Shown piece after piece: positions 1 to 64,000 of a DNA stretch of 64,000 bases. The position numbers and the translations under genes were made by a program. Positions within the stretch are counted from its first letter, which is position 1; every line of letters begins with the position of its first letter. This stretch comes from a virus: the UHGV virus genome UHGV-0132893, one strand, 5' to 3'. The notes below the pieces were generated by a model. That model was given only the letters and a program-made list of their open reading frames with translations, did no database searches and had not been told where the DNA came from.

Positions 1-939
1 TTCTTTAGGAGCTACAAAATCTCTGGGAATGCCAAACATATCATACAGTGGGGCAGCATTATAGTAAACCCACTCATGAAGAAGTTTTGTATTTAAGCCA
101 ACTACAGCACGTCCTTCGGAGAAGATATAATACGACCATTTCTCTTCACTTTCAACTACTTCATCTAAGATTACTTTAATCTCTGGAAGAATTTGTTGAA
201 AAGCTTTCTGCCACTCATCATCTCTTAAAGTTTCTTTTAAAACTTCAATATCAATTTTAGTGTGAAGGATTTCGTCAAGCATAATTTTCTGGACAGCTTG
301 AGCAATACCCTGAAATTTATCTTGAGCATCAAGTGCAAAAGTACATGCAAAGGATGCCATAAAAGATATACCTTCAAGTGCAGTCACTGCAAACAGCCCT
401 TTCAGAATCGCTTTATGGAAGTGTAGAGGGTCTTTGTCCAGAAGTGAATCACGGACATAACTCAGGCGATAGTTTATACCTTCATCCAGTAATTCTTCAA
501 GAACACGATTCACAGTTTTTAATCGGTCTTGTACAGCAACATTCTGGTTAATCTCATCTAAGATTGTTTCAGGGTTTTTAATACATTGCCTTACAATCTC
601 TGAGTAAGTAAGAGCATGTAGGTTTTCAATCTCAGACTGCTTCATAATTGCAGTTGCATAGATGTCATCAGAGATGAATGGTGCAAAGGCGAATGCCAAG
701 CTCTTAGCAACTTGGGTATCTGCTTCCCACTGCCACTTAAGAATCTCAAGCATTACACCTGACATTGATGCTGGCACACTCTCAAAATCAAGACGTGATT
801 GTTCAAAAGGAAACTCATCTTCTGACCAGTCTTGCGCTTTTTGTTGTTTATATAGCTCAAAGATTTTTGGGTAGTGTTTATTAAGTGAGTCAAATGTCTT
901 TCTCTCACCACCTAAAAAGATTGGGTGTTGGTTAATCAT
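1..939 (-). CDS. nrdB: ribonucleotide reductase class I beta subunit (NrdB), 3' end outside window
   Basis: Minus-strand frame from ATG at 939-937 translates MINQHPIFLGGERKTF...LEGISFMASFA...; R2-type diiron protein pattern; frame runs off window start. Confidence 0.8.
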   Translation of the reverse strand, partial: MINQHPIFLGGERKTFDSLNKHYPKIFELYKQQKAQDWSEDEFPFEQSRLDFESVPASMSGVMLEILKWQWEADTQVAKSLAFAFAPFISDDIYATAIMKQSEIENLHALTYSEIVRQCIKNPETILDEINQNVAVQDRLKTVNRVLEELLDEGINYRLSYVRDSLLDKDPLHFHKAILKGLFAVTALEGISFMASFACTFALDAQDKFQGIAQAVQKIMLDEILHTKIDIEVLKETLRDDEWQKAFQQILPEIKVILDEVVESEEKWSYYIFSEGRAVVGLNTKLLHEWVYYNAAPLYDMFGIPRDFVAPKE

Positions 940-1193
940 AGTGTGATTTCTCCTTTCTTTATCATTTCTAAGGCTTGTTTTCGGTCTAGAACTTCCCAAT
1001 TCTCTTTGTTAAACATCTCATAAGGTCTTGCGTAGATTTTACCATCTGCTGTAGAGATGTAAGAGGCTCCAGTGACCCATAAGTCATCATTCTGCTTTAT
1101 CATGATACCTGTGCTGCTCACATAGTACAATGCTTTGCGGGGTTTGTAGAGCAAGTATATTGGTCGCTCATGTTTTTCTATTAAATCTTTCAT
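936..1193 (-). CDS. hypothetical protein between nrdA and nrdB
   Basis: ORF track 936..1277; start moved to internal Met (MKDLIEK) at 1193 with GGAG upstream; stop overlaps nrdB ATG (ATGA). Confidence 0.35.
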   Translation of the reverse strand: MKDLIEKHERPIYLLYKPRKALYYVSSTGIMIKQNDDLWVTGASYISTADGKIYARPYEMFNKENWEVLDRKQALEMIKKGEITL

Positions 1194-1248
1194 GGTCTCT
1201 CCAAAGTTATTTTTAGAGGGTCTTTTACGACCCTCATAGTTGTTAAAA

Positions 1249-3483
1249 CTAAACACCGCAGCCCTCGCAATAAGCATCTTGCAGTGCAGATTTACCTACA
1301 CCAATGCGACTGTTAAGGTAGTACATGGTTTTCATACCTACCGAGTTGGCATAAATCATGTACTTCAAAGCTTGAGCCAATGATACCTTCTTAGCTTTTG
1401 CGTAGTCAACATAGAAATCTGAAGAGATAGCTTGACCAGTGAACTTTTGAACAATTGCATAACAATCAATCAGGTCAAAGGTGTCAATACCCCAAGCAAT
1501 TTCATATACATACTTCAACTCTTCATAATCTGGAACAATAAACAACACGTTACCAGTTGCAGACTTTTTAGTTAAAATAAAGTCACGAATTGGGTACAAG
1601 CCATTTGTCGTATTAGTTGCTAGTGAAGAACTCTCATTAGGCATGTAAGCTTCTAATACAGAGTTTCGGATTCCACCATTTTCTTTGATACGTTGTGCTA
1701 AGTCATCCCAATCATATCGTAGTTTTGCATCATGCTTTTCATCAATCTTCTTATTGGCTGTCTTTGGAGGAACCCAGCCTTCAGGATACTTAGTGAACTG
1801 CATATACTCAGGTACACCACGTTCTTTAGCAAGTCTCAGAGAGGCTTCGTGTAAGTAGTAAGAGTGCATCTCTGCAAGTTCATGAAGCTTTGTCTTACCT
1901 GCTCGTGAAGAGTAGTTCACGTAGTTCTTCGCAAGGTAATGAGCCACATTTGTAAGGCCAATCCCAACAGAACGACGCTTCTGAACATGGTTACGCATCG
2001 ACGGATACGGATAATCCATAAGGTCAATAACGGAGTCAACCATTGCAAGAGCATAATAAGCAACGTCAGCGTATTCATCTTCTGAAATTCTCCCTGCAAC
2101 CAAACTAGCTAGGAAGCAAAGAGCCACCTCACCATCCTCTTTCACAGCATCGTCTCTGTAAAGGTCTGTCTCTTTCTCAAAACCATACACTGGCAACACA
2201 ATTTCCATACAAAGATTTGACATCTTCAATGGTTCTTTAAATGGTGTATGTGTGTTTGCATTGTTAGTGAAGAATGGATACACACGACCTGTAGCATAAC
2301 GCTGTTGAATAAACAGCTTAGCAATTTCACGAGCCTTGACTCGTCTGTGCTTAACTCCTGAATGTACTGCGTGACCAACTGCCATAGCAAACTCATCAGC
2401 AGATGCTGTGTAGAACATGTCATAGAGTTTTGGTGCATCTTTGTAAGAGAATAGCAACCAATCTGTATCATACTGAACACACTGCCAGAAATAATCGTTT
2501 GTGCCGAATGAGTAGTCCATCTCATTAATACGTTTAGAAGGAACCGTTGTAGGGTGCTTCAAACGCAGTAAATCTTCAATCTGCGGGTCTAGAGCAGTGT
2601 AGAAGTTATTAGCTGAACCGCCACGACTCTTCTGTTTGTTTGCCTCTACAGATGAACGTACAAGCTTGTAATAAGGTAGTTTACCCATGTGCTCAATCGT
2701 ATTTTGACGGATACCATCACCAATAGTACGTGTCTCCATCAGCATACCAATACCAGCTTGCTTTGTGGTCATATCATAAGCAACCTTTGCAGCAATACCA
2801 AGAGACTCAGCAGTATCATTTGCCTTAATCAAACAGCATGACGCATAGCCCGATTTAGTTGCTCTTAACCCGTTTAAATAGGGCGTAGGAGCGTTAATCT
2901 TCAGGTCAGATAGGTAAGTGTACAGCTTGATAACATCTTGCAGTCTACGGTGCTTTGGTTGCTTCTCAAAGGCTTTCATAGCCATACCCATGAACATAAA
3001 TTGTGGTGACTCAAACAGTCTTCCCGTTTTAATATCACGGATACCGTACTTGTCTCTGAACTGTTTCAAGACTGCATAACCGTAAGAGATATCTTTTGAG
3101 TGCACGATGTAACCTTGCAGGTATTCAAGCTCTTCCTGTGAATAATCCATCTTCTCCCAAAGTCCTGCTCTCTCCATATTTTTAACGAAGGTAATCAGCG
3201 TAGGAACCTTAGTAAAGCCTCCAAAGGCTTCTTTGTAGATAATACCCAAAAGCAGTCGTCCAGCCATATCTGAGTACTCTTGAGTTTGTTTATCAACACA
3301 AACATCAATCATGGCTTGGTGCATCTCTTTTGTAGTGCAACCCTCATAGACACGTTTCATAGCTTCCATAGTGACTTCTGACCAGATAATTCCACGTTTA
3401 TCTGCCCATGATGCCCACTTATTCAGTCTTTCTGGGTCAAAGCTTACTACTGTACCATTTGATTTTTTAATTGTCTTAATCAT
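1249..3483 (-). CDS. nrdA: ribonucleotide reductase class I alpha subunit (NrdA)
   Basis: 744-aa ORF; N-terminal ATP-cone-like segment (VVSFDPERLNKWASWADKRG), C-terminal CEGCGV cysteines; adjacent to nrdB. Confidence 0.85.
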   Translation of the reverse strand: MIKTIKKSNGTVVSFDPERLNKWASWADKRGIIWSEVTMEAMKRVYEGCTTKEMHQAMIDVCVDKQTQEYSDMAGRLLLGIIYKEAFGGFTKVPTLITFVKNMERAGLWEKMDYSQEELEYLQGYIVHSKDISYGYAVLKQFRDKYGIRDIKTGRLFESPQFMFMGMAMKAFEKQPKHRRLQDVIKLYTYLSDLKINAPTPYLNGLRATKSGYASCCLIKANDTAESLGIAAKVAYDMTTKQAGIGMLMETRTIGDGIRQNTIEHMGKLPYYKLVRSSVEANKQKSRGGSANNFYTALDPQIEDLLRLKHPTTVPSKRINEMDYSFGTNDYFWQCVQYDTDWLLFSYKDAPKLYDMFYTASADEFAMAVGHAVHSGVKHRRVKAREIAKLFIQQRYATGRVYPFFTNNANTHTPFKEPLKMSNLCMEIVLPVYGFEKETDLYRDDAVKEDGEVALCFLASLVAGRISEDEYADVAYYALAMVDSVIDLMDYPYPSMRNHVQKRRSVGIGLTNVAHYLAKNYVNYSSRAGKTKLHELAEMHSYYLHEASLRLAKERGVPEYMQFTKYPEGWVPPKTANKKIDEKHDAKLRYDWDDLAQRIKENGGIRNSVLEAYMPNESSSLATNTTNGLYPIRDFILTKKSATGNVLFIVPDYEELKYVYEIAWGIDTFDLIDCYAIVQKFTGQAISSDFYVDYAKAKKVSLAQALKYMIYANSVGMKTMYYLNSRIGVGKSALQDAYCEGCGV

Positions 3484-3500
3484 TTTCGAATCCTACAGAT

Positions 3501-3524
3501 GAAAAGAGCCTCCGAAGAGGCTCC
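3501..3524 (-). terminator. rho-independent terminator-like hairpin
   Basis: gagcctc-cgaa-gaggctc stem-loop followed by T-run on minus strand, downstream of ORF 3530..3865. Confidence 0.45.
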
Positions 3525-3529
3525 CTAGT

Positions 3530-3865
3530 TTAAATCTTGAAAATTTGCTCATTCTGCCACATATCGTAAAACTTATCACTTACTTTTGTGATAGACGAAG
3601 CGTGCATACAATTTAAGAGCCATGATGGAGTCTTGCTATCCATGATTATTTTGAGCTTTTGTGCGACGTTGCCATCCATATCTGAAACAACATAATTACC
3701 GCGTATTTTACATACAACTTTTCCAAACAAGATTGCACTTCTTCCTCTTCGGTCATCACAGTACATAACTGTGTCTCCGTGTTTAACGTCCCGTCCGAGA
3801 CTGTCAACACCTAATTTAGCACCAGAGATAATGGCATCGTAATCTAACTTCTTTGCTTTAAACAC
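3530..3865 (-). CDS. hypothetical protein
   Basis: 111-aa ORF, tightly packed in minus-strand operon. Confidence 0.4.
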   Translation of the reverse strand: MFKAKKLDYDAIISGAKLGVDSLGRDVKHGDTVMYCDDRRGRSAILFGKVVCKIRGNYVVSDMDGNVAQKLKIIMDSKTPSWLLNCMHASSITKVSDKFYDMWQNEQIFKI

Positions 3866-4190
3866 GGTATTTCTCCAAGTTTCTTTTTAGATATAACCAA
3901 CCGTAGTCAGTCCTTTCTACACCCATAAAAAGTGGAGCCATCACAACTTTACCAAAAGTATTCCTGTGTTGGCAGATTTCAAAAGAATACTCTTTCTCAA
4001 TGTCAATCCCGTATTTGTACAGGACTGCTTTTAAAACTTGTTCATTATCCAGAAGTGTATCTGGAGTCTCACCATACTTTTCAAGTAACGGGTCATTCAT
4101 AAACACCGTCATAGAAATATTGTAGTTTGAGAAGTGGCTCTTCTGAGCCACACCCTCTTTATTAATGTTCTGTGAATCCATTATAACCAA
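3858..4190 (-). CDS. hypothetical protein
   Basis: 110-aa ORF, overlaps neighbours by a few nt. Confidence 0.4.
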   Translation of the reverse strand: MVIMDSQNINKEGVAQKSHFSNYNISMTVFMNDPLLEKYGETPDTLLDNEQVLKAVLYKYGIDIEKEYSFEICQHRNTFGKVVMAPLFMGVERTDYGWLYLKRNLEKYRV

Positions 4191-4917
4191 CCCCTTTTAA
4201 CCAGCACTTCAGGTTATTAGCATCATAATTCAGTTTCGGGTATGAGGTTACATGGAACTGCTCACCATCATAGTAGACAATATCTGCAATCCATAGTCCA
4301 TTCTCTTTACAGAAGTCTTTATCTGCTTTAGAGGTAATTGGATTAACTTCTACAAAACCATCTACACCCAAATCCTTTAAGCTACCTACAATACCTTTGC
4401 AGATAACGCATGTCTCAGATACTACCACAAAAAGTTCTTGGCTTTCAAGCTCTACAATGTATTCACCAAGCTGTACTTTAGGGAGATTTGATTGCTTCAT
4501 AATCTTCCCATCGGCTGCACGGACAATCGCATACCACTCTTTACCATCAACCACTGACATTCGAATAATACACTCTTGACCAGTACGCTTTTCAATGTCT
4601 GCAAGACGTTTTAAAGCTTCTTCATAGTCATCTGTGTACTTCAGGTCATTATTATGGCAAACAGCTTCCATAGCACCGTTGTGGTCATGTTGTGACAGGT
4701 AAATCAAACCGTCAAGAACATATTGCAAATCTACCTGAGCATCCAATGTCTCAATGGGGTCTTTCTCTTCAATTGCTTTTACAAGCTCTTTTGCTTCTTC
4801 AAGCATACACAGAGATTGAGATTTTAAAGATTCCCAATACTCATTACTGTAAGGTTGCTTTTGAGTGTTTCCACAACGAAGGTTCCAGTTTTTTACTGAT
4901 TCTCTTGAGTTAAACAT
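4162..4917 (-). CDS. hypothetical protein (N-terminal MazG-like pattern possible)
   Basis: 251-aa ORF; N-terminal helix-rich EEAKELVKAIEEKD...DAQVDLQYVLDGL segment resembles all-alpha NTP pyrophosphohydrolases; not verified. Confidence 0.4.
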   Translation of the reverse strand: MFNSRESVKNWNLRCGNTQKQPYSNEYWESLKSQSLCMLEEAKELVKAIEEKDPIETLDAQVDLQYVLDGLIYLSQHDHNGAMEAVCHNNDLKYTDDYEEALKRLADIEKRTGQECIIRMSVVDGKEWYAIVRAADGKIMKQSNLPKVQLGEYIVELESQELFVVVSETCVICKGIVGSLKDLGVDGFVEVNPITSKADKDFCKENGLWIADIVYYDGEQFHVTSYPKLNYDANNLKCWLKGVGYNGFTEH

Positions 4918-5156
4918 TCGGACTCCTTAAAATATCTGTTAACTTTTAGCTCTCGTGTTTCAATATATTCTAGATGCTCACGTAGCTCTTGGCGTTTAAG
5001 CATTAGGTGCTGCATTTGTGATTCAACAGCTTCAACTTCTTTAATTATTGATTCTCTAGCATTTGCAAGAATGCGCTCAAGTTCTTCAATCTTACTGTCA
5101 ACTTTTGCTACATGATTCACAGCTTTGCTTTTGTTAAACATTTTATTCTCTCTCAA
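4893..5156 (-). CDS. hypothetical coiled-coil protein
   Basis: 87-aa ORF rich in heptad-like E/K/L residues. Confidence 0.35.
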   Translation of the reverse strand: MRENKMFNKSKAVNHVAKVDSKIEELERILANARESIIKEVEAVESQMQHLMLKRQELREHLEYIETRELKVNRYFKESECLTQENQ

Positions 5157-5162
5157 TAGTTA

Positions 5163-5660
5163 TCAAGCACAATTTGCTTTCATTACCTTATGGATTCTTT
5201 TTTCAGCATCTTCATAAGTTTCTTTAGTAATAAACTTAATTGCTGCAATATTGGCATTGTAGAAGAGTCTGAGCTTCGAGTCAATCCTTTTTGTCATTAC
5301 ATCGAATTTATGTTGAAGGTTTGCTTCACCATAGACTAGGCCACCTTTTGTGTAGTAGGTCTGAATGATGTAAAAGTCAAAAAATTCTTTTCCAAAGCTC
5401 TCAATATCTTTTTTAATATACTCAGAAGAAGTCTCGTAAGTCATCCAATCACTCTCCTTAGTGACTACCTTCTTCCGAGTCTTCCCAGCAACTTTTCTTT
5501 TTGTCACACTGTTAAGCTGTTTCTTTCCGATATAATATTGTCCAGTCTTCTTACAGTGCACTAAATAGACAAAGCCAAAATGTTTAGTGGGGTCAACTTC
5601 CCCACATAAAGATACCCAATGACCGTAGGTGGGGCAATTGCCAAATCCTTTAATCTTCAT
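5163..5660 (-). CDS. GIY-YIG domain nuclease (possible homing endonuclease)
   Basis: FGFVYLVHCKKTGQYYIGKK matches GIY-(10-11)-YIG spacing of GIY-YIG nucleases. Confidence 0.5.
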   Translation of the reverse strand: MKIKGFGNCPTYGHWVSLCGEVDPTKHFGFVYLVHCKKTGQYYIGKKQLNSVTKRKVAGKTRKKVVTKESDWMTYETSSEYIKKDIESFGKEFFDFYIIQTYYTKGGLVYGEANLQHKFDVMTKRIDSKLRLFYNANIAAIKFITKETYEDAEKRIHKVMKANCA

Positions 5661-6690
5661 TCATACACGGCTCCCAATTATATTTCTTGAAAGAGAAATT
5701 GTCTTTTGGATTTCTCTCTTGATATGCTATCCAGAAATGCTGTTCCATTAACTCTAATGGTGTTTTGGTAACAGTCTGTCCATCCCATGACACATAGGTA
5801 TAAGAATCTTTTTTAGCATAAAGTTCATAGATAGCGTCAAGACACTCTTTGTAGGTCTCTTTACCCTCTAAAGCATTCATCACAGCTACTTTACCAGCAC
5901 CTTTTAGGCCGAAGTAGTTGTCTGCATTATCTCCAGCAACAGCCTGATAACACAAGAATTTAAAACCTACGCCAACTGTTTTTGCAGCTTTTGGTTTTGA
6001 TTTGATAGGGCAATCCCAGATATCACCAACATTATTGTCAGCAATAAAAATTAGTGGTGACTTTTCATAAGTCATATCAATACAATAAGTTCCTTCAGCT
6101 TGTCGAAGGTCTTTGTCAATACTCATAAGAGCAGCTTTCTTACCCATCTTTTCAGCTTTAGCGATTACGATTGAATCGGCTTCGAAGCCCCCCTTTAAGA
6201 GCTTAAACTCTGGTCTTGACAGAAGGTATTCACGACAAGCAACTAAGTGTGTTGGTGTGACAGCATCTTTACGGTTGCCTTGATATTGGTGCTCAAGACC
6301 TTTAACGTCTTTATGTTTATGCACACCTTTCTCTGTTAAATAGCCTACCCAAGTTCTCTCTTTCCCAACAACCTTAAGCCATTCCTGAAGCACCTGTTGA
6401 GTAGCCATGATAGCTTCTTTTTCACTCTTAGCTTCTTTCCAAGTCTGTCTTTCCCATTCATCTTCATCAAATGTCAGGCCAAGCTCTTCCACAAGGATTC
6501 TCTGGTCTGCTAACCATCTTGCAGCATCTTTCGCATTATCAAATGGTTCAGATTCTTCTGCTGTGAGTTTATTAACGTATTTATACTTTGCTTTCTCAAC
6601 TACACAAGCACCTTTATAGGCAATGCTGTCAGAGTCAATAAAGACATGTGTAACTGAATCGGGAAGCTTTGTTAATGTGTACTTCTCCAT
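5650..6690 (-). CDS. 5'-3' exonuclease / flap endonuclease (FEN, RNase H-like)
   Basis: N-terminal VFIDSDSIAYKGA (acidic PIN-like motif) and AGDNADNYFGLKGAGKVA (H3TH GDxSDN-like motif). Confidence 0.65.
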   Translation of the reverse strand: MEKYTLTKLPDSVTHVFIDSDSIAYKGACVVEKAKYKYVNKLTAEESEPFDNAKDAARWLADQRILVEELGLTFDEDEWERQTWKEAKSEKEAIMATQQVLQEWLKVVGKERTWVGYLTEKGVHKHKDVKGLEHQYQGNRKDAVTPTHLVACREYLLSRPEFKLLKGGFEADSIVIAKAEKMGKKAALMSIDKDLRQAEGTYCIDMTYEKSPLIFIADNNVGDIWDCPIKSKPKAAKTVGVGFKFLCYQAVAGDNADNYFGLKGAGKVAVMNALEGKETYKECLDAIYELYAKKDSYTYVSWDGQTVTKTPLELMEQHFWIAYQERNPKDNFSFKKYNWEPCMNED

Positions 6691-6705
6691 TATGGCTCTC
6701 CATAT

Positions 6706-6735
6706 GAAAAAGCCCCATACTAAGTACAGGGCTTT
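6706..6735 (-). terminator. rho-independent terminator-like hairpin
   Basis: aagccc...gggctt stem with T-run on minus strand just downstream of ORF 6753..7610. Confidence 0.4.
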
Positions 6736-6752
6736 AAAGTAACTTTTAGAGA

Positions 6753-7610
6753 TTAGTCTTCTGTATCGAAGTCTTCATCTTCTTCGTCATCTGGGTCTGG
6801 CAAGTCTTCATCGTCACCATCATCAGAATCATTCGAAGATTTATGGTCTGTTGCGTCTTCTTCAGTGATTTCACCGTTATCTTCGACACCATCAAGACCA
6901 AGCATAGCCAGTTCATCTTCATCCAGTTCAGGTTCACCGTTAGCACCGTTACCACCAGTGTAAGGTACAAGAGTATCAATGATAAACTGTTCCTGAATAG
7001 GCTTTGTCAAGACATTGTTCTCAAAAGTGTAGAAGTGAGTAGAAAGAATCACACTACCAAAAGAACCGTTACCAACTGCAATATCTGGATGAATTACATC
7101 ATAGTTCTTATCATCTTCATGTTTGTCAGATGCTTGAGCTTTGATTTTCTTCATCGGCTGCTTAACAGCTACACGCTTACCATTTACTTCTTCAATCAGC
7201 ATTACAGGGAATGACTGTTTAGCTGTCCATACAGCACCATCTTTATAAGCTGCTGCACGACTTACTTTCAAGATGTAGTAAGTGTCTGCTTCAAATGGTG
7301 GTTTGCAACCAAACTTCTCTTCGAAGTCATCTGCATCAACTGCTTCAGTGGTAACTTTATCCCAACCTTCTGGGTTTTTCTTAGACTTAGTAAACTCTTT
7401 AAACAGCTTGTTACCATCTTCTGCCAGAATTGAAACGCTGTAGTTACAATCTTTTCCTGGGAATTTCTTATCAATAGACTTACCTTTTCCCGGACGTGGT
7501 GAAGTATTCAGGTAATAAAACCAGACATCTTTCAGCAGGTAACGCAGAGTTTGACGTTCAGTACCATTGTACTTCTCTACCGGAGCTTTCATTTTAACAA
7601 CTTTAGACAT
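6753..7610 (-). CDS. putative single-stranded DNA-binding protein (acidic C-terminal tail)
   Basis: 285-aa ORF ending DDGDDEDLPDPDDEEDEDFDTED; SSB-like acidic tail; in replication gene block. Confidence 0.45.
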   Translation of the reverse strand: MSKVVKMKAPVEKYNGTERQTLRYLLKDVWFYYLNTSPRPGKGKSIDKKFPGKDCNYSVSILAEDGNKLFKEFTKSKKNPEGWDKVTTEAVDADDFEEKFGCKPPFEADTYYILKVSRAAAYKDGAVWTAKQSFPVMLIEEVNGKRVAVKQPMKKIKAQASDKHEDDKNYDVIHPDIAVGNGSFGSVILSTHFYTFENNVLTKPIQEQFIIDTLVPYTGGNGANGEPELDEDELAMLGLDGVEDNGEITEEDATDHKSSNDSDDGDDEDLPDPDDEEDEDFDTED

Positions 7611-7646
7611 TATTTAAACCTCTATCTCAATTTATGAAGAGTACCA

Positions 7647-7675
7647 ATTCTAATTTGTTGATACTCTATTGTCAA
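7647..7675 (-). promoter_or_regulatory. sigma70-type promoter (TTGACA-N17-TAGAAT) for ORF 6753..7610
   Basis: minus strand reads TTGACAatagagtatcaacaaatTAGAAT about 35 nt upstream of ATG at 7610. Confidence 0.5.
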
Positions 7676-7682
7676 ACATTAA

Positions 7683-7832
7683 TTACTGGAAGTTGTGCTT
7701 ATCTTTAGAAGCTGCTTTACGTGCAGTTTTTCCAGTTCTTACACGTTTTTCTTCATAGTATTTTGCTGGTTTTCCAGCAGTGGCTTTTAAAGAGTCCCCA
7801 AAAACTTTTTCAAATGCTTTAGAGTGTTTCAT
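7683..7832 (-). CDS. small basic protein (49 aa), not in ORF track
   Basis: MKHSKAFEKVFGDSLKATAGKPAKYYEEKRVRTGKTARKAASKDKHNFQ; GGAGAA SD 7 nt upstream. Confidence 0.3.
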   Translation of the reverse strand: MKHSKAFEKVFGDSLKATAGKPAKYYEEKRVRTGKTARKAASKDKHNFQ

Positions 7833-8122
7833 GATATTCTCCGATATACTTGATATTCAAACACATTTTCTTTCATTATAAACAGCCAACCAATATTATG
7901 TTCAGGTATAGTAATAGTGACTGTGATAATACTGTGATGGAACTTTTCTTCTACCTCAACACCCCCATCACATTTCATGTAGAGCATTCTATAGAACCTA
8001 TCAATCTTTGTCAAACACTCTTCCTGAAATTTATTTAAACTTTTTTCTTCAAAGAAGGGTGTGAACCCCTCTCTTTTATAACTATCACTCAGTTTCAAAC
8101 GGGCAGTCATCTGCATCCTCAC
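7829..8122 (-). CDS. hypothetical protein
   Basis: 97-aa ORF between primase-helicase and small basic ORF. Confidence 0.35.
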   Translation of the reverse strand: MRMQMTARLKLSDSYKREGFTPFFEEKSLNKFQEECLTKIDRFYRMLYMKCDGGVEVEEKFHHSIITVTITIPEHNIGWLFIMKENVFEYQVYRRIS

Positions 8123-10076
8123 TTAATACAGGTGGAATCGTTGAGCTTTGACGTTGTTCTTCAGTATAGACTCCACCAGTCTCACGGTCAAACACTTCAT
8201 CCTCATAATGTGGCAAAGAGTCATCGTAATGTTCTTCAGCCTCACCAATACCAAACTGTTGACGGATATTTTCTGCTGCACCATCAATGTCAACTCCACA
8301 ACCAGATGCTTTAATGAGACGCCCTGTATCTGGATTGTACCAAGTATGACCAGCAATACCCGTTGACTTACCGTGACGACGACATTTAGTTAACTTGATT
8401 TTTGTCAAGTTTTTCTTAACAGGGTCTGGGTCAACCTTGTTACGCATTAACAAAATATTATTCATGGAAATCTGGAAATACGCACCAGAACCCTTGATAT
8501 CCTCTTCAGAGATATCCCCACCTTCAGAGTTAGCTTTCTGACCACCTGCACTCTTACGAACGTGACATACGTTTACCTGCGCATACTGGTAGCGTTTGCA
8601 ACGACGCAATAGCTCAGACAAAACTTCCTCTTCATCCGTATCTGAACGTGACAGAGCTAACGTGATAGGGTCAAGAATAATAATCTTACAGTCTAAACTG
8701 TTAACAAGATAGTCAACAAATTCCAGCAGGTTATCTTGGTCAATTGCACCTTGATGGTCTACGATGTGGATACGACGACCTTTAGATAGCTCTGCATGTG
8801 CTTCCTTCAATTCATCCCAATCACGTTCGTCATAAGGAATCTCAGAAATCTGCTTGCTGAGGTGGATTGCACAGAGCATCTCCATCAACTCTTCATAGGT
8901 ATCTTCGACCGGAATTACACCAATATTGTAATCGGTATCTTTCCAAGCAGTATAAATCATTTCACGAGTGTATGCTGATTTACCCACTGAAGATGGTGCT
9001 GCCAGAGTTGTAATCTCACCTAAACCATAACCGCCATAAGTCAGCCTGTTCAAATCTCCGAAAGATTCTGGGAAAGGAATCAATGGAATCTGACCACGAT
9101 TCTTCATTGCCTCAAAACCATCTGCGAAGTTCTTGATACCAGCAGGGCAGTAACGGGGCGCATTGTAGATACGCTGCTTAAACCCTTCAAGAACTGTGTC
9201 TTTCTCTTTATAGAACTTTGTCCACCATTCGTTAAGGTCTTTTACACCTTCTGGATACTGGAATAAACGAACCTTCTCAATAGGTAGGATACCAGCAGCC
9301 TCTTTGGTAGCTTTAGCACCTGCTTCATCGTTATCAAAGCACAAGTAAATTTCATCAAATGATGTAATGTACTGATAGTTATCTTTGATAGACTTAATGT
9401 TTGCACCTGACGGAACAGATACGTGACAGTAATTCTTACGACGAGACTTATCTTTAATCGCCAAAGAAGTCATGTAGATTGCTGTCGCACATTCCATCTC
9501 ACCTTCCCAGATGAATAGACGGTTACCACCTTCTGGAGCAATCCATGAGCCGAACATTGCCAGTTCACCTTTAATGTCTCCAACACCACCAGAAAAGTCT
9601 TTTAGCTTACCACGTAGGTGCTCTTTTGGATGGTCTTCTGGGTAACGGTGACGAACACGGTAGCCAACATGTTCTAGCTTACCATCTTCATTACGTTTGT
9701 AAGTTGGATAGAAGTGCGCATCAATTTCACCGTCACTGTCAATGTCAACCTTGATACCTAAGCGTTCAAGGACTTTTGCAGGAATCTTCCTGTCTTTCAA
9801 GTCCATTGCTTCTAGGTTTTCTTTTACATCGTCTAAATCCATTCCACGGAAAGTACGGTTTTTATTGTCTGAACCAGTAGAATAAGTGCTCACGATTTGT
9901 CCTTTATCAAAATCCCACTCTGGGAAACCTTTGTTACAACTAAAGCAAGTCATCGAATAAGAATCATCGTCATGATGATAGATTGAACCAGCATCTGATG
10001 AACCACAACGTGGACATGCACAATGACCAATAAACTGACCAGCCTCTTTCAATTTACGACCTTTAGACATTAGCAC
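8085..10076 (-). CDS. bifunctional DNA primase / DnaB-family helicase (T7 gp4-like)
   Basis: N-terminal Cys4 zinc ribbon (CACPRCG...CFSCNKG), TOPRIM acidic motif (IYLCFDNDEAG), helicase Walker A (AAPSSVGKSAYT). Confidence 0.8.
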   Translation of the reverse strand: MLMSKGRKLKEAGQFIGHCACPRCGSSDAGSIYHHDDDSYSMTCFSCNKGFPEWDFDKGQIVSTYSTGSDNKNRTFRGMDLDDVKENLEAMDLKDRKIPAKVLERLGIKVDIDSDGEIDAHFYPTYKRNEDGKLEHVGYRVRHRYPEDHPKEHLRGKLKDFSGGVGDIKGELAMFGSWIAPEGGNRLFIWEGEMECATAIYMTSLAIKDKSRRKNYCHVSVPSGANIKSIKDNYQYITSFDEIYLCFDNDEAGAKATKEAAGILPIEKVRLFQYPEGVKDLNEWWTKFYKEKDTVLEGFKQRIYNAPRYCPAGIKNFADGFEAMKNRGQIPLIPFPESFGDLNRLTYGGYGLGEITTLAAPSSVGKSAYTREMIYTAWKDTDYNIGVIPVEDTYEELMEMLCAIHLSKQISEIPYDERDWDELKEAHAELSKGRRIHIVDHQGAIDQDNLLEFVDYLVNSLDCKIIILDPITLALSRSDTDEEEVLSELLRRCKRYQYAQVNVCHVRKSAGGQKANSEGGDISEEDIKGSGAYFQISMNNILLMRNKVDPDPVKKNLTKIKLTKCRRHGKSTGIAGHTWYNPDTGRLIKASGCGVDIDGAAENIRQQFGIGEAEEHYDDSLPHYEDEVFDRETGGVYTEEQRQSSTIPPVLSEDADDCPFETE

Positions 10077-10263
10077 CTCTTCGTTGTAGTTCTGCCTTCA
10101 ATCCATTTTCAATCTTGTCCAGTTCATGAATTTCATCTGCAATCTCTTTCCTTCGTGATTCAACTCTCTTAAGACGTTCAATCATTACCTCATTGGAAAG
10201 AGATGAGAGTTCCACTAAACGGTGGTCAATAACTTTAAAATTGTCTTTTACTCTCATCTTCAT
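10063..10263 (-). CDS. hypothetical small protein
   Basis: 66-aa ORF, charged/coiled-coil. Confidence 0.35.
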   Translation of the reverse strand: MKMRVKDNFKVIDHRLVELSSLSNEVMIERLKRVESRRKEIADEIHELDKIENGLKAELQRRGANV

Positions 10264-10271
10264 TCTCTCTT

Positions 10272-11015
10272 TTAAACTTTAATGATGGCTCTTAGCTTGT
10301 TCTCAAGGTCTGCAAGAGTACCATTATTATGAATAATGTCACGCTCATATTTTGTAGAAATCCCATTTTCTGAAACATGTGATGAAACTTTGTCCACATT
10401 GTCTCTTTTTACTTCAATAGTTTGGTGTGCAAATCTACTCAGCCATTCAGCTTCAGAGTCAAATCTTAAATCACTGATTAAGACAAAACCATATTGATTT
10501 CTAAGTGAGCACATTTCATGGAATCTAACCATTCTTTTTTCAAGGTCTTTAGACCAGAACTTGTCGCCCATTACTTTACGGACAACTTCAGTACCCCAAA
10601 TCTGTTGAATTTGTCTTGATGAGAATTTATACTTTTTACTAAATCCCAGACGTGTTAATAGGGTAGGTTTAGCAACCTTCTTAAGCTCCATGATTAATCG
10701 TCCGGTTAACTCTGACATAAGCTTGAAGTCCATATGGTAACGTTCATCTCTGAAGGTGAACTCCATAGCTTCCGTAACTTTAAACATCAGTTCAGGATAT
10801 GATAAGTCAAAAACCTGTGGAGTCTCTTTAGTTTCACCGTACAGGTCATTCCAAGTCAAGTCAAATATCTTTGATGCAGATAGTTTAAGGTTGTCTGCAA
10901 AGGCCATTACTTCAACATTGTAGCCATACTCATCCTCTAAAATGTTCTTCACAATAGAACATGAGGTGTCTTTTCCAGAACGTGCCTTTCCAGTAAAGGC
11001 GATAATATTACTCAT
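10272..11015 (-). CDS. P-loop nucleotide kinase, probable dNMP kinase
   Basis: N-terminal IAFTGKARSGKDT Walker A resembling T4 gp1-type deoxynucleoside monophosphate kinases. Confidence 0.5.
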   Translation of the reverse strand: MSNIIAFTGKARSGKDTSCSIVKNILEDEYGYNVEVMAFADNLKLSASKIFDLTWNDLYGETKETPQVFDLSYPELMFKVTEAMEFTFRDERYHMDFKLMSELTGRLIMELKKVAKPTLLTRLGFSKKYKFSSRQIQQIWGTEVVRKVMGDKFWSKDLEKRMVRFHEMCSLRNQYGFVLISDLRFDSEAEWLSRFAHQTIEVKRDNVDKVSSHVSENGISTKYERDIIHNNGTLADLENKLRAIIKV

Positions 11016-11076
11016 TTTATCTCCATTAATTACTAAAAAGCCCCCAACTAAGGAGGCTTGTAAGATTTATAAAGAC

Positions 11077-11877
11077 TTAGTGCAGTTGCTCAGCAGACTC
11101 TTTTTCAGCCATAGCTGAGATTTGCTTCACAAAATCATCACCGAAGTTAATGCGTAGTTTCTCTTCAATGATTGAAGCACCGATGTTCACCAAAACATCA
11201 TTGATTGCTTGCATACTAACGCCACCAGTCATCTCTTCAATGAACTCAATACTTACACCCATCATCTGTGAAAGTTGGATTAGTGCAACGATATTCATCA
11301 TCGTAGAGATAGCTGGAATCATCAGTGCAACTTTCACCTGAAGAGGTTCTATATCAGCTACAGAGTCATTTTCAACAGCTTCTTCCAAAGACTCTTTAGT
11401 TTGCTGGATAATTTCTTTGATTCGTGGGCTTAACTCTTCTACGCCCCAATCAAGTTTTTCATATCGTGAAAGTTTCTCTTCCATGCGCTTCTCAAGAACT
11501 GCCATAACAGCACTTGTTGATGAGATTAGTGTGTCAATAAGGAAATCAGTATCCTTAGTCAGCAATAGTTCCTTTTCTTCATCTGACATCCTGATATAGT
11601 CATTCTTTTGCATTTCATAAAAAATGAACTCTGCAAGCGCATCAACACCGACTGCAATAGATGCAAGGGCAAGTGTAGTATCTGACAACATCATATTAAC
11701 CTGCTCTGCAAAAGCACCGTTATCAGTTTTATCTTCAGGCAAGTTATAGCTTTTTGGCATAAACTGTTCTGTATAGTTATTTCCACGAAGAATCATAGCC
11801 ATGCTTTCTACAGCATTGATTAAAAATGCTTCATCAATACCTTTTTCTTTAAGCATTTGGTCTACAGTAGTATTCAT
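11077..11877 (-). CDS. hypothetical protein
   Basis: 266-aa ORF. Confidence 0.45.
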   Translation of the reverse strand: MNTTVDQMLKEKGIDEAFLINAVESMAMILRGNNYTEQFMPKSYNLPEDKTDNGAFAEQVNMMLSDTTLALASIAVGVDALAEFIFYEMQKNDYIRMSDEEKELLLTKDTDFLIDTLISSTSAVMAVLEKRMEEKLSRYEKLDWGVEELSPRIKEIIQQTKESLEEAVENDSVADIEPLQVKVALMIPAISTMMNIVALIQLSQMMGVSIEFIEEMTGGVSMQAINDVLVNIGASIIEEKLRINFGDDFVKQISAMAEKESAEQLH

Positions 11878-11878
11878 A

Positions 11879-12301
11879 TTATTTCTCTCTCAGTTGGTTA
11901 AGTTTCTTTCTAGAGCATTTTAAGTTTTCAGATGAAGAAAAGTCAAGTGTCTTTTCAGAACGTGGATAGTAATGCCTGTCCCAAGAAGTTTCAACATCGT
12001 TAATCAGTGATGCTAGATTACACAGGTCTGTACCACTTTGCAACCTCTTTTTAAGAGAATCTAGTAAAGCAACTGTATCTTTAGCTTTACGTCTAGCTAT
12101 AGCAACATCTTTCATGTGCTCGAACACAGAGCATTTTAAGTCATCTTCATAGTCTTCTGATAACTCTATTTCATGTTGTATATCAACCATTCTCCTGTGA
12201 TGGTGAGCATATTCCCGTTGAGCAGCAATGTCAAGTTCTTCCAACTTCTGCAAAGCTCTAACAAAGTCAGCTATGTCTGGGTGAACAAACATTTTCTGCA
12301 T
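11879..12301 (-). CDS. hypothetical protein
   Basis: 140-aa ORF. Confidence 0.45.
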   Translation of the reverse strand: MQKMFVHPDIADFVRALQKLEELDIAAQREYAHHHRRMVDIQHEIELSEDYEDDLKCSVFEHMKDVAIARRKAKDTVALLDSLKKRLQSGTDLCNLASLINDVETSWDRHYYPRSEKTLDFSSSENLKCSRKKLNQLREK

Positions 12302-12475
12302 GTAAGCCTCTTTTAAGTAACTATTAAGTTTTAATCTTTTATCTTAACGTATTCTATACGTTATACTTTAAAGCTTTTTAAAAGCTATTAAATAATCTTT
12401 TAAGAGCTTTAAAGTATCTGTATAGTTAAACTGTTAAGTAACCTTTTAAGTAAAAACCCACTTCGCAAAGATTAA

Positions 12476-12500
12476 CACCTTGTCAAGTACATTGTCAACT
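12476..12500. promoter_or_regulatory. conserved intergenic motif caccTTGTCAAGTACaTTGTCAAC in divergent promoter region
   Basis: near-identical copy at 54560-54585; reverse complement contains TTGACAAGGTG also seen at 15265 and 19410. Confidence 0.4.
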
Positions 12501-12558
12501 TGCTTTTTATAATTTTTTGCAGTAATGTATGAGGTTAATGATTTTAGAGGGAGTAAAA

Positions 12559-15258
12559 ATGGAAAACGTAGATTTTAAAAACTTACATTTAGTTGGTGAT
12601 ACAGAAACTGATGGTTTACTCCTTGAGTTCACTAAAGTTCACGTAATGGCTTTCGCAGACTACAAATCTGACGACGAAGAACCACCAGTATGGGTCTTTA
12701 CTGATGAGCCTATTCTCGGTCACAAGTACACTAAGTACATCAAGGGTGGATTACGTGAAGGTATTGAGTTTGCGTTGAAGGCAAAACGACTTTGTATCCA
12801 TAATGGTCTCGGTTATGACTGGTGGGTTTTCAATCACATTGCACCGGATTTATGGAACTTTGATAACCCAAAATGTAAGCCGTGGAGTAATTTCTTTCAG
12901 GACTCTCTTATCCAGTCTCGTGTTCAGTGGATGGATAGACCAACTCCAAAGGGTTATAAAGGTGCTCATGGTTTGGCTGCATGGGGTGCTCGTGTTGGTG
13001 TTCGTAAGCCAGAGATTGAACATTGGGGTGTGTGGAATGCAGAAATCTTCACTCGTGTTGTAGAAGATATCCGTATTAACGCCAAAACTAAACGGGCACT
13101 TGATAACGAGTATCTCAAGCTTAAGAAGTGTGGTATAGACACTTATGAAACCTACATGCGAGCTAAAGAAACATCTTTCTGGATGAGTCAACAGGCTATC
13201 AATGGTTGGAAAGCTGATAAAGAGCTTATGGAGTTCCATGTAAAGGAACTTGACAAGTTGACTAATGAGCTTGCTTCAGAGGTTGAACCGCATCTGCCAC
13301 CAACTATTAAGACCAAAGGTAAAGTTACTGGAGAAGAGTTTGCAAAGGCTTGGAATGAGTATGTTGAAACATTCGGTCATGCAGATGGGTTGAAGAGAAT
13401 TACCAAGTATCCTAAGACAAAGTACCGTCAGCAGGTACGTAACGGTGAGATGCAGACATACGAAATCAAGCCATTTGGTAAGCCAACTACAAAGATTTTT
13501 AACATTGAAAAGAGAAATTGCTACACCCCAACCAACTCTGTAACTGGTGAAGAGTACAAGGAAGGTTTTGTAGCAATGAAAGATGCTCGTGCAATTTGCA
13601 ATGAGTTGAATGCAAAGATTGGTAAGAAATGCAAAGACTGGAAGCCAGTGAAAACAGTCAAAACTGTGAAGTACTATAACAGTCACGTTGTTAACCACTT
13701 TGGACTTGAGTCAAGTCGCTACACAGGTTTGATTGATGCACCATATACACCAATTGAGTTCGAAGTTTCTCGCATGACTCAGGTAGCAGTTGTTAAAGAC
13801 TACTTGAAATCAGTTGGTTGGATTCCAGATGACTGGAACTACAAGAAAGACTCAGATGGTCGCCCTGTCAAAGTTTGTCGTTTCAAAGACAATAAAAAGA
13901 TGATTACAAAACATCCTAAGTGGCAGGAAATGGTTGAGCGGTGTGGTTTGAGTTATGTTGAACATGAAGGTGTTCAGTACATTGAGCATAACTGGTCCGT
14001 GAAGAAATACACAGATTTGCTTGAACCTTGCTTAATCCGTACTTCACCAAAACTTACTGAATCATCTTATGATACGATTGAAGGTGAGCTTGGACAGAAG
14101 ATTGCTAAGTACTACACTTTGATGCACAGACGCAGAACTATTGAGAACTCAAAGGATGACGAGAAAGGTTGGCTGAACCAGATTCGTCCAGATGGTCGCC
14201 TTAGTGCTGGTGCAATGGTATTTGGTACTTCAACTGGACGTATGACACAATATGGTATTGTAAACGTACCGTCTGGTGCTGCTGTCTATGGGGAACCAAT
14301 GAGGGCAGTGTGGATTTGTGAAGAAGGTACTAATGTTGTCTCTGTAGACATGAACTCAGCCCAGCTAGTTCTCCTTTGTAACTTTATGGGTGACAAAGAC
14401 TTCACCAAAGCGGTAACGCAAGGTAAAGAAGAGATTGAGTTTATTCGTCAAGAAGATGGACGCTATTACTGCAAACATTTTGATGAGTACCTAAACCCAG
14501 AGATTGATAAGTACCTTCGCTATGACTCTGAGAATGACCTGTACGTTGTCTATTCAGGGACTGATGCACATACACTGAACAGTATTTACTTTAGCTTGAA
14601 TGATGAGCAGGACATCTTGACTTGTCGAGCTACTCAGGATGAGAATCTTCTTCATGAGATTAGCAAAGGTCGTAAGAAAGCTAAGAATGGTATCTATGCA
14701 CTGCTGTTCGGTGCAGGTGATGAGAAGTTTGCTAAGACGATTAAAGCTGCGACTACTCAGGAAGGTGCGCTGACTAAACAGACTTACTTTATACGTTTGC
14801 CTAAAATTAAGAAGCTGTTAGATGACTTGGAAGCTGACTACAAAGCAACTAAAAAGGCACTTGAAGAGGTGTTTGGTAAGACTGCTGCAATCTCTAAAGG
14901 GGGTTTTGTGAAGGTTGCTGGAGCTTGGTTGTGGTGTAAATCTCCACATAAGTTGTTGAATTATTTGCTCATGGGTTCGGAAAGTCAGATTCAAAATGAG
15001 GCAATTAACCTTGCTTGCCGTCGTATGATTGACGAAGGTTTGATGAAGTTGAACGGTCGCAAACCAGCTATAGGTGCTCGTTTATTGTGCTCCTATCACG
15101 ACGAGACAAGTTGGGAATGCCCAGAAAGTATGACGGCAGAGGTAAAGGCTGTCACTGATTGGTATTACGGTCAGGCCTCTAAGAACTTAGGACTAAAGAG
15201 TGAAACACTGGTAACTGGTACTGGTAAGGTTGGTAAAAGCTGGCTTGAAGTACACTAA
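12559..15258 (+). CDS. DNA polymerase, family A (Pol I / T7-like) with 3'-5' exonuclease domain
   Basis: Exo I motif LVGDTETDG; motif B RKKAKNGIYALLFGAG; motif C SYHDE; start set at ATG 12559 after GAGGGAG SD (ORF track 12529). Confidence 0.85.
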   Translation: MENVDFKNLHLVGDTETDGLLLEFTKVHVMAFADYKSDDEEPPVWVFTDEPILGHKYTKYIKGGLREGIEFALKAKRLCIHNGLGYDWWVFNHIAPDLWNFDNPKCKPWSNFFQDSLIQSRVQWMDRPTPKGYKGAHGLAAWGARVGVRKPEIEHWGVWNAEIFTRVVEDIRINAKTKRALDNEYLKLKKCGIDTYETYMRAKETSFWMSQQAINGWKADKELMEFHVKELDKLTNELASEVEPHLPPTIKTKGKVTGEEFAKAWNEYVETFGHADGLKRITKYPKTKYRQQVRNGEMQTYEIKPFGKPTTKIFNIEKRNCYTPTNSVTGEEYKEGFVAMKDARAICNELNAKIGKKCKDWKPVKTVKTVKYYNSHVVNHFGLESSRYTGLIDAPYTPIEFEVSRMTQVAVVKDYLKSVGWIPDDWNYKKDSDGRPVKVCRFKDNKKMITKHPKWQEMVERCGLSYVEHEGVQYIEHNWSVKKYTDLLEPCLIRTSPKLTESSYDTIEGELGQKIAKYYTLMHRRRTIENSKDDEKGWLNQIRPDGRLSAGAMVFGTSTGRMTQYGIVNVPSGAAVYGEPMRAVWICEEGTNVVSVDMNSAQLVLLCNFMGDKDFTKAVTQGKEEIEFIRQEDGRYYCKHFDEYLNPEIDKYLRYDSENDLYVVYSGTDAHTLNSIYFSLNDEQDILTCRATQDENLLHEISKGRKKAKNGIYALLFGAGDEKFAKTIKAATTQEGALTKQTYFIRLPKIKKLLDDLEADYKATKKALEEVFGKTAAISKGGFVKVAGAWLWCKSPHKLLNYLLMGSESQIQNEAINLACRRMIDEGLMKLNGRKPAIGARLLCSYHDETSWECPESMTAEVKAVTDWYYGQASKNLGLKSETLVTGTGKVGKSWLEVH

Positions 15259-15264
15259 TTAGTA

Positions 15265-15299
15265 TTGACAAGGTGCTCATGGAAGAGTACCTTATACTG
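15265..15299 (+). promoter_or_regulatory. promoter-like element TTGACAAGGTG-N-TATACT (23-nt spacing)
   Basis: TTGACA at 15265 and TATACT at 15294 upstream of ORF 15320; spacing is non-canonical for sigma70. Confidence 0.3.
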
Positions 15300-15319
15300 T
15301 ATCTTGTATAGGAGGTCTC

Positions 15320-15532
15320 ATGACACTTTCAGACGTTATTCAGCAACTTCACGACAACTGCTATACTCCAGAGTTGATTCAGGAGATGCTTATTGTGGCG
15401 ATGCCTAGTAAGTTCGTAAAAGGTTTTAATAGTGAATCTTTAAGGTCTGCACATATCCTTATTGTTGACGGTAAGATTGCAAGAGACCGTACAGGAGTCC
15501 TTAATGGTGAACGTATTATCATTGACCTCTGA
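15320..15532 (+). CDS. hypothetical protein
   Basis: 70-aa ORF. Confidence 0.4.
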   Translation: MTLSDVIQQLHDNCYTPELIQEMLIVAMPSKFVKGFNSESLRSAHILIVDGKIARDRTGVLNGERIIIDL

Positions 15533-15549
15533 ATATTAGGGATACCAAA

Positions 15550-15705
15550 ATGAAACGCAAAGTAAAATTATTTAGTTTATATGGAAGAGTCGGTAAAGGT
15601 TTTGATTGGCAACTGCTACGTTCGAATGTTAAAAGCAACGAATTAGCACAACTTATTATAGACTATCGACGAACGTACAGAGAAGTAGAACATCGTGAAC
15701 AGTAA
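15550..15705 (+). CDS. hypothetical small basic protein (51 aa), not in ORF track
   Basis: MKRKVKLFSLYGRVGKGF...; AGGGA SD-like upstream. Confidence 0.3.
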   Translation: MKRKVKLFSLYGRVGKGFDWQLLRSNVKSNELAQLIIDYRRTYREVEHREQ

Positions 15706-15718
15706 TAGGAGAAGTATT

Positions 15719-15955
15719 ATGTGGAAAGCAGTAATTGTGCTTGGTGTTATCTTTCTATCTGGCTGTAATCCATCTTACGAGGACAAAAACGCTTCTTATA
15801 GCCTCCCACCAGAGATGCAAGATTGCAAAGTCTATAAGTTAAATGGGGATGCAATAAGCACAGATGTTATTGTTGTCAGATGTCCAAACTCTCAAACAAC
15901 AACATCTTATAGATATGGTAAAAATAGTCAATCACACACTACGGTTATTGAGTGA
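15719..15955 (+). CDS. small lipoprotein (lipobox LSGC)
   Basis: MWKAVIVLGVIFLSGC... signal peptide plus lipobox Cys; AGGAGAA SD; ORF track 15695 start is probably too far upstream. Confidence 0.5.
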   Translation: MWKAVIVLGVIFLSGCNPSYEDKNASYSLPPEMQDCKVYKLNGDAISTDVIVVRCPNSQTTTSYRYGKNSQSHTTVIE

Positions 15956-15965
15956 GGTTTTTACG

Positions 15966-16172
15966 ATGGAAGTCCTAGTAAACTATACCTATTGTTATGA
16001 TGTTGTTCACTCAACTACAACCGTAGCTCAACGTAACCCAATCGTCCCACGAGAGGGTGAGTTGGTTCGAATCGATGGTTGGACTTACACTGTGGAAAGC
16101 ATCATTCATAAGTTTGATGTTGCTGGCGATGTTCAAGTTATTGACGTAGAGATTGGTGGTAAAAGAAAATGA
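15966..16172 (+). CDS. hypothetical protein
   Basis: 68 aa from ATG 15966 (ORF track 15864 overlaps lipoprotein gene). Confidence 0.35.
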   Translation: MEVLVNYTYCYDVVHSTTTVAQRNPIVPREGELVRIDGWTYTVESIIHKFDVAGDVQVIDVEIGGKRK

Positions 16173-16327
16173 AATCCAAGCAAACAATGACAGATGCAAT
16201 CTTCACAGTACACAGTTTCGAAAGGCTGTACATTAAAGATGCAAAAGATACACCAAAATGCGTTGTGCATTTCATTAAAAGGCGTAGTAACATGTCATAT
16301 ATGAAATCTGACAAAGGTAAGAGATAA
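16169..16327 (+). CDS. hypothetical small protein (52 aa), not in ORF track
   Basis: ATGA start/stop overlap with upstream ORF; MKSKQTMTDAIF... Confidence 0.3.
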   Translation: MKSKQTMTDAIFTVHSFERLYIKDAKDTPKCVVHFIKRRSNMSYMKSDKGKR

Positions 16328-16519
16328 ATGAACAAAGAAGATAAGTATAAAAATGCTATACGAACTCCAGATGGAAAGGTTCAATCCTTCATCCTGACAG
16401 TTGGTGGAAAGCCGTTTCGTTGCCACTGCGGAGCAAACTGTTTCCATAAACCAGATAAAAATGACTTAGAACTTTACGCATGTAATGCTTGCAATACTTG
16501 GTATCACTCAGAGGAATAA
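16328..16519 (+). CDS. Cys-rich small protein (zinc-finger-like)
   Basis: CHCGANCFH...CNACNTWYH spacing. Confidence 0.4.
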   Translation: MNKEDKYKNAIRTPDGKVQSFILTVGGKPFRCHCGANCFHKPDKNDLELYACNACNTWYHSEE

Positions 16520-16520
16520 A

Positions 16521-17621
16521 ATGACAACACTGTACAAACAAAATAAAGACGGTTCCTTCAACATCTGGTCATGCGGTGCTATAGGTAACAAAGTTATTAC
16601 AACCTATGGTAAAGAAAATGGCAAGATGATGTTTGAAGAGTATACAGCAGAACCTAAAAACATCGGTAAAAAGAATGAACGTAATGCTGAACAGCAAGCT
16701 CTCTTTGAAGTTGCTGCTAAGTATAAAAAGCAAGTTGACCGTAAAGGTTATGCTTACACGAAAGAGTCTGCACAGAATACTGAGAAGGTAGGTGTACAGC
16801 TTGCTCATGATGCTGCAAAGGTTAGTCATGCAAAGTATTTGATATTTCCTGCTGATGCTCAACCAAAACTTGATGGTGTCCGTTGTAGAATTTCAAGAAA
16901 TAATGACTCAGTTAGTTTCACGGCTTACTCTCGTGAGAATACTGTTTACAACGTCCCAGCAGAACTAATCCCAGATTTGCTTTTGTTGCTTAAATTGCAC
17001 CCACAAGTCGAAGACTTTGATGGTGAGATTTATGCTCACGGTTGGGACTTAGAAGATATTGTGTCTATGATTAAGAATGCTGACAATCCAGACCGACATC
17101 TACTCCAGTTCTACTGGTACGATATCTGTGACAGCACTAAGACGTGGCCTGAGCGTAGAGATATTATTGAGACTTCACCTATTGTTGAGCTTGGGGATAC
17201 CTGTAGAGTGGTTCCTGTACAGACTATCCGTGTAAATTCTTGGGAAGAGTTTGATGAAGCCCATGATAAGTGGGTTGAAGCTAAGTTTGAAGGTGCAATG
17301 TACCGTTCAATCTCTGAAGACTCCTTCTATGAGTGTGGTCACCGTTCATACTTCTTGATTAAGCACAAGAAGATGCACACTGAAGAGTTTAAAGTAACTG
17401 GTGTAAAGACTGATAAACGTGGTCATGGTAAGTTCGTCGTAGAGACTCTTCCTAACGTCTTTGTAGATGTCTCATGGAAGACTACTCATGAGAAGAAACA
17501 GTATCTTGCTGAACATCCTGAAGAGTTTATCGGGAAACCTTTAACTGTTCAGTTCCAGAAGATGACTCGTAAGGGTTCTTTACAGTTCCCTGTTGGGTTA
17601 GTTATTCGAGATTACGAATAA
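16521..17621 (+). CDS. ATP-dependent DNA ligase
   Basis: adenylation motif I KLDGVRC; start set at ATG 16521 after GAGGAA SD (ORF track 16485). Confidence 0.7.
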   Translation: MTTLYKQNKDGSFNIWSCGAIGNKVITTYGKENGKMMFEEYTAEPKNIGKKNERNAEQQALFEVAAKYKKQVDRKGYAYTKESAQNTEKVGVQLAHDAAKVSHAKYLIFPADAQPKLDGVRCRISRNNDSVSFTAYSRENTVYNVPAELIPDLLLLLKLHPQVEDFDGEIYAHGWDLEDIVSMIKNADNPDRHLLQFYWYDICDSTKTWPERRDIIETSPIVELGDTCRVVPVQTIRVNSWEEFDEAHDKWVEAKFEGAMYRSISEDSFYECGHRSYFLIKHKKMHTEEFKVTGVKTDKRGHGKFVVETLPNVFVDVSWKTTHEKKQYLAEHPEEFIGKPLTVQFQKMTRKGSLQFPVGLVIRDYE

Positions 17622-17628
17622 AAAGTTG

Positions 17629-17656
17629 TTGACATAGAAAATTTGGTGAGTATACT
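17629..17656 (+). promoter_or_regulatory. sigma70-type promoter TTGACA-N16-TATACT
   Basis: canonical hexamers and spacing; fires into repeat elements R1/R2 and ORF 18066. Confidence 0.5.
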
Positions 17657-17688
17657 GAGCAGCATAAACCAACGGGTACTCACCAGCA

Positions 17689-17846
17689 TCACTTAAGAGT
17701 CTTCTAAGAGGGTTTTTAAGTGATGTGAGGTATGGTAGTGTTCTGTTCGGTACGGTGTGGCACGGTAATGCTAGGTCTGGTCAGGTCGGGTCAGGTGCGG
17801 TACAGTATGGGTAGTTAGTCTCATCTACATTAAAATGAGACTTACC
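17689..17846. repeat. GGTNN pentamer-array element R1 (5' box, about 16 pentamers, 3' hairpin)
   Basis: ggtat ggtag tgttc ... ggtca ggtcg ggtca periodicity; hairpin agtctcat/atgagact with loop ctacattaaa. Confidence 0.7.
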
Positions 17847-17990
17847 TTTTTAAAAGGTCTTTAAGAGGGTTTTTTAATGAGGTAGGGTAAAGTAATGTTT
17901 GGTCTGGTTTGGTAAGGCGCGGTCTGGTTTGGTAAGGTAAGGTTCGGTATGGTATGGGTGGATGGTAGTAGCCACGTTAAAAATCTACCA
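17847..17990. repeat. GGTNN pentamer-array element R2
   Basis: ggtct ggttt ggtaa ggcgc ggtct ggttt ggtaa ggtaa ...; hairpin tggtag/ctacca. Confidence 0.7.
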
Positions 17991-18047
17991 AGTTTCTAAA
18001 GAGTCTTCTGTTGAGGGTTCTTTACAAACAACTTAACAATCAACTAA

Positions 18048-18653
<606 letters not shown>

Positions 18654-18655
18654 TT

Positions 18656-19096
18656 ATGAATACAAAAGCATTAGCAGCAAAGTTTAGTTACGGTGACACT
18701 GTATCACACTCTGAGATGGACACCTTCTTAGGTATTGTGAAGCCAACTTATCAAGGTGACATTGTTAAGTACGAAGATGAAATGAAGGCTTATGCGCTTA
18801 CACGTCTAAACCGACTTGAGAAGTTTATTGAGAAGCTTCTTAAAGAAGAGAAGATTTATCTGGTTGCTTCAATGGGTGTTGGTTATCGTGTGGTTGAACC
18901 TAAGCATCAAGCAACTATTGCAAAACGTAAAATGTCTGGTAAGATTGGTCGCGCTTTAAAGCAAGCCACTCAAGCGATTGAGAATGTGAACACTATGGCA
19001 CTTAGCCATCAAGAACGCTCACGACTGATTGAACAGCAAAACCATTTAGCTGCTATGAAAGCTAACATTAACAAGCAACGTAGAAAACCTTTCTAA
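18656..19096 (+). CDS. hypothetical protein (cassette gene 2)
   Basis: 146-aa ORF, 2-nt gap from upstream gene. Confidence 0.45.
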   Translation: MNTKALAAKFSYGDTVSHSEMDTFLGIVKPTYQGDIVKYEDEMKAYALTRLNRLEKFIEKLLKEEKIYLVASMGVGYRVVEPKHQATIAKRKMSGKIGRALKQATQAIENVNTMALSHQERSRLIEQQNHLAAMKANINKQRRKPF

Positions 19097-19107
19097 GTTG
19101 ACTAGGT

Positions 19108-19130
19108 AGCCTCTTCGGAGGCTCCTTTTT
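19108..19130 (+). terminator. rho-independent terminator
   Basis: agcctc-ttcg-gaggct stem then cc-TTTTT. Confidence 0.55.
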
Positions 19131-19260
19131 AAAAGGTCTTTAAGAGGGTCTTTTAATAAGGTAAGGCACGGTTATGTCAGGTATGGTACGGTACGGTTAG
19201 GTAAGGTGAGGCGGAGTAAGGTATGGGTAGTTAATCGGAGCTACATTAAAATTCGATTAC
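19126..19260. repeat. GGTNN pentamer-array element R3
   Basis: 5' box like R2, 3' hairpin like R1 with compensatory stem (taatcg/cgatta). Confidence 0.7.
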
Positions 19261-19392
19261 ATCACTTAAGAGTCTTTTAAGAGGGTTTTTAAGTGAGGTG
19301 TGGCACGGTAATGTTAGGTAGGGTCAGGTCAGGTCAGGTGAGGTAAGGTGATGTATGGAAGGATGGCAGTAGCCTTATAAAAAATCTGCCAA
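19261..19392. repeat. GGTNN pentamer-array element R4
   Basis: 5' box like R1, 3' hairpin like R2 with compensatory stem (tggcag/ctgcca). Confidence 0.7.
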
Positions 19393-19482
19393 ATAAGCTA
19401 TAAAATCTGTTGACAAGTCAGGTGTTATAGCTTATTTTTATACTCAATGTAATACAAAATTTAATATAACTTTGAGGTCATT

Positions 19483-19866
19483 ATGAAAAAGATTTTATTA
19501 ACTGCTGCAATGGTTATGGCAATAAATTTACCAGTCAATGCAACAGAACTTCCCAATGTGGACTTATCAGGTGTTCCAGAAGATACTTGCCAGATTGTAA
19601 AAGGTGTTGCTCTAGCTAATGGTGAGTTACTTAAACCAATCTCTGAAGAGTCTTTAACAGAGATGACTGATAAAGTAACTGACTACCAGTATCGTGTTCT
19701 TGCAGAATATTTCCTGCAATCTGCAAACATTAAAGAGAAGCACCCTGATGATATTGATGTACAGGCTATGCTCAATCATCGTATCCAGTTTAAAGAAGAT
19801 TTGATGCAAAAAGCTATGTATGGTGTTGAGTATTTCTTAGAAAACAGAAGCTGCACAGGTATTTGA
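19483..19866 (+). CDS. secreted/periplasmic protein with Sec signal peptide
   Basis: MKKILLTAAMVMAINLPVNA-TELP: n-region, hydrophobic core, VNA cleavage-like site. Confidence 0.5.
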   Translation: MKKILLTAAMVMAINLPVNATELPNVDLSGVPEDTCQIVKGVALANGELLKPISEESLTEMTDKVTDYQYRVLAEYFLQSANIKEKHPDDIDVQAMLNHRIQFKEDLMQKAMYGVEYFLENRSCTGI

Positions 19867-19867
19867 T

Positions 19868-20080
19868 ATGGCTCTTAAAAAGTTACATCCCAGAAGCGGT
19901 TATGGTAAGATAATTGATGATACAGACGGCTTTACAGTCTTTACAGTTATCTGTCAAGATGATTCACAGATTGAAAAGGTTCTTGATGATTATCTTAATG
20001 ATGAACGTGAAAAGGTTAGGGCTACAAACATAGATTCATTGATTGACACTTCACGTAAACGGAAGAAGAAAGATGAATGA
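19868..20080 (+). CDS. hypothetical protein
   Basis: 70-aa ORF. Confidence 0.4.
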   Translation: MALKKLHPRSGYGKIIDDTDGFTVFTVICQDDSQIEKVLDDYLNDEREKVRATNIDSLIDTSRKRKKKDE

Positions 20081-20372
20081 GGTTTTTGACCCTTATGCTC
20101 CACAAGATGATTGGGAGGCTGATAGAGAGGCTGAAATGGAGAGTTATATTTGTCCAATGGATGTAGACGAAATGAGAGACTTCGTTGCACATCGTTTTAA
20201 GAGAGAGATTAAATCCAGAGGTCTTTCTCAAGAGCAAGTCGCTAAAATTTGTGGTATCTCTCAAGCTCGTGTATCCAACATAATCCACCTCACTGGGAAT
20301 GTCTCTCTTGAGTATATGTTGGAAGTGTGTGAAAAATTTGGTGTTAATTTCAATTTAAGGTTGGCAGATTAA
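20073..20372 (+). CDS. putative helix-turn-helix DNA-binding protein
   Basis: LSQEQVAKICGISQARVSNI resembles an HTH; start set at ATG 20073 (ATGAATGA overlap with upstream stop). Confidence 0.45.
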   Translation: MNEVFDPYAPQDDWEADREAEMESYICPMDVDEMRDFVAHRFKREIKSRGLSQEQVAKICGISQARVSNIIHLTGNVSLEYMLEVCEKFGVNFNLRLAD

Positions 20373-20373
20373 T

Positions 20374-20733
20374 ATGAAACGTGAAAACATTATCCACTCT
20401 GAAAACTTCGCATTAGGCTTTTATGGTGCACCTACTCACCTTGAAAAGTACTACGGTGTAAAAATTCTTTCCAATCTCATTATGGCTTACAAAGATGGTA
20501 AGATTAAGCATACTGAGAAGAAACGTGTCATGGGTTATATGGCTGTAGGTTCAGCAATCTCAAATATTAAGCTGGAAACAACTAGCAGCCAGATTGTGAA
20601 AGACCACTTCATCAAAGAACTTTACCACAATCTTGATGGTGTAGATGTTCAGGCTGTTTGGCTGGATGTTGACGGTCACAACTATACAAGTTTCGTTTTC
20701 AAAAACGATGACATTAAGTGTTTGTTCCCTTAA
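20374..20733 (+). CDS. hypothetical protein
   Basis: 119-aa ORF. Confidence 0.45.
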   Translation: MKRENIIHSENFALGFYGAPTHLEKYYGVKILSNLIMAYKDGKIKHTEKKRVMGYMAVGSAISNIKLETTSSQIVKDHFIKELYHNLDGVDVQAVWLDVDGHNYTSFVFKNDDIKCLFP

Positions 20734-20746
20734 TAGGTGATTAACC

Positions 20747-21262
20747 ATGATTGATATCTACTTACAAGATGCTCATGCAGACTTCCTTAAAGTGATGCTT
20801 AAAAAGTTTATGGCTTCACAGGGTGAGAATGAAGCATCTTTTAAAATAGTTACATGTGGCGATGAAGCTGGTTTTGTTGAGATTGAACATGAAGGTACTG
20901 GAAAGATTGTTTGTAAACTACCGGACAGTATGTTCTCTAGTGCATTCTTAACAAAGACTAGCATAAATGTTAAGCTTGTCCCTCAGATTGAAACATACTC
21001 TGGTACAGATTACCCTAAAGGTTTCAAGTCGCTGATGAAGTACTTCTTAGATGACTTTGTGAGTAATCTTCTTCGGGAGGTGAAAGAAAGTCGTACAGTG
21101 TTGACTGTAGAGAACATTGGAGGAACTATCAGGGTTACTTCTGACTGTTTTGTGATGAGCCTCTTCGACTTCGTTCCTAAGAACTTTGATGGTATTCTGG
21201 ATGAAGAAGATGACTGTGTAGACTTTATATTGGTTCTTGAACCAGTTTTTGAGGTTAAATAA
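20747..21262 (+). CDS. hypothetical protein
   Basis: 171-aa ORF. Confidence 0.45.
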   Translation: MIDIYLQDAHADFLKVMLKKFMASQGENEASFKIVTCGDEAGFVEIEHEGTGKIVCKLPDSMFSSAFLTKTSINVKLVPQIETYSGTDYPKGFKSLMKYFLDDFVSNLLREVKESRTVLTVENIGGTIRVTSDCFVMSLFDFVPKNFDGILDEEDDCVDFILVLEPVFEVK

Positions 21263-21523
21263 ATGAAAATTGAACACTGCTATGAGCCTGACGGAACACC
21301 TATCCGATGTCCACATTGTGGGTGTACAGACTTGCAAGGCGAGGTAAGTGAAATAGTCAACGGTCATATCGCTGAAGAGAGTACAAGGTGTACAGAGTGT
21401 AATGAAATCATTGCTTTCTGGGCTTATGGTTCATACCAACCTACACCACACTTAATCTACCATAGCAATAAAGCTGTGAAGAATGTTATCAACTGGTTCA
21501 TTAAGAAAGGGTTTACAAAATGA
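21263..21523 (+). CDS. zinc-ribbon protein
   Basis: CPHCGC ... CTECNE paired CxxC motifs. Confidence 0.45.
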   Translation: MKIEHCYEPDGTPIRCPHCGCTDLQGEVSEIVNGHIAEESTRCTECNEIIAFWAYGSYQPTPHLIYHSNKAVKNVINWFIKKGFTK

Positions 21524-22065
21524 TTAAGCTAATATTTGCAAGTGGTGAAAACGGTGAATTTGGTACACCGACTGGTATGCCGTGGCCTCGACATAAACAG
21601 GACATGCAAGAGTTTAAGAGACTCACTAAAAATAACTTAGTAGTCATGGGTAATGAGACTTTTAAGACTCTGGGTAGTAAACCTTTACCAGAACGTGCAA
21701 ACCTCATCTTAACAAATTCTGTACCATACTTAGGCATAGACTTTGGCAAAGATGATGTAATGTATGCTAAAGCCAGTAAAGAGTCATTTGGAGCATTTTT
21801 GAAGTATCTTGATAGCTCTATTGATGAAGATGTCTTTGTAATTGGTGGTGCAGGTATCCTTGTCAATGCTTTACCGTATGCTAGTGTGGTGTTCCATACT
21901 GTTTTCCATAAAGTTACTGAAGAGGCCACTGTGCATTTACCTTTTGAAAACTTCTTTGAGAAGCTGTATGATAACCGTGTGTTTACAAAGGTACAGTCAA
22001 AACCATCAGAGGATGGTAAAGCAACTTTTGAAATTTATGTTCCACAAGTAAAAGGACACTTTTGA
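21520..22065 (+). CDS. folA: dihydrofolate reductase
   Basis: MIKLIFASGENGEFGTPTGMPWP...LVVMGNETFKTLGSKPLPERANLILT matches DHFR N-terminal pattern. Confidence 0.75.
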   Translation: MIKLIFASGENGEFGTPTGMPWPRHKQDMQEFKRLTKNNLVVMGNETFKTLGSKPLPERANLILTNSVPYLGIDFGKDDVMYAKASKESFGAFLKYLDSSIDEDVFVIGGAGILVNALPYASVVFHTVFHKVTEEATVHLPFENFFEKLYDNRVFTKVQSKPSEDGKATFEIYVPQVKGHF

Positions 22066-22066
22066 T

Positions 22067-22966
22067 ATGTCACAAGCAGATACAAGTTACAAAAATATCC
22101 TGAACCATGTTTTATCCGTTGGTGAACTGCGTACTACAAGAACTGGAGATGTTATCTCTGCTTTTGCTCCACCTCAGTTTCGTTTTGATATGAGGACTGG
22201 TTTCCCGCTCTTAACATCTAAACAGGTGTTTACACGGCAAGTTATTGGGGAGGCTTTATGGTTCCTGAATGGTGAGAATAAGCTGGGTGAACTTCGTTAC
22301 CGTACTTGGGATGAAAATGACGGAGAACGCTGGACTATCTGGTCAGATGATTTTAAACGTTGGTTAAGCTCTAATTATTCTTCTGAACAAGATTGGTTAG
22401 AGGATGCAGGTGGGAGAATCTATGGAGTTCAGTGGAGAAACTTTGAAGGTCATAATGGTTGTGTTGTAGACCAGCTAGAGACCTTAGTAACGAAGATGAA
22501 GGGTGATATCACAGACCGTTACATGCTTGTTAATGCTTGGAATGCAGCAGATATTGCAGCAAACTCAATGGCTTTAGCACCTTGTCATGTTCTGTTTCAG
22601 ATTTATATCACTAATGAGGGTGAAGTTGACTTACAGTGGTATCAACGTTCAGTAGACACCTTTTTAGGACTTCCGTTTAATATTGCGTCTTATGGTTTCA
22701 TCTTAGAAGTTCTTTGTAAGATGACTGGATACACTCCACGGTACTTGATAGGTGTCTTTGGAGATACTCAGATTTATCAGAACCATATGAAACAGGTTTA
22801 TGAACTGATGAACAATGAAGAGTTCCATGCACCTACTTTTGAGATTGGTGTAACACTTAACACACTAAGTGACCTAAAACACCTTACTGCAAGTGATTTT
22901 ATTGGTGGCATTTACAACTACCAACATGCAGGAAAGATTGAAGCACCTCTGTCAGTAGGTAAGTAA
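22067..22966 (+). CDS. thyA: thymidylate synthase
   Basis: active-site ALAPCHVLFQIY and RYMLVNAWNAADI-type motifs. Confidence 0.85.
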   Translation: MSQADTSYKNILNHVLSVGELRTTRTGDVISAFAPPQFRFDMRTGFPLLTSKQVFTRQVIGEALWFLNGENKLGELRYRTWDENDGERWTIWSDDFKRWLSSNYSSEQDWLEDAGGRIYGVQWRNFEGHNGCVVDQLETLVTKMKGDITDRYMLVNAWNAADIAANSMALAPCHVLFQIYITNEGEVDLQWYQRSVDTFLGLPFNIASYGFILEVLCKMTGYTPRYLIGVFGDTQIYQNHMKQVYELMNNEEFHAPTFEIGVTLNTLSDLKHLTASDFIGGIYNYQHAGKIEAPLSVGK

Positions 22967-22968
22967 AA

Positions 22969-23010
22969 ACAAAAAAGGCTCCTTTTTACGGGAGCCTTAA
23001 ATTTTATTTT
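22969..23010. terminator. bidirectional terminator between convergent genes
   Basis: aaggctcc-tttttacg-ggagcctt hairpin flanked by A-run and T-run. Confidence 0.5.
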
Positions 23011-23375
23011 TCAGTATTCTTTGTGTTCTTTTCAGTAATAGCTTGCAAGGCTGATACTGATTGAGCCAGATTGTTCACACTGTCAGAGAATTTATCAAGG
23101 GTTTTGGTAAGTTTTGCGTTTTCACCCTTAACATTCTCTAACTGAACTTTCTGGTTCTCCATCCCTAGCTGAATCAATCTCATGTCAGACTGTAAATCAC
23201 GAATAGCTGAATAGTTACTTTTGGAATAATTATCTAGCTGCTGTAACTTTGTTGTGACAGACACTTCTTGTTTACCACTTGAAACCTGCATCGTGGTATA
23301 CATCCCAATAACACTAAAAATACCAACTACAATTGCACCAATATTATTTTTAAAAGCTTCCTCTAGCCACTTCAT
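23004..23375 (-). CDS. membrane-anchored coiled-coil protein (spanin- or chaperone-like)
   Basis: N-terminal TM helix IGAIVVGIFSVIGMYTT then coiled-coil; immediately downstream of tail fibre genes. Confidence 0.4.
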   Translation of the reverse strand: MKWLEEAFKNNIGAIVVGIFSVIGMYTTMQVSSGKQEVSVTTKLQQLDNYSKSNYSAIRDLQSDMRLIQLGMENQKVQLENVKGENAKLTKTLDKFSDSVNNLAQSVSALQAITEKNTKNTEK

Positions 23376-23570
23376 TTATTTCTCCCCCTTAAAAGCTTTT
23401 TCTAAGTTATCTACGAACTCATCATCAATAGGTGTGTCTGTTTTACTCGCAAGGTATCTTGCAAGCTTAAAGAACACTTTCTCAATCATGTATTCACTTA
23501 GAAGGGATAAAATGAGTTTCCAGAAGAAGCTACCTAGATTTTTTAGAAGAATTGCTAGGATTGTAGGCAT
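23376..23570 (-). CDS. small hydrophobic protein (holin-like candidate)
   Basis: 64 aa with hydrophobic N-terminal half ILAILLKNLGSFFWKLILSLL. Confidence 0.35.
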   Translation of the reverse strand: MPTILAILLKNLGSFFWKLILSLLSEYMIEKVFFKLARYLASKTDTPIDDEFVDNLEKAFKGEK

Positions 23571-23649
23571 TTAATCACCTCATCAGCCAAGATGGTGAGA
23601 ATACCCATAAAGAATATTAACACCATCTTAACAATCAGTCAACAAGGGA

Positions 23650-26199
23650 TTAAGCAGTTCTTACCCAAGCCATTAACTTATAGAACTGGTTAGTAACACT
23701 GAATGCTGAACCAGAACCAGTACCACCTGTTTTACCACTAACTGTGTGGCTGTGAGCACCAATACCAACAGTGTGGCTGTGGTTACCTGTTGTATTCGTT
23801 ACACCAGACCAGTTTCTTGATGCGTTGAAGTTGACAGGGATACCATTAGTAAAGTTATTACCAGTATACCCTTTAGAACCTGCCTGACTACCGAGGTGGA
23901 ATGCACCACTTGCTGTGTAGAATCTGCTAGTGTCACTCCTGAAGTAACCAAATGAACCAGTAATCTCCATAGTACCTCTGTTGTGGTTATGGTTACCAGT
24001 TGTGCTAGAAGTCTTAGTACCATAATCAAATGATGAAGTGGTAGCAGAGAAACTGTGTGTATGTGAAGGTAAGTTACCAACAGATAACGTTACAGAGTCT
24101 GAACCACCAGTTGTAGCAACATCTGAACCGTTTGCTGCTGCAATTCTAATAGTTCTACCAACACCATTATTCAGGTACGTCCAAGTTAACCCAGGAAGTG
24201 CTGTATTAGGGTTAACATTACTGTTAAACCACGTTACAATACCTACTGGATAGATTTTATTCAGGTCTGTAGAGTCACTAATTGCTTCTGCAATCTTCTG
24301 GTCAGTTTCTGCTTTAGTGTATGCACCAATATCTGAAGGGGTTGGTTTTTGCAAACTTGTGTAGTATTTTGCAATTGTACCCTTCACAATACCTTGTGGA
24401 GCATCATCAAATGTTTGTGGGACTTCAAACAACTGCACACTTGCATTGCTAGAAGATTGAACTCTTGATGTTGTACCATTTTGGAACGTACCGACCCTAC
24501 AGTAAATATCGTAAGTGTCGCCAGATGTATTAACATAACCAATATCTGTGACAATGGTATTCTCTGCGATTCTCCAAGCTACAACATTTAAACCTTTTGG
24601 GTTGTTATTTGATGTTCGTAAAATAATCTCACACTTACCTGCTTGATGTGGCATGTTAATATTAAAACCTGACCCACCAAACACTTCAATCACCGCAGTA
24701 GATGCGGATTGCGGCATTACAACAGTAGCAATTTTAGCCCACTTTTCACCGCTTCCATTATTGAAACCAGTACTTCTGATTCTCAGGTATCTACTATCAC
24801 TAGCACTTTGTGTAAAGTATCTAGCATCTAAGTTAGAGAAATCTGAAGGTTGAACTTGTCCAGCAATAGTCAATGTTTTGTTAATGTATGATGTTGTATT
24901 TCCGAGAACCAATTGGGTTCCGGAATAACTGTTATTTAGGGTAACATCATTCGTATCAGCACCACCAACACCAATCCACCATCTTGATACATTAGTAGTG
25001 TCCACACCACGAATATATAATGGTCTATTCTGAGTAGAGTTTTTAACAATCAGACCTTCATTATCCGTAACAACTGTCTGTACACCATTAAAAGTATTCC
25101 TTGCATTAGTTCTTGCAATTGTACTTAATGTTGCTGCCGGAATATATCTAGAGTCAATGTTAGCCCAATCTGAAGGTTGAACTTGTCCAGTGATTCTGAC
25201 ATTTTTATTTGCTGATACTCCAGCAGCATCTAAGACCAAAGAGGTGTTAGTGGTATAGTTGTAGATAGTTACACCAGCACCTGAACTACCTTTACCAAGA
25301 TACCATAAGTTTCCACCTTCATAATCTTTTGCAAGTAGATACAGGGATTCGTTTGCTGATGCACATTGCAGTGTGATAGCAGCAGCATTTGAAATAACAC
25401 TCATAGTCCTAAATGTGTTAGCACCTGTAAAAGTATTATTGCCAGCTAACTGTGCAAATCTCTGATTAGCAACTGTCTGAGTGAAGTATCTAGCATCTAA
25501 GTTAGAGAAATCTGAAGGTTGAACTTGACCAGTGATTGCTAAAGACTTATTAACAGAGACATTACTTGCAACAGTCAAGGCTGAGTTGTATTTGTTATTG
25601 TACAGCTTTACTTCGTCAGAGCCATTACTACCAATACCAACCCACCATCTAGCCGAACCATCTAGGTTTACACCTTCGATATATTGTGCATTATTTGCAT
25701 TTTGGTTTCTAAGGCGAAGTAAGTTAGCATCACCTTGAATATTTTGAGTTCCAGAGAATGTGTTTGTGATAGCAAGTCTTGCGTATCTTGCATCATTCTC
25801 TTCATTAGTCCTCATACCAAGCTCATTAGGACTTGGCTTATTCAGAGTATGATAAACAGTTGCTGACCTTGAAGCATCTGCAATAGTTAGTTTAAGACCA
25901 TTTGCGTTAATTTTAAAAGTCTTTAAAATATCCCCAATAGTAATCTCAGAAGAGCCTGTAGGGTCAAATACAGACTTTCCACCGTAAAGTAACTTGACAA
26001 TACCTAAATCCCCAGTCATAGCGCTTCCAGCAATCTGAACAAACCTTTCTAGTTTGAAGGAAGCTAAGAAGTCTTGATAGGTCATTCTGCGGTCTTCATC
26101 ACCCAACATTTCAGGTCTTTTCTTAACTCTGATGTGCAATAGGTCTTCTGAACGAATTGTGTCGATTGAGTTTAATTGACTCAATTTGTAATCTGCCAT
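23650..26199 (-). CDS. long tail fibre protein with GxHxH C-terminal repeats
   Basis: 849 aa; three internal repeats ITGQVQPSDFSNLDARYFTQ; C-terminal GNHNHN/GNHSHT/GAHSHT motifs. Confidence 0.7.
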   Translation of the reverse strand: MADYKLSQLNSIDTIRSEDLLHIRVKKRPEMLGDEDRRMTYQDFLASFKLERFVQIAGSAMTGDLGIVKLLYGGKSVFDPTGSSEITIGDILKTFKINANGLKLTIADASRSATVYHTLNKPSPNELGMRTNEENDARYARLAITNTFSGTQNIQGDANLLRLRNQNANNAQYIEGVNLDGSARWWVGIGSNGSDEVKLYNNKYNSALTVASNVSVNKSLAITGQVQPSDFSNLDARYFTQTVANQRFAQLAGNNTFTGANTFRTMSVISNAAAITLQCASANESLYLLAKDYEGGNLWYLGKGSSGAGVTIYNYTTNTSLVLDAAGVSANKNVRITGQVQPSDWANIDSRYIPAATLSTIARTNARNTFNGVQTVVTDNEGLIVKNSTQNRPLYIRGVDTTNVSRWWIGVGGADTNDVTLNNSYSGTQLVLGNTTSYINKTLTIAGQVQPSDFSNLDARYFTQSASDSRYLRIRSTGFNNGSGEKWAKIATVVMPQSASTAVIEVFGGSGFNINMPHQAGKCEIILRTSNNNPKGLNVVAWRIAENTIVTDIGYVNTSGDTYDIYCRVGTFQNGTTSRVQSSSNASVQLFEVPQTFDDAPQGIVKGTIAKYYTSLQKPTPSDIGAYTKAETDQKIAEAISDSTDLNKIYPVGIVTWFNSNVNPNTALPGLTWTYLNNGVGRTIRIAAANGSDVATTGGSDSVTLSVGNLPSHTHSFSATTSSFDYGTKTSSTTGNHNHNRGTMEITGSFGYFRSDTSRFYTASGAFHLGSQAGSKGYTGNNFTNGIPVNFNASRNWSGVTNTTGNHSHTVGIGAHSHTVSGKTGGTGSGSAFSVTNQFYKLMAWVRTA

Positions 26200-26245
26200 T
26201 ATGAATTTTCCTCTTAAAAGGGGCTATAAAGCCCCTGTAAAGAAA

Positions 26246-27421
26246 TTAAGCTGTTCTCTGCCACACATACACTACAAAAGATGGCTGCTCAACACTGAAT
26301 GCTTGACCACCACCAACAGAACCAGTTGTCCCTGAGTGTGTATGCTCAGAGCTAGAAACAGTAACAGTGCCTGTATGACTGTGCGAACCAATATTAACAG
26401 TGTGGCTGTGAGCACCAATTGCGACAGTATGACTATGAGCACCAAATGATGCAGTTGTACCTGAGAAGCTATGGGTGTGAGCACCAGCTAAATCAGTATA
26501 CATAGCATTACCAACACCAGCATCAGCAGATGCAGTAATAGCATTTGTGCCACCCCTATCATTACCCCTCATAGGAACTCTATGGTTGTGGTTACCAGCA
26601 TTACTTGTTGTGCCACTAAACGTGTGAGTGTGAGCACCAGCACTATTAGTCGTTTTTGTACCGTAATCAAAAGTTGATGTGCTTTTTGAACCATAATCAA
26701 AACTAGAGATAGATACACTTGCAGAGTGTGTATGACCACCACCTGTTAGGTAGATAGAGTGAGTATGTGCTGGTAAATTATTATTTGTTAATGCTACAGT
26801 CTGAGAACCAAACATTGAACCAACAGGTCTAGAATCTGTATCATAACCAACTAGTGCCCTACCTTTAGAAACTAACTCCCAAGTGCCACCACAAAGCAAG
26901 TAAGTGGATGGGTTAGCAGAGTTAACAGACAGATGAATAGTCCCCACTGGATATGATGCTTGGATAGCTTTGTATAAGTTATTCACTGCTCTCGCTGTAG
27001 CATACTTATCAGCATCTTCATTGTACAGATTGGATGTTGTCCAGTTCTGAACATTACTTAAACCGACCTGTGCTTTCGTTGTGTTATGTGGGTTACTTTT
27101 GTCGTCAATATGTTGCTGAATTAAGTTATTCACTTCCTCTGACGACATAATTTGTAGATTTGCTCTTGCCTCAGCAACATTCACAATGTCTGACAAGTTA
27201 TTAGCTGCAACTAATTGAAGAGAGTTAATAACATTATCAAGACCCACTTGTGATTTAGTTACACCATGAGGATTATTCCTCAGAGATGCGTGAGGTGCTA
27301 ACAACTGCTCAAGCGTACATCTTTTATCCTCAACACCTTGCTTAAGGTGGAAGATATCACTCAAATCAATTGGTAAGGCCGCTTGTGGCAAGGCACTAAT
27401 TTGGATTTCACCTACTGCCAT
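26246..27421 (-). CDS. tail fibre protein with GxHxH repeats
   Basis: 391 aa; GGHTHS, GAHTHTFSG, GNHNHR, GAHSHTVAIGAHSHTVNIGSHSHT; C-terminus similar to the 849-aa fibre. Confidence 0.65.
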   Translation of the reverse strand: MAVGEIQISALPQAALPIDLSDIFHLKQGVEDKRCTLEQLLAPHASLRNNPHGVTKSQVGLDNVINSLQLVAANNLSDIVNVAEARANLQIMSSEEVNNLIQQHIDDKSNPHNTTKAQVGLSNVQNWTTSNLYNEDADKYATARAVNNLYKAIQASYPVGTIHLSVNSANPSTYLLCGGTWELVSKGRALVGYDTDSRPVGSMFGSQTVALTNNNLPAHTHSIYLTGGGHTHSASVSISSFDYGSKSTSTFDYGTKTTNSAGAHTHTFSGTTSNAGNHNHRVPMRGNDRGGTNAITASADAGVGNAMYTDLAGAHTHSFSGTTASFGAHSHTVAIGAHSHTVNIGSHSHTGTVTVSSSEHTHSGTTGSVGGGQAFSVEQPSFVVYVWQRTA

Positions 27422-27423
27422 TA

Positions 27424-27726
27424 TTAAGCTCCTACATATTCATATGTGTAAAGGTTTCTTGTACTTGTTGATGCAGTCCCTGTCTCAGACTTAATGAGGT
27501 TCCAGCCATTAGCCACTAAATCTGGTTGCTCAGTTGCATATGAACGAACTTCACCAACAGTGCCATTTACTTTATTCAGCAGGTAGTTGATAATATAGTT
27601 GAACCACTGTCTACCCATAGGCTCACCCTTTAAAAGACCTGTCTCTTGAACTTCCGGTGGTGGTAAAACTTTTAACTGATTACCATCAGTATCTACTTCG
27701 TTTGTAGACCAATTTAGAACTGCCAT
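27424..27726 (-). CDS. tail fibre / baseplate-associated protein
   Basis: 100-aa ORF between baseplate and fibre genes. Confidence 0.4.
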
Positions 27727-28580
27727 TAAGAATTTCCTTCTTGTTGTGATTTATCTTTTCTGCCTTTGACAATTTGTGCAACCTCAGCCATGATTCCATA
27801 TGCACCACCTGCAATAGCTTCTTTACCAGCAATGAAATAGCCACTATTATTAGACCTATCTACAGTCATATAATCATCGCTCTGTGAGTTTGCTGTTCTG
27901 TCAACCTTAAAGTAACCATCAATAACACCAGCATCTGCAAGACTCCCTACTAGGTTGGACTCCAGAGAGCCACCAGTGTTATTTGTTACCAGACCTCTGT
28001 TAGCATCAGTTACAAACCAGTTCTCTTTATCATCAACAATAGCAAGTGATGAATCAGCAACCTCTACAGGTGTCCAAGCGGTCCCATTTAAAGTAACATC
28101 TCTTAAGATAACAGCGGAACCAGTGGTTGTTGCAGAAATCTTTGACAGTGTATATGCAGCATCAAGAACGCTTTTTCTAGTATTAATACGGATAACGATA
28201 CCACCAGTCTTAGGAGTAATATGCTCAAAAATCTGAGAGAAAGTTGCACCATACAATGTCATAATTGCTTTTTGCAAGAATGTTGGAGTAGTATCAGAAC
28301 GTCTTAGGAAGATTTGGATATAAAGCATAGCTCTGTATGTTTCATCATCAGCACCTAAAGGTCTAGGAACTTTAATCAGTGAGCCAATATTATCAAGTTG
28401 TTGACCTACTGACGTCCTGATATTTCTCTCTGTGTGCATCTGCCAGCAAACATCCTCTAGAGTTTGTAATTCATCAGTGATTGCTTTCAAGATACTTGTG
28501 TAGATAAATTTATCTTTAAACTGTGTTACAGTCCTTTCATCAAGTGTTTTGTAATAAACACTATCAATCTTTTCAAACAT
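27726..28580 (-). CDS. baseplate protein (P2 gpI / Mu gp48-like position)
   Basis: 284 aa; gene order after baseplate J-like protein. Confidence 0.45.
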
Positions 28581-28582
28581 TA

Positions 28583-30051
28583 TTACTCCTTAGTGATGGT
28601 ATACTGGCTGCTTTCCCAAACAGTATATTGGTCACCGTCAACAGTAATTCTTGCTGTAGTATACTGCCCGTCACTAGGTGGAACTGATTGGCTGTTTGAT
28701 AAGGCTACTTTAACCTCATTAATCTCAATACCTTTAATTACGTCATAGATATATCCATAGATTCTGTTAGGGATAACATCATTACCAACCTTAAGAGTTC
28801 TCCCATAAGCATTAATACCTTGTACAATGCTATCTCTGATATCCTCTTCAGGGATTGTCAAGCTTTCTTCGTCATATAATGAGTAAGATACTTTAACAAA
28901 TGCGTATTTTGGTGTTGGTCTGCTAAAGTAAATATTATGTGCTAAACCACCTAAATCATGGGCTGTACCAAAAATTGAGCCGTAAGCTCTAATACCAGCA
29001 GGTTTTGTATCCCAGATTGCTTGAGCAACATTATCATTTTGACCACCAACTACAACAATCTTAAAAGATTTTGGTGGAAGACCTTCTGAGCTTGTCTCTT
29101 CAGTATCATTCTCAACACCTGAAGCATCTGAGACACCTTGAACTCTTTTAACAGCAGCTACAATTGCATCCAAAGTCCCTACACCAGTAACTGCTAAAGA
29201 TTCTAAATATCTCTGTCTAAGTTCTGTGTCAGTTTCTTCGTTTCTACCAGTTGTTAAGTCATACCTGTTATAAATACTGTCAAGACCATCAACAGTTGTC
29301 TCAATCTCAATAAGCGTACCAGCCAAAGCAGGTGTAGCACCAACCTCTTCAGCTACTACATCTGAAATAGTTGTAATTTTTGTAAAGGTTAGAAACGTTG
29401 TTGCAGTGACAACCATAGGGTTTGTTCTTGCAATGATATCACCCTCGTCTTTATAGACTCTTAGTGCGGCTCCATCATTAATGACTTCTGCTTTTGCTAC
29501 AATACCACCATTAATAGCTTCTGCTAATTTTGTTAGCAGCGTGGTGATTGTGTCTAATGAGGTTGGTTTATATGAGAAAATGACGTTATCAATAATAATA
29601 ACATAATCTGCATCAGTTCGTAAAGAGTTAACTTCAAGGATAGCTTCAACACAATATGATGGAGTAAGGGTAATGTTATTAACTGGATAAAAGATGTTTC
29701 CGGCAGTACTTCTTAATCTTGTTGTTGAAGGAATGGTAGCACCAGTCGTTCCAGTAAACTCAACTTGACCTCTTGTTGCCTGAGCAACATATCTGTATAC
29801 CGCATTTAAAGCTGTAATATCATCAAGGTTAAAGCCTTCAGCCTTATCAATTGTACCCCCATCGTAGATTTCTGATAGAATCTCATGAGTATCTGCTAAA
29901 GACCTTGCAATTGAAGCTAGGAAGAGTCCTAATTGGCTATCTTCAGAAACGTCAAGGTTGGGTGAAATATCTCTAAGAAGTCTTGATTTGATATTATCAA
30001 AAATTTCCTGATATCTTAGAGTTTGTAATCCGGTTGTAGTTAATCCTGCCA

Positions 30052-30052
<1 letters not shown>
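28583..30052 (-). CDS. baseplate wedge protein (baseplate J-like position)
   Basis: 489 aa; position and size. Confidence 0.5.
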
Positions 30053-35436
<5,384 letters not shown>

Positions 35437-35437
<1 letters not shown>

Positions 35438-35676
35438 TACATTTTTCCTGCTCTTCTAAGTTCGTTGTAAGCAATTTCCTCTTTATACGACCTCTGAATC
35501 TCAAGAAATTGTCTCAATGATAATAAATCAGAGAATGTCATAGCAAAGAGTTGGTCAAGTGTTTCTTTACACCCTTCCATACCATAAATAGCAAGCACAA
35601 ATTTCATCTCGTCTGCTTCTTCATAGGTTGCCTCTACAGCAGCATCAGTTAGTGGTGTCTGTAGAGTGTTACCCAT
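35437..35676 (-). CDS. tail assembly chaperone, frameshift extension (T-like)
   Basis: 79-aa ORF in -1 frame relative to upstream chaperone; no stop between slippery site and its ATG. Confidence 0.5.
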
Positions 35677-35678
35677 GT

Positions 35679-36077
35679 TTACTGAGAAGTTAGGCTTTTG
35701 AAAATGCTTGCTTCGAAAAAACTTCCGAAGTTTGCCTCCAGCGCAAATGCTAAGTAATCAATAAACTCACCGTAGTTTGCTTGGAAGTACGTATCAATAT
35801 TAAGTGGGAAGTCATCGACAGTTGCCCCTTGAAATAGTAATGTAGCCATTTCTTCAAGGTTAATTTCTTCAATTCTGTCAAAACAAGCTTCAACAAGTTC
35901 TTTAAATGGAACCATTGGAGCTTCTTTCTTGTCTTTATCAGTCAGACTTGACAGCATCTGTGCAAATGTTGGAACAACAATTTTACCCAACTTCATAGAC
36001 ATCTTAATACCATCTCTTGCTCCAAGCAGAACGATATTTACTTTCTTACCATTAATTACTCTAGATTCTGTTTTCAT
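35679..36077 (-). CDS. tail assembly chaperone (G-like)
   Basis: 132 aa between tube and tape measure; contains slippery site near 3' end. Confidence 0.55.
   Translation of the reverse strand: MKTESRVINGKKVNIVLLGARDGIKMSMKLGKIVVPTFAQMLSSLTDKDKKEAPMVPFKELVEACFDRIEEINLEEMATLLFQGATVDDFPLNIDTYFQANYGEFIDYLAFALEANFGSFFEASIFKSLTSQ
35714..35720 (-). promoter_or_regulatory. -1 programmed ribosomal frameshift slippery heptamer U UUU UUC
   Basis: mRNA ...GGA AGU UUU UUC GAA...; -1 slip reads through into ORF 35437..35676. Confidence 0.5.
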
Positions 36078-36099
36078 TGTGATTCCTTAATACTTTTAA

Positions 36100-36140
36100 A
36101 AGAAACAAAAAAGGGGAAGACCTTTTAAAGTCTCCCCCTT
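36100..36140 (-). terminator. terminator-like hairpin after tail tube gene
   Basis: aagggga...tcccctt stem with T-run on minus strand. Confidence 0.4.
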
Positions 36141-36150
36141 GTAGGATTTA

Positions 36151-36597
36151 TTAAACACTTGACGCTGGAATTGTAGAAGTGTAGTCTAGCTTCTCACAAC
36201 CAAAAATCCAAGTTTTAGAGTTCTGGTCACGACCAAGTTCAATCTGAGGTAATTCCTGCAACCAAGCATTAATACCAGTTGCCAGAACAGAGCCTGATGG
36301 GTCGTAGATTACGAAGTTAGAAGAGATATCTTCTTCAAGTTCCATATTGTCTTGTTTAGCTTGAATTGCAGAAAGCATCTGGTTAGAGAGAGAAGTCTGC
36401 ATTAGCTCAATCTCAATAGTACCTGTCTTGTCTGCATTTCTTGTCAGAGCAACTTGACCACCCGCACCTACAACTGGTGTCACAAGTGGTGATGTTCTCT
36501 GTAGACGTAAGAATGAGTCTGGGGCAAAGCCTTCAATGGCAATACCATTCCAGCTACACACAACGTCTTTAGGGGAATATTGCTGATACATAGCCAT
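36151..36597 (-). CDS. tail tube protein
   Basis: 148 aa directly downstream of sheath gene. Confidence 0.5.
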   Translation of the reverse strand: MAMYQQYSPKDVVCSWNGIAIEGFAPDSFLRLQRTSPLVTPVVGAGGQVALTRNADKTGTIEIELMQTSLSNQMLSAIQAKQDNMELEEDISSNFVIYDPSGSVLATGINAWLQELPQIELGRDQNSKTWIFGCEKLDYTSTIPASSV

Positions 36598-36612
36598 TCC
36601 AATTTACCTCTA

Positions 36613-37965
36613 TTATTCGTAAGCCACTGTACCTTTCAAGTCAACATCCAAGATAGCCCCTGCTAAGATACCTGAGAAGGTAACGTCTTTCAGGATACGA
36701 GCTTTCTTGTCTGCCAAAGCAACTTGAGAGGCTTTAGGAACATTAACTGTGTAAGATGACAGGAAGTTTCTGTTGACTGCTCTTTGCAGAGAGGTTTCAA
36801 TGACTTGACGAATACGGGTAATACCAGTATCATCATAAGTAATCTTACCACCCTTCTGGTTAATTAGCAAGTCTCTCAGAGAAGTTTTCAGGTCTGATTC
36901 TAACCAGTCAACACCACGGATGATATCAATCCATTCCCCACCAGAAGTAATCCCTCTACGAACCACTGGAACACCACCATCAAGGTCAATAAAGTTACAG
37001 TGACGTGCATCTAAAGCTGACTTCTGAATACTTGTCAGAGGTCTCTGATTAGATGGCTGTAGAGAAGCAGCTACACCAGTTAACTGTGCGTTACCCCAAG
37101 CAATTGAACCTGCATCATAAGGAGCACCATAAGCAATGTATGCCATTTCTGGATAATCTTCTGCTGCTGTGTGATGCCACAAGCAAACTGTACGAGTGTA
37201 CTTATTCTTAGCAAGTTGTGCTGGAACATCATTTGCACTGGATAATTCTGTACCTTGTAGGGCTGTTACATCAGAGTTAGCTGTAAAGAAAATCTTCTTA
37301 CGAGCTTGAATCTCAGAAGCCATTGCTAAGACAAACTGTTGAGTTCTGTCTTCTGCTGCAATGAAATACCAGTCAGTTGAATAAGCCTCAATAGCTGCCA
37401 GAGCAGTCGATGCTGTGTCAGCAGTTGTACTTGCAATTGACACTGTTTGTGCTGTAGTGGTAACCTTCACGAAGTCATTGTCACCCGCTTTGGTGATTAC
37501 CATTGTTGCTGAACCACCAGCACCAGTTACATTGACGGTAACAAGGTCTTTTACAGAAGGCTCTGCTTCAATCTGAGTTTTAAGCTGCTGTAGCACCTTC
37601 TCAGCAGTATCTTCTGACTGTGAAGTGTACTGGAATGGCTGAGAAACTCCACCGCTCACAGCTACAGTTAAAGAATAGTCGGTGCTCTCAGTAACCTCAT
37701 CAGGAATTGATACAGTGTACTGCATAGCACGTCTACCAATATAAAGCTGAGTTACTTTAGGAGTCTGACTCCAAAGTTGTTTAGCAGCCTTATATGCAGC
37801 AGAGTTTTCATCGAAATCTTCAGCAACTTCAGTTAAGGAAGTGTAACCACGGACTCTTTCTTCAAAGTTATCTGTTGAAGCTAAAAATAGTGGTAGCCCA
37901 AAACCTTCTCTTGTAGTTCCTGCGGTGTTCAATGTAATATCTACATTAACAATTGGATTCCACAT
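36613..37965 (-). CDS. contractile tail sheath protein
   Basis: 450 aa, position upstream of tube/chaperones/tape measure. Confidence 0.55.
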   Translation of the reverse strand: MWNPIVNVDITLNTAGTTREGFGLPLFLASTDNFEERVRGYTSLTEVAEDFDENSAAYKAAKQLWSQTPKVTQLYIGRRAMQYTVSIPDEVTESTDYSLTVAVSGGVSQPFQYTSQSEDTAEKVLQQLKTQIEAEPSVKDLVTVNVTGAGGSATMVITKAGDNDFVKVTTTAQTVSIASTTADTASTALAAIEAYSTDWYFIAAEDRTQQFVLAMASEIQARKKIFFTANSDVTALQGTELSSANDVPAQLAKNKYTRTVCLWHHTAAEDYPEMAYIAYGAPYDAGSIAWGNAQLTGVAASLQPSNQRPLTSIQKSALDARHCNFIDLDGGVPVVRRGITSGGEWIDIIRGVDWLESDLKTSLRDLLINQKGGKITYDDTGITRIRQVIETSLQRAVNRNFLSSYTVNVPKASQVALADKKARILKDVTFSGILAGAILDVDLKGTVAYE

Positions 37966-38565
37966 TTATTTTACCCCTTTGGAGTCTACATCTAGATGGA
38001 TAGTATATTCTGGTGGCTCTTGTCCTTCTTCGTAAACTAATTCACCATCAACAATGACACGTTCAATAATTCCCCCACGTTCATCTTTCAGGACTGAATT
38101 TTTTACAAGAGTTACAACAAGAGGCGCAGAATTTTCGAAATCTGTATTGAGATAGGTATAGTCATTCGGGATAGCTCCAGTGTCTAAAACTGTAGCTCCT
38201 GTCTCTTCAAGAATTAAATCTCTGACTGAACTCATCTCTAATCGTTGTTTAAGCTCAAGCATAATACTGTGAGCACCTTTACCATTTACCGTAATTAATA
38301 CTGGAATCTGAAAAGCAATTCTGTAGCAAACTACATCATCCTCAACAAACTTATCAAGAACCCAACCATAAGGTGTTGCAGCATCTTGACAATATACGGT
38401 AATAAATGGCTGGTCAGGTTTTAAACCTTTGTCATTTGAGTTATCAGAAGGGTAAGCTCTAATTACATTTGGTCTATTATTTTTATCACGAGCTAGTCTG
38501 TGACCAATAACATCCACTAAGGTTCTAACTAGACCTTTTTCAAGTTCTGCTGTTTCTAACTGCAT
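37966..38565 (-). CDS. neck / tail completion protein
   Basis: 199 aa; position between capsid and sheath genes. Confidence 0.35.
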   Translation of the reverse strand: MQLETAELEKGLVRTLVDVIGHRLARDKNNRPNVIRAYPSDNSNDKGLKPDQPFITVYCQDAATPYGWVLDKFVEDDVVCYRIAFQIPVLITVNGKGAHSIMLELKQRLEMSSVRDLILEETGATVLDTGAIPNDYTYLNTDFENSAPLVVTLVKNSVLKDERGGIIERVIVDGELVYEEGQEPPEYTIHLDVDSKGVK

Positions 38566-38941
38566 TCATTTTATCCCTTCTAATAATGATATATTCATAA
38601 TGGGACGTATGGGCTAATTGCTGTGACCAATCCATAGTCATAAATACTTCATACTCATGACCATCAATCATAACAATGTCAGACTCATTCCACTCTACAT
38701 CATCTGAAGTTCTAAGTTTATATGTAGTATACAGGATTCTTGTATCGGTAAGCCTGATACCTTCCGGTAAAGCAATCTGTGTACCGTTCTTTACAGAGCC
38801 TTTGATATATGGCTGGATATTACCTTTGCAGTTAACCTCTACAATATCTTGTGAAGCTACCCAATCACCATCATCATTGTAATAACCGTCTTCAGAGACT
38901 TTACGCTTTACTACAAAGCTGTGTCTGTTTAAGAGTCTCAT
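38540..38941 (-). CDS. neck / head-tail joining protein
   Basis: 133 aa; position. Confidence 0.35.
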   Translation of the reverse strand: MRLLNRHSFVVKRKVSEDGYYNDDGDWVASQDIVEVNCKGNIQPYIKGSVKNGTQIALPEGIRLTDTRILYTTYKLRTSDDVEWNESDIVMIDGHEYEVFMTMDWSQQLAHTSHYEYIIIRRDKMNAVRNSRT

Positions 38942-39420
38942 TTCTTAATACCCTTCTTAGTAGAAATTTTATAAGCAAGGTTATCCCTTAAGTCACCTGT
39001 CTCAACAAGAGGTGCATTAAAGCCTTTTTTCTTGACTGTGGAAGGTGCGTTAGGAGGGAGGATAGCAGAATTACCAAAACCTCTTTTAATTGCCTTTTGA
39101 GCATTCTTTGCAAATGCTTCTAGGGTATTTGAAGGGTCTGTGTTGAGACTGCTAAGTTGCTTATAGAGATTCTTCTTAGTCTGCTCTAACAAGGTCTGTC
39201 TGTTTAGCATCATAGTGATTTCAAACAACCTACGATATACTTTACCAGAAGCTGAAGGAACCCCAATAACTTCTTGTAAATACATTAAAGCAGGATAAGA
39301 AAAACCAGAGCTATGTTGACCTTGTTCTTGAAAATACCCAACTTGAGCATTAGCCGTTTGCAAGTTCTTCATAGCCCCGACTAATTTTGCTCTAGCGGGG
39401 TGAATAACCCTTTTAACCAT
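38938..39420 (-). CDS. head-tail connector protein
   Basis: 160 aa; position. Confidence 0.35.
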   Translation of the reverse strand: MVKRVIHPARAKLVGAMKNLQTANAQVGYFQEQGQHSSGFSYPALMYLQEVIGVPSASGKVYRRLFEITMMLNRQTLLEQTKKNLYKQLSSLNTDPSNTLEAFAKNAQKAIKRGFGNSAILPPNAPSTVKKKGFNAPLVETGDLRDNLAYKISTKKGIKK

Positions 39421-39869
39421 TATTCATCTCGCTCGATAATAAATACGCCATTAACACGGTTGCAGTAATCTCTGCCTTCGTATCTGGCAGCATCACCATA
39501 TTCTGTGTATTTCTTGACAGAGCAAGGATTCTGACGACGCATATCAATATCGCACTGGTTAATACCACCTGCATAGGGTAGTCCTGAAACAGAGCTTTTA
39601 ACAAGGTCATCATAAACAGCTTTCAGAGATTTGAATCTGGAAGAGTTACGTAAATAAACACCACCAACCTTCTCATCTCCCATCTTGGCTACTTGAAAGA
39701 GTAAATATTTAAGAGCTTTGATGGCTGCTTTCTTTTCATCCTTTCCAGATTCTAGATAGAACCACTCTAGCACAGACTGTTCAATAAGAATTTCATCATT
39801 ATTGGTGTCTGTGCAGAGGATTCTTACTCTATCAAGAGGGTTATTGGCTGGGTCGCCTGTATAACACAT
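39420..39869 (-). CDS. head completion / adaptor protein
   Basis: 149 aa; position. Confidence 0.35.
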   Translation of the reverse strand: MCYTGDPANNPLDRVRILCTDTNNDEILIEQSVLEWFYLESGKDEKKAAIKALKYLLFQVAKMGDEKVGGVYLRNSSRFKSLKAVYDDLVKSSVSGLPYAGGINQCDIDMRRQNPCSVKKYTEYGDAARYEGRDYCNRVNGVFIIERDE

Positions 39870-39890
39870 TCATAACCCTCCTTAAGAATA

Positions 39891-40997
39891 TTATTCGTCT
39901 TTAGCGTCAGAACGAACGTCTACCAGCAACTGAGGACGAGTACAGTATGGCAGCATGTAAGAGTGAGCTTCGAAGTCAATACCTTCATCACGGTCTTTTT
40001 CGTATTCGAATACATACAGTTCCTGACCAAGTGTATTTGCGTAACCCATCTTAGGGCATGGGCCATAAGCCACTTCGAAGATGTTGTTTGCTTCACCCAG
40101 CATAGAAACGTTAGGGAAAGCGTGTCCTACACCAACCTCTGCACCAGCACCATCAATGCTCACCAGAGTATGAACCTTACCACGCTTGTCTTTGAACTTA
40201 CCGTTGTACTGGACAAACTTAACACCACCGTAGTAGAAAGTGTTCATGTGAGCCTGAACGCCGTCAGTACCACCAGTTCTTAGAGAACCAGTAATCTGTT
40301 GCCAAGCCAGTGGGGTCTGCTGTGCAAGATAGGCATCACGAATCTTAGGGTGTTTAACCAGTTTGCTGAAGAATAAGCGGTCAACAACTACGTGAATTTC
40401 TTCACCGTTGATTACAGTGCCAGTCTTAGCTTCGTCTTCCATGTGCATACGCAGTTCTTCAATAGCAGCGTCAATGTCAGCATTAGGGTTGTCAAGGTCG
40501 AAGTAAACAGTCTTCTTCTCAACGTCGAACTGCTTGTACAGGTCAGCATACAGAGTACCACGAGCATCAACAACTTTACCCTTCAGAGCTTGCATAAACA
40601 GGAACTCACGAGTAATATCGAACTTGGTACGAATCTTCATCAGCTTCTTAGCACGTACTACAGCTTCAGTAGTCAGTTCGTTTGCAGTTCCTGGCTGACG
40701 TACACCCTGAATCTCATCAGGAGTAATGCTTTCAACTTCTTTGAAGTACATCATTGGGAAGCTGATTTGACGAACACGCTCAGGTGCGCTAGTCTCTGCT
40801 TTACGGCTATCGCGGTCTACCGCATCAAGCAAGCTAACATCCCAATCAGTCAAGTCCATAAGGAAAGTAGTTTGGGTGATTGGTGCTGAACGGAACAGAC
40901 CTAAGTTGGAAATATACCCATAAGTATTTGGGATAGACTGGACTTCACCAGTCAGGTCAGCAAGGAAAAATCTGCTTTTTTCAGAATTAGTTAACAT
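39891..40997 (-). CDS. major capsid protein
   Basis: 368 aa directly downstream of protease-scaffold and decoration-like gene. Confidence 0.65.
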   Translation of the reverse strand: MLTNSEKSRFFLADLTGEVQSIPNTYGYISNLGLFRSAPITQTTFLMDLTDWDVSLLDAVDRDSRKAETSAPERVRQISFPMMYFKEVESITPDEIQGVRQPGTANELTTEAVVRAKKLMKIRTKFDITREFLFMQALKGKVVDARGTLYADLYKQFDVEKKTVYFDLDNPNADIDAAIEELRMHMEDEAKTGTVINGEEIHVVVDRLFFSKLVKHPKIRDAYLAQQTPLAWQQITGSLRTGGTDGVQAHMNTFYYGGVKFVQYNGKFKDKRGKVHTLVSIDGAGAEVGVGHAFPNVSMLGEANNIFEVAYGPCPKMGYANTLGQELYVFEYEKDRDEGIDFEAHSYMLPYCTRPQLLVDVRSDAKDE

Positions 40998-41030
40998 TGT
41001 AAAATTCTCCAGAATGTCTTATTATTGTTA

Positions 41031-41408
41031 TTACAGGCCAGTTGGTACGAAATCAATACCTTTAGCAGCCAGAGCTGTCTTGACGGCAGCAGCATCAACG
41101 CTCGCTTCAAGAGTAAGCAGGTCTTTCAGTTCTGCATCACGGTGGATACCTACCACTTTCAACTGACCATGATAAGACAGTTGCAGGTCTGCGTAGAAAT
41201 TAACGATACATACAGAGTCTGCTTGGGCTTCTTCTCCAGCTTGTACCTTAGTACCATCTGCTTTCAGAACTTCACCTACACGGTATTCTGTTGAAGCAAC
41301 TGGAGTGTACTCTTTACGAGAGTGGCCTGTTGGGGTAATCTGTTCCCAAAGAATGATATCATTCAGAGGTTCTCTGTTACCTAACTTAGTAAAACCTTGA
41401 TATGCCAT
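41031..41408 (-). CDS. head decoration / accessory protein
   Basis: 125 aa between protease-scaffold and capsid gene. Confidence 0.35.
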   Translation of the reverse strand: MAYQGFTKLGNREPLNDIILWEQITPTGHSRKEYTPVASTEYRVGEVLKADGTKVQAGEEAQADSVCIVNFYADLQLSYHGQLKVVGIHRDAELKDLLTLEASVDAAAVKTALAAKGIDFVPTGL

Positions 41409-41419
41409 TATTGTGTTCC

Positions 41420-42766
41420 TTATTTGATAAGAGATTTTAGAGCATTCTGGAGAGCCAGTTTGCGTTGTTCAGCGGTGTCTTCGGAAGCATTCTTAGCTGG
41501 TTCTTTTTCTTCTTCAACCAAATCAGCTTCACCGTTATTACCCATTTCTTCCATAGCATTAGAATGCTCAAGAACAGCACCAGCAGTTTCTTTCAGCTTG
41601 GTAATTTCTGATTCTTTTTCTTCCATTGCAGAAGCATGGGACGCGATAGTTTCATTAAGTTTCTGGTTAGCACCTTCCATAGCATTCATAAACAGAACAC
41701 TCAGAGGGTTATCAAGACCAGCACCTAAAATAGTCGTTGCAGCTTCTTTTGCATCAAATCCAAAAGCTTCAGCAGAAGCAGAAATCTTATTAGTCAAATC
41801 TGACAAAGCAGCTTCCTGTTCTTTGGCTTTCATTTGAGCAACCTGAAGACGCAAAGCCTCTAGTTCTTGCTTTTCTTGTTCAGTCATTTCTTCACCTGAA
41901 TTGTTAACGTTTAAACTTACAGGAGCCTCTTCAGAACCTTGTAAGTAATTTAAGAAATCATCTTGAGACATGATTGAGTTAATTAAACCAAGTTCAAGAG
42001 CTTCCTGAGCAGAATAAACATTCGCCTCAGTATTCTTTACAGCTTCTTCAGAGATATTACGAGATTCAGCTACAAAACCTGTAAAGGTTGCGTAGGTATC
42101 ATTAATTCTCTTTTGAAGTCTTTCTTTGCTTTCTTCTGAGAGTGCTTGGAATGGTGAACCCATACCTTTAAACTCACCAGCTTTGATGACGTTAATTGTT
42201 ACGCCATTCTTTTCAAATGCCTTAGTTAATTCCTGATGAACCATGATTACACCAATAGAACCAACATCTGCATCTGGTGATGCAATAATTTCTTCAGCAG
42301 AAGATGCAAGAGCGTATGCAGCGGAACAAGCGAACTCATCTACATAAGCAATAATTTTCTTTTGGCCTCTTGAAGCCATAATGTGACGTGCTAATTCAAA
42401 GCAACCTGAAGCTTCACCACCACCAGAATCAATATGCAGAACAATAGTCTTGATTGACTCATCTGCTAAAGCTTCGTCAAAGCCTCTACGTAAACCCTCA
42501 TAAGAGCTTAATCCACCTGTACACATTGCATCAATGAACGTCATACGATGAGTTAAACCACCCATAATAGGGATAATAGCAATGTCATCTTTTACTTTTA
42601 AAAGACTTCTTGCGTCACCTTTGGGTTTATCAAAGTTTACTGCTGCTTGGACATCACCCAGCAATCTGTTATTCACATAAGTTGCTGCTGAGTGAGCTAA
42701 TGATTCAGTGGCTAGTAAAGGTTGGTTGAATAATCTATCAGCAAGTCTGAAGATATTCGAACTCAT
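41420..42766 (-). CDS. prohead serine protease (S49/ClpP-like) fused to scaffolding domain
   Basis: IVLHIDSGGGEASG and IAYVDEFACSAAYALA (S49 signatures); C-terminal coiled-coil Q/E/A-rich region. Confidence 0.7.
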   Translation of the reverse strand: MSSNIFRLADRLFNQPLLATESLAHSAATYVNNRLLGDVQAAVNFDKPKGDARSLLKVKDDIAIIPIMGGLTHRMTFIDAMCTGGLSSYEGLRRGFDEALADESIKTIVLHIDSGGGEASGCFELARHIMASRGQKKIIAYVDEFACSAAYALASSAEEIIASPDADVGSIGVIMVHQELTKAFEKNGVTINVIKAGEFKGMGSPFQALSEESKERLQKRINDTYATFTGFVAESRNISEEAVKNTEANVYSAQEALELGLINSIMSQDDFLNYLQGSEEAPVSLNVNNSGEEMTEQEKQELEALRLQVAQMKAKEQEAALSDLTNKISASAEAFGFDAKEAATTILGAGLDNPLSVLFMNAMEGANQKLNETIASHASAMEEKESEITKLKETAGAVLEHSNAMEEMGNNGEADLVEEEKEPAKNASEDTAEQRKLALQNALKSLIK

Positions 42767-42777
42767 TTTTACTCACC

Positions 42778-43110
42778 CTATTTGTTTAAATCTACAGAGA
42801 CTGAAGAGATAACATAAATACCTTCTTCAGCAAAGAATTGAGGTTTGCTAAGAGCACCAGTTGCCACGCATTTATCGTTAGCATCCCACAAGCTATAGTG
42901 TGAGACCGTTGCAGAAGCTGGAACAGTAATATTAACTGTGTCTTCTGAGGCAATTAAGCCGTTATCCGGTTCAGAAAAATAAATAGCCACTGGCTGAGTA
43001 ACCTTATTTGCTGTAGGGTCTGCCGTTGGGTCTACATTGTGTAAAATAATAGTCGTTGGGGTTAGCGTGGCGAGGATTTTATTCTTACCATCAATAGTTA
43101 ATGTTCCCAT
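42778..43110 (-). CDS. hypothetical head-module protein
   Basis: 110 aa. Confidence 0.4.
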   Translation of the reverse strand: MGTLTIDGKNKILATLTPTTIILHNVDPTADPTANKVTQPVAIYFSEPDNGLIASEDTVNITVPASATVSHYSLWDANDKCVATGALSKPQFFAEEGIYVISSVSVDLNK

Positions 43111-43610
43111 TAATTAAACCTTACTTTTTGTTTAAGGACTGTTGAATGGTTACCAGATTCATCTACCACATTTACAATCATATCATATACTTTGCCTTTG
43201 ACAAGTACTTTGTAATCATTTTGTGAAAAAATGTATTCAAGTCTGTTTGTTTCTTTATTAACTGTCATTGGAGATTGAAATGCAGTGTCGAGGGTAATGA
43301 AAGCGGCTTCAATGCTATTAACATTGATACGTTTATTCTCGCAGTTATATAACTTTACACCCAAAAGGCATGAACTGTCAAATGGAATTTTAACAATTTC
43401 ACTACAATTTCCTGAAATAAACGGTTTTCCACTCATTGGAGCATCAAGTAACCTGCAAATAGTGAAAACGTCAGAGGTTTCACCATCACTTACATAACCT
43501 GAAAGGCTGACCCTTGAGCCAGCCTCTACAGATAATTTGTCAGTGATAATAAGAACACCTCTATACGAATGCACTCGTGTAGCATTTGAAATAGAGATAA
43601 CTTCAGCCAT
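43110..43610 (-). CDS. hypothetical head-module protein
   Basis: 166 aa. Confidence 0.4.
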   Translation of the reverse strand: MAEVISISNATRVHSYRGVLIITDKLSVEAGSRVSLSGYVSDGETSDVFTICRLLDAPMSGKPFISGNCSEIVKIPFDSSCLLGVKLYNCENKRINVNSIEAAFITLDTAFQSPMTVNKETNRLEYIFSQNDYKVLVKGKVYDMIVNVVDESGNHSTVLKQKVRFN

Positions 43611-45085
43611 TATTTATTTGCCTTATTTGCTGTGCTTGGGTCTTTCGCTGAAGGTGTCTTTGCAGTACCTTCTCCAGCGGTCTTATAACCATCTCCTGAA
43701 CGGCTTTGGCTATTTGGAGAAAGCTTTTCAGATACTGGCTGAGACTCATCAGCAGGAGGAAGACCAATATGCTCTCTAAGTTTGTTAGATAGCTCTTTGT
43801 CAACTTCCAAAGCACCTACTGCAACAGTCTTCTGAATATAAGAACCAATTGCTTCAAGGTCTGGAGTTTCGATATCATCGTAAGTGATTTGTACATGTTC
43901 TTCATCATCCCACATATTAAGGGCGTAAGTCTGTGCAACTAAATCACGGTTAATTACGTTCTTAATCTGCTTAAGCAGAATGTCTACTGACATTGCCAGT
44001 AAGCTTGTCTTAGAATCTGCAAGAGAGAATGAACCATATTTTGACTGGCCCATAGCAAGAACATCTGACATAAATGCCATCATAATCTGCTTGGAATATC
44101 TGTCAATAATAGAGCCTGTATCATACGCTTTAGCACCCTGTCTAGAAACTAATGAGAACTCAAAAATATCCTCTTTAGTATCTGGGTCGATATATCTAGG
44201 CCAGATTAAACCTGCTCTGTCATTAGCAATCATATCATTAACAACAGTTTTGCAGTATTGTACGAAAGCTTTCTTTTCAGGTTCTGCATTTTCATCCAAA
44301 TAATCTGGTGGTAAACCAATCTTTGGCATACCTACCAAGTCTCTTGAAACACCAACAGCTTCGTACTCTTCAATCTGAACTTTATACTTCCACGGTACAT
44401 AAGCATTAAGTAATGGTGAACGACCTTCTGGGTTTCCATATTCATCGTCATACTTAAACAGCATGAATTTAGCTCGTGGAAGTTTTCTTGTTAGTGGTCT
44501 TTCTCCGAGATTAATTGCTCCAGCAATATGTGAAACATTTCTCAGATTCTGCCTAACACCTGTAACTTTTCTAAAGTCTTCGTCAAAATACCACTTGTCA
44601 AGTGTTGATTGGTTTCTAATTGGTAATTTAGCCCATCCAATTAGACCATCATCAAATTTAGACTGGTACTTTCCTTTTTTACCCTGACGCTTCTTATAAA
44701 CTTTCTCGTTAACACAGAACCCATAAGTACAGAATGACATTACAGAATTAATAAAATCTGCCCAATCATGCTCCATGTCATCCATTAAAGAATTAAAGAA
44801 GTCTGCTCTTTCAAGCATTTTAGGGTCTTGCTCTTTTCCCTTTGGAGGTACGAATCTCCAGTTGACTTTTCTGACAAACATCTTAATAATATTTACAGAT
44901 GCTGCTACAGCAGGGTCACGCATCATTAATTGGAAAGTTTTAATACTTTCAGGGAACCTTAGTGCCTGACGAGGTTCTTCATAGATTCTTCCATTCTTAA
45001 CCTTCAGACCCAAAGAACCTACTTCACCCATTCTAAATGGTGGTAAGCTTTCTTGTGTTTCTGTAATATCTGCCATTCTTCTCAC
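43610..45085 (-). CDS. portal protein
   Basis: 491 aa immediately downstream of large terminase; acidic/basic C-terminus. Confidence 0.6.
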   Translation of the reverse strand: MRRMADITETQESLPPFRMGEVGSLGLKVKNGRIYEEPRQALRFPESIKTFQLMMRDPAVAASVNIIKMFVRKVNWRFVPPKGKEQDPKMLERADFFNSLMDDMEHDWADFINSVMSFCTYGFCVNEKVYKKRQGKKGKYQSKFDDGLIGWAKLPIRNQSTLDKWYFDEDFRKVTGVRQNLRNVSHIAGAINLGERPLTRKLPRAKFMLFKYDDEYGNPEGRSPLLNAYVPWKYKVQIEEYEAVGVSRDLVGMPKIGLPPDYLDENAEPEKKAFVQYCKTVVNDMIANDRAGLIWPRYIDPDTKEDIFEFSLVSRQGAKAYDTGSIIDRYSKQIMMAFMSDVLAMGQSKYGSFSLADSKTSLLAMSVDILLKQIKNVINRDLVAQTYALNMWDDEEHVQITYDDIETPDLEAIGSYIQKTVAVGALEVDKELSNKLREHIGLPPADESQPVSEKLSPNSQSRSGDGYKTAGEGTAKTPSAKDPSTANKANK

Positions 45086-45092
45086 CTAGCTA

Positions 45093-46709
45093 TCAACGTC
45101 TAAGCCCCTCATATGGGTTTCCTCTCACTAAGTCTGTGTGAGCACCCATTGATGGTGGCTTGAATAATTTAACTTCGTTAAGACTGTTGAAAGCATCACT
45201 GGTAGCATCCACTTGGTCATCTTTAGTTTTACCATCACCACAAAAGCCTTCAAGCTCTTGAAAATAAGCTTCATTCCAACTACCTCTCAAGACTTTTACA
45301 AGTCCGGCTTCAGAAGCAGCAGAAAACCCCGCAAATCGGGTAACTTTATCTTTATTTGTTGGTTTAGCTCTTGCACGATAACCTTTCTCGGCAAGTTTCC
45401 TGATGAGGGATGTTGCGTAGGATTTACCAGCAGCGCCTGGGTCTTGAGGGATAAAAATACCAGTTCGCTTACCGTCACTTTCAGCAGTCAAATTAATTTG
45501 TGTTTCGACTCCAGAGGGTCTATCTCTAAATCTTACTACATCAATGATATAATAGCAACCGTCTTTTTTAGATTTACCCATCTTAACACCTGCTGTCCAG
45601 TCTGGGTTAGGGTTAATCTCAGATGGTAAAGTTGCTGCTAAGTCCCATGCTCTGACATCGAATACATCTTCTGGGAGTGAATCAACAATTTCACACCATT
45701 GTCTTTGCCAATAGTTTGAACCTTCTGCACGAGCCTTCCAGTTACCGAAACGAAGTCTTGCAACGTTTACAGGGGTGTTGTTTTCCAACTTACCACGATA
45801 TTTAGGTTCTAAGAAGTCAAGAATTGGGTTATCATCAATCGTACCAGAGATGAATGTATATGTTTGAGGAATCTCAAGAGGAAACATTTCAAGAATCTTG
45901 TCTCTCTCCCAATCAGAAACCATCACACCATCGTTCATTACATACCAACGAATACGACCACACTTTTCAGGGTCTGGATAACCTTCTTCATCTAAGAATG
46001 GCTCTACCCAATCGTAAATAAAGTGGTCTCTGTCTGGGTTCATAGAAATCTTCATGTATGAATCACCTTCAGCACCAGAACGTAGACGGGTTTGTAGGTA
46101 TGAAATCTGTGAAGCAGAGAAGTGTGTACCTTCGTCAAAGTAAATAGCTGAGTATTCAATACCCTGATGACCTTCAGCGTGCTTTTCAAGTTCTAGGTAG
46201 GTAAACTTGATAGTTGCCCCAGAAGGGAATGTGATAGTCATTTTCTGCTCGTGAGGAATCCCACCAAACTTACCAAATAGTTTCTTTGCAGCAGGCCATA
46301 AACCACCTTGTAGCTGTGTTGTATTTCGACGGAAATATACAGCATTATAGTTAGGGTCTTCAATAAATCTTAAAGAGTCCATTAACAATGCAGCAGTTTT
46401 ACCAGCACCAGCAGCACCACCATAAAGAACCAAGTCAGCATTAGTGTTTAAAAAGACCTCTTGAGAACCCGGCTGAGGGGCTACATAATTCTTATCAGTC
46501 ATCAATTTAAAGATAAGGCGAACTTGGTCTGGTGTGTATCTTAATAAAGTCAGAATTTGAGTTGGAAGGAATTTAGAGGGGTCTTTACCGAATGATTTGA
46601 TAATTTCTTTTACTTCATCAGAAAGCCCCAACTCTCCAGCTAGGACTTTCCTAACATCTTCCACTCGCTTCTGCTTAACAGCATTTAAGTCCATTAAGCG
46701 CCTCCGCAA
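45093..46709 (-). CDS. terminase large subunit
   Basis: Walker A LYGGAAGAGKTAAL; C-terminal nuclease-like acidic residues; 538 aa. Confidence 0.8.
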   Translation of the reverse strand: MRRRLMDLNAVKQKRVEDVRKVLAGELGLSDEVKEIIKSFGKDPSKFLPTQILTLLRYTPDQVRLIFKLMTDKNYVAPQPGSQEVFLNTNADLVLYGGAAGAGKTAALLMDSLRFIEDPNYNAVYFRRNTTQLQGGLWPAAKKLFGKFGGIPHEQKMTITFPSGATIKFTYLELEKHAEGHQGIEYSAIYFDEGTHFSASQISYLQTRLRSGAEGDSYMKISMNPDRDHFIYDWVEPFLDEEGYPDPEKCGRIRWYVMNDGVMVSDWERDKILEMFPLEIPQTYTFISGTIDDNPILDFLEPKYRGKLENNTPVNVARLRFGNWKARAEGSNYWQRQWCEIVDSLPEDVFDVRAWDLAATLPSEINPNPDWTAGVKMGKSKKDGCYYIIDVVRFRDRPSGVETQINLTAESDGKRTGIFIPQDPGAAGKSYATSLIRKLAEKGYRARAKPTNKDKVTRFAGFSAASEAGLVKVLRGSWNEAYFQELEGFCGDGKTKDDQVDATSDAFNSLNEVKLFKPPSMGAHTDLVRGNPYEGLRR

Positions 46710-46715
46710 ATAGAA

Positions 46716-46916
46716 TTATTCAGAGTCTGTAGCAGTCTCTTCTTTCTTAACTTCGAACTTTGCATCAACAGCATCAAGAAGTGCATCCATAGATGCTTCT
46801 TTAATATCAATACCTGTTGCTACAGATAATCTGTCTGCAATTGCCATGATAGTATTCTGCATAAATTCTAGCTTCTTATTAGCTTCATAAAGTTCTTTAT
46901 AAACGGTCTCGCTCAT
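46716..46916 (-). CDS. hypothetical small protein upstream of terminase
   Basis: 66 aa; too small for a typical small terminase. Confidence 0.4.
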   Translation of the reverse strand: MSETVYKELYEANKKLEFMQNTIMAIADRLSVATGIDIKEASMDALLDAVDAKFEVKKEETATDSE

Positions 46917-46951
46917 TATGTTTTCTCCAAATAGTTAACCATGTTTCCCCT

Positions 46952-46977
46952 TAAAAAAGACGGTACAGAGACCGTCA
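46952..46977 (-). terminator. rho-independent terminator separating tRNA array from late operon
   Basis: gacggt-ctctgt-accgtc hairpin followed by TTTTTT on minus strand. Confidence 0.5.
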
Positions 46978-47144
46978 AGGAGAAACCACAATGTACGTCA
47001 GAGACATACTGTATAAGACTTCTTATAAAGTATAACTCTGTAAAAAAGCCCTGTCTAAAAATACTCTTCGGTAGCGAAAGGAAGAATACTTATAGCAGGG
47101 CATTATTATTATTTTAATTGAGAGAGAGAGAGAGTAAAATAACT

Positions 47145-47220
47145 TGGAGAATCCGAAGGGACTCGAACCCTTATAAACCTGTTTTGCAGACAGGCACATA
47201 GCCATTTCTGTCACGGATTC
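47145..47220 (-). tRNA. tRNA-Cys (GCA)
   Basis: TGG (CCA) start on plus strand, T-arm aaggg-actcgaa-ccctt, anticodon arm cctgt-tttgcag-acagg. Confidence 0.6.
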
Positions 47221-47224
47221 AAAT

Positions 47225-47317
47225 TGGAGGAAGATACCAGACTTGAACTGGTACACCGATTTCTCAGCTACTGGCAGTTTAGCAAACTGCTCCCTTACCT
47301 TTTAGGGTTAATCTTCC
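47225..47317 (-). tRNA. tRNA-Ser (GCU), long variable arm
   Basis: T-arm accag-acttgaa-ctggt; anticodon arm gcagt-ttagcaa-actgc; acceptor ggaagat/atcttcc. Confidence 0.6.
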
Positions 47318-47319
47318 AT

Positions 47320-48054
47320 TTATTTCTGTAATGCGTTCTTCATTTCTGGTGTTGCAATAGTGTCAATTACACCAGTTTTACAAGCATCATCAAACCAGTC
47401 TGGTAAGATACCTGCTAAGAACCCATTGATATTCGTTTTAAGGTACTCTGCAATAAGAGAAGCTTCTTCTTCAATCATCTGCACAACTTCATCTGCATAA
47501 GCTGTAATCTTTGAGATACCTTCATTAATCTTACTAACAGCTTGGTTAGCTAAATCAGAAATAGTATCAAGACCTTTGTCAATAGCGTCTTGTAAGTCAC
47601 TTAATACATCATTAACACCGTCTAGTGCACTGTTAATCGTATCAATAGCTTTTTGGCCATACTCTGTAGCAACACCCATAATACCACTAAATGGTGTACA
47701 ACCAACTTGTTCACCTGCTGCACCCATAACATTAGAATAGCCTTTTGCTACCTGCATACGTGATGAGAACTCATCAATGGACTTTTGACCGTAATCTGTC
47801 AGTGTTTTGGTAGTTGATGTAGTGCTTGTCAGACTCGTGGTAAAGCTGTTAAGCAGAACTGTTGTAAGTCCAGCAGCAACAAGCTTATCCTTTACTGTAG
47901 GGTCTGATACAGAGCTAATAGAGCTTACAAGTGATGTAGAGGCAGCTACGGTTCCACCGAGAACTGCTGCACCAGTAATAAGGGGGTTAGAAAACCCTTT
48001 ACCAGTTTTTAAGAGATTGAAAATCTCCTTACCTTGTTCTGTCATCTCTTTCAT
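47320..48054 (-). CDS. hypothetical protein (Ser/Thr-rich N-terminus, helical C-terminus)
   Basis: ORF track 47320..48117 overlaps a tRNA; start moved to internal Met at 48054. Confidence 0.45.
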   Translation of the reverse strand: MKEMTEQGKEIFNLLKTGKGFSNPLITGAAVLGGTVAASTSLVSSISSVSDPTVKDKLVAAGLTTVLLNSFTTSLTSTTSTTKTLTDYGQKSIDEFSSRMQVAKGYSNVMGAAGEQVGCTPFSGIMGVATEYGQKAIDTINSALDGVNDVLSDLQDAIDKGLDTISDLANQAVSKINEGISKITAYADEVVQMIEEEASLIAEYLKTNINGFLAGILPDWFDDACKTGVIDTIATPEMKNALQK

Positions 48055-48070
48055 TAAGCACCTTTGAAAT

Positions 48071-48147
48071 TGGTAGTCCAGTGGGATTTGAACCCTCTTC
48101 TCATGTTTTTCAGACACGCGCTTTAACCATATAAGCTACTTGGACTA
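48071..48147 (-). tRNA. tRNA, tentatively Phe (GAA)
   Basis: T-loop atttgaa, acceptor tagtcca/tggacta; anticodon loop ttttcag with 4/5-bp stem. Confidence 0.5.
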
Positions 48148-48152
48148 TAAAT

Positions 48153-48228
48153 TGGGGTGACCTACGGGATTTGAACCCGTATAGACCATGTTCACAGCAT
48201 GGGTCATTACCATTTATGATAAGGCCAC
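48153..48228 (-). tRNA. tRNA-His (GUG)
   Basis: T-arm acggg-atttgaa-cccgt; anticodon arm ccatg-ttcacag-catgg. Confidence 0.6.
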
Positions 48229-48259
48229 ATTTAAGGACTCTCGTAAGAATCCTTAGAAG

Positions 48260-48335
48260 TGGCAGCGGCATAAGGATTTGAACCTTAATAGGACAGCTTC
48301 AGAGACTGCTGCATTGCCAGTTATGCTATACCGCT
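48260..48335 (-). tRNA. tRNA, anticodon not resolved
   Basis: T-arm taagg-atttgaa-cctta, D-stem gcat/atgc, acceptor agcggca/(t)accgct. Confidence 0.5.
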
Positions 48336-48340
48336 AAATT

Positions 48341-48418
48341 TGGTACTCCATATCGGATTCGAACCGATACATAACACAGATTTTAAGTCTGGCCTCTCTG
48401 CCAATTGGAGTAATGGAG
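48341..48418 (-). tRNA. tRNA, anticodon tentative (loop reads UAA but no long variable arm)
   Basis: T-arm atcgg-attcgaa-ccgat; loop caga-ttttaag-tctg. Confidence 0.45.
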
Positions 48419-48421
48419 CAT

Positions 48422-48497
48422 TGGCGGGGGATGTTGGAATTGAACCAACTTCTTCGATTTCAAAGACCGAGGTTTTAACCTTGTAAACTAATCCCCT
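48422..48497 (-). tRNA. tRNA-Gln (UUG)
   Basis: T-arm gttgg-aattgaa-ccaac; anticodon loop ttcaaag; acceptor gggggat/atcccct. Confidence 0.55.
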
Positions 48498-48505
48498 TTA
48501 AATCT

Positions 48506-49063
48506 TTACTTTCTTAGTGGATGAATAAAGAATGCCAACATAACTCTTTCCCTTGAGAATGCTCTTTCTTTTGGAACAACACTTTTGAGTTTCCATCCAA
48601 CATAAATTCTCCAGTAGAATTGTTTACCAAAGATTTTAATTGATGGAATAAAAGCGAATAATCCCCAAGCATTACTGTTCCACATTAGGAGATAACCAGT
48701 CTGATTATCTTCAGGGTTAGAACTTACGTTGATATTACCTTTCCACTTAGTAACATCTTTTACATCTCTTCCTAACACATGGTAAGAGAAGTTATAAGCT
48801 TTGTTTCTCCAGAGCCATCCAACTCTCTGCATGTAGACACCAAGCTTACCAATCTTTCTAATCTTAGCCCATCGTTTGATATGACCTGCATCACCATCAA
48901 TTGGGTTGTCATAAGTCTCCATCCATCTGAACCCGAAAGGTAAGTGTCCTTTCTTCTCACTGTAGAATGGAACTACAAAAGGTGCTAAGATAACTGCTAA
49001 GATTGCTGCAAATGGTTCTAACAAAGCTAAGAAAATCCATGAAGCATACTTTAAGTATCTCAT
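48506..49063 (-). CDS. membrane protein embedded in tRNA array
   Basis: 185 aa; N-terminal hydrophobic helix WIFLALLEPFAAILAVILAPFVVPF. Confidence 0.45.
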   Translation of the reverse strand: MRYLKYASWIFLALLEPFAAILAVILAPFVVPFYSEKKGHLPFGFRWMETYDNPIDGDAGHIKRWAKIRKIGKLGVYMQRVGWLWRNKAYNFSYHVLGRDVKDVTKWKGNINVSSNPEDNQTGYLLMWNSNAWGLFAFIPSIKIFGKQFYWRIYVGWKLKSVVPKERAFSRERVMLAFFIHPLRK

Positions 49064-49302
49064 TGTCTAATCCTCGTAAGGAGGTAAATGTTATTATTCG
49101 TTTCTAAACCTTCTGGTAAAACTGTCTCAAAAATAACACTCTTCAGATGTCTACCACCAAAACAATCACGTATAAATCTTTCTACTCTAGCGGGGTCACA
49201 TAAGTATCCCACTTTTAAGAAAATGTGGTGTTCAACACCAATGACCCTGACAAACTCAATACTCTCACAGTTTTCATGTTCAACTACTGTTAATGTTTGC
49301 AT
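49060..49302 (-). CDS. hypothetical protein embedded in tRNA array
   Basis: 80-aa ORF coupled to downstream ORF. Confidence 0.4.
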   Translation of the reverse strand: MQTLTVVEHENCESIEFVRVIGVEHHIFLKVGYLCDPARVERFIRDCFGGRHLKSVIFETVLPEGLETNNNIYLLTRIRQ

Positions 49303-49319
49303 AGTATCACCTGTTTATC

Positions 49320-49395
49320 TGGCGCAGGATAAGGGATTCGAACCCCTATTAACAGCTTCGTAGACTGTTGCTCTTTCCATTTGAACTAATCCTGC
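49320..49395 (-). tRNA. tRNA-Arg (ACG)
   Basis: T-loop attcgaa; anticodon loop ttcgtag; acceptor gcaggat/atcctgc. Confidence 0.55.
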
Positions 49396-49401
49396 AAAAA
49401 T

Positions 49402-49480
49402 TGGTGTTCCAAGACGGATTCGAACCGTCACTAATACAAGGTTTGAGCTTGCATCCTCTGCCAATTGGGATACTGGAACA
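49402..49480 (-). tRNA. tRNA, anticodon tentative (loop reads CAA)
   Basis: T-arm gacgg-attcgaa-ccgtc; D-stem atcc/ggat; loop caag-gtttgag-cttg. Confidence 0.45.
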
Positions 49481-49555
49481 TGGTACTCACTAAAGGACTT
49501 GAACCTTTTTCTTCATCTTGTAAGGGTGATGTTTTACCATATAAACTAAGCGAGT
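49481..49555 (-). tRNA. tRNA-Val (UAC)
   Basis: T-arm aaagg-acttgaa-ccttt; anticodon arm tcatc-ttgtaag-ggtga. Confidence 0.6.
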
Positions 49556-49650
49556 ATGAAAGAGGTCTGGAGTTGTGCCGCTAACTCAACTCCGTGGTAT
49601 TTGTTACGGTCTTCAGTTGACTCAAAGCGGTCTTTCACTTGACCTCTTAA
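49556..49650 (-). ncRNA. tRNA-like / structured element lacking canonical T-loop
   Basis: 8-bp terminal complement aagaggtc...gacctctt and 7-bp internal stem ggagttg/caactcc; no GTTCGAAT-type T-loop. Confidence 0.3.
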
Positions 49651-49651
49651 T

Positions 49652-49727
49652 TGGTGCTCCCACAAGGACTCGAACCCTGATAAGTTGCTTACAAGGCAAC
49701 CGTAATAACCAATTATACGATAGGAGC
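49652..49727 (-). tRNA. tRNA-Thr (UGU)
   Basis: T-loop actcgaa; anticodon arm gttgc-ttacaag-gcaac. Confidence 0.6.
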
Positions 49728-49734
49728 ATTAATT

Positions 49735-49809
49735 TGGAGCATCCAGAGGGAATCGAACCCTCAACCTCAGTTTGGAAGACTGTAATTTTCCCGTTTAAAC
49801 TATGGATGC
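49735..49809 (-). tRNA. tRNA-Gly (UCC)
   Basis: T-arm gaggg-aatcgaa-ccctc; anticodon loop ttggaag; acceptor gcatcca/tggatgc. Confidence 0.55.
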
Positions 49810-49815
49810 ACTAAT

Positions 49816-49891
49816 TGGTGGAGTCACCGAGAATTGAACTCGGTTCCCAAGTTTGCAAAACTCGAGTTTTAACCATATAAACTATGACCCC
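49816..49891 (-). tRNA. tRNA-Ala (UGC)
   Basis: T-arm ccgag-aattgaa-ctcgg; anticodon loop ttgcaaa. Confidence 0.55.
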
Positions 49892-49897
49892 ATTGTT

Positions 49898-49973
49898 TGG
49901 TACAGGTGGAGGGAATTGAACCCATCGTCTTACTGATTAAGAGTCAGCCGCATAACCATTTTGCTACACCTGC
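49898..49973 (-). tRNA. tRNA-Lys (CUU), paralog of 51228..51303
   Basis: T-loop aattgaa; anticodon loop ctga-ttaagag-tcag; near-identical acceptor/T regions to Lys(UUU) copy. Confidence 0.5.
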
Positions 49974-49980
49974 ATTAATT

Positions 49981-50058
49981 TGGTAGGAGACAAGGGATTC
50001 GAACCCTCAAACACCAACTTCTAAGGATGGTAGGTTTACCAATTACCATCAATCTCCC
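49981..50058 (-). tRNA. tRNA, anticodon tentative (loop reads UAG)
   Basis: T-arm aaggg-attcgaa-ccctc; loop ccaac-ttctaag-gatgg. Confidence 0.45.
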
Positions 50059-50316
50059 ATTAAATCTTTTTAGAGAACTTCTAAGAACCTAAGCAACAAG
50101 GTTCCACAACAAGCTGTAATAACCTTAGAAGCCCTCTAAAAAGACCTAAAAAGGTCTTTGCATAGTCTTGTTTAATCCGGTGACTAGAACCTTTGGAGAG
50201 CTTGATATTATCTCTTCTCCGTGACACCTACTAGGTGTTTTATCAGTGTGTACGACAATACACGAGGGATACCAAAGCAACATCCGAATGAAGCTTGGCT
50301 TTAAAATCTTATTAGG

Positions 50317-50404
50317 CGGTAAGTAAAGGAGTCGAACCCTCACCGTATCTCTACAGTGGCAACTGTTTTCAAGACAGTTTGGCTACCATTAGCCGCTACC
50401 TACC
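50317..50404 (-). tRNA. tRNA-Ser (UGA), long variable arm, CCA apparently not encoded
   Basis: anticodon arm aactg-tttcaag-acagt; ~20-nt variable region; weak T-stem. Confidence 0.45.
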
Positions 50405-50417
50405 CCTAATAAGACTT

Positions 50418-50500
50418 TGGCATGGGACGGAGGAGTTGAACCCCTTTGAAACGGTTTTGGAGGCCGTTGCTCATGCCTTAGAGTCTTAACATCGTCCCAT
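50418..50500 (-). tRNA. tRNA-Trp (CCA), unusually long D region
   Basis: T-loop agttgaa; anticodon arm acggt-tttggag-gccgt; acceptor atgggac/gtcccat. Confidence 0.5.
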
Positions 50501-50643
50501 ACTATAATTCGAAGCTTACCGTATTATCTCAACACTGTAAAGCCCCTTCTCAGATTATTTACATGTTCTGGAAAACATGAGATACAGACCACCTCCCTAC
50601 AGGAAGACCCTCTAAGGTCGTCTAAGTAATCTGCTAACTAAAT

Positions 50644-50720
50644 TGGCACACCCTACAGGATTCGAACCTGTAACTAACGATTTAGAAGACCGTTGCTCTA
50701 TCCAATTGAACTAAGGGTGC
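50644..50720 (-). tRNA. tRNA-Arg (UCU)
   Basis: T-arm acagg-attcgaa-cctgt; anticodon loop ttagaag. Confidence 0.55.
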
Positions 50721-50995
50721 ATTAACATTTTAAAGGGTACTTATTGCATTTAAGCCAAGCCCCATAAGGGATACCCTTTAGAATGTTGCCCACCTTATTA
50801 ATCATACCGTGGGCGAGTACGCCAAATTCTTTGATGAGGGATTGGAAGACCTCACTGGTGTTTAGCCTATCAAGCTACTGCCAGAAAAACATTGTCGTTT
50901 GCATTTATTTTAAATTTGCAAAATAGACGCTACGCAACGAAAACTAAGGTTACTATAAAGTAGTCACATCTCAATGTCAACAACTTTATTGAAAT

Positions 50996-51071
50996 TGGTA
51001 CTGGTAGGTGGAATCGAACCACCGATGTTCCCTTATCAGGGGAGTGTTATAACCTTCTTAACTATACCAGC
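50996..51071 (-). tRNA. tRNA-Ile (GAU)
   Basis: T-arm ggtgg-aatcgaa-ccacc; anticodon arm ttccc-ttatcag-gggag. Confidence 0.6.
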
Positions 51072-51072
51072 T

Positions 51073-51149
51073 TGGAGGTTCAGATGGGAATCGAACCCAC
51101 ATTCATAGGGCTTATGAGACCCTTGCATTACCTTATCTGCGACTGAACC
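51073..51149 (-). tRNA. tRNA-Met (CAU)
   Basis: T-loop aatcgaa; anticodon loop ttatgag; acceptor ggttcag/ctgaacc. Confidence 0.55.
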
Positions 51150-51227
51150 AGAATAAGTACCCTAGTTAGAGAAACTGTTGAGTGGGTGTTTCCAGCCGCG
51201 CAGGTGTTTCTCAGTTAAGGGTGAATT

Positions 51228-51303
51228 TGGTAGAAGTGGAGGGATTCGAACCCATCGCCTGTCAGATTAAAAGTCTGCCGCATCACCATTCTGCTACACT
51301 TCC
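51228..51303 (-). tRNA. tRNA-Lys (UUU)
   Basis: T-loop attcgaa; anticodon loop caga-ttaaaag-tctg. Confidence 0.55.
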
Positions 51304-51306
51304 ATT

Positions 51307-51449
51307 AAATTATCTTTGTAGATAAGCTACCCAGACTTGCTTAAGGTCTGTAGCGATGTGCCTTTTGGGTTTAAATCTAGAATTTACCCTTCACCCTTTG
51401 TGGTCGCATACTCACAGGTAAGCTTAATAACTTATCTACAAAGATAATT
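51307..51449. repeat. 19-bp perfect inverted repeat (aattatctttgtagataag / cttatctacaaagataatt) flanking 105 bp
   Basis: exact reverse complements at 51307-51325 and 51431-51449. Confidence 0.7.
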
Positions 51450-51730
51450 ACCAGACCGTTGTTTATCATCTTAAGTGCTACCATTACACCAACTCGACAT
51501 CTGCCGAGTGAAGGAATCGAACCTTCGCCTTTTCTTTACCGGAGAAATAGATTGTTTAAGTTTTGCTGTAAACGGTCTTCTGTAAATTTGTTGAGCCAGA
51601 CCAAGTTTTAAATTTTCAAAATTAAATTGGCTTGAAATTTCATACATTCTTGCTGTATTTGGTCTTCTGCTCCTTTAAAGAATACTCGTAAGAACTCTTT
51701 AAGGGAGGAGCTAAATAGCCCTCTCAAAAT

Positions 51731-51807
51731 TGGCGGCTACGATGAGACTTGAACTCACATCATCTCCCGTGACAGGGGAGTATTTTCTCCAGTTAAACTA
51801 CATAGCC
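51731..51807 (-). tRNA. tRNA-Asp (GUC)
   Basis: T-loop acttgaa; anticodon arm ctccc-gtgacag-gggag. Confidence 0.6.
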
Positions 51808-51812
51808 TTTAT

Positions 51813-51901
51813 TGGTGTGCCGTGTAGGAGTCGAACCTACCGAGTCTCAATGACAAGGGATTTACAGTCCCCACCGCTACCATCTACGGGATAACGACAC
51901 A
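51813..51901 (-). tRNA. tRNA-Tyr (GUA), long variable arm
   Basis: T-arm gtagg-agtcgaa-cctac; anticodon loop ggga-tttacag-tccc; ~15-nt variable arm. Confidence 0.6.
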
Positions 51902-51908
51902 TTTAATT

Positions 51909-51985
51909 TGGCGGTTAGTCAGGGATTCGAACCCTGTGCCATTCGCTTAACAGGCGACCGCACATACCTTATGTGCTTCCTAACC
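51909..51985 (-). tRNA. tRNA-Asn (GUU)
   Basis: T-arm caggg-attcgaa-ccctg; anticodon loop ttaacag. Confidence 0.55.
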
Positions 51986-52068
51986 ATGTTTAGTATTACC
52001 AGACCGTATCTTTCAATTTTTCCGCTAAAAATTTAATGAGTATTGCTGTAAACGGTCTTCTGTAAATT

Positions 52069-52145
52069 TGGAGGCGGGTGCAGGAGTCGAACCTGCCGAT
52101 ACCATGCTAATGAGACATGTGAGACGCCCTTTCTCTATACCCGCA
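52069..52145 (-). tRNA. tRNA with CAU anticodon (second copy: Met or Ile2)
   Basis: T-arm gcagg-agtcgaa-cctgc; D-stem gaga/tctc; anticodon loop taatgag. Confidence 0.55.
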
Positions 52146-52236
52146 ATTCTTAATGACCAGACCAAATCTCTTCTTTGTCCGATTTACCTTCAGATGAATA
52201 AGATTAAGTTTGCTGTAATTGGTCTTCTGTCAAAAC

Positions 52237-52314
52237 TGGCGTTCCAGAAGGGATTTGAACCCTCAAATATCCACTTTGAAAGAGTGGTGACTTTACCATT
52301 TTGTCCACTGGAAC
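52237..52314 (-). tRNA. tRNA-Glu (UUC)
   Basis: T-loop atttgaa; anticodon arm ccact-ttgaaag-agtgg; acceptor gttccag/ctggaac. Confidence 0.6.
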
Positions 52315-52321
52315 ATTAATT

Positions 52322-52398
52322 TGGTCTCTGTTGGAGGACTTGAACCTCCGGCCTTACCGCCCCAAACGGAACGCTCTACCAAGCTGAGCTAAACAGAG
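52322..52398 (-). tRNA. tRNA-Pro (UGG)
   Basis: T-arm ggagg-acttgaa-cctcc; anticodon loop ccccaaa; acceptor ctctgtt/aacagag. Confidence 0.6.
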
Positions 52399-52563
52399 AT
52401 AAACTTTTCAAACTCTATGTAACCACTTTAACATTATTTTTTAGTAGTTGTCAAGAACTTTTTTAAAATATTTTTCAGTATCTTAGAAAAGCTCTCATTT
52501 CGTTTCTATGTAGAACATATTAAAGGGTATTAAACACATTGTCAATACCCTTTTTAAAACTTT

Positions 52564-53979
52564 TTACCAGATGTAACGGTCAATCATTACTGCTTTGAGC
52601 ATTACGCTGATTGGGTCAAACTTCTCACCACCAAGCAGAGCTTTTAAAGTGGCTGGAGAGAAACCTGATACCATTGCTACACCGTTGTCCTTAACAGATA
52701 CTTCGCAAGTACCATTACGGTTTGCTAAGTACCAGAATACCAGTTGTGGCATCTCATATCCAGCTTTTTTGTACTTACTGCGAATTTCTTCAAAGTTTGT
52801 ACGACCATTTGCACCATCAACCTGATTGAACTCCATATCAGAGAAGATGATAAGCTTACTTGGCATATCTTTCTGAGTCAAGTTGTTTCTCTTACCTGTC
52901 TCAAGAATACGGTCAAAAGCTGCTTGTAAGTTAGTTGAGCCATATTCAACATGACGCATCACCTGACGATGACGGTTTTTCAAATCACCACTCAGTTCAA
53001 TGAAATGAGGGTTTGTTGAATAGACCATTAACTCGTCCTTAAAGCATCCTGTGTTGCGTTCTGCTACATACAAGGCAAGAGATACACCAATATCAAGAGC
53101 AGTGATTGAACCAAGATTTACCCAAGACATCGAGCTTGAGACATCAGTCATACATAAGATGTTTTCACCTTCTGCCATCCAGTTTGGTAGTGCTTTCCAC
53201 TGCTCATTCGCAACATCTGCATTACCATACTTGATAGACTTAATCACATCGTATGGGTAAACAGCACCAGCGTTAATCTTAGTCTCACCTTTTGATAAGG
53301 ACTCAATGTAAGCTTTGTAGCGTTCTCCATCTTTACGGTTAAAGAGTTTTTGGTAACGTGCAGCAGCGAGTGAAGGAATCTTGCTGTAGTCAATCTTACC
53401 GAACTCATTAGCAGAGATTTTTTGCTCAACCGTATCAGAAAGTGCAGACAACAGTGTGCGGTACTCTTTCTCACTCAAGTTGGAAAACTTGCAGAAACGT
53501 TTTACAAACTGTTTGTGTCGTGGTTTTACTCGTGGTAACCACTTGGCTGCTAAACCTGCTGTTTCAGGGTCTAGTAATGCTGCTTCTAAATGCTTAAAGG
53601 CATCTGTCTCAAAACGAGTACCTACAAAGATTTTGAAGTCATCAAAACGACCAAGTTCTGCAATCTTATCCATAATACGAAGAACCTGTGTAGGCTCTAA
53701 AACTTTGTCTTCGATTGCTTGAAGTAAAACAGTTCTGAAGGCTTTACGCTCACCCATACCTTCTCGTACATCTCGCATATGCAGCAAAATACGAACTGCA
53801 ACATCAACATCTTCACGCAAAGCTTTGTAGAACAAGTCTGGTAAGATTTCTACATTGCTACGGCTTGAACCAGCAGCTTTGTAAAAGTCTACAAGAGCAG
53901 ACATTGATGAAGTATGGTTTACAGCACCATTTTCAGTTCGACCTGCATGAAGGTGCGCATGTTTAAATAATTCGCTCAT
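52564..53979 (-). CDS. von Willebrand factor A (vWA) domain protein
   Basis: C-terminal half has MIDAS DxSxS motif (MTDVSSSM); 471 aa; adjacent to tRNA array. Confidence 0.6.
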   Translation of the reverse strand: MSELFKHAHLHAGRTENGAVNHTSSMSALVDFYKAAGSSRSNVEILPDLFYKALREDVDVAVRILLHMRDVREGMGERKAFRTVLLQAIEDKVLEPTQVLRIMDKIAELGRFDDFKIFVGTRFETDAFKHLEAALLDPETAGLAAKWLPRVKPRHKQFVKRFCKFSNLSEKEYRTLLSALSDTVEQKISANEFGKIDYSKIPSLAAARYQKLFNRKDGERYKAYIESLSKGETKINAGAVYPYDVIKSIKYGNADVANEQWKALPNWMAEGENILCMTDVSSSMSWVNLGSITALDIGVSLALYVAERNTGCFKDELMVYSTNPHFIELSGDLKNRHRQVMRHVEYGSTNLQAAFDRILETGKRNNLTQKDMPSKLIIFSDMEFNQVDGANGRTNFEEIRSKYKKAGYEMPQLVFWYLANRNGTCEVSVKDNGVAMVSGFSPATLKALLGGEKFDPISVMLKAVMIDRYIW

Positions 53980-54060
53980 ATTTTACTCTCTTCTCTCATT
54001 TGTTGGTTGATGTGACAGACTTTATAGCAACTTTGTAGAGTCTGTCAACACCTTTTAAAA

Positions 54061-54432
54061 TTATTTTTTGAGAGTCGCTACAGCAGAGAACGTTGGTTTG
54101 TTATCTGTCTGAGGTTGACCACCGTTATCAGGGGTCTTCTTAGTGTCTGCTGCAATTGCTTTCATCTCACCTGCTGAGTGAGTCATGATAGTTTTACCAG
54201 CTTCCATCATCGACTTCAGGTTTACATCGTCAGTCGTTAAACCGAACTCTGCAAGCTTAGCAGCGTCCCTTGTAACAATCGCCTCAAACAACTTTGCAGC
54301 AAACTCAGCAGAATTATCAATGGTTAGTTGAGCTTTTACGAGAGAGCTTTTGTTACGTGAGCCTTTCGGTCTTCCAGATGGGTTTCCAGACTGGCCTTTT
54401 TTAAACTGGCCTTTGTTTGTTCTGTTTTTCAT
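54061..54432 (-). CDS. hypothetical basic protein with GNPSGRPKG motif
   Basis: 123 aa; N-terminal KGQSGNPSGRPKGSRNK. Confidence 0.45.
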   Translation of the reverse strand: MKNRTNKGQFKKGQSGNPSGRPKGSRNKSSLVKAQLTIDNSAEFAAKLFEAIVTRDAAKLAEFGLTTDDVNLKSMMEAGKTIMTHSAGEMKAIAADTKKTPDNGGQPQTDNKPTFSAVATLKK

Positions 54433-54682
54433 TGGTATGCCTCTTATAAGACCTCTTAAAAGGCTTTTAAGATAAAAGATAGATATCCAGAAAGATATCT
54501 GTTTAAATAGCCTTTTTAGAGGAACCTTTTAAGTTATCTTCTAAGTATTTATAAGCCTACACCTTGTCAAGTACTTTGTCAACAACTTTTTTTAACTTGC
54601 AATAGTTCTTGACTTGTTGTATGGATTACTGTACCATCTTACTTAAAGCTGTAGGTCTGCCTTGTTCTACAAAGGAGACTTA

Positions 54683-54844
54683 ATGAGAAAATCAAATAAA
54701 CCGAAGAAAGGTAAGAATACCAATCACTGTAAGGAATCAAAAAGGGTAGAGTTAATCTACTATTCATCCTCTGAAATTGGTCTGTACCTGTTCTTTCAAA
54801 ATTACAGAAGACAAGAGGATTATCTATGTGTAGTTCCCAATTAG
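54683..54844 (+). CDS. hypothetical small basic protein
   Basis: ORF track 54662; ATG 54683 follows AAGGAGA SD. Confidence 0.3.
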   Translation: MRKSNKPKKGKNTNHCKESKRVELIYYSSSEIGLYLFFQNYRRQEDYLCVVPN

Positions 54845-55059
54845 AAATCGCAGATATTATAGATTTATATCAAACTGCAAAGAGTCATGGCTATATAACC
54901 TCAATTGGAAAGAATAGTCACTATGATGCTTTGACTGGAATGTATTTCAGGGCAATGGCTCAATCTAGTGAACAACACTTAATGGTTTCTTCCAGTGAGT
55001 TTACTTCGTTTCTCTATTGCAGCAAAATTATAAATCGCAGGAGAACTGAAAAATGTTAA
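54826..55059 (+). CDS. hypothetical protein
   Basis: 77-aa ORF. Confidence 0.3.
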   Translation: MCSSQLEIADIIDLYQTAKSHGYITSIGKNSHYDALTGMYFRAMAQSSEQHLMVSSSEFTSFLYCSKIINRRRTEKC

Positions 55060-55643
55060 CAGTAAGTTTTAATTACAATAGTGATGGCTCTGTATCAATT
55101 AATTCACCATATGCAAATGACCTACTTAAAGAGTTAGTCAATCAGTGTGATAGAGGTCTTCACTATGTTCAAAATTCTTTTAAACAGAAGACTATTGCTA
55201 ATAACTTGATGCGTGTAACAGTAACGGCATCGAATCCAAATTATGACTTTGATAGTGAAAGTCCGTATTCATTAGTTGCGCTTGGAGAGAGCAGCCAATT
55301 CAAACTTGTTTGCCACGACTCAGAAACATTCCTTAAGGTATTTTCCAACCTTATCCATAATAATAAGTACAGCTACGTTGATGGTAGTGTAAATTTCTAT
55401 CCAGCAAACTATACATGTTTGTTGGTTGATAATATGAGAAAAAGTAAGCAAGAGCCTACGGAAATTTCATTTGATGTGAACTCTAGTCCAGACGCAGAAA
55501 CAAGTAAGAACTTTGATATGAGTTACGCATTGTCACTCAGTAAGAAATCCGAGTTCATTGATTATGTCAATGGATTTGGTTTTAAGTTTGATGAGAGTAT
55601 GAATCTTAAAAAACTTAAGAACCTACTTAAGACCAAAGCTTAA
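55053..55643 (+). CDS. hypothetical protein
   Basis: 196-aa ORF. Confidence 0.45.
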   Translation: MLTVSFNYNSDGSVSINSPYANDLLKELVNQCDRGLHYVQNSFKQKTIANNLMRVTVTASNPNYDFDSESPYSLVALGESSQFKLVCHDSETFLKVFSNLIHNNKYSYVDGSVNFYPANYTCLLVDNMRKSKQEPTEISFDVNSSPDAETSKNFDMSYALSLSKKSEFIDYVNGFGFKFDESMNLKKLKNLLKTKA

Positions 55644-55690
55644 GTGTGAATAGGGGCTTATGCCCCTTTAACTATTTATAAGGATATTTA

Positions 55691-56062
55691 ATGAAAGCTA
55701 AGAGTGCAAAAGACTTTTATTGCTTCCTACAATCCTATATCAATTCCGTGCAAAATGGTGAAAGGTACAACCTTAATGATGTTATCCCAACACCTTTGAC
55801 ATGGAGACTCAGTAAATGGCCTGAAGAAGATATTACACCAACAATCGAACAATGCACCTACAAACCCGAAATCAATATTCCAGACTCTGAGAATCTATTA
55901 TATCCAATGTTCCATATTGTTGGTCTTGGAAGATTCCTTATGGATATCCAGTATGTAATTGGTAAAGGTTATAAGGTTAAAGGTATTGTTGTTGGTGATG
56001 TATCTCCGAATCGCAAAGGTTATTTTAGACTAAACGCACATTTAGAGGCTGAAAAGAAATGA
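55691..56062 (+). CDS. hypothetical protein, paralog of N-terminal domain of next gene
   Basis: shares KDF..F...I..V..G.RY...WPE.DI...YKP...LLY...F.MD.QY.I..G pattern with ORF 56059. Confidence 0.45.
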   Translation: MKAKSAKDFYCFLQSYINSVQNGERYNLNDVIPTPLTWRLSKWPEEDITPTIEQCTYKPEINIPDSENLLYPMFHIVGLGRFLMDIQYVIGKGYKVKGIVVGDVSPNRKGYFRLNAHLEAEKK

Positions 56063-56943
56063 TTAAAGCAAAGACTTACCCAGACTTCAAAGAGTTTGTG
56101 AAGGGCTTCATTGCAAACGTAAAGGCTGGTAAGAGGTATGATTTTAGAACATATCAAGAGGCTATTTTACCACTTACCTATAGCTCGTATTGGCCTGAAG
56201 CTGATATTGCAGAAGTTGAGAAGTTTGACTATAAACCAGACTATAAAGTTCCTTTTAGTGATGAACTCCTTTACAGTGTTGGTGCACAGATGAGAACTGC
56301 TGATTTCTTCATGGATTTGCAGTATGCAATCATCAATGGTAAAGATGTTGACACTATTTACTGTGAATGGTTGGCAAGAGTTAAGCCGTTCTCAATGTTG
56401 AATGCTAAGCTGAAGGATGCTATCAAGCCACCAGCAATTACTCAGCAACCAACAGGTCAAACAGTCAATGAGGGTGGCACACTTACCCTAAGCATTCTAG
56501 CAACTAACGCCACTGGGTATCAGTGGAAGAAGGATGGTGAGGATATCCCTAGTGCCAATTCTGCAACTTACACAAAACAGTCAGTAGCACCTTCTGATGC
56601 TGGTTCATACACTTGTGTTGTATCTGGAGAGGGTGGAACAAGTGTTACCTCAGATGCAGCAACAGTGACTGTGAATGCACTTCCAGTAATCACTCAACAG
56701 CCAACCAATCAAGAAATCACTGAAGGTGAAACCTTAACGCTGAATGTTGTGGCAACAGGTGCGACAGGTTACCAGTGGAAGAAAGGTGAGGAAGACATCC
56801 TCGATGCAACTACTGCAACTTACACCAAAGAAGGTGCAACCGCTGCTGATTCAGGAAGCTACACCTGTGTAGTGACTGGTGCAGGTGGTTCTGTAACGTC
56901 TAATGCTGCAACAGTTACTGTTAACCCAGCAGGGGAGGCATAA
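56059..56943 (+). CDS. protein with two tandem Ig-like domains
   Basis: two ~85-aa repeats (ITQQPT...TGYQWKK...SGSYTCVV...ATVTVN), immunoglobulin-like signature. Confidence 0.55.
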   Translation: MIKAKTYPDFKEFVKGFIANVKAGKRYDFRTYQEAILPLTYSSYWPEADIAEVEKFDYKPDYKVPFSDELLYSVGAQMRTADFFMDLQYAIINGKDVDTIYCEWLARVKPFSMLNAKLKDAIKPPAITQQPTGQTVNEGGTLTLSILATNATGYQWKKDGEDIPSANSATYTKQSVAPSDAGSYTCVVSGEGGTSVTSDAATVTVNALPVITQQPTNQEITEGETLTLNVVATGATGYQWKKGEEDILDATTATYTKEGATAADSGSYTCVVTGAGGSVTSNAATVTVNPAGEA

Positions 56944-57407
56944 TGCAACTCTCAAGAAAAGGTTTAGAAGCTATTAAGTTCTTCGAAGGTCTGGAGTTAG
57001 AGGCTTACGAAGACTCTGCCGGAATCCCAACAATCGGGTATGGTACAATCCGTATTGACGGAAAACCTGTTAAGATGGGAATGAAAATCACCGCTGAACA
57101 AGCTGAACAGTATCTTCTCGCGGATGTTGAGAAGTTTGTTGCAGCAGTGAACAAAGCTATCAAGGTTCCAACTACTCAGAATGAGTTCGATGCACTTGTA
57201 AGTGAAACATACAACATCGGTATCACAGCTATGCAGGATTCCACATTTATCAAGCGCCACAATGCTGGTAATAAGGTAGGTTGTGCAGAAGCTATGCAGT
57301 GGTGGAACAAGGTTACAGTCAAAGGTAAGAAGGTCACTTCAAACGGTCTGAAAAACAGACGTAGAATGGAAGCTGACATTTATCTTGACAGTGTATACCC
57401 AAAGTAA
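56943..57407 (+). CDS. endolysin, GH24 lysozyme (T4 lysozyme / lambda R family)
   Basis: FEGLELEAYEDSAGIPTIGYGT catalytic E/D/T pattern. Confidence 0.8.
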   Translation: MQLSRKGLEAIKFFEGLELEAYEDSAGIPTIGYGTIRIDGKPVKMGMKITAEQAEQYLLADVEKFVAAVNKAIKVPTTQNEFDALVSETYNIGITAMQDSTFIKRHNAGNKVGCAEAMQWWNKVTVKGKKVTSNGLKNRRRMEADIYLDSVYPK

Positions 57408-57416
57408 TATCTTCAT

Positions 57417-57440
57417 AGGCTCCTTCGGGAGCCTTTTTTA
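57417..57440 (+). terminator. rho-independent terminator after lysozyme
   Basis: aggctcc-ttcg-ggagcct then TTTTTT. Confidence 0.55.
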
Positions 57441-57458
57441 TTTTCTAAGGAGAAAACT

Positions 57459-57857
57459 ATGAAACTTTGGGCTAGTGACTTTGGAACTTTTAAGTACACT
57501 CGTAATGGCTCGCTTGTACGCATTGTCGGGAACAATGTGGTTTCAAGAGGTGACAAGGTATATACACGGTTTACTGTAGAGCTTGTTGAGCTGTCACCTA
57601 TTGAGTCTGTGAACAATGGCCTGTTCAAGTTTGAGACTTACAATGTCAACGAACATGGACAATTCAACCCTCTTGGTGAAAGTGGACTTGATATTATTTC
57701 AGAGCACCCATTGACAAAAGAGCAACTCGCAAGTTATTATAAAACTGTTCTGGAAAGGCAGTTAGCAACACATGAACAAGAAGCTAACTATCATTTACAA
57801 CATTGCGAAGCTTTAAGAGCAAAAATAGAACAAGCAGAGAGAGGTTTTTATGAATAA
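57459..57857 (+). CDS. hypothetical protein (3' third lies in tandem repeat copy 1)
   Basis: 132-aa ORF. Confidence 0.45.
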   Translation: MKLWASDFGTFKYTRNGSLVRIVGNNVVSRGDKVYTRFTVELVELSPIESVNNGLFKFETYNVNEHGQFNPLGESGLDIISEHPLTKEQLASYYKTVLERQLATHEQEANYHLQHCEALRAKIEQAERGFYE

Positions 57858-58493
57858 AGAGATTCAAGTAAAAGTTGACACCTTTGGCCATGATGGTCGA
57901 GAAGATGCTGGACTTGCTGACGCAGTGATTTTTGAGTGTAATGGAAATATTAGTCTTCGCTTTACAGGCTCAGGTAGCACCCTTCGCAGAATGCGAGATG
58001 ATGCAGATGGTTGCCCTGTATTTGGCTGGTATGACATGGAGTTTCCTCTTTACGCCATCCATTATCCAGATGGTGGAGAAGACTGGACAACTCAATCAAT
58101 CCGCGATGAGCTTAATGGCATTCCAGTTGAGCAAGAAGAGCAAGAGCCTGTTGAACTCACATTCACTTTTATCAAAGAAGAGAAAGTTGGTGATTTGTCT
58201 GTAACTGAAGCAATTCAAGTCTCACAGGTTATTCGTTAATGAGTAAAGTACAGGTTGTTTTCCCTATTTGTGACTTCTCACTAGAGCGTGAACTTGACCT
58301 GTACGAAGAAATTACTGACGAAATCATCTGGTCTGTTGTAGAAGAGGCTATCAAGAAACTGTATGGTGGCCTCTTAAACCCATCAAGTAAAAAGCTCAAT
58401 ACTAAACAAGTAGCTGATACGTACACTTCATACGATGCCTACAACAAACCTTTTGAGAATACCTGCTTTGACCTTATGGTAGGCAATAATAAA
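57645..58493. repeat. 849-bp tandem direct repeat, copy 1
   Basis: identical to 58494-59342; bounded by 6-bp microhomology gtcaac. Confidence 0.75.
57850..58239 (+). CDS. hypothetical acidic protein (copy 1 of duplicated gene)
   Basis: 129 aa, identical to ORF 58699..59088. Confidence 0.45.
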   Translation: MNKEIQVKVDTFGHDGREDAGLADAVIFECNGNISLRFTGSGSTLRRMRDDADGCPVFGWYDMEFPLYAIHYPDGGEDWTTQSIRDELNGIPVEQEEQEPVELTFTFIKEEKVGDLSVTEAIQVSQVIR

Positions 58494-58706
58494 GTCAACG
58501 AACATGGACAATTCAACCCTCTTGGTGAAAGTGGACTTGATATTATTTCAGAGCACCCATTGACAAAAGAGCAACTCGCAAGTTATTATAAAACTGTTCT
58601 GGAAAGGCAGTTAGCAACACATGAACAAGAAGCTAACTATCATTTACAACATTGCGAAGCTTTAAGAGCAAAAATAGAACAAGCAGAGAGAGGTTTTTAT
58701 GAATAA
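58239..58706 (+). CDS. chimeric ORF created by the tandem duplication
   Basis: N-terminal 85 aa identical to ORF 59088..59381, C-terminal ~68 aa identical to end of ORF 57459..57857. Confidence 0.4.
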   Translation: MSKVQVVFPICDFSLERELDLYEEITDEIIWSVVEEAIKKLYGGLLNPSSKKLNTKQVADTYTSYDAYNKPFENTCFDLMVGNNKVNEHGQFNPLGESGLDIISEHPLTKEQLASYYKTVLERQLATHEQEANYHLQHCEALRAKIEQAERGFYE

Positions 58707-59342
58707 AGAGATTCAAGTAAAAGTTGACACCTTTGGCCATGATGGTCGAGAAGATGCTGGACTTGCTGACGCAGTGATTTTTGAGTGTAATGGAAATATT
58801 AGTCTTCGCTTTACAGGCTCAGGTAGCACCCTTCGCAGAATGCGAGATGATGCAGATGGTTGCCCTGTATTTGGCTGGTATGACATGGAGTTTCCTCTTT
58901 ACGCCATCCATTATCCAGATGGTGGAGAAGACTGGACAACTCAATCAATCCGCGATGAGCTTAATGGCATTCCAGTTGAGCAAGAAGAGCAAGAGCCTGT
59001 TGAACTCACATTCACTTTTATCAAAGAAGAGAAAGTTGGTGATTTGTCTGTAACTGAAGCAATTCAAGTCTCACAGGTTATTCGTTAATGAGTAAAGTAC
59101 AGGTTGTTTTCCCTATTTGTGACTTCTCACTAGAGCGTGAACTTGACCTGTACGAAGAAATTACTGACGAAATCATCTGGTCTGTTGTAGAAGAGGCTAT
59201 CAAGAAACTGTATGGTGGCCTCTTAAACCCATCAAGTAAAAAGCTCAATACTAAACAAGTAGCTGATACGTACACTTCATACGATGCCTACAACAAACCT
59301 TTTGAGAATACCTGCTTTGACCTTATGGTAGGCAATAATAAA
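58494..59342. repeat. 849-bp tandem direct repeat, copy 2
   Basis: identical to 57645-58493. Confidence 0.75.
58699..59088 (+). CDS. hypothetical acidic protein (copy 2)
   Basis: identical to ORF 57850..58239. Confidence 0.45.
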   Translation: MNKEIQVKVDTFGHDGREDAGLADAVIFECNGNISLRFTGSGSTLRRMRDDADGCPVFGWYDMEFPLYAIHYPDGGEDWTTQSIRDELNGIPVEQEEQEPVELTFTFIKEEKVGDLSVTEAIQVSQVIR

Positions 59343-59381
59343 GTCAACTATTTCTTCGTCAGGGAGTTTAACGATGAGTAA
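59088..59381 (+). CDS. hypothetical protein (5' part in repeat copy 2)
   Basis: 97-aa ORF. Confidence 0.45.
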   Translation: MSKVQVVFPICDFSLERELDLYEEITDEIIWSVVEEAIKKLYGGLLNPSSKKLNTKQVADTYTSYDAYNKPFENTCFDLMVGNNKVNYFFVREFNDE

Positions 59382-59718
59382 GCTCCATGTCACAGTGTAC
59401 AAAAACTTCTCAGATATTAAAGAGTCTTTAACCAATAAGCTTGACATGCAACGGAAAAGACTCTTTTTAATGTATGACATTGATAACTACAACCACCCTA
59501 GAGAGTTTAACTACAAGGATGGTACAAAGGTTGTTGAATTTGAAGATTCTGTAACAGTGTATGTCAAACATGACTTACCAGCAAAGTACATAGGGATGTT
59601 AGAGTATTACATATTTAAGCATACAGGTATGCGTGGTGAGTCTGTCAAGATATCTTCTATAGAAGTTTTTGAGAAACCTAACACACAACTTAAAAAGTAT
59701 TTAATGAGGAAACTATAA
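59374..59718 (+). CDS. hypothetical protein
   Basis: 114-aa ORF. Confidence 0.45.
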   Translation: MSKLHVTVYKNFSDIKESLTNKLDMQRKRLFLMYDIDNYNHPREFNYKDGTKVVEFEDSVTVYVKHDLPAKYIGMLEYYIFKHTGMRGESVKISSIEVFEKPNTQLKKYLMRKL

Positions 59719-60299
59719 TGTCAGAAGAACATGAGCACATCCAACCAGAAGTTACATTAGTCAAACATTTCGGGAATGTAGAAGGCTGTGTAGCACTTTT
59801 TCAGACCAACATTAACTCTCCAGTCAAACTGTGCAAATTGACGATAAACACCAACAACATCAGTGTATGTGTGAATGAAGAAGTTCAATACTTCAAATTC
59901 AATGACAAAGAGGTCGATGCTGCACTATTGAAATATAGAGCAAATCTTGAAAAAGATATTGACCATAAAGAGGTGGTGAGTCTCTTTGCAGACCTTCATA
60001 AGCTTCTTGATAAGGTTGAAAAAAGAACATACTACATGAATAATGGTTCTATCATTACCACTATGATTTCGCCATGTATCTCTGAGCCAATCTTCACAGA
60101 TGACGGTGCTTACTACATTGTAGCTTCAGCGGTATCTGATTGGTGGTTAAAGAACAACGCCCTTAAAACAGTGATTGATGCTATCAGAGAGCACATTCCG
60201 ACATTCAGCCCGTGGAAGGGTAAAGGTGATGAATTTATCGCACTATTGAGTGAAGAGAGCAATAAGCGCAGTGCATTACTGCCTAAAAAATACTCTTGA
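59718..60299 (+). CDS. hypothetical protein
   Basis: 193-aa ORF. Confidence 0.45.
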   Translation: MSEEHEHIQPEVTLVKHFGNVEGCVALFQTNINSPVKLCKLTINTNNISVCVNEEVQYFKFNDKEVDAALLKYRANLEKDIDHKEVVSLFADLHKLLDKVEKRTYYMNNGSIITTMISPCISEPIFTDDGAYYIVASAVSDWWLKNNALKTVIDAIREHIPTFSPWKGKGDEFIALLSEESNKRSALLPKKYS

Positions 60300-60382
60300 C
60301 CGAATATACAACATTAACTATGATGGGAGCTATCGAGAGGTAGTTCCCTTTTTAGTTTCTTGAGAAGATACGTGGTGAAAGA

Positions 60383-60601
60383 ATGAAAAAACTAACTACA
60401 GTTGAAGATTACTACAAACTGTCCCTATTAGAGCAGTATCGTAGAAGTCAGAACATCAGAAAATGCTATGGTAGACATACTGAAGGTGATTTTTACCATT
60501 GTTACAATGCAGATTTAAAAGGTGTAACACCTAGAGGGAAAGTCCTGCAAAGACTTGTTGACCTTGAGTGGAACAAACGATTGAGAGGGATTGAAAAATG
60601 A
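60383..60601 (+). CDS. hypothetical protein
   Basis: 72-aa ORF. Confidence 0.4.
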   Translation: MKKLTTVEDYYKLSLLEQYRRSQNIRKCYGRHTEGDFYHCYNADLKGVTPRGKVLQRLVDLEWNKRLRGIEK

Positions 60602-61101
60602 TTTACGAAGAAAGATATAAGATAGATTATCAGGACACTCGCCATCATACTTCTTTGAAAGTAACCAAACCAAATGGAGATACTGGTATCATAGCACATT
60701 TCGGTGGTGATTATTGGTATGGTACAGGTTGCTTTGAAGGCTACACTCAAGAATACTTGAAAGCTTTCTACAGAGACTTTACAAATGACTACAACAGGGT
60801 TGTTGACGAAAAGAATAAGTGCATTAAGCATGAACACCATGCTAGAGGATGCCTAAGTATTGTTATGGTACTGGCGTTCTTCTTAGCAATGCTACTGGCA
60901 GTATCAGCAATTAGCTGCATAGCTCAAGATTTGACAATTACACAGATTACTGCAAAGGTATATGATGTTTGGTACTTGTATGCTGTCCCTTTAGTTGGTA
61001 TCATCATCTCACTAATGAGATTCAGAGTTCATAAGAAACGACTTAAGGACTCTGAGGTTAAACTTGAAGAGGTAAGTAAAGAATGCAACCTACAATTATA
61101 G
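60598..61101 (+). CDS. membrane protein (two predicted TM helices)
   Basis: LSIVMVLAFFLAMLLAVSAISCIA and YAVPLVGIIISLM hydrophobic segments. Confidence 0.45.
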   Translation: MIYEERYKIDYQDTRHHTSLKVTKPNGDTGIIAHFGGDYWYGTGCFEGYTQEYLKAFYRDFTNDYNRVVDEKNKCIKHEHHARGCLSIVMVLAFFLAMLLAVSAISCIAQDLTITQITAKVYDVWYLYAVPLVGIIISLMRFRVHKKRLKDSEVKLEEVSKECNLQL

Positions 61102-61177
61102 CTGTATGTGTTCGTTTTGCAATCGCTGAAATGATTAACAAGGCAATCTTGAAAGATGCTTATGGAGAAACTAAGTA

Positions 61178-61402
61178 ATGACTAAGACACCTGTACCAAT
61201 TTTTGGATTTCCATCTATTGAAGAGTTCAAAGTCTATCTTGACAAAAACTTCTACAATGAGCAGCCTGTTACTTTACTGAAGAGTGACTTATCAGAGCTT
61301 CTTGATATGGTTATTAAGGCAACTTCTGAGAAGGAGCCTGAGCAGAAAGCTGAGAAGAAGACTAGTAAGAAATCCGACAAGAAGACTGAAAAGTCTGAGT
61401 AA
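61178..61402 (+). CDS. hypothetical protein with Lys-rich C-terminus
   Basis: 74-aa ORF. Confidence 0.4.
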   Translation: MTKTPVPIFGFPSIEEFKVYLDKNFYNEQPVTLLKSDLSELLDMVIKATSEKEPEQKAEKKTSKKSDKKTEKSE

Positions 61403-61456
61403 TAACTTGAGGGGTTACTTGATAGCCCCTTTGTAGAAACTTAGAAGGTAGAGAAT

Positions 61457-61885
61457 ATGCAAATCATAGCTGGTCAAGAACTTGACATCGTAGATGCAAA
61501 AACACAGGAGTACATCGCAACAGTGAAGGTTATAGGAGTCAGGGAGTGGAATACTGAATACCCAATTCAATGCCTTGTGCTGGAGAAGTTTAAAGCTAAT
61601 GGTGTACACTTTTACCACGGTGACTACATCAGCTTTAACAAAGATGGTTACTGGCATGGTAGTGACCACCCTCAAGCAAATGAGTTTGATATGCGTCTAG
61701 CAATACCACAAAAAGATAACCAACAAAACGTAAAAGATATCCTTGTAGAAGCCTATGAAGAAGGTATAATAGATGTTGTGCATGATGTTGAAAAAGCTTT
61801 AAAGCTTGTTATGCCACATTTAGAGTCTGGAAAGCTGACTTTAGAGATGCTTAATAGGGTTATTCGGAGAGCTTATGAAAATTAA
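61457..61885 (+). CDS. hypothetical protein
   Basis: 142-aa ORF. Confidence 0.45.
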   Translation: MQIIAGQELDIVDAKTQEYIATVKVIGVREWNTEYPIQCLVLEKFKANGVHFYHGDYISFNKDGYWHGSDHPQANEFDMRLAIPQKDNQQNVKDILVEAYEEGIIDVVHDVEKALKLVMPHLESGKLTLEMLNRVIRRAYEN

Positions 61886-62339
61886 AGAAGTAGTGCAAAG
61901 AGCAATGCTTGACAATTCTACTAAAGATGAGATGTACACAGAAATTTGTGATAAGTTGAACTGCTCAAGACATGCTGCTAAGGTTCTTGTACATTGTTTT
62001 ATTTGGGAATGCTCAGAAGCTTATATGAAACACGTAGCTTTTGAGAGTTCTCATTTACTCGGTGATGCAAAAATAGGTGTAGCACTAAAAGAGCCTGAGA
62101 TGAAAACAGTACCTAAAGTTGGTAATGTGTATAAACTAAAAAATTTTATTACAGGCGAGATTGTTGCAGAAGGTGAAGTGCAACAGGTTTATCATGATGG
62201 TAAATATCTGTTTAAGATATTCGAGTATGATAGTCGTTACAGACACTTATGTGGGATTACATTTTTAGTTTCAGAAGATGACCTCATCAAGAACAATAGT
62301 AATAAATTCGCAGTACCAGAATATCAAGTTTTACGATAA
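61875..62339 (+). CDS. hypothetical protein
   Basis: 154-aa ORF. Confidence 0.45.
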   Translation: MKIKEVVQRAMLDNSTKDEMYTEICDKLNCSRHAAKVLVHCFIWECSEAYMKHVAFESSHLLGDAKIGVALKEPEMKTVPKVGNVYKLKNFITGEIVAEGEVQQVYHDGKYLFKIFEYDSRYRHLCGITFLVSEDDLIKNNSNKFAVPEYQVLR

Positions 62340-62352
62340 TGGTGTGATAGAT

Positions 62353-62901
62353 ATGGAAAAAGATAACTTAAAAGAAGTTGAAGGTAACTACTTAGTACTT
62401 GACTGGAAGGATGTTCGGGAAGCACTCTCCGAAGAAAATCTTGACTGGTTCGAACAAATTATCTTTGCAGTACGGCATAACCGAGAAGTTGAAAATGGTA
62501 AAGAGCCACTTGAAGGAATCTTTGTAGAAAGGTCTTATCCATTCTATGAAGACACTTTGCAGAAAGTTAAGATGTACTTTAAACAGAAGAACCGTAAAGT
62601 GGTCACTATGGTATCTCTTGGTGGACAGAGTATGTCTGTGATGGAAGATATCAACCCTAAGAGACCGAGTAAAGGCGTTTGTATAAAAATCACAGGTCAT
62701 GAAGAGTATATCTCAGTAGATGACTTTAGAGCATTCTGTAGTGGTTCTTGTGTCTTTAATGGTTTTCACTATGATATCCGAGTGTACCCAATCAAGGGAG
62801 ATGATATCATGATGCAGGTATTCGATAATAACAATGGATTTACTCATTTTTATCAGACAACCAAGTCATCATTGAAAACAGTTCTGGAAACACTGATTTA
62901 A
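62353..62901 (+). CDS. hypothetical protein
   Basis: ORF track 62278..62901; internal ATG 62353 avoids 61-nt overlap with upstream gene. Confidence 0.4.
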   Translation: MEKDNLKEVEGNYLVLDWKDVREALSEENLDWFEQIIFAVRHNREVENGKEPLEGIFVERSYPFYEDTLQKVKMYFKQKNRKVVTMVSLGGQSMSVMEDINPKRPSKGVCIKITGHEEYISVDDFRAFCSGSCVFNGFHYDIRVYPIKGDDIMMQVFDNNNGFTHFYQTTKSSLKTVLETLI

Positions 62902-62911
62902 AATATCTTAA

Positions 62912-62937
62912 GAGCCTCCTTAATCGGGGGCTTTTTA
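62912..62937 (+). terminator. terminator-like hairpin
   Basis: gagcctcc...gggggct imperfect stem followed by TTTTT. Confidence 0.35.
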
Positions 62938-62949
62938 ATTTTTATAAAA

Positions 62950-64000
62950 TTTATCGGTTGTCCCAACCGCTGGGTCACCATCATATGTGAATAAAATATC
63001 TACCCTTCTTAACAACCTTCTTAATCTTACTCTCTATATAGTTATATAGTACTATATAGTATCTTAGTATCTATCTAGTGGTCTTAATAGCCCCTCTGTA
63101 TAGCCCTTCTAAACACTCTTCTAACAAGCCTTCTTAACAACCTATACAATCACCTTAACCATCTCTCTACACCCTCTTAGAAGCTCCTATACACCTCTTA
63201 ATCTCTAGGTTAGCTATGTTACCCTCTATAGGTGTTCACTAGGCACTACTAAGCCTCTATATAGACTGTTTTAACAAACTTAACAGGAATATCTTTACAG
63301 ACCTTATCTCACAAGGTCTAACACGGTACTAACAAGGTATCTTATAAGCCTGTTTCTACCTGTATTTTTAAAAGACTGTCTAGGTAATTATTCAGAATTT
63401 TAAAATTTTTATAAAATAGGACTATCAAGTCATTTTTTAGGGTCTTTGAAGGGACTGAAAAATATCTGTAGAAGATGTATATCTGCTTGGTAGCCCTTAA
63501 CAGCCCTGTAACATCCCCTTTGCAAAATTTTAAAATATCCTTAACAATCTCTTAACAACTCTCTCAAGCTCTTAACAACTCTTCAAAAGTCTTAACAGAT
63601 TCTTAACAGAACTAACAAGGCTGTAACAGTTTTCTAACAAGTGCTGAATAGTCTTTACAGAATCTTAACAGATAACTAACGAGAGCTAACAAGTTAATTT
63701 TAAAGAGTTATTTTGTAGGGATAATTAACAAGTTCCTAACAAGTGTTTAATCTTTTTAACAAGCTATTAACATGGTCACTATCTCTTTTCTTATCGTTCC
63801 CTTTCCCTCTTAGTGATTCTCTAAATAGCCCTCTTAAAAGCTCTCTATAGCTCCTTGTAAGCTCTTTTAAGTCTCTTCCTAGTAATTACACCCCAACTAT
63901 ACAGACACCTCTTTATAGGGCTTTACAGAGGCTTTAAAGGCTATGCTAAAGACTCTTACAAGGCTTTTACGTGGTCTTAACAGAGATTTAACAAGGGGCT
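62950..64000. repeat. ORF-free array of short motifs: about 25 copies of CTTAACA(A/G)/CTAACAAG, plus TATATAGT and CTCTATAG copies
   Basis: e.g. cttaacaact at 63552 and 63571, cttaacagat at 63590; tatatagt x3 at 63036-63060; plus strand G-poor; no ORF >60 aa. Confidence 0.7.

Follow-up and report, generated by a model that had tools for sequence, protein, structure and literature searches.

Results

The open reading frame (ORF) at positions 15719–15955 of the window, that is, of the whole stretch of 64,000 nucleotides analysed here, is a genuine gene for a small lipoprotein predicted to be membrane-anchored. Its product belongs to the family described in Pfam as DUF4884 and in PHROG as phrog_902. 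It was known already that the gene is common in related phages and that its family is in a Pfam DUF. What is unusual is the size and spread of this phage-restricted lipoprotein family, which is separate from the known exclusion lipoproteins and from the spanins.

A lipoprotein gene in the polymerase–ligase block

The region around the gene showed 93% DNA identity to Escherichia phages EF202P1 and vB_EcoM-LTH02, and matched 262 phage records, nearly all of them from Felixounavirus (Felix O1-like myoviruses). Gene order was collinear with that of Salmonella phage Mushroom and of Felix O1. The lipoprotein gene is the fourth of seven tightly packed genes on the same strand, in the stretch that runs from the DNA polymerase gene to the DNA ligase ORF (Table 1). 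An earlier note on this DNA had placed it among replication genes and not beside the endolysin gene, and this location was confirmed, the endolysin gene lying 41 kb off.

The gene consists of 78 codons, beginning with an ATG and followed by a TGA stop codon at 15953–15955. The upstream ORF ends with a stop codon at 15703–15705, directly before the AGGAG of the lipoprotein gene. The mature protein is identical whether translation begins at this ATG or at the in-frame GTG upstream. The predicted signal peptide has the layout of a prolipoprotein signal, with a basic n-region (M-W-K), an uncharged h-region (AVIVLGVIF) and a lipobox (L-S-G-C16). The +2 residue after Cys16 is Asn, so that the protein carries no Asp retention signal. 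When all six frames of the 64-kb window were scanned with a regular expression for lipoprotein signals, this ORF alone was found.

Comparison with Felix O1 and Mushroom gave a dN/dS of 0.12 (dN 0.08, dS 0.68), and comparison of LTH02 with Felix O1 gave 0.08. These ratios indicate that the reading frame is under strong purifying selection. The earlier note had proposed an ORF with a lipobox signal at this position, and the sequence, the regular-expression scan, the lipoboxes of homologues and the dN/dS ratio all bear it out. Its lipoprotein therefore stands, with the mature length corrected from about 62 to 63 aa.

In an RT-PCR study of Felix O1, transcripts of ORFs 88, 89, 90, 93 and 96, which flank ORF91 (itself left out of the assay), peaked at 25 min; for the polymerase gene, transcription was seen within 5 min (PMC3185647). 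A scan of positions 11800–19600 for consensus promoters and terminators gave counts no higher than those in shuffled sequence.

Table 1. Positions in the window of the lipoprotein gene, its parts and the genes used as landmarks
Feature	Position	Strand	Basis or remark
DNA polymerase gene, start of same-strand block	12529..15258	+	context
Alternative in-frame GTG start, 86-aa precursor	15695..15697	+	equivalent to annotated start of Felix O1 ORF91 and Mushroom gp42
Shine-Dalgarno AGGAG	15707..15711	+	read from sequence; 7 nt 5′ of ATG 15719
Prolipoprotein CDS, 78 aa, stop included	15719..15955	+	ORF list and sequence; phrog_902 / Pfam DUF4884 member
Predicted signal peptide, residues 1–15, lipobox L13-S14-G15 before Cys16	15719..15763	+	sequence; family conservation
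Cys16 codon TGT, predicted lipid-modified N-terminus of mature protein	15764..15766	+	sequence; column nearly invariant
Mature domain, 63 aa	15764..15952	+	alignments; AlphaFold2 model, five short beta strands predicted
Cys36 codon, invariant in family, predicted disulfide partner of Cys55	15824..15826	+	alignments; hairpin register in model
Cys55 codon, invariant, within signature R-C-P-N-S	15881..15883	+	alignments
DNA ligase ORF, end of same-strand block	16485..17621	+	context
Tail-fibre genes	23650–27421	opposite to lipoprotein gene	about 8 kb away
Holin	48506–49063	−	33 kb from lipoprotein gene
Endolysin	56943–57407	+	41 kb from lipoprotein gene

Membership of the DUF4884 family

The window protein matched phrog_902, in which no function is assigned, over residues 1–76 (E = 2e-16), and in about 200 sequenced relatives it is 76–96% identical to 'hypothetical proteins'. 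In precomputed tables, both close and distant homologues are assigned to PF16225.11 (DUF4884). A Pfam hmmscan of the window protein and ten relatives gave no DUF4884 match, because the library carries the older model, PF16225.10 (49 positions), and the tables the newer one. With PF16225.10, gp6 of the T1-like phage Henu8 scored 24 bits, under the cut-off of 30. The same protein aligned to the family profile with an hhalign probability of 95%, both cysteines and the G-K motif being paired. The window protein itself has the features that define DUF4884, namely the lipobox, both invariant cysteines and R-C-P-N-S.

Two other assignments were considered and rejected. A sub-threshold match to Zn_ribbon_InsA (E = 0.008, residues 52–73) covers the single-cysteine motif C-P-N-S, with which no zinc knuckle is possible. 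Searches of NCBIfam gave weak matches only, with best E values of 0.016–0.23; these came from other family members and not from the window protein, and were all to lipoprotein families or families associated with conjugation or secretion (such as TrbK, EexN and LptM). Membership of the conjugative entry-exclusion families TrbK and EexN was not accepted, the matches (E = 0.03–0.04) being confined to one or two family members other than the window protein.

An exhaustive profile search found 1271 clusters (50% identity) at E <= 1e-3, of which 754 reached E <= 1e-10. In all of the best 150 of the 1271 clusters the proteins are 71–154 aa long, and most matches begin at or near the N-terminus. The lipobox cysteine is kept in 245 of 249 sampled members. 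Of these 245, the mature part contains exactly three cysteines in 215, and Asp stands at +2 in 39, including the members from jumbo coliphages (C-D-A-S). Alignments A1 and A2 showed columns C36, C55 and P56 to be invariant, and C16, P30, N57, T60 and K68 to be nearly so.

The N-terminal half of the family signature starts with the lipobox; a linker of roughly 10 residues then leads to Y-x-L-P-x-E-L-x-D-C-K-x-Y, which is followed by a variable turn. The C-terminal half reads V-V-R-C-P-N-S-x-T-S-T-x-Y-x-x-G-K, and mostly continues with V-V-I-D-G-V-x-Y, a motif cut short in the Felix O1 group and present more than once in a few members. In the mature window protein a linker of about 10 residues is followed by Y-x-LP-x-x-M-x-D-C36-K-V-Y and, after the turn, by V-V-R-C55-P-N-S-x-T-T-T-x-Y-x-x-G-K. 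A search of the literature on DUF4884/PF16225 and on phage lipoproteins found mentions in annotation only, and no functional study.

Predicted structure

An AlphaFold2 model built from a 115-sequence alignment was of moderate confidence (pLDDT 71, pTM 0.44). It consists of the signal helix and five short strands, two of which (residues 37–42 and 49–54) form a hairpin whose register sets residues 36 and 55 opposite each other. Facing in this way, Cys36 and Cys55 would form a disulfide that staples the hairpin in the periplasm. A Foldseek search of the PDB returned nothing below E 1, and matches in BFVD were to family members only, from Yersinia phage fHe-Yen9-03, Aeromonas phages Aeh1 and phiAS5, Vibrio phage JSF10 and Acinetobacter phage ME3. 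Since the model is of moderate confidence and unlike anything solved, no target can be inferred from the structure. The strong conservation of the motif could have structural reasons alone.

Phage distribution and gene contexts

The family was found by tblastn in 586 phage records. Vibrio T5-like Demerecviridae account for 295 of these, and Felixounavirus for about 200 at a protein identity of at least 60%. The other lineages detected in this search were the jumbo Asteriusvirus and Eneladusvirus, Acinetobacter Saclayvirus, Stephanstirmvirinae and Vibrio N4-like Schitoviridae. Carriers also include phi92-like phages, the T4-like phages Aeh1 and phiAS5 (Aeromonas) and Acj61 (Acinetobacter), and the rV5-like phages CR3 and phiTE; Drexlerviridae (T1-like) are represented through Henu8. 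The gene is thus carried by many unrelated, mostly virulent phage lineages. Beyond phages the family is almost missing: among 72,556 plasmids tblastn gave two partial hits, both from Acinetobacter, and a narrow peptide pattern located a single locus in 185,579 species genomes. The block that holds a Paraburkholderia copy matches, in its gene order, metagenome contigs of 271–418 kb with HNH-endonuclease and fibre-like genes.

The DUF4884 gene is solitary in all of about 13 independent contexts, and all-against-all BLASTP of the neighbours at seven loci found no conserved partner gene. The genes around it encode ligases, polynucleotide kinase, RNA ligase, Ser/Thr phosphatases, origin-binding protein and RdgC; the Vibrio T5-like phages have it between the genes for the origin-binding protein and ligase. 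In none of the approximately 13 contexts does it adjoin a receptor-binding, tail-fibre or lysis gene. One context has it directly beside a gene for the anti-Pycsar protein Apyc1. An envelope-related gene lies nearby in four of the contexts (PspA/IM30, Band_7, an Lpp-like lipoprotein and a TM-coiled-coil protein), which is a weak hint only.

This distribution bears on the possibility that the lipoprotein binds a conserved component of the host envelope and reprogrammes or silences it, phage exclusion not being the function under selection. Such a component might be, for example, the Bam, Lpt or Lol machine, Tol-Pal, a regulator of peptidoglycan hydrolases, an envelope-stress sensor or a membrane-embedded defence system. 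That the signature is conserved in phages infecting Enterobacteria, Vibrio, Aeromonas, Acinetobacter and Burkholderiales speaks for a target that these hosts share. The low dN/dS is not that of arms-race diversification, and host takeover or counter-defence would also be consistent with the position of the genes in accessory islands, once next to the Apyc1 gene, and with the membrane-stress or scaffold genes alongside. However, no target can be named, the protein resembles neither characterised inhibitors nor solved folds, and the neighbour associations are anecdotal, not conserved. We regard a takeover function as rather unlikely, if well worth keeping in view.

Comparison with Llp, Cor and Rtp45

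The earlier note had suggested that the protein might, like Llp of T5 and Cor of phi80, block the phage's own outer-membrane receptor. A lipoprotein of the Llp, Cor or Rtp45 type would bind the periplasmic face of the terminal receptor and switch its surface loops, so that phage binding is lost. There are general resemblances. T5 Llp and the Cor proteins of T1, phi80, N15 and HK022 are prolipoproteins of about 75–78 aa with a lipobox; their mature domains, of about 60 aa, have cysteines so placed that an intramolecular disulfide could form, and the proteins are made by the phage before lysis and face the periplasm. The window protein is of the same size class and anchor type, has a probable intramolecular disulfide and a short linker that would hold the domain at the membrane, and one family member is named 'lytic conversion lipoprotein' in a genome record (annotation only). 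A further counterpart is Rtp45, a lipoprotein of about 6 kDa that acts from the periplasmic side of the outer membrane.

To compare the sequences, profiles were aligned with hhalign. When signal peptides were included, the probabilities were 91% for Llp and 83% for Cor, and the Llp alignment reached 13 columns into the mature protein, with P-x-D-I-x-C-x-x-Y aligned; Rtp45 aligned over 17 columns, within the signal peptide only. These values were misleading, as they vanished when mature domains alone were used: Llp then gave 1.6% (8 columns) and Cor and Rtp45 0.1% each, whereas Henu8 gp6, the positive control, gave 85%. A profile search of the PDB likewise matched Llp only in the signal peptide (E = 5.1), and no PDB fold was matched. 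The comparison with Llp and Cor that the earlier note had called for therefore gave no sign of relatedness. The cysteines also differ in arrangement, the pair in Llp and Cor lying near the mature N- and C-termini, whereas that of the window protein would close a 20-residue hairpin.

Gene position separates the two groups as well. In T5, the gene immediately downstream of the receptor-binding gene is llp, and Llp and Cor each have an intramolecular disulfide (PMC9586334). The cor gene is beside the receptor-binding gene, and rtp45 is in the tail-tip/receptor-binding locus, but the DUF4884 gene adjoins neither tail-fibre nor receptor-binding genes, whether in the window (where the tail-fibre genes are about 8 kb away) or in any context examined. 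Phage Henu8 is the decisive case, since its 49.9-kb genome has three separate loci: a canonical Cor gene beside the tail-tip genes, a lysis cassette of holin, lysin and spanin, and, close to pnk in a group of small early genes, a DUF4884 gene.

The receptors point in the same direction. Llp and Cor target FhuA, and Rtp45 of phage Rtp binds LptDE (PMC12685063), being specific to phages that use LptD; with Rtp45 the target is an essential and conserved machine, so that proteins of this type need not be confined to a dispensable transporter. For Felix O1-type phages, in contrast, the reported requirement is for LPS and not for a protein receptor (PMC8594841), so that a 1:1 periplasmic mask of their own receptor has no obvious substrate, and the family as a whole occurs in phages whose receptors are unrelated. 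Masking of a protein receptor by the window lipoprotein is thus disfavoured, and the own-receptor mask of the earlier note is not supported; we consider it improbable.

Relation to spanins

As a small lipoprotein with a predicted outer-membrane destination, the window protein resembles the outer subunit of two-component spanins (lambda Rz1, the T4 PseT.3 type and the Felixounavirus o-spanin), and could on these grounds be such a subunit or another lysis accessory protein. A homologue in Vibrio phage PhiImVa-1 is labelled 'putative spanin' in one record. However, the genus has a spanin pair of its own. In the Center for Phage Technology annotation of Mushroom, overlapped i- and o-spanin genes are located beside the polynucleotide kinase gene. 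The i-spanin, which is anchored at its N-terminus, matches phrog_1152, 'Rz-like spanin' (E = 6e-41), and the o-spanin is a lipoprotein different from the DUF4884 protein, to which hhalign found no similarity once signal peptides were removed. The full length of this locus, 511 bp, was recovered from 245 Felixounavirus records, among them REP6, HMD-P10 and SeKF_63, close relatives of the window. As the locus falls outside the 64-kb window, these relatives are the basis for assuming that this exact genome has it too.

The window gene also has no adjoining or overlapping gene for an inner-membrane partner. No membrane segment was found in the five other small ORFs between polymerase and ligase, and in the four nearest ORFs the Kyte-Doolittle 19-residue mean reaches 0.8 at most, so that none has a hydrophobic segment. 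Across the family, 11 of 12 contexts have no membrane-anchored neighbour, and the seven loci compared above have no partner gene in common. A TM-coiled-coil ORF at 23004–23375 was considered as a separated partner and rejected, as it is 7 kb off, on the other strand and beside a tail-fibre gene, and also because the genus has the canonical pair. The holin and endolysin genes are 33–41 kb away, the genes flanking the homologue in Felix O1 peak in mid-infection rather than late, and Henu8 has its own spanin in the lysis cassette. An o-spanin role, which the earlier note had judged less likely, is in light of the genus's own pair and the lack of membrane segments in the neighbours very unlikely indeed.

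Discussion

We propose, by analogy with known phage envelope proteins, that the lipoprotein may be a periplasm-facing envelope factor giving protection or exclusion at the level of the envelope, independently of the receptor. We put this forward tentatively, as a real possibility that is somewhat short of probable. The precursor would be exported, acylated and cleaved at Cys16, and Asn at +2 would direct it to the outer membrane, where the short linker would keep the domain near the membrane. In the periplasm DsbA would form the Cys36–Cys55 bond, stapling the hairpin. Made together with the replication genes, the lipoprotein would then bind, from the periplasmic side, a component that many Gram-negative hosts, or incoming phages, have in common, and not the phage's own receptor. 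The outcome could be that a second phage is blocked after adsorption, a receptor-independent exclusion from the infected cell, or that the envelope is stabilised until lysis. The effect would be like that of Llp, Cor or Rtp45, without the protein belonging to those families.

In Enterobacteriaceae, Asp at +2 favours retention in the inner membrane. With Asp in this position in 39 of 245 members, an outer-membrane site of action is therefore not a constant of the family. The function may not need a particular membrane, which fits a target that spans or fills the periplasm. Trans-envelope machines, the cell wall and the entry apparatus of an incoming phage would all be suitable.

Superinfection exclusion in this broad, receptor-independent sense is plausible, the argument being one of analogy and base rates and not of evidence specific to this protein. 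Among the early periplasm-exposed proteins of virulent coliphages that have been characterised, most serve in exclusion or in lysis inhibition, as do Sp, Imm and RI of T4 and Llp of T5. Spackle (Sp) and Imm of T4, and Ltp of the Streptococcus phage TP-J34, are early envelope proteins that block a superinfecting phage after adsorption without masking a receptor. Ltp is a lipoprotein; Sp and Imm are not. By analogy, the functional class of Sp, Imm and Ltp appears the most likely one for the window lipoprotein, which differs from all three in that no member of their families is among its Pfam, PHROG or PDB matches.

A broader proposal covers the family as a whole. DUF4884 may be a new and widespread type of disulfide-stapled mini-lipoprotein effector, acting early in at least nine virulent lineages on a conserved Gram-negative envelope machine or on the trans-envelope apparatus by which incoming phages enter, with a fold unrelated to those of Llp, Cor and Rtp45; it could serve either receptor-independent, cross-family exclusion or takeover of the host envelope. 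In this full form the proposal is doubtful, if conceivable.

To our knowledge, small periplasmic lipoproteins provide the only structurally understood cases in which a phage closes the door behind it, namely Llp with FhuA and Rtp45 with LptDE. Both are tied to a single receptor, and the DUF4884 family, with more than 1200 diverged clusters, is far wider. Being widespread, unlinked to receptor-binding genes and sharply conserved in its signature, it probably addresses a feature common to Gram-negative envelopes. Should the gene prove to have no phenotype, it would be one more conserved hypothetical gene. Otherwise, the identity of the partner could reveal a general mechanism of exclusion or takeover, and might show where an essential envelope machine is vulnerable. 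It would also matter for the design of phage cocktails, since biocontrol of Salmonella and E. coli makes wide use of Felix O1-like phages, and the lipoprotein, if it is an exclusion factor, would affect phages that co-infect.

Family membership and disrupted copies of the lipoprotein gene

The Pfam model in the hmmscan library was PF16225.10, which has 49 positions, and the precomputed tables were built with PF16225.11. The older model missed the whole Felix-type subfamily of DUF4884 proteins, whereas the newer one assigned it. Membership of PF16225 therefore varies with the Pfam release. Frameshifts or truncations affect the lipoprotein gene in a single unverified GenBank entry and also in two proteins derived from metagenomes. 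The latter (P0012 and P0013) are 64 aa long and diverge in sequence past residue ~45. Either the sequences of these copies contain errors, or the gene is lost from time to time.

Other exported and membrane proteins

Jumbo coliphages encode a second small lipoprotein, with five cysteines and unrelated to DUF4884, from a gene lying two genes 3′ of the DUF4884 gene. In the annotation of Escherichia phage fEgEco12, both proteins are named 'lytic conversion lipoprotein'. The early region of the window itself specifies a second predicted exported protein, which starts MKKILLTAAMVMAINLPVNA and has a signal peptide without a lipobox.

Immediately downstream of the large tail-fibre gene is an ORF for a protein with an N-terminal membrane segment followed by a long coiled coil. 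Its match to Rz-like spanins was weak (E 0.009). The product resembles an i-spanin in architecture, but the canonical spanin pair of the genus is located elsewhere.

Features of the window and of related loci in other phages (L004, L008 and L014)
Feature	Location	Strand	Family
DNA polymerase gene, 909 aa	window 12529-15258	+	
Exported protein, 127 aa	window 19483-19866	+	phrog_4332
Coiled-coil protein, 123 aa	window 23004-23375	-	phrog_4038
Large tail-fibre gene	window 23650-26199		
tRNA genes	window 47145-52398	-	
Holin gene	window 48506-49063		
Tandem duplication	window ~57640-59340	+	
Duplicated ORFs, 129 aa	window 57850-58239 and 58699-59088	+	
Frameshifted or truncated lipoprotein gene, Salmonella phage GE_vB_B3 (unverified record)	L004 5968-6228		
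Second lipoprotein, phage UB	L008 4614-4886		phrog_31263
Second lipoprotein, fEgEco12 g528	L014 3114-3389		phrog_31263

Comparison of the window with related phages

Shortly 3′ of the endolysin gene the window contains a perfect tandem repeat (period 849 nt), which includes the duplicated ORFs. At the matching position the Salmonella phage Mushroom has just two ORFs. The repeat may have arisen by duplication in the recent past, or may have been introduced artefactually during assembly.

The 26 tRNA genes are arranged in two blocks, one on each side of the holin gene, and tRNA blocks surround the holin gene in the same way in Felix O1 and Mushroom. The window carries an intact DNA polymerase gene, whereas the Mushroom polymerase gene is split, and in several relatives an HNH endonuclease gene has been inserted at the end of the polymerase gene. 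The interval from polymerase to ligase is a hotspot for homing-endonuclease insertion within the genus.

Follow-up and report, generated by a model that had tools for sequence, protein, structure and literature searches.

Two adjacent fibre genes of a wV8-like Felixounavirus very probably encode baseplate fibres with T4 gp37-type HxH needle tips

We found that two adjacent genes of the virus genome UHGV-0132893 very probably encode the baseplate fibres of a wV8-like Felixounavirus, both with HxH needle tips of the T4 gp37 type. The window, that is, the whole stretch of 64,000 nucleotides analysed, is judged by its sequence to be a wV8/Felix O1-like coliphage of the genus Felixounavirus. Its nucleotide identity with wV8 and KEP3 is about 96% (megablast; compared across 23000-28000). 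The 391-aa gene product is identified by homology as the short tail fibre (STF) and the 849-aa product as the long tail fibre (LTF) of the baseplate. HxH needle tips on the STF and LTF are a real feature and have already been described for this phage genus; the earlier descriptions are those of VpaE1 in 2015 (PMC4690856) and the cryo-EM papers on Sf14 (PMC11821841) and Bas63 (PMC12609058) in 2025.

Both open reading frames were found on the minus strand, where a preliminary description of this DNA had placed them (Table 1). Their designation there as tail fibre genes was borne out: the same gene pair is annotated as tail fibre proteins in wV8, and PHROG tail fibre families cover both proteins over the full length (PHROG 2097 for the STF, E = 4.6e-139; PHROG 4277 for the LTF, 1346 bits). 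Homologues of the LTF were found at 96% identity. The genes follow one another as wedge 2 (489 aa), wedge 1 (284 aa), platform, STF and LTF, the same order as in Bas63, and by synteny the 100-aa gene encodes the LTF-platform protein, the counterpart of Bas63 gp25. As context outside the fibre-tip finding, the hairpin between the two fibre genes has an MFE of -16.5 kcal/mol (z = -2.9). It fell below the pass mark in a simple terminator scan, and a rho-independent terminator is annotated at the equivalent position in the wV8 record.

Table 1. Coordinates in the window of the fibre genes, their regions and the adjoining features (res, residues).
Feature	Position	Strand	Remarks
100-aa gene	27424..27726	-	directly upstream of STF gene; PHROG 4141, E = 1.5e-60
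STF gene, 391 aa	26246..27421	-	orthologues: Bas63 gp26, Sf14 gp52, VpaE1 gp74, wV8 gp82
STF putative N-terminal baseplate-binding region, res 1-45	27287..27421	-	EDKRCT at res 31-36
STF collar domain, res 141-218	26768..27001	-	aligns to T4 gp37 collar (2XGF) and gp10 C-terminal domain
STF predicted needle, descending strand, res 219-280	26582..26767	-	HxH at 219, 230, 264, 278
STF predicted head, res 281-314	26480..26581	-	hypervariable; same position as T4 gp37 head in alignment
STF predicted needle, ascending strand, res 315-362	26336..26479	-	HxH at 315, 329, 338, 347, 360
STF C-terminal segment, res 363-391	26249..26335	-	putative return to collar
GC-rich hairpin and short U tract	26219..26236	-	between STF stop codon and LTF ribosome-binding site
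LTF gene, 849 aa	23650..26199	-	orthologues: Bas63 gp27, Sf14 gp53, VpaE1 gp75, wV8 gp83
LTF putative N-terminal baseplate-binding region, res 1-139	25783..26199	-	EDRRMT at res 35-40
LTF shaft, three ~110-aa repeat units	24775..25782	-	res 140-252, 253-366, 367-475
LTF predicted beta-sandwich 'knob', res 476-612	24364..24774	-	all beta, pLDDT 66-85
LTF collar domain, res 613-712	24064..24363	-	95-100% conserved; aligns to STF collar, hhalign 99.9%
LTF predicted needle, descending strand, res 713-739	23983..24063	-	HxH at 713, 737
LTF predicted head, res 740-806 (67 aa)	23782..23982	-	variable
LTF predicted needle, ascending strand, res 807-818	23746..23781	-	HxH at 807, 816
LTF C-terminal segment, res 819-849	23653..23745	-	putative return to collar; 93-100% conserved; aligns to STF C-terminus

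The tips of both fibres are homologous to the receptor-binding tip of T4 gp37 (PDB 2XGF). The STF matches it over residues 145-362 with E = 1.4e-26, and the LTF with E = 7.8e-7 as a single sequence and E = 1.9e-17 as a family profile. A likeness to the metal-binding tip of gp37 had been proposed, and the HxH region is indeed homologous to the 2XGF needle. The two tips are also related to each other, as had been supposed: the C-terminal regions of STF and LTF align in BLASTP with 30% identity over about 270 columns (E = 2e-16), and profile-profile comparison of the tips by hhalign gives a probability of 99.9% (E = 2.7e-36).

The STF has nine HxH motifs, seven of them GxHxH (shuffle mean 1.4, maximum 7 in 5000 shuffles). 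The LTF has four, three of them GxHxH, at residues 713 (PSHTHS), 737 (GNHNH), 807 (GNHSH) and 816 (GAHSH) (shuffle mean 0.16, maximum 3 in 5000 shuffles). All the G-x-H-x-H motifs quoted in the preliminary description were located in the two ORFs, and their counts exceed the shuffle means. The word 'dense' used there suits the 391-aa protein (9 motifs in 144 residues) and is less apt for the 849-aa protein (4 in 106). The repeats are C-terminal, as described, but do not form the literal protein end, where the last ~30 residues (...AFSV...W.RTA) are conserved and His-free.

In a three-way alignment, 219, 264 and 278 of the STF fall on the T4 gp37 sites 883, 915 and 929, and 315, 329, 338 and 347 on the HxH at 966, 980, 989 and 998. 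LTF motifs 713 and 737 fall on 883 and 915, and 807 and 816 on 980 and 989. T4 gp37 positions are therefore occupied by 7/9 motifs of the STF and 4/4 of the LTF. STF 230 lies inside an insert that is extra relative to T4 gp37, and 360 is also extra. From the alignment, these two and the first HxH (LPxHTHS, at the collar-needle junction) are putative metal sites. In about 90 homologues the HxH positions are conserved and form an earlier and a later cluster with a gap between them. LTF variants carry 2+2 or 3+3 HxH, and this symmetric gain or loss fits the expectation for a hairpin needle.

We propose the following architecture. Each fibre protein would form a homotrimer, attached to the baseplate by an N-terminal domain with the shared ED(K/R)R(C/M)T motif (EDKRCT in the STF, EDRRMT in the LTF); the baseplate-binding role of the STF domain is taken from Bas63 (PMC12609058). 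Family conservation is 83-95% in STF residues 1-45 and 91-100% in LTF residues 1-139. The STF shaft would be made of helix-turn motifs, and the LTF shaft of three ~110-aa beta repeats and the beta-sandwich knob. Each chain would pass from the collar down a thin needle to a small distal head and back up, and its last ~30 residues would repack at the collar. Because each chain of the trimer runs down and returns, the needle would be six-stranded. One metal ion on the three-fold axis (Fe2+ in T4) would be held at every HxH by six histidines, supplied jointly by the three chains. The STF may have up to nine such metal 'rivets', namely T4's seven and one extra per strand, and the LTF up to four, corresponding to T4 sites 1, 2, 5 and 6. 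The HxH motifs would be structural rivets without a receptor-contact role, and the hypervariable head would meet the receptor, which is an LPS sugar structure in this genus.

Domain matches and models are available for several of these parts. Pfam Gp10_C matches the STF with 68 bits (cut-off 27) over residues 154-276 and the LTF collar with 26.5 bits, slightly below the cut-off; the collars also match PDB 2FKK, 5HX2 and 2FL8. STF residues 363-391 (conservation 0.8-0.83) align with the C-terminus of the LTF and the end of T4 gp37 (...IAFNYIVRLA). In the LTF, the three ITGQVQPSD... copies of the preliminary description were confirmed, with starts at 222, 336 and 445 and IAGQ in the third. Each copy is the conserved end of a complete repeat unit of ~110 aa, and all three units terminate in I(T/A)GQVQPSD(F/W)(S/A)N(L/I)D(A/S)RY. 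The pairwise identity of the units is 32-43%, there are three matches to Pfam PF20744 (E = 2.4e-77), and at the DNA level the units appear as repeat family D1. The LTF shaft is beta-rich in the AF2 model (pLDDT 70-86) and matches T4 gp34 in Foldseek, and the LTF family profile matches T7 gp17 at residues 278-345 (E ~ 1e-6). No Pfam family matched the knob; PHROG matches were found at residues 480-629, and the family profile matches the Mu fibre protein S (8JU3) at residues 557-637. LTF variants of 790 aa have another cassette in place of the knob (PF12604; only 56-63% query coverage).

The AF2 monomer of the STF has an overall pLDDT of 67.8, with 84-89 in the collar. It shows long paired strands at residues 222-272 and 317-365 and a turn with pLDDT < 50 at 285-305. 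In the LTF monomer, pLDDT is < 50 across the tip (residues 613-849). Foldseek with these models did not recover 2XGF at significance, and a PDB sequence search matched no solved Felixounavirus fibre chain. Since the monomer models are weak and Foldseek gave no significant 2XGF match, the needle geometry and the octahedral sites are drawn from sequence homology and the literature.

Sequence variability is concentrated in the heads. Family identity of the STF drops to a minimum of 0.15 at residues 286-300, with flanks > 0.8, and that of the LTF to 0.45-0.49 at residues 741-800, with flanks of 0.8-1.0; conservation of collars and C-termini is 0.8-1.0. In both fibres the variability maximum sits between the descending and the ascending HxH sets. 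Other LTF variants have heads of 31-47 aa and one additional HxH per side. The LTF head type is found at >=90% identity in only 17 phage records, and the hosts of the listed same-head phages (wV8, KEP3 and KEP1) are E. coli O157:H7 or ATCC 35150. We infer that the variable heads, rather than the HxH repeats, are the receptor-contacting ends of the fibres. The head sequences of STF and LTF are mutually unrelated, which suggests that the two fibres use different ligands. It is plausible, as had been suggested, that the phage has dual receptor specificity; the authors of the Sf14 study propose different receptors for its two fibres (PMC11821841).

The HxH segments may instead be chiefly landmarks, at the DNA or protein level, for recombinational exchange of heads, with a structural role that is secondary. 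This 'His box' idea reportedly goes back to work by Tetart et al. on T-even gp37; our literature search for the term found no paper containing it. Near-invariant HxH segments do bracket the variable head in both families, and the LTF head is flanked by SSFDYGTK..G.H.H on one side and by H.HTVGIGAHSHTVSG on the other. Between LTF variants, entire cassettes are exchanged (the head with or without an HxH pair, or the knob), and megablast matches to relatives are split into 3-5 pieces. However, exchange at such landmarks is compatible with a structural role, and metal coordination already accounts for the HxH conservation in the solved gp37. We regard the predominance of the landmark role as possible but doubtful, and favour structural rivets.

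The preliminary description suggested, as one of two readings, that the two tips are a recently duplicated module that is now diverging inside the phage lineage. The tips are homologous and share DNA repeats of 57-60 nt with 72-75% identity around the HSHTVGIGAHSHTV segment. Their protein identity, however, is only about 31%, and the STF tip matches T4 gp37 better (38.8% over 219 aa, E = 4e-27) than it matches the LTF tip from the same phage (E = 4e-16). In addition, full-length homologues of the STF occur in named Ounavirinae phages (Erwinia phiEa21-4) and in Yersinia, Pectobacterium and Hafnia phages, and the two-fibre layout has been reported in Felixounavirus (VpaE1 and Bas63) and in Sf14, whose relatives are termed Moogleviruses. 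A recent duplication is thus very improbable. The duplication, if any, would be ancient, or the tips may have been separately acquired.

It is very improbable that the HxH motifs are ligand-binding or catalytic sites, for metal-dependent LPS modification or for capture of siderophore receptors ('Ferrojan horse'). It has been proposed that fibre HxH carry iron, with relevance to host uptake systems (PMC11705849), but within the tips these motifs show the highest conservation, whereas host range varies and the variability lies in the head. Moreover, the T4 histidines are said to line the needle lengthwise (PMC12609058), the known receptors in the genus are LPS carbohydrates (PMC4690856, PMC8594841), and no enzyme family matched the fibre proteins. 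That the tips are gp38-type adhesin modules, a reading that stems from an earlier comparison with T2, has glycine richness and nothing further in its favour and is ruled out almost with certainty, since the sequences align to gp37 itself and no gp38 Pfam family matched.

The adhesin gp38 of the T2/S16 type is likewise a glycine-rich modular end of myovirus fibres, with conserved motifs around hypervariable segments. It is, however, a separate monomer (GRM + HVS) with a polyglycine-II sandwich and without HxH metal sites (PMC12032242), and it is non-homologous to STF and LTF in Pfam and PDB sequence searches. GxHxH motifs had been ascribed to it, but its motifs are glycine-rich, and the adhesin paper mentions neither histidine nor HxH (PMC12032242). 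The C-terminal domain of T4 gp10 and phage tail collar domains (Pfam PF21939, PF07484) share the collar fold with both fibres; gp10, which belongs to the baseplate, has no HxH needle, and the likeness is limited to that fold.

In the T4 gp37 tip (PDB 2XGF; D10-D11), the collar, the HxH needle and the C-terminal return strand are homologous to those of both fibres. Its seven HxH positions are matched 7/7 in the STF and 4/7 in the LTF. The T4 head is likewise flanked by a descending and an ascending HxH set, but its sequence is unrelated to those of STF and LTF. T4 gp37 (1026 aa) makes up the distal half of a fibre built from four proteins, whereas here single-gene fibres would sit directly on the baseplate. 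T4 gp37 requires the chaperones gp38 and gp57A. The T4 record labels gp38 'tail fiber assembly', and tblastn with this assembly chaperone against the window gave no match. T4 uses OmpC or LPS as its receptor; for Felix O1-like phages, LPS is the only receptor known.

Among closer relatives, VpaE1 has two fibres that are both homologues of the T4 gp37 adhesin, and its receptor is an LPS core carbohydrate (PMC4690856). Shigella phage Sf14 belongs to a separate group of Ounavirinae, with close relatives called Moogleviruses, and its hosts and LPS types differ. The fibre pairs of Sf14 and VpaE1 have lengths and architecture as here: the short fibre includes a domain like the C-terminus of T4 gp10, and the long one has parts that resemble T7 gp17 and the Mu fibre. 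Sf14 gp52 has 391 aa and gp53 has 792 aa, and they share the N-terminal motif, which reads EDRKCT/EDRKMT there and EDKRCT/EDRRMT here (PMC11821841). The length of 792 aa alone suggests that gp53 resembles the 790-aa LTF variants. In the Sf14 study the C24/gp37-like domain of the fibre is placed 'in the centre', an assignment that we attribute to the hairpin topology.

Bas63 (Escherichia phage JohannRWettstein) is of the same genus, with a wedge 1 protein of 284-285 aa and a shared gene order. Both of its fibres have a collar, an HxH needle and a head, the needle HxH of T4 coordinate Fe, and the Bas63 LTF has beta-helix repeats like the T4 gp34 rod, with variability in the tip and the LTF repeats (PMC12609058). 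Compared by its description, Bas63 has seven HxH in the STF and six in the LTF (with an HHxH), against nine and four here, and in the LTF of the window the needle is shorter and the head larger (67 aa).

The C-terminal regions of the short tail fibre protein (STF) and the long tail fibre protein (LTF) are homologous, as the preliminary description had proposed (30% identity by BLASTP, E=2e-16), and alignment of the two C-terminal domains, LTF residues 635-849 and STF residues 141-391, gave a profile-profile probability of 99.9% (E=2.7e-36). Both proteins match the receptor-binding tip of T4 gp37 (PDB 2XGF), STF with E=1.4e-26 over residues 145-362 and LTF with E=7.8e-7 as a single sequence and E=1.9e-17 as a family profile. 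A collar domain lies immediately ahead of the needle in each fibre. The STF collar was detected by Pfam Gp10_C at 68 bits (cut-off 27) and by matches to T4 gp10 PDB entries; the LTF collar scored 26.5 bits, slightly under the cut-off of 27, and was aligned by hhalign to the STF collar at 99.9%. Many near-identical LTF homologues carry a precomputed PF21939 match. Every motif quoted in the preliminary description was found in the two proteins, and the expectation for His-x-His (HxH) motifs was obtained from 5000 shuffles per protein (see the table).

ORF calling placed the two genes next to each other on the minus strand, at the coordinates first noted. Over the surrounding 5 kb, nucleotide identity to the Escherichia phages KEP3, vB_EcoM_H12 and wV8 and to O157 typing phages is 93-97%, and nearly all of the 262 phage records that match this segment are Felixounavirus. 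In the wV8 RefSeq record both counterpart genes are labelled tail fibre proteins, one of them being noted as similar to the Felix O1 'putative tail fiber protein GP37'; NCBIfam has no family for STF or LTF. The genes 5' of STF encode two wedge proteins, one of 489 aa that is Baseplate_J-like and one of 284 aa, and a protein of 100 aa, and the order and sizes of these ORFs and the fibre genes (489, 284, 100, 391 and 849 aa) agree with wV8 and with Bas63, a relative with paired fibres in which the order is wedge 2, wedge 1, LTF platform, short fibre gp26 and long fibre gp27 (PMC12609058). Cryo-EM and mass spectrometry located the fibres in the virion, attached to wedge 2 or the LTF platform, in Bas63 and in two further relatives, Sf14 and VpaE1 (PMC12609058, PMC11821841, PMC4690856). 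The translation-initiation regions at the starts of the LTF, STF and 100-aa platform genes resemble one another, and each of the three proteins starts with Met-Ala.

Coordinates of the tail fibre genes and of other features in the window
Feature	Coordinates	Strand	Product or residues	Details
STF gene	26246-27421	-	391 aa	HxH at 219, 230, 264, 278, 315, 329, 338, 347, 360 (9); GxHxH 7; shuffle mean 1.4, max 7
LTF gene	23650-26199	-	849 aa	HxH at 713, 737, 807, 816 (4); GxHxH 3; shuffle mean 0.16, max 3
LTF repeat units 2 and 3	24775-25443	-	residues 253-475	
LTF knob	24364-24774	-	residues 476-612	
Hairpin between STF and LTF	26219-26236	-		7-bp, GC-rich, AGGGGCU-UUAU-AGCCCCU, then UUUUAAG
Start of LTF	26193-26215			
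Start of STF	27414-27440			
Start of 100-aa platform gene	27719-27745			
Two small ORFs 3' of LTF	23004-23570	-	64 and 123 aa	
Terminator-like hairpin	22975-22998			bidirectional
Baseplate spike gene	30471-31094	-	207 aa	single HxH (NEHTHHYY), residues 188-190
tRNA gene cluster	47145-52398	-	26 tRNA genes	minus strand throughout

The T4 gp37 tip contains seven HxH motifs, at 883, 915 and 929 and at 966, 980, 989 and 998; these are described as the ligands of a row of seven Fe ions in the needle (PMC12609058, PMC11705849). In a three-way alignment of the STF, LTF and T4 gp37 tips, STF motifs 219/264/278 and 315/329/338/347 correspond to T4 883/915/929 and 966/980/989/998, and STF has two motifs beyond those of T4, one in an insert in the descending strand (230) and one in the ascending strand (360). 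LTF motifs 713/737 correspond to T4 883/915 (positions 1 and 2) and 807/816 to T4 980/989 (positions 5 and 6). The two T4 motifs next to the head and the final one are absent from LTF, where a 67-aa segment takes their place; for this head no similarity to the head of T4 or of STF could be detected.

Across about 90 STF homologues the HxH positions are kept as an earlier and a later cluster with a gap of variable length between them. A comparison of STF with 47 close homologues gave identities above 0.8 for residues 1-195 and 331-391 and a minimum of 0.15 for residues 286-300, which lie between HxH motifs four and five. Conservation in the LTF family is 93-100% at the collar (621-720) and at the C-terminus (821-849), and identity is just 0.45-0.49 at residues 741-800. 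Both fibres thus have a variable head at the turn between two HxH sets with conserved flanks. LTF variants carry either 2+2 HxH motifs with a long head (the wV8 type), as in the window, or 3+3 with a head of 31-47 aa (the Salmonella type), so that HxH motifs are gained or lost symmetrically on the two strands. Such symmetry is what a needle with a descending and an ascending strand would predict. Since the chain doubles back, the head, although central in the tip sequence, would form the distal end, and the HxH repeats would not be the functional end. LTF tip residues 701-849 are at least 90% identical in only 17 phage records, and the examples listed among these (wV8, KEP3 and KEP1) have E. 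coli O157:H7 or ATCC 35150 as host. This is consistent with a host-range determinant.

The relatedness of the two tips had also been read as a possible recent duplication of a tip module. The STF tip is, however, nearer to T4 gp37 (38.8% over 219 aa, E=4e-27) than to the LTF tip of its own genome (31%, E=4e-16), and on this difference in similarity a recent duplication was rejected; full-length STF homologues are also present in Erwinia phage phiEa21-4 and in Yersinia, Pectobacterium and Hafnia phages, which likewise speaks against it. The suggested kinship with T2-type gp38 adhesins through GxHxH motifs did not hold. T2/S16-type gp38 adhesins are monomeric, and in them glycine-rich motifs, not GxHxH, alternate with hypervariable segments (PMC12032242); no gp38 Pfam family was found in STF or LTF at E<=0.01, and a gp38-type adhesin was rejected, the homology being to gp37 instead. 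A catalytic role of the HxH motifs was considered and rejected.

The AlphaFold2 monomer model of STF (pLDDT 67.8) has long paired strands at residues 222-272 and 317-365, a low-confidence stretch between them (285-305) and a confident collar; in the LTF monomer model the tip has pLDDT <50. A Foldseek search of the PDB with the STF model gave no significant match, 2XGF included, and only weak matches to gp10, C24 and long beta-hairpin pore-formers. The matches of the LTF model (T7 gp17, tailspike domains and T4 gp34) cover the shaft and knob, not the tip, and are in line with what has been published on Sf14 gp53 and Bas63 gp27. No atomic structure of a Felixounavirus fibre tip was among the PDB sequence search matches. 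The putative needle geometry is drawn from sequence and profile homology, the motif register, the variability pattern and published structures.

Most probably, each fibre protein forms a trimer whose N-terminus is docked on the baseplate and whose other end is the gp37-type tip. The HxH motifs would then act as axial metal rivets that clamp a very thin six-stranded needle, and by analogy with T4 (PMC12609058, PMC11705849) Fe2+ or another metal may sit at every HxH layer. If every HxH motif is a site and six of each fibre are present, a virion would carry at most 54 + 24 metal ions, a figure that is arithmetic on this proposed arrangement. The variable head at the distal turn would touch the receptor, and the STF and LTF heads would have different ligands, as in the dual specificity suggested at the outset. 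The receptor for the genus is lipopolysaccharide: adsorption of VpaE1 is sensitive to periodate, insensitive to proteinase K and dependent on the LPS core (PMC4690856), Bas63 requires an intact LPS core (PMC8594841), and Felixounavirus is listed with clades that recognise OPS or LPS moieties (bioRxiv 10.64898/2026.04.02.716166).

The N-terminal 139 residues of LTF are nearly invariant and include a motif common to both fibres, GVEDKRCTLEQLLA in STF and GDEDRRMTYQDFLA in LTF (7/14 identical), with the core GVEDKRCT in STF and GDEDRRMT in LTF; the same motif pair was noted in the Sf14 fibres (PMC11821841). The three ITGQVQPSD... segments were confirmed, starting at residues 222, 336 and 445, and proved to be the best-conserved ends of three entire units of about 110 aa with 32-43% mutual identity. 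These units are beta-rich (pLDDT 70-86), are also detectable as a DNA repeat family and are all covered by Pfam PF20744 (E=2.4e-77). PF20744, named 'gp37_trimer', matched neither T4 gp37 nor T4 gp34, so the family name alone is no proof of homology to T4 gp37. With the LTF family profile, residues 278-345 matched T7 gp17 and residues 557-637 matched Mu fibre protein S. Units 2 and 3 vary far more than the collar or unit 1, with an identity of 0.5-0.65 among close relatives and unchanged length; the authors of the Bas63 study reported such variability too and gave no explanation for it (PMC12609058).

Between the shaft repeats and the collar lies the knob, a confident all-beta sandwich. A Pfam search with LTF residues 471-608 gave no match to any family. 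Homologues of LTF with 790 aa have a PF12604-type cassette in the place of the knob and an unchanged tip. By this comparison of homologues, the knob is a second exchangeable module, and it could be a second binding site.

A hairpin with an MFE of -16.5 kcal/mol (z=-2.9) lies between the STF stop codon and the LTF ribosome-binding site, where a rho-independent terminator is annotated in wV8. Its short U tract suggests a leaky terminator. The hairpin might set the LTF:STF ratio, with LTF sub-stoichiometric; Bas63 virions carry 0-6 long fibres (PMC12609058). As to function, the LTF head may have a receptor-binding fold of its own, adapted to the LPS of E. coli O157:H7-type hosts, and LTF would act in sequence with STF, whose nine-layer needle and different head would recognise a second LPS moiety. 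Taken as one joint reading, the wV8-type LTF would be a distinct tip variant whose needle is short, with four T4-type metal layers instead of seven, and whose enlarged head is specific for O157:H7-type LPS, and it would act sequentially with STF at a ratio set by the hairpin; that all of this holds together seems to us rather unlikely.

The 64-aa and 123-aa ORFs have one N-terminal hydrophobic stretch each, as judged by eye from the sequence. A holin is annotated inside the matched stretch in the JN01 and GEP101 records, and in the T4 record the holin gene t comes after genes 37 and 38. No gp38-like fibre chaperone was found in the window by tblastn with the T4 gp38 chaperone (best E=0.21). 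The thymidylate synthase gene (plus strand) and the 123-aa gene (minus strand) converge on the terminator-like hairpin, and wV8 likewise has a terminator annotated at this position. The HxH motif of the baseplate spike protein is at the same position as the iron-binding motif H188/H190 of the Bas63 central spike (PMC12609058); by this analogy it is presumably a third type of HxH metal site in the tail module. A literature search on 'His box' found no paper with the term.

Host range in Felix O1-like phages is determined by the fibres, and these phages serve in typing, biocontrol and therapy directed at Salmonella and E. coli O157. The domain map, composed of a conserved collar, HxH rivets and an exchangeable head, indicates where specificity could be re-engineered. 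The finding is real and was largely read correctly in the preliminary description, and its essentials are already published for close relatives. In 2015 the T4 gp37 adhesin was already identified as a homologue of both Felix O1-like fibres (VpaE1 gp74 aa 146-362 and gp75 aa 584-780; PMC4690856), and cryo-EM of Sf14 revealed a pair of fibres, 391 and 792 aa long, with possibly different receptors (PMC11821841). Cryo-EM of Bas63 resolved a collar, an HxH needle and a head in both fibres, and its authors counted the di-histidine motifs and proposed that a longer needle has more of them (PMC12609058). Because the domain map was already available for these relatives, the window adds a sequence variant only and no new principle. 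That variant differs from Bas63 in its HxH motifs, nine in STF and four in LTF as against the seven and six reported for Bas63, and in a larger LTF head of 67 aa.

Follow-up and report, generated by a model that had tools for sequence, protein, structure and literature searches.

The window, a 64,000-nucleotide stretch of the virus genome UHGV-0132893, carries on its minus strand an array of head-to-tail tRNA genes flanked by a Ro60-like protein gene and the terminase module. ARAGORN, run at default settings, called 26 tRNA genes spanning 47145-52398, of which 24 scored above the gathering score of the Rfam tRNA model (33-63 bits). The genes called by ARAGORN and passing Rfam are tRNA-Cys(GCA) (47145-47220; 56.4 bits), Ser(GCU) (47225-47317), Phe(GAA) (48071-48146), His(GUG) (48153-48228), Gln(CUG) (48260-48335; 57 bits), Leu(UAA) (48341-48419), Gln(UUG) (48422-48497), Arg(ACG) (49320-49395), Leu(CAA) (49402-49479), Val(UAC) (49481-49555), Thr(UGU) (49652-49727), Gly(UCC) (49735-49809), Ala(UGC) (49816-49891), Lys(CUU) (49898-49973), Leu(UAG) (49981-50058), Ser(UGA) (50315-50404), Arg(UCU) (50644-50720), Ile(GAU) (50996-51071), a tRNA with anticodon CAU, either Met or Ile2 (51073-51149), Lys(UUU) (51228-51303), Asp(GUC) (51731-51807), Asn(GUU) (51909-51985), Glu(UUC) (52237-52314) and Pro(UGG) (52322-52398). 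The two calls below the Rfam threshold are Tyr(GUA) (51813-51900), which, like both Ser genes, keeps a long variable arm, and an atypical CAU tRNA with a U1xC72 mismatch and U37 (52069-52145). With the addition of a non-canonical Trp(CCA)-like gene (50418-50500) there are 27 genes, which between them serve every one of the 20 amino acids.

Three ORFs on the same strand are embedded in the array. The first, encoding 244 residues (47320-48054; DUF7217, phrog_2114), lies between the Ser(GCU) and Phe genes and starts with an in-frame ATG (48054) preceded by an AAAGG motif; the others encode an 80-residue product (49060-49302; phrog_14202), whose stop codon shares the sequence ATGA with the start codon of the following ORF, and a 185-residue product with a hydrophobic N-terminus (48506-49063; DUF7338, phrog_2143). 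Conserved minus-strand hairpins are located directly upstream of tRNA-Leu(UAG) (50060-50149; 26-bp stem, z -6.9), directly upstream of tRNA-Arg(UCU) (50724-50787) and in the spacer adjoining tRNA-Lys(UUU) (51308-51449; 22-bp stem, 98-nt interior, z -5.8). Candidate sigma-70-like promoters on the array strand comprise a tandem pair upstream of the array (52425-52545; TTGACA-18-TAAAGT and TTGACA-17-TAATAT) and an internal site (50952-50980; TTGACA-17-TATAGT, 11 of 12 matches), with a perfect TTGACA at 52545, 52454 and 50980, although promoter-like sites overall were not in excess (19 versus 16.5 in shuffled sequence).

The preliminary description, made by eye, had proposed about 27 minus-strand tRNA genes forming a near-complete decoding set, and its reading of the array, boundaries, strand and isotypes is supported, the end coordinates being identical to those of ARAGORN. 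Every anticodon that it listed was reproduced with the exception of Trp(CCA), which was rejected by the software and is supported instead by covariation in relatives, while Gln(CUG) and the ORF at 47320-48054 had been missed alongside the two ORFs correctly placed. The encoded CCA that it described is present in 25 of the 26 genes, Ser(UGA) ending in CC without the final A. These errors are minor, as is its overstatement that the Lys(UUU) and Lys(CUU) genes are near-identical outside the anticodon stem-loop; they share 83% identity across 86 nt and differ in the acceptor stem as well as in the anticodon arm.

Judged by sequence comparison, the window belongs to a Felixounavirus (Felix O1-like myovirus). 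It shares 97.6% identity with published Felixounavirus genomes annotated with the identical 26-tRNA set, so that the array as such is not new; the cluster of Felix O1 was described by Whichard et al. (2010, PMC3185647), and all 26 tRNAs of the window are annotated in MW481326. Felix O1, MW481326 and MH571750 share with the window the gene order, the anticodons and the position of the array between the Ro-like gene and the terminase, at a DNA identity of 93-97.6%, with no essential difference; relatives vary in which single tRNAs (17 to 26 in all), small ORFs and Y-RNA-like modules they carry. T5-like phages (Tequintavirus; OSYSP, MF402939) also possess a large tRNA array with interspersed small ORFs, but belong to another virus family and differ in gene order. 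Overall, the locus is very probably a Felixounavirus array of 26 canonical tRNAs and a non-canonical tRNA-Trp(CCA), accompanied by Y-RNA-like modules and a Ro60-like protein. What appears to be new beyond the known array is the odd tRNA-Trp, four putative small RNA genes in the spacers and the predicted Ro60 fold upstream; neither the Trp-like gene nor the modules were found in the annotations of MW481326 and MH571750.

All three Leu genes (78 nt for CAA and UAG, 79 nt for UAA) lack the long variable arm, which the preliminary description had ascribed either to its own mis-folding or to atypical tRNAs. An alignment of 11 short-arm tRNA-Leu genes from five phages yielded a common cloverleaf in which 18 of 20 pairs show compensatory changes and U8, the AAUUGG D loop and A73 are invariant, favouring atypical tRNAs over mis-folding. 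On this alignment, short-arm tRNA-Leu is a form conserved across Felix-like, Moogle-like and T5-like phages; the three genes would encode a phage-specific short form that retains the identity elements of E. coli tRNA-Leu (A73, U8, AAUUGG D loop) and has lost the long arm. The tRNA-Leu of T5-like phages is of the same type (77 nt, AAUUGG D loop, A73) and about 84% identical to Leu(UAG) of the window. Two Leu genes were found in the OSYSP tRNA region, both short-arm, and a tRNA-Leu from OSYSP has been used to read TCR codons as Leu in E. coli (PMC13596443).

The Trp-like gene (50418-50500), for which ARAGORN at default settings made no call and which among Rfam models scores highest with tRNA-Sec, at only 23 bits, has a CCA anticodon, G73, an encoded CCA and a short variable loop, and folds with an 8-bp acceptor stem, a 4-bp T stem, a 9-nt connector and a 3-bp D stem. 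Among relatives, 99% of cells in the alignment are paired and 8 of 20 pairs are changed on both sides, compared with 0 in slid controls, and this covariation supports a non-canonical tRNA with 8/4 acceptor/T-stem geometry. Allo-tRNAs with 8/4 or 9/3 geometry were reportedly described by Mukai et al. in 2017, and the geometry of tRNA-Sec is 8/5. The likeness lies in the 8-bp acceptor stem stacked on the 4-bp T stem to give 12 bp; unlike these tRNAs, the Trp-like gene combines the CCA anticodon and G73 with its short variable loop, 9-nt connector and 3-bp D stem, and shows no apparent link to Ser or Sec identity.

Host RNA polymerase would transcribe the array from the two upstream promoters and the internal one, the precursor would be cut by host tRNA-processing enzymes, and the encoded CCA ends would make the resulting molecules direct substrates of host aminoacyl-tRNA synthetases. 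They would then supplement the pool for the A/U-rich codons over-used by this 39% GC phage, and would sustain translation if host tRNAs were depleted. In the comparison of anticodons with codon usage proposed in the preliminary description, set against a hand-entered E. coli codon table, the phage over-uses codons for which it carries a Watson-Crick cognate tRNA (Mann-Whitney p 0.014), including AGA (8.6x), ACA (3.5x), AAG (3.1x), TCA (2.8x), CTA (2.2x) and CCA (2.0x). However, codon matching is modest: the tRNAs carried for CGU, AGC, CAG and AUC read codons that are under-used in the phage, and the array offers no Watson-Crick cognate for the NNU codons, which are heavily used. The same over-use trend was reported for Felix O1 (PMC3185647). 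The recoded strain Syn61-delta-3 is susceptible to Felixounavirus isolates REP05-12 (PMC12269064), and infection of recoded cells by REP phages has been ascribed to the viral tRNA-Ser(UGA) (PMC13596443), so that at least this tRNA is functional in E. coli.

Alternatively, the array may owe its selective advantage mainly to counter-defence, the phage tRNAs replacing host tRNAs cut by anticodon nucleases or tRNA-targeting immunity; we regard this as a tentative proposal, somewhat short of an even chance. The odd features would then make poor nuclease substrates, among them the short-arm Leu genes, the divergence of the two Lys genes, the 8/4 stems of the Trp-like gene and altered loops. A near-complete set covering 20 amino acids, including tRNAs for codons that are not over-used, fits replacement better than supplementation, and the array contains both Lys(CUU) and Lys(UUU), the latter being the isoacceptor targeted by PrrC and PARIS. 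Phage tRNAs have been proposed to escape tRNA-targeting defences through anticodon-loop changes (PMC10264068), viral tRNAs have been argued to resist tRNA nucleases (PMC13596443) and the variable loop of tRNA-Tyr is reportedly cut by Septu (PMC13096335). Against this, Tyr and both Ser genes retain their long variable arms and many of the carried tRNAs do match over-used codons; moreover, counter-defence and codon supply are not mutually exclusive roles.

Directly upstream of the array lies a minus-strand gene (52564-53979) for a 471-residue protein matching Pfam DUF2828 and DUF7788, with the MIDAS residues of a vWA domain (D279-x-S281-x-S283, T349, D381). No PDB match was obtained at the sequence level, whereas the structure model (pLDDT 88.7) returned Ro60/Rsr structures as all of its top 11 PDB matches, over the full length and with E values of about 1e-8; a Ro60 fold is thus predicted. 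In its Pfam assignment the protein differs from bacterial Rsr (Ro60), which belongs to the TROVE family. Structured RNA genes in the seemingly "empty" spacers were absent from the preliminary description. The spacers within 51453-52231 carry four minus-strand modules, in each of which ACAGCAA comes after a 7-bp stem that covaries; the module motif matched four times in the window versus 0.13 expected. A covariance model trained on unrelated phages only, searched against the whole window, returned the three short modules as its top three matches: b (51995-52064; 31.2 bits, E 2e-5), a (52153-52231; 28.3 bits, E 1e-4) and c (51592-51671; 18.7 bits, E 0.038). The long module d (51453-51578), separated from tRNA-Lys(UUU) by the 51308-51449 hairpin, has the basal stem AGACCGU/ACGGUCU and ACAGCAA around a V hairpin, T arm, closed acceptor-like hairpin and D arm, and contains a circularly permuted tRNA-like unit at 51474-51526. 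In unrelated phages the stem-plus-ACAGCAA module adjoins homologous genes, always on the gene strand: across 87 loci that code for homologues, the covariance model matched this strand 62 times and the other strand 0 times. Each locus has one copy of the permuted tRNA-like unit, which lies beside the gene and has an acceptor-like hairpin that covaries; the copy in a mycobacteriophage falls inside a match to Rfam YrlA.

Judged by genomic association alone, the modules are most likely RNA partners of the Ro60-like protein, with which all four would assemble in parallel to bacterial Rsr and its Y RNAs YrlA/YrlB (Chen et al. 2014, PMC4201824; Rfam RF02553). As in those systems and in Thermus phage phiLo, which has Ro60 with Yrl1/Yrl2 (PMC12135203), a Ro60-fold gene would lie beside several small RNA genes on one strand, one RNA containing a tRNA-like domain (T arm, closed acceptor stem and D arm in that order, enclosed by a basal stem) and the remaining RNAs being short and without it. 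The Rfam YrlA consensus is without the handle seen in the window, a 7-bp stem with WCAGCAA (W = A or U), and module d gave no match to the YrlA model even at E 10; unlike Rsr-YrlA systems, the putative RNAs of the window sit within a tRNA array. No description of the modules was found in Rfam or in the searchable literature. If such an assembly exists, the phage would produce an RNA-handling particle from the transcription unit of its own tRNAs.

We consider it unlikely that the modules are instead cis elements of the transcript, for instance acting as a processing or stability signal for pre-tRNAs, regulating the Ro-like gene through its 3'-UTR or serving as a landing pad for the Ro-like ring in precursor quality control, rather than trans-acting Y-RNA partners. 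They abut tRNA ends and hence lie in the same precursor, the further conserved hairpins of the array are likewise directly upstream of tRNAs, and at many metagenomic loci a single module is located 5-30 nt past the stop codon of the gene. In other phages, however, modules are upstream of the gene or present in two to four copies, and two promoters and two tRNAs lie between the modules and the Ro60-like gene in the window. The combination of a constant handle with variable inserted domains is Y RNA-like, and a Listeria phage with the same family of loci produces three very abundant unannotated transcripts near the homologous gene (PMC12282133).

Decay or loss of function in a substantial part of the array, in which the short Leu, Trp-like and low-scoring CAU and Tyr genes would be relics, pseudo-tRNAs swept along by recombination, is very improbable: although several such genes carry "pseudo" flags in the tRNAscan-based annotation of MH571750 and Felix O1, two ARAGORN calls fall under the Rfam threshold and tRNA content varies among relatives, the atypical genes keep their pairing by compensatory substitutions even where a flanking protein is only about 50% identical, which indicates purifying selection on structure, and OSYSP, the source of a tRNA-Leu used in E. 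coli, yielded only short-arm Leu genes in its tRNA region.

ARAGORN, applied to the 64-kb window, placed 26 tRNA genes between 47145 and 52398, all on the minus strand, and these limits are exactly the end coordinates and strand that had been assigned by eye in a preliminary description, every listed anticodon of which was reproduced. Membership was judged by a 7-bp acceptor stem, D and T arms, a 7-nt loop on the anticodon arm and a score above the curated threshold, and the array members are bacterial-type tRNA genes with the RF00005/ARAGORN cloverleaf, 24 of the 26 reaching the RF00005 gathering score in Rfam at 33-63 bits. The genes for tRNA-Tyr (51813-51900) and for one tRNA with a CAU anticodon (52069-52145) were called by ARAGORN only and gave weak tRNA-Sec matches in Rfam. 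The 3' CCA is encoded by 25 of the 26 genes, tRNA-Ser(UGA) carrying CC alone, and addition of a Trp-like gene (50418-50500, minus strand) brings the total to 27 genes serving all 20 amino acids. The near-complete list read by eye stands for the isotypes that it named but left out tRNA-Gln(CUG) (48260-48335). Likewise, the two protein genes reported inside the array (48506-49063 and 49060-49302) are present, but the embedded ORFs number three, the one at 47320-48054 having been overlooked. With such small corrections, both the observation and its interpretation hold. All three ORFs belong to conserved phage families without an assigned function, namely DUF7217 (phrog_2114; 47320-48054), DUF7338 (phrog_2143, with a hydrophobic N-terminus; 48506-49063) and phrog_14202 (49060-49302), the stop of which overlaps the start of the DUF7338 ORF; further small ORFs occur elsewhere in the arrays of relatives. 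Matches to microRNA, plastid and tmRNA families obtained over the array with permissive Rfam thresholds were dismissed as noise or as tRNAs on the wrong strand. The CAU gene at 52069-52145, which lies between two of the Y-RNA-like modules described below (a and b), combines a U1xC72 mismatch, U37 and a low model score; its loop, CUCAUUA, recurs in Citrobacter phage Mijalis, in Yersinia phage P778 and in one metagenomic relative. Candidate isotypes for the two CAU tRNAs of the array are initiator-like, Met and Ile2.

At 93-97.6% identity, the array region matches over 200 genomes of Felixounavirus (Felix O1-like myoviruses with E. coli, Salmonella and Shigella as hosts), with 224 phage records covering at least 80% of it and the best at 97.6% identity. 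Escherichia phage vB_EcoM-Pr103Blw (MW481326) has the identical 26 annotated tRNAs, with identical isotype calls and in identical order, and vB_EcoM-Ro111lw has 23 annotated tRNAs, several of them marked 'pseudo' by tRNAscan. Near-identical DNA and shared gene order identify the array as that of Felixounavirus. Since a cluster of 22 tRNAs was published, with a discussion of codon usage, in the Felix O1 genome paper of 2010 (PMC3185647), and since the array is annotated in close relatives, the array as such is already known in this well-sequenced genus and its finding, as stated, is ordinary. The locus is nevertheless more interesting than its annotation suggests, and its interest lies in what the annotations omit: short-arm tRNA-Leu genes, a covariation-supported Trp-like tRNA with an 8/4 fold, and Y-RNA-like genes. 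In the Mijalis record (KY654690.2), the annotated tRNA coordinates are offset by 58 nt from those of ARAGORN on the same sequence.

On the array strand, perfect TTGACA sites occur at two positions upstream of tRNA-Pro (52545 and 52454) and at one position between tRNA-Ile and tRNA-Arg(UCU) (50980), with another at 54048 upstream of the neighbouring gene; because the total of promoter-like sites is no higher than chance, all four are regarded as putative promoters only. When codon counts from 56 long ORFs of the window were compared with an E. coli table, over-use was found for AGA (8.6x), ACA (3.5x), AAG (3.1x), TCA (2.8x), CTA (2.2x), CCA (2.0x) and GTA (1.9x), all of which have a Watson-Crick cognate phage tRNA, and the overall test of cognate-codon over-use gave a p value of 0.014. 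The comparison of anticodons with codon usage, put forward as a check in the preliminary description, gave a partial fit: several cognate codons are over-used, but several of the carried tRNAs read codons under-used by the phage, which leaves room for a counter-defence role, as proposed in the literature (PMC10264068, PMC13096335). That tRNAs of this genus function has direct experimental support from the REP phages, as the Felixounavirus isolates REP05-12 infect the recoded strain Syn61-delta-3 (PMC12269064) and infection of recoded cells by REP phages has been attributed to expression of viral tRNA-Ser(UGA) (PMC13596443).

Three genes with Leu anticodons had been noted by eye to lack the long variable arm, either through mis-folding or as atypical tRNAs. 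The genes for Leu(UAA), Leu(CAA) and Leu(UAG) measure 78-79 nt, with a variable region of 4-7 nt in the ARAGORN folds (7-9 alignment columns), and none of the three has the stem-loop of at least 10 nt that makes up the long variable arm of class II tRNA-Leu. Mis-folding was weighed by comparing 11 short-arm genes from five phages (the window, Mijalis, P778, a metagenomic contig and the T5-like phage OSYSP), for which the consensus fold is a single cloverleaf without an extra arm; pairing is kept through both-side changes in 18 of 20 pairs, and all 11 genes share U8, the discriminator A73 and a D-loop with AAUUGG. The short form is real and no folding error, and these are atypical tRNAs. Both the variable arm and the anticodon are dispensable for E. 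coli LeuRS. The identity set of this enzyme consists of A73 and a D/T-loop tertiary framework (U8-A14, A15-U48, G18, G19) (PMC2377443), which the short-arm genes appear to satisfy, judged by their sequences. In OSYSP, both Leu tRNA genes within the 45 kb scanned, including the tRNA region, are of the short-arm form, and an anticodon-swapped tRNA-Leu from this phage reassigns TCR codons to leucine in E. coli (PMC13596443), which is indirect evidence for leucine charging of the short form. A literature search found no paper explicitly describing the missing arm of short phage tRNA-Leu.

The Trp(CCA) gene of the preliminary description fared less simply. The gene at 50418-50500 is rejected by ARAGORN under default settings, being detected only at the 80% threshold and with a four-base anticodon, and in Rfam it scores 23 bits against the tRNA-Sec model, below the gathering score; its pairing nevertheless covaries in relatives. 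The gene is kept in Mijalis, P778 and several metagenomic relatives, and a 14-mer scan of viral contigs, which returned mostly chance matches, yielded five further usable variants. In a fold of six distinct sequences, 99% of cells are paired, with an acceptor stem of 8 bp, a D stem of 3 bp, an anticodon stem of 5 bp, a T stem of 4 bp and a connector of 9 nt (AUGUUAAGA); 8 of the 20 pairs are altered on both sides, compared with none in a slid-partner control. In the canonical cloverleaf, tRNA-Trp is marked by the anticodon CCA and the discriminator G73. The anticodon loop of the Trp-like gene contains CCA, and this anticodon, G73 and the encoded CCA end are all conserved, but the fold departs from the canonical one in its 8/4 stems, its 9-nt connector and a C31xA39 mismatch. 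We interpret the gene as a non-canonical tRNA of the 8/4 type, probably a tRNA-Trp. Together, the short-arm Leu and 8/4 Trp-like forms offer natural experiments on the tRNA scaffold needs of E. coli synthetases, EF-Tu and the ribosome, and bear on recoding work that already employs tRNAs from such phages. The segment upstream of the Trp-like gene (50505-50643, minus strand) is nearly identical in Mijalis and contains the hairpin CAUGUUUUCCAGAACAUG. Upstream of their Trp-like genes, Mijalis (approximately 10265-10400) and P778 (approximately 11141-11270) have an additional tRNA-like element, roughly 120 nt in length, in which acceptor-like ends and a T arm are combined with a large insertion; this element is absent from the window, where the spacer measures 239 nt against 377-390 nt in the relatives.

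Adjoining the array upstream and on the same strand, a gene at 52564-53979 encodes a 471-residue protein assigned to Pfam DUF2828 and DUF7788 and to PHROG 850 ('RNA-binding protein'). Along its full length it shares 31-35% identity with mycobacteriophage proteins annotated 'Ro-like RNA binding protein', and hundreds of phages infecting Vibrio, Campylobacter, Listeria, Staphylococcus, Enterococcus and Bacillus encode homologues, the hosts spanning many phyla. Pfam reported only DUF2828 and DUF7788, and no TROVE family membership, even at an E value of 10, and a sequence search of the PDB gave no match, so that a fold search was needed. An AlphaFold model computed with 60 homologues (pLDDT 88.7, pTM 0.88) was compared with the PDB using Foldseek, and the top 11 matches were Ro60, Rsr or phiLo Ro60 structures (from Thermus phage phiLo, Xenopus, human and Deinococcus), with alignments spanning the entire protein (approximately 510-550 columns), TM scores of 0.5-0.66 and E values near 1e-8. 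The vWA MIDAS residues (D-x-S-x-S, T and D) are constant in the 60 homologues. The protein is therefore predicted from the model to have the Ro60/Rsr architecture, in which HEAT-like repeats form a ring and a MIDAS-bearing vWA domain comes after it. Identity with the Felix O1 virion protein 'Gp23' was ruled out, as Gp23 is 9.7 kDa.

Downstream of this Ro-like gene at 330-1100 nt, on the same strand, the spacers of the array contain four Y-RNA-like modules, each with the motif AGACCNNNUACAGCAA, which has four spacer matches against 0.13 expected. In each module, the 7 nt preceding the motif find their pairing partner 40-110 nt further downstream, forming a stem (the handle) that, with ACAGCAA, encloses an insert; the stems are compensatory (AGACCAA/UUGGUCU versus AGACCGU/ACGGUCU). 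Three modules are short (a, 52153-52231; b, 51995-52064; c, 51592-51671) and one, d (51453-51578), is long, all on the minus strand. Within module d, a small hairpin comes first, followed by a T arm (GAAGG-UUCGAUU-CCUUC), then by a closed acceptor-like hairpin (ACUCGGC-AGAU-GUCGAGU) and last by a D arm (GUGU-AAUGGUA-GCAC), a layout reproduced by the minimum-free-energy fold and shared with the circularly permuted tRNA-like domain of bacterial YrlA Y RNAs (PMC4201824; Rfam RF02553 consensus). The module set shares two features with YrlA RNAs, a position beside the Ro60-like gene on the same strand and a permuted tRNA-like domain. Module d fell below the YrlA gathering threshold of 69 bits, with no YrlA match in Rfam even at an E value of 10, and permissive Rfam thresholds over the array returned no family for the spacer modules or hairpins. 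A scan for the permuted layout gave a single hit in each of four sequences (the window, Mijalis, Cronobacter phage S13 and Mycobacterium phage Moostard), and every hit is next to the homologous gene and shares its strand. Covariation of the acceptor-like hairpin is seen in all four, and the hit in Moostard falls within an Rfam YrlA match that scores below threshold, at 37.9 bits.

The handle recurs in other phages. Among 80 metagenomic viral loci that encode a homologue of the protein, the stem with ACAGCAA was found 70 times on the gene strand against 6 times on the other, scrambled 7-mers giving 6-10. A refined pattern, with the motif ACAGCAA or UCAGCAA, gave 102 occurrences on the gene strand and 2 on the other, most of them no farther from the gene than 500 nt on its upstream side or 1 kb on its downstream side. 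Pairing in the 42 distinct handle stems is 100% by selection, their diversity being the informative part, and each of the seven pairs shows two-sided changes. At the second pair G-C is nearly universal, and the 3' strand is followed by a G. Because G-U pairs occur only in the gene-strand reading, the constraint is one on RNA. A covariance model was built from 16 modules of unrelated phages without any Felix-like sequence, two Campylobacter modules being excluded for MAFFT misalignment. In a search of the whole window, its three best hits were modules b, a and c (E values of 2e-5, 1e-4 and 0.04, respectively), and over 87 homologue-encoding loci it gave 62 hits (E≤0.01), all on the gene strand and none on the opposite one. 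Module d rests on the pattern scan and the fold, because the model is unable to span its 109-nt insert. Inserts differ, comprising permuted tRNA-like units, a tRNA without acceptor stem and other conserved domains, while the handle is constant, and Y RNAs and the phage modules thus share the same construction of variable inserts on a constant handle. In Listeria phage cka8, three modules lie 100-370 nt upstream of the Ro-like homologue; for its relative CKA15, three unannotated transcripts of very high abundance close to the homologous gene have been tentatively called Y RNAs (PMC12282133). Searches of Rfam and the literature found no family, and no paper tying DUF2828 or Felix O1-like phages to Y RNAs.

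Judged from genomic evidence alone, from which we infer both binding and function, the four Y-RNA-like genes are likely partners of the adjacent Ro60-fold protein. We further consider it moderately probable that the modules built of a stem and WCAGCAA (W = A/U) form an undescribed, widespread and modular family of phage Y RNAs partnering the DUF2828 branch of Ro60-like proteins, in which the constant handle would bind the protein ring and the variable insert would bring in host enzymes of tRNA handling or RNA decay, the module genes of Felix O1-like phages being matured within the tRNA array by the tRNA-processing machinery. If true, the modules, the 8/4 Trp tRNA and the short-arm Leu genes would amount to a toolkit of re-engineered tRNA scaffolds rather than a simple supply of extra tRNAs. 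With its Ro60-like gene and the four Y-RNA-like genes inside a tRNA operon, this genetically tractable E. coli/Salmonella phage offers a test of the function of bacterial and phage Ro60-Y RNA particles and of any tie to tRNA metabolism, and the conserved motif and covariance model allow RNA partners to be annotated for hundreds of phage DUF2828 proteins.

Several minor features of the spacers and related loci were recorded. Alternative inserts on the same handle are present at 5520-5615 of one IMG/VR locus (L082) and in other IMG/VR loci, one being a tRNA in normal order with the handle in place of the acceptor stem and another a recurrent domain, GAACCUUUCUGGAGGGGAAAGCAAAAACUCGCC. In S13, two long 'tRNAs' (6896-7138; 121 and 113 nt, annotated Ser and OTHER), to which the whole Rfam tRNA model aligns with large insertions, sit between the Ro-like gene and the YrlA-like module. 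The Val-Thr spacer of the window (49556-49651, minus strand) contains CUGAAGACCGUAACAAAUACC, which looks like a decayed copy of the module start CAGAAGACCGUUUACAGCAA. Long hairpins at 51308-51449, 50060-50149 and 50724-50787 (minus strand), with stems of 22, 26 and 16 bp, stop a few bases before tRNA-Lys(UUU), tRNA-Leu(UAG) and tRNA-Arg(UCU), respectively; the first two have z scores of -5.8 and -6.9. All three are retained in Mijalis with compensatory changes, and they may be RNase III or other processing sites, or further small RNAs.

What the first reader, a model, noticed from the sequence alone, without database searches (positions are those of the whole stretch)
49556..49650. tRNA-sized structured element without a canonical T-loop
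Between tRNA-Val and tRNA-Thr a 95-nt segment has complementary 8-nt termini (aagaggtc / gacctctt) and an internal 7-bp stem (ggagttg / caactcc), but no GTTCGAAT-type T-loop. It fills a slot where a tRNA would be expected. It could be a degenerate tRNA, a tRNA-like regulatory RNA or a processing substrate.
Basis: seen in the sequence. Interest (0 to 1): 0.45.

Follow-up and report, generated by a model that had tools for sequence, protein, structure and literature searches.

The report
Conserved non-tRNA RNA in phage tRNA array
The 90-base gap between two tRNA genes of this Felix O1-type phage holds a conserved, folded small RNA that is not a tRNA and matches no described RNA family; its function is unknown, but it sits in an array that also encodes a Ro60-like protein and Y-RNA-like RNAs.

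Summary
Window 49560-49648, read on the minus strand (the strand of all 26 tRNA genes), has a 7-8 bp closing stem and a 7 bp hairpin. It folds far better than shuffles (z = -4.1). It has no T-loop and no Rfam, tRNA or tmRNA match.

It is not a decayed tRNA. About 260 sequenced phages carry it (Felix O1 relatives, plus Avunavirus Av-05 and TH18). It varies less than the tRNAs beside it, and a 23-nt segment is nearly invariant. Both stems keep pairing through compensatory and G-U changes that work only on the tRNA strand. The hairpin loop (GCGG) can pair with an upstream CCGC, which would make a pseudoknot.

Best reading: a new small structured RNA, cut out of the polycistronic tRNA precursor and acting in trans through its invariant loop. 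The function is inferred, not shown.

The array also holds a Ro60-like protein gene (52564-53979), four Y-RNA-like elements, one of them a YrlA-type permuted tRNA mimic, and an unannotated unusual tRNA-Trp. A link between the element and the Ro system is possible (shared 9-mer GAAGACCGU). It is weakened by Av-05, which has the element without Ro, and by Ro-encoding relatives that lack the element.

The parts
49560..49648 (-). The whole element (alignment columns 1-89; column i = window position 49649 - i): a conserved structured ncRNA
   Evidence: CM R1 scores 116.5 bits here and finds no second copy in the window. Conserved in about 260 phage records.
49641..49648 (-). P1 5' strand, AAGAGGUC (columns 1-8; the conserved core is columns 3-8, 6 bp, with 2:88 paired in most sequences)
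   Evidence: Pairs with 49560-49567. Compensatory changes: 5:85 G-C to U-A in Av-05 and TH18, and 3:87 G-C to U-A in L110. G-U at 5:85 in L075.
49631..49640 (-). J1, AAGUGAAAGA, containing the invariant UGAAA
   Evidence: Alignments A1 and A3. GUGAAAGAC fits the T-loop pentanucleotide pattern U-N-N-R-A flanked by G..C. This is my own inference and was not tested.
49627..49630 (-). CCGC, the 5' strand of the proposed pseudoknot
   Evidence: Invariant, and complementary to the invariant GCGG in the P2 loop in all 17 distinct sequences. Duplex energy about -7 to -8.7 kcal/mol. With no variation there can be no covariation test.
49622..49626 (-). Variable linker (UUUGA / UGGU / UUGA / UUGG), with 1-nt length differences
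   Evidence: The 1-nt indels argue against a coding frame.
49599..49621 (-). Invariant core, GUCAACUGAAGACCGUAACAAAU (columns 28-50), containing the 9-mer GAAGACCGU
   Evidence: 1 variable column of 23 across 39 distinct Felix-like haplotypes, and identical in Av-05. GAAGACCGU occurs 4 times in the window against 0.22 expected.
49587..49593 (-). P2 5' strand, GGAGUUG (columns 56-62)
   Evidence: Pairs with 49569-49575. 100% of cells are paired in A1 and A3. Column pair 57:79 shows GU, GC and AU; 58:78 changes A-U to G-C; 56:80 and 60:76 show wobble variants.
49576..49586 (-). P2 loop, AGUUAGCGGCA (11 nt), with GCGG at 49578-49581
   Evidence: GCGG is invariant; it is the 3' strand of the proposed pseudoknot.
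49569..49575 (-). P2 3' strand, CAACUCC (columns 74-80)
49560..49567 (-). P1 3' strand, GACCUCUU (columns 82-89), separated from P2 by the single invariant A at 49568
49652..49727 (-). Upstream tRNA-Thr(tgt). Its CCA end is 3 nt (AUU) from P1
49481..49555 (-). Downstream tRNA-Val(tac). Its 5' end, the RNase P site, is 4 nt (UCAU) after P1
52564..53979 (-). Context, link unproven: Ro60-like protein gene (DUF2828 + DUF7788), same strand, 2.9 kb upstream of the element
   Evidence: Pfam. PHROG 850 'RNA-binding protein'. The AlphaFold model (pLDDT 88) matches Ro60/Rsr full length; the top 12 PDB hits have E from 6e-8 to 1e-6.
51450..52230 (-). Context, link unproven: four Y-RNA-like elements at a 52230-52156, b 52063-51998, c 51670-51596 and d 51583-51450. 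Copies b and d share GAAGACCGU with the element

Best explanation
The segment encodes a genuine small structured RNA of about 90 nt that selection maintains. It is not a tRNA and not a tRNA remnant. It lies on the tRNA strand inside a tightly packed tRNA array. It is therefore most likely transcribed as part of the polycistronic tRNA precursor and released by the enzymes that mature its neighbours: 3' processing of tRNA-Thr 3 nt upstream, and RNase P cleavage at tRNA-Val 4 nt downstream. It folds into a closing stem P1 (6-8 bp) and a 7-bp hairpin P2 that abuts the 3' strand of P1. The 11-nt loop of P2 probably pairs (GCGG with CCGC) with the 5' part of the RNA, forming an H-type pseudoknot enclosed by P1. 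This layout resembles an acceptor/T-arm stack with an elbow contact, but only in topology. The fold would protect the RNA ends and display a nearly invariant 23-nt segment (GUCAACUGAAGACCGUAACAAAU). I take that segment to be the working surface, which binds a protein or RNA partner in trans. Shown here: conservation, strand, and helices P1 and P2. Inferred: transcription, excision, the pseudoknot and action in trans.
For: Structure: z = -4.0 to -4.15 against shuffles. P1 has two pairs with changes on both sides, from independent lineages (Av-05/TH18 and L110). P2 is paired in 100% of cells with four variable pairs and three pair types at 57:79. Strand: the G-U variants at 57:79, 56:80, 60:76 and 5:85 are pairs only on the minus strand. 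Selection: 16% of columns vary, against 18-61% in the four flanking tRNAs across 39 haplotypes; the 23-nt core has 1 variable column. The element is 82% identical between Ounavirinae and Avunavirus, and the differences fall in the stems, where they are compensated, and in the linker. Not a tRNA or any known family. Not coding: 1-nt indels in the linker. Placement: spacers of 3 and 4 nt to the neighbouring tRNAs, and no promoter-like or terminator-like site next to the element. In Av-05 the element directly follows tRNA-Gly on the same strand.
Against: No transcript data were found. The divergence available is small (94-95% mean column identity), so the covariation rests on a few events. The pseudoknot strands never vary and so cannot be tested. 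The flanking pair 17:72 covaries in Av-05 but is broken in L110. RNAalifold and MFE folding of the Felix-type sequences prefer a different nested fold (UCAACU/AGUUGA plus CCGU/ACGG) that excludes P2, so the RNA may be bistable. No partner was identified: complementarity within the 64-kb phage window does not exceed chance, and blastn at E <= 10 found no match in E. coli genomes. The element was lost with its neighbouring tRNAs in one Felix-like lineage (L109), so it is dispensable there.
Confidence: 0.6

Rival explanations
1. The element is a Y-RNA-like partner (a fifth, divergent one) of the phage Ro60-like protein encoded at 52564-53979. It would bind the Ro ring through the GGUC/GACC helix of P1 and/or the GAAGACCGU motif, and would gate the ring or tether it to a nuclease or to tRNA-like substrates, as Y RNAs do.
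For: The neighbouring gene product is structurally a Ro60. The element is 85-95 nt long, with a stem formed by its 5' and 3' ends and a large internal loop. It lies 2.9 kb downstream of the Ro-like gene on the same strand, within the 4-kb same-strand rule of Chen et al. 2014 (PMC4201824). It shares the 9-mer GAAGACCGU with the terminal-stem 5' strand of Y-like copies b and d. The GGUC/GACC core of P1 is kept in all Ro-encoding lineages and changed to UGUC/GACA in Ro-less Av-05.
Against: Av-05 carries the element but no Ro-like gene anywhere in its 120,938 bp. Ro-encoding relatives lack the element: P778 (L036), L111, L112, L113, and L109 through a block deletion. There is no GNCGAAN0-1G motif in the element. 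It has no T or D arm. Better Y-RNA candidates exist in the same array. Overall k-mer sharing with those candidates is only marginal (P about 0.03-0.15).
Confidence: 0.2
2. The element is a cis-acting part of the tRNA precursor: a structured spacer that guides or insulates folding and nuclease processing of the neighbouring tRNAs, with no function of its own after release.
For: It is embedded between tRNAs with spacers of 3-4 nt. Other structured spacers exist in the same array. It was lost together with its flanking tRNAs in L109.
Against: A spacer does not need a 23-nt segment that varies less than the tRNAs themselves. In Av-05 the tRNAs that flank it differ: tRNA-Gly lies upstream and a protein gene downstream. 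The core is nevertheless identical. Most other tRNA junctions in the array manage with 1-8 nt spacers.
Confidence: 0.12
3. The element is a catalytic or ligand-binding RNA of an undescribed class, for example a self-cleaving ribozyme that trims the 3' trailer of the upstream tRNA, as the HDV-like theta ribozymes are recalled to do. The theta comparison rests on memory; the paper was not retrieved here.
For: It sits immediately 3' of a tRNA in both phage groups. It has a pseudoknot enclosed by a closing stem, with an invariant unpaired core.
Against: No Rfam ribozyme or riboswitch family matches even at E <= 10. The helix order (P1, PK, P2, PK', P2', P1') is not the HDV nested double pseudoknot. 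A hammerhead-like CUGANGA/GAAA pair is present but without the required stems (by inspection).
Confidence: 0.05
4. The element is a decayed tRNA gene (pseudogene), a small ORF or a DNA-level site.
For: It has tRNA size and tRNA position. Some records annotate a hypothetical protein over it.
Against: Conservation equals or exceeds that of functional tRNAs. Compensatory and G-U changes are present. The linker has frame-breaking 1-nt indels. No cloverleaf is found.
Confidence: 0.03

Closest known systems
Phage T4 species 1 and species 2 RNAs (rnaC, rnaD)
   Same: They are small stable non-tRNA RNAs encoded on the tRNA strand inside a phage tRNA cluster, separated from the neighbouring tRNA/RNA by 1-6 nt. 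Their function remains unknown (from memory). rnaC has a closing stem plus an adjacent 3' hairpin, as this element does.
   Different: There is no sequence or CM similarity. rnaC carries a canonical GGUUCGAAUCC T-loop, which this element lacks. The T4 RNAs are 119 and 139 nt against about 90 nt. No pseudoknot equivalent is known for them.
Bacterial and phage Y RNAs (YrlA/YrlB; Chen et al. 2014, PMC4201824; phiLo Yrl1/2, PMC12135203)
   Same: [quoted passage not shown]
   Different: The element has no GNCGAA/CGAA motif and no T or D arms. It occurs without Ro in Av-05 and is absent from several Ro-encoding relatives. Elements a-d in the same array fit the Y RNA description much better.
tRNA and the tRNA-like domain of tmRNA
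   Same: It occupies a tRNA slot, has a closing stem of 6-8 bp with a hairpin stacked on its 3' strand, and that hairpin's loop contacts a 5' single-stranded region, as the T-loop and D-loop do.
   Different: It has no T-loop sequence, no anticodon arm and no encoded CCA. The stack is 14-15 bp rather than 12. It scores below every tRNA and tmRNA threshold.

Membership tests
tRNA (Rfam RF00005 / ARAGORN cloverleaf) | Cloverleaf with D arm, anticodon arm (7-nt loop, U33) and T arm with a GTTCRANYC loop | tested here: not met
   ARAGORN finds no tRNA at default thresholds or at 80% thresholds on the tRNA strand. The Rfam tRNA model gives no hit inside the element at E <= 10.
tmRNA | tRNA-like domain plus a tag reading frame | tested here: not met
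   ARAGORN tmRNA search and Rfam give nothing.
Y RNA / YrlA-YrlB | Stem formed by the 5' and 3' ends enclosing a large internal loop; 80-130 nt | tested here: met
   P1 closes an 89-nt RNA, and 73 nt lie inside it.
Y RNA / YrlA-YrlB | Encoded within about 4 kb of a Ro60 orthologue on the same strand | tested here: inconclusive
   Met in Felix-like phages: 2.9 kb, same strand, with the Ro60 fold confirmed. Not met in Av-05, which has no Ro-like gene. Ro-encoding relatives lack the element.
Y RNA / YrlA-YrlB | GNCGAAN0-1G (or CGAA) motif near the 5' end | tested here: not met
   The only match on this strand in 46900-54100 is at 51529, inside element d.
Y RNA / YrlA-YrlB | tRNA-like T and D stem-loops (YrlA type) | tested here: not met
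   No T-loop and no Rfam tRNA partial hit in the element. Element d, in contrast, scores 22 bits.
Y RNA / YrlA-YrlB | Physical binding to the Ro60 protein | not testable with these tools
   Needs co-immunoprecipitation or EMSA.
T4 rnaC/rnaD-type stable RNAs of tRNA clusters | Non-tRNA RNA gene embedded on the tRNA strand of a phage tRNA cluster | tested here: met
T4 rnaC/rnaD-type stable RNAs of tRNA clusters | Homology to rnaC or rnaD | tested here: not met
   CM R1 finds nothing in the T4 cluster (best hit 11.9 bits, elsewhere in the locus).
Known self-cleaving ribozymes and riboswitches (Rfam 15) | Match to a curated covariance model | tested here: not met
   No such family appears at E <= 10 over 49500-49700 or at gathering threshold over the window.

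The most novel reading that the evidence does not exclude
The element is a minimised, pseudoknotted member of a Ro60/Y-RNA system that Felix O1-type phages embed in their tRNA array. That system comprises the Ro60-like protein, a YrlA-type permuted tRNA mimic, three YrlB-type RNAs and this RNA. In this reading the element presents the shared GAAGACCGU motif and a GGUC/GACC helix to the Ro ring, or to the nuclease the ring recruits, so as to control quality or turnover of phage or host tRNAs during infection.
Probability: 0.2. Interest if true: 0.65.

Novelty: new member of a known kind. Interest (0 to 1): 0.45.

Why it matters
Felix O1-type phages are classic Salmonella and E. coli typing and biocontrol phages. 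Their tRNA arrays are usually annotated as tRNAs separated by empty spacers or spurious ORFs. This work shows that the spacer is a conserved RNA gene of an undescribed family. It also shows that the same array carries a Ro60-like protein with Y-RNA-like partners and an unannotated tRNA-Trp. That makes the array an RNA-biology module rather than a simple codon-supply kit. It also gives a tractable E. coli/Salmonella phage system for asking what viral Ro60-Y RNA particles and tRNA-array ncRNAs do, for example in tRNA quality control or in countering tRNA-targeting host defences.

Tried and rejected
1. Selenocysteine tRNA, intron-containing tRNA or tRNA-Trp. No cloverleaf exists, and the candidate anticodon stems are not conserved between variants. 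The missing tRNA-Trp is elsewhere, at 50420-50498.

2. Hammerhead or HDV-like ribozyme. CUGAAGA and GAAA are present, but the stems and helix order do not fit, and there are no Rfam hits.

3. Mimicry of the 16S rRNA 3' end (UGAAG-CGUAACAA...GCGG...ACCUCCUU). An unbiased local alignment against the rrnH operon scores 19-20, below the shuffle mean of 21.6.

4. Antisense regulator of phage mRNAs. The longest complementary run in the 64-kb window is 10 nt, against 10-12 nt for shuffled queries.

5. Host or plasmid homologue. There is none in 5,426 E. coli genomes, and only chance hits in plasmids.

6. More distant homologues. Degenerate pattern scans of viral, genome and metagenome collections returned only Felix-like and Av-05-like copies or chance hits. 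So did CM searches next to DUF7338 and DUF2828 homologues.

7. Functional link to DUF7338. The DUF7338 gene is 79% identical between Felix-like phages and Av-05 and lies downstream in both. However, DUF7338 homologues in T4-like and Vi01-like contigs have no element nearby.

8. Nested MFE fold (structure B). It is thermodynamically favoured in Felix sequences. However, its specific helices have 11 unpaired cells from at least four independent substitutions and no double changes.

9. Circular-permutation relationship with Y-like copy b (shared UGAAAGA, GAAGACCGU and UUAGCGG). The k-mer sharing is only marginal (69 of 2000 shuffles as high).

10. An error of mine. The pseudoknot brackets were off by one column, so the whole-structure figures of that call (percentage paired, shuffle and slide controls) are affected. 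The pseudoknot pairing is correctly counted, and the P1 and P2 per-pair counts are unaffected.

Full report
**What the window is.** The window is part of a Felix O1-type phage (Felixounavirus, Ounavirinae). An 801-bp stretch around the finding matches 311 phage records, and the best hits are 97-98% identical Felixounavirus genomes. ARAGORN finds 26 tRNA genes, all on the minus strand, between 47145 and 52398. They cover every amino acid except Trp. Rfam confirms 24 of them and reports nothing else in the window.

**The observation.** The finding lies in the 96-nt gap between tRNA-Thr(tgt) (49652-49727) and tRNA-Val(tac) (49481-49555). The minus-strand RNA folds at -29.7 to -30.2 kcal/mol, against about -17 for dinucleotide shuffles (z = -4.0 to -4.15; 0 of 200 shuffles as good). 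The plus strand gives z = -3.3. There is no T-loop. No Rfam family matches the element even at E <= 10. ARAGORN finds no tRNA or tmRNA on the tRNA strand even at 80% thresholds.

**Conservation and distribution.**
- blastn finds the element in about 260 phage records. Nearly all are Ounavirinae (Felixounavirus, Mooglevirus, Suspvirus).
- It also occurs at about 82% identity in Avunavirus Av-05 and in phage TH18 (Vequintavirinae). There it directly follows tRNA-Gly(tcc) on the tRNA strand and precedes a protein gene.
- Across 39 distinct Felix-like haplotypes of the region, the element has 16% variable columns. The four neighbouring tRNAs have 18-61%.
- The 23-nt segment GUCAACUGAAGACCGUAACAAAU has a single variable column and is identical in Av-05.
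- The short linker after CCGC varies in sequence and by 1 nt in length, which rules out a reading frame.
- A covariance model built from 17 distinct sequences finds one copy per genome.
- It finds none in Yersinia phage P778, in three other distant relatives with the same array architecture (L111-L113), next to DUF7338 homologues in T4-like or Vi01-like contigs, or in the T4 tRNA cluster.
- Pattern scans of viral, genome and metagenome collections returned only Felix-like or Av-05-like copies.
- Two metagenomic lineages gave new variants, L108 and the most divergent, L110. A third, L109, has lost the whole block tRNA-Thr-element-tRNA-Val-tRNA-Leu-tRNA-Arg.

The family is therefore real and under purifying selection, but phylogenetically narrow.

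**Structure.**
- *P1 and P2.* Two helices are supported by comparison. P1 (columns 3-8 with 82-87) has two positions where both sides changed in independent lineages: 5:85 G-C to U-A in Av-05 and TH18, and 3:87 G-C to U-A in L110. A metagenomic variant adds a G-U at 5:85. P2 (56-62 with 74-80) is paired in every sequence although four of its seven pairs vary: GU/GC/AU at 57:79, A-U to G-C at 58:78, and wobbles at 56:80 and 60:76.
- *Strand.* The G-U variants would be A-C mismatches on the other strand. The RNA is therefore read from the minus strand, the strand of the tRNAs.
- *Pseudoknot.* The invariant GCGG in the 11-nt loop of P2 is complementary to the invariant CCGC at columns 19-22 (duplex about -7 to -8.7 kcal/mol). 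This gives an H-type pseudoknot enclosed by P1. Neither strand varies, so the pairing is plausible but untested. The flanking pair 17:72 covaries in Av-05 but is broken in L110.
- *Alternative fold.* MFE folding and RNAalifold prefer a nested alternative for the Felix sequences (UCAACU/AGUUGA and CCGU/ACGG). Its specific helices collect 11 unpaired cells from at least four independent substitutions and show no double changes. For Av-05 the P1+P2 fold is itself the MFE. I therefore favour P1 + P2 + pseudoknot, and note that the RNA might be bistable.
- *Caveat.* The whole alignment is 94-95% identical, so the covariation evidence is real but thin.

**How it probably works.** The element has no promoter-like or terminator-like site of its own. 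It lies 3 nt after the CCA of tRNA-Thr and 4 nt before the first base of tRNA-Val. The simplest inference is that it is transcribed within the polycistronic tRNA precursor and released when its neighbours are matured, much as the T4 species 1 and 2 RNAs sit in the T4 cluster. P1 would protect both ends. The near-absolute conservation of an unpaired 23-nt segment points to sequence-specific recognition by a partner, that is, a function in trans. No partner could be identified. Complementarity to the rest of the window is at chance level. blastn at E <= 10 found no match in E. coli genomes. An apparent resemblance to the 3' end of 16S rRNA did not survive an unbiased alignment test.

**The Ro60 context.**
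- *The protein.* The gene immediately upstream of the array on the same strand (52564-53979, 471 aa; Pfam DUF2828 + DUF7788; PHROG 'RNA-binding protein') gives a confident AlphaFold model (pLDDT 88, pTM 0.87). Its twelve best PDB matches are all Ro60/Rsr proteins aligned over their full length: Xenopus, human, Deinococcus and Thermus phage phiLo (E from 6e-8 to 1e-6, TM up to 0.67). Ro60 proteins work with Y RNAs encoded nearby on the same strand (PMC4201824; PMC12135203).
- *The Y-like RNAs.* The array contains four paralogous elements with a common terminal stem, 5'-ACAGAAGACC(GU/AA)...(AC/UU)GGUCUGG-3', whose variable pairs are compensated. The largest, d (51583-51450), encloses a V arm, a canonical T arm, a closed acceptor-like stem-loop and a D arm. 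This is the circularly permuted tRNA mimic that defines YrlA. The acceptor-like stem covaries completely among 20 variants. The same architecture, with different stem sequences, is present downstream of the Ro-like gene in two distant lineages.
- *Consequence.* These four elements, not the finding, are the obvious Y RNA candidates.
- *For a link to the finding's element.* It shares the 9-mer GAAGACCGU with copies b and d (4 occurrences in the window against 0.22 expected). It has a GGUC/GACC helix that is altered only in Ro-less Av-05.
- *Against a link.* Av-05 has no Ro-like gene at all. Several Ro-encoding relatives lack the element. The element has no GNCGAA motif. Overall k-mer sharing with the Y-like copies is marginal.

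I rate the Ro reading at about 0.2.

**Comparison with known systems and verdict.** The closest known things are:
- the T4 rnaC/rnaD stable RNAs, which share the genomic logic but show no homology;
- Y RNAs, which share size and outline but whose defining motifs are not met;
- tRNA-like domains, which share topology only.

The element is a new RNA family of a known general kind: a small stable RNA embedded in a phage tRNA cluster. Searches of the paper library turned up nothing that describes it. Its function remains unknown. The mechanism offered here, excision with the tRNAs and action in trans through the invariant loop, is an inference.

Noticed in passing
window 52564-53979 (-): This 471-aa DUF2828+DUF7788 protein, directly upstream of the tRNA array, is structurally a Ro60/Rsr homologue (HEAT-repeat ring plus vWA domain). 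Its top 12 PDB matches are all Ro60. Homologues occur in 710 phage records across many host genera.
   Followed up: yes
window 51450-51583 (-): A YrlA-like RNA: a terminal stem (UUAC / AGACCGUU...AACGGUCU / GUAA) encloses a V arm, a canonical T arm (GAAGG-UUCGAUU-CCUUC), a closed acceptor-like stem-loop and a D arm. This amounts to a circularly permuted tRNA mimic. The acceptor-like stem covaries fully among 20 variants. The same architecture lies downstream of the Ro-like gene in distant lineages (L112 12690-12835, L113 11850-11990). I found no paper describing it.
   Followed up: partly
window 52156-52230, 51998-52063, 51596-51670 (-): Three shorter paralogues of the YrlA-like element (YrlB-like). 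They share the stem ACAGAAGACC(GU/AA)...(AC/UU)GGUCUGG with compensatory differences, and are present in 3-4 copies in all Felix-like lineages examined (L108, L109, L110, L114, L035).
   Followed up: partly
window 50420-50498 (-): An unannotated, non-canonical tRNA-Trp(CCA)-like gene, which accounts for the missing amino acid. It has an 8-bp acceptor stem, G discriminator and CCA, a 4-bp T stem (8/4 geometry), an odd D region and the anticodon loop CUCCAAA. The anticodon and acceptor stems covary across Felix-like phages, P778, L111, L112 and Av-05. ARAGORN and Rfam tRNA miss it (Rfam tRNA-Sec scores only 23 bits).
   Followed up: partly
window 51150-51227 (-): The 78-nt spacer between tRNA-Lys(ttt) and tRNA-Met folds into a long hairpin (-21 kcal/mol, z = -4.3). 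Its nature is unknown.
   Followed up: no
L003 377-490 (phage vB_EcoM_DE17; also KEP1, KEP3 and 'SA1'): Some Felix-like phages carry a 108-nt insertion between tRNA-Leu(caa) and tRNA-Arg(acg). It holds a Shine-Dalgarno sequence and a 35-codon ORF (MSNKSIAKKF...).
   Followed up: no
L036 13978-14106 (Yersinia phage P778): In P778 the slot between tRNA-Thr and tRNA-Val holds a 42-codon acidic ORF with a ribosome-binding site instead of the element.
   Followed up: no
L004 1272-1420 (phage Av-05): Between tRNA-Tyr and tRNA-Gly, Av-05 has a long perfect hairpin (CUGUACUGGC...GCCAGUACAG). After it comes an undetected tRNA-like sequence (GGGAGUG...CACUCCCACCA) with a non-canonical T-loop (GGCAGAG) and the anticodon loop CCGAUAA.
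   Followed up: no
window 48506-49063 (-); L062-L070: The DUF7338 membrane-protein gene downstream of the element is 79% identical in Av-05. At 59-62% identity it lies next to tRNA genes in T4-like and Vi01-like phage contigs. This is a recurrent companion of phage tRNA genes, of unknown function.
   Followed up: partly
GU169904.1 (H13): The record named 'Staphylococcus phage SA1' (147 kb) contains this Felix O1-type tRNA region at 98% identity. It is probably a chimeric or contaminated assembly.
   Followed up: no
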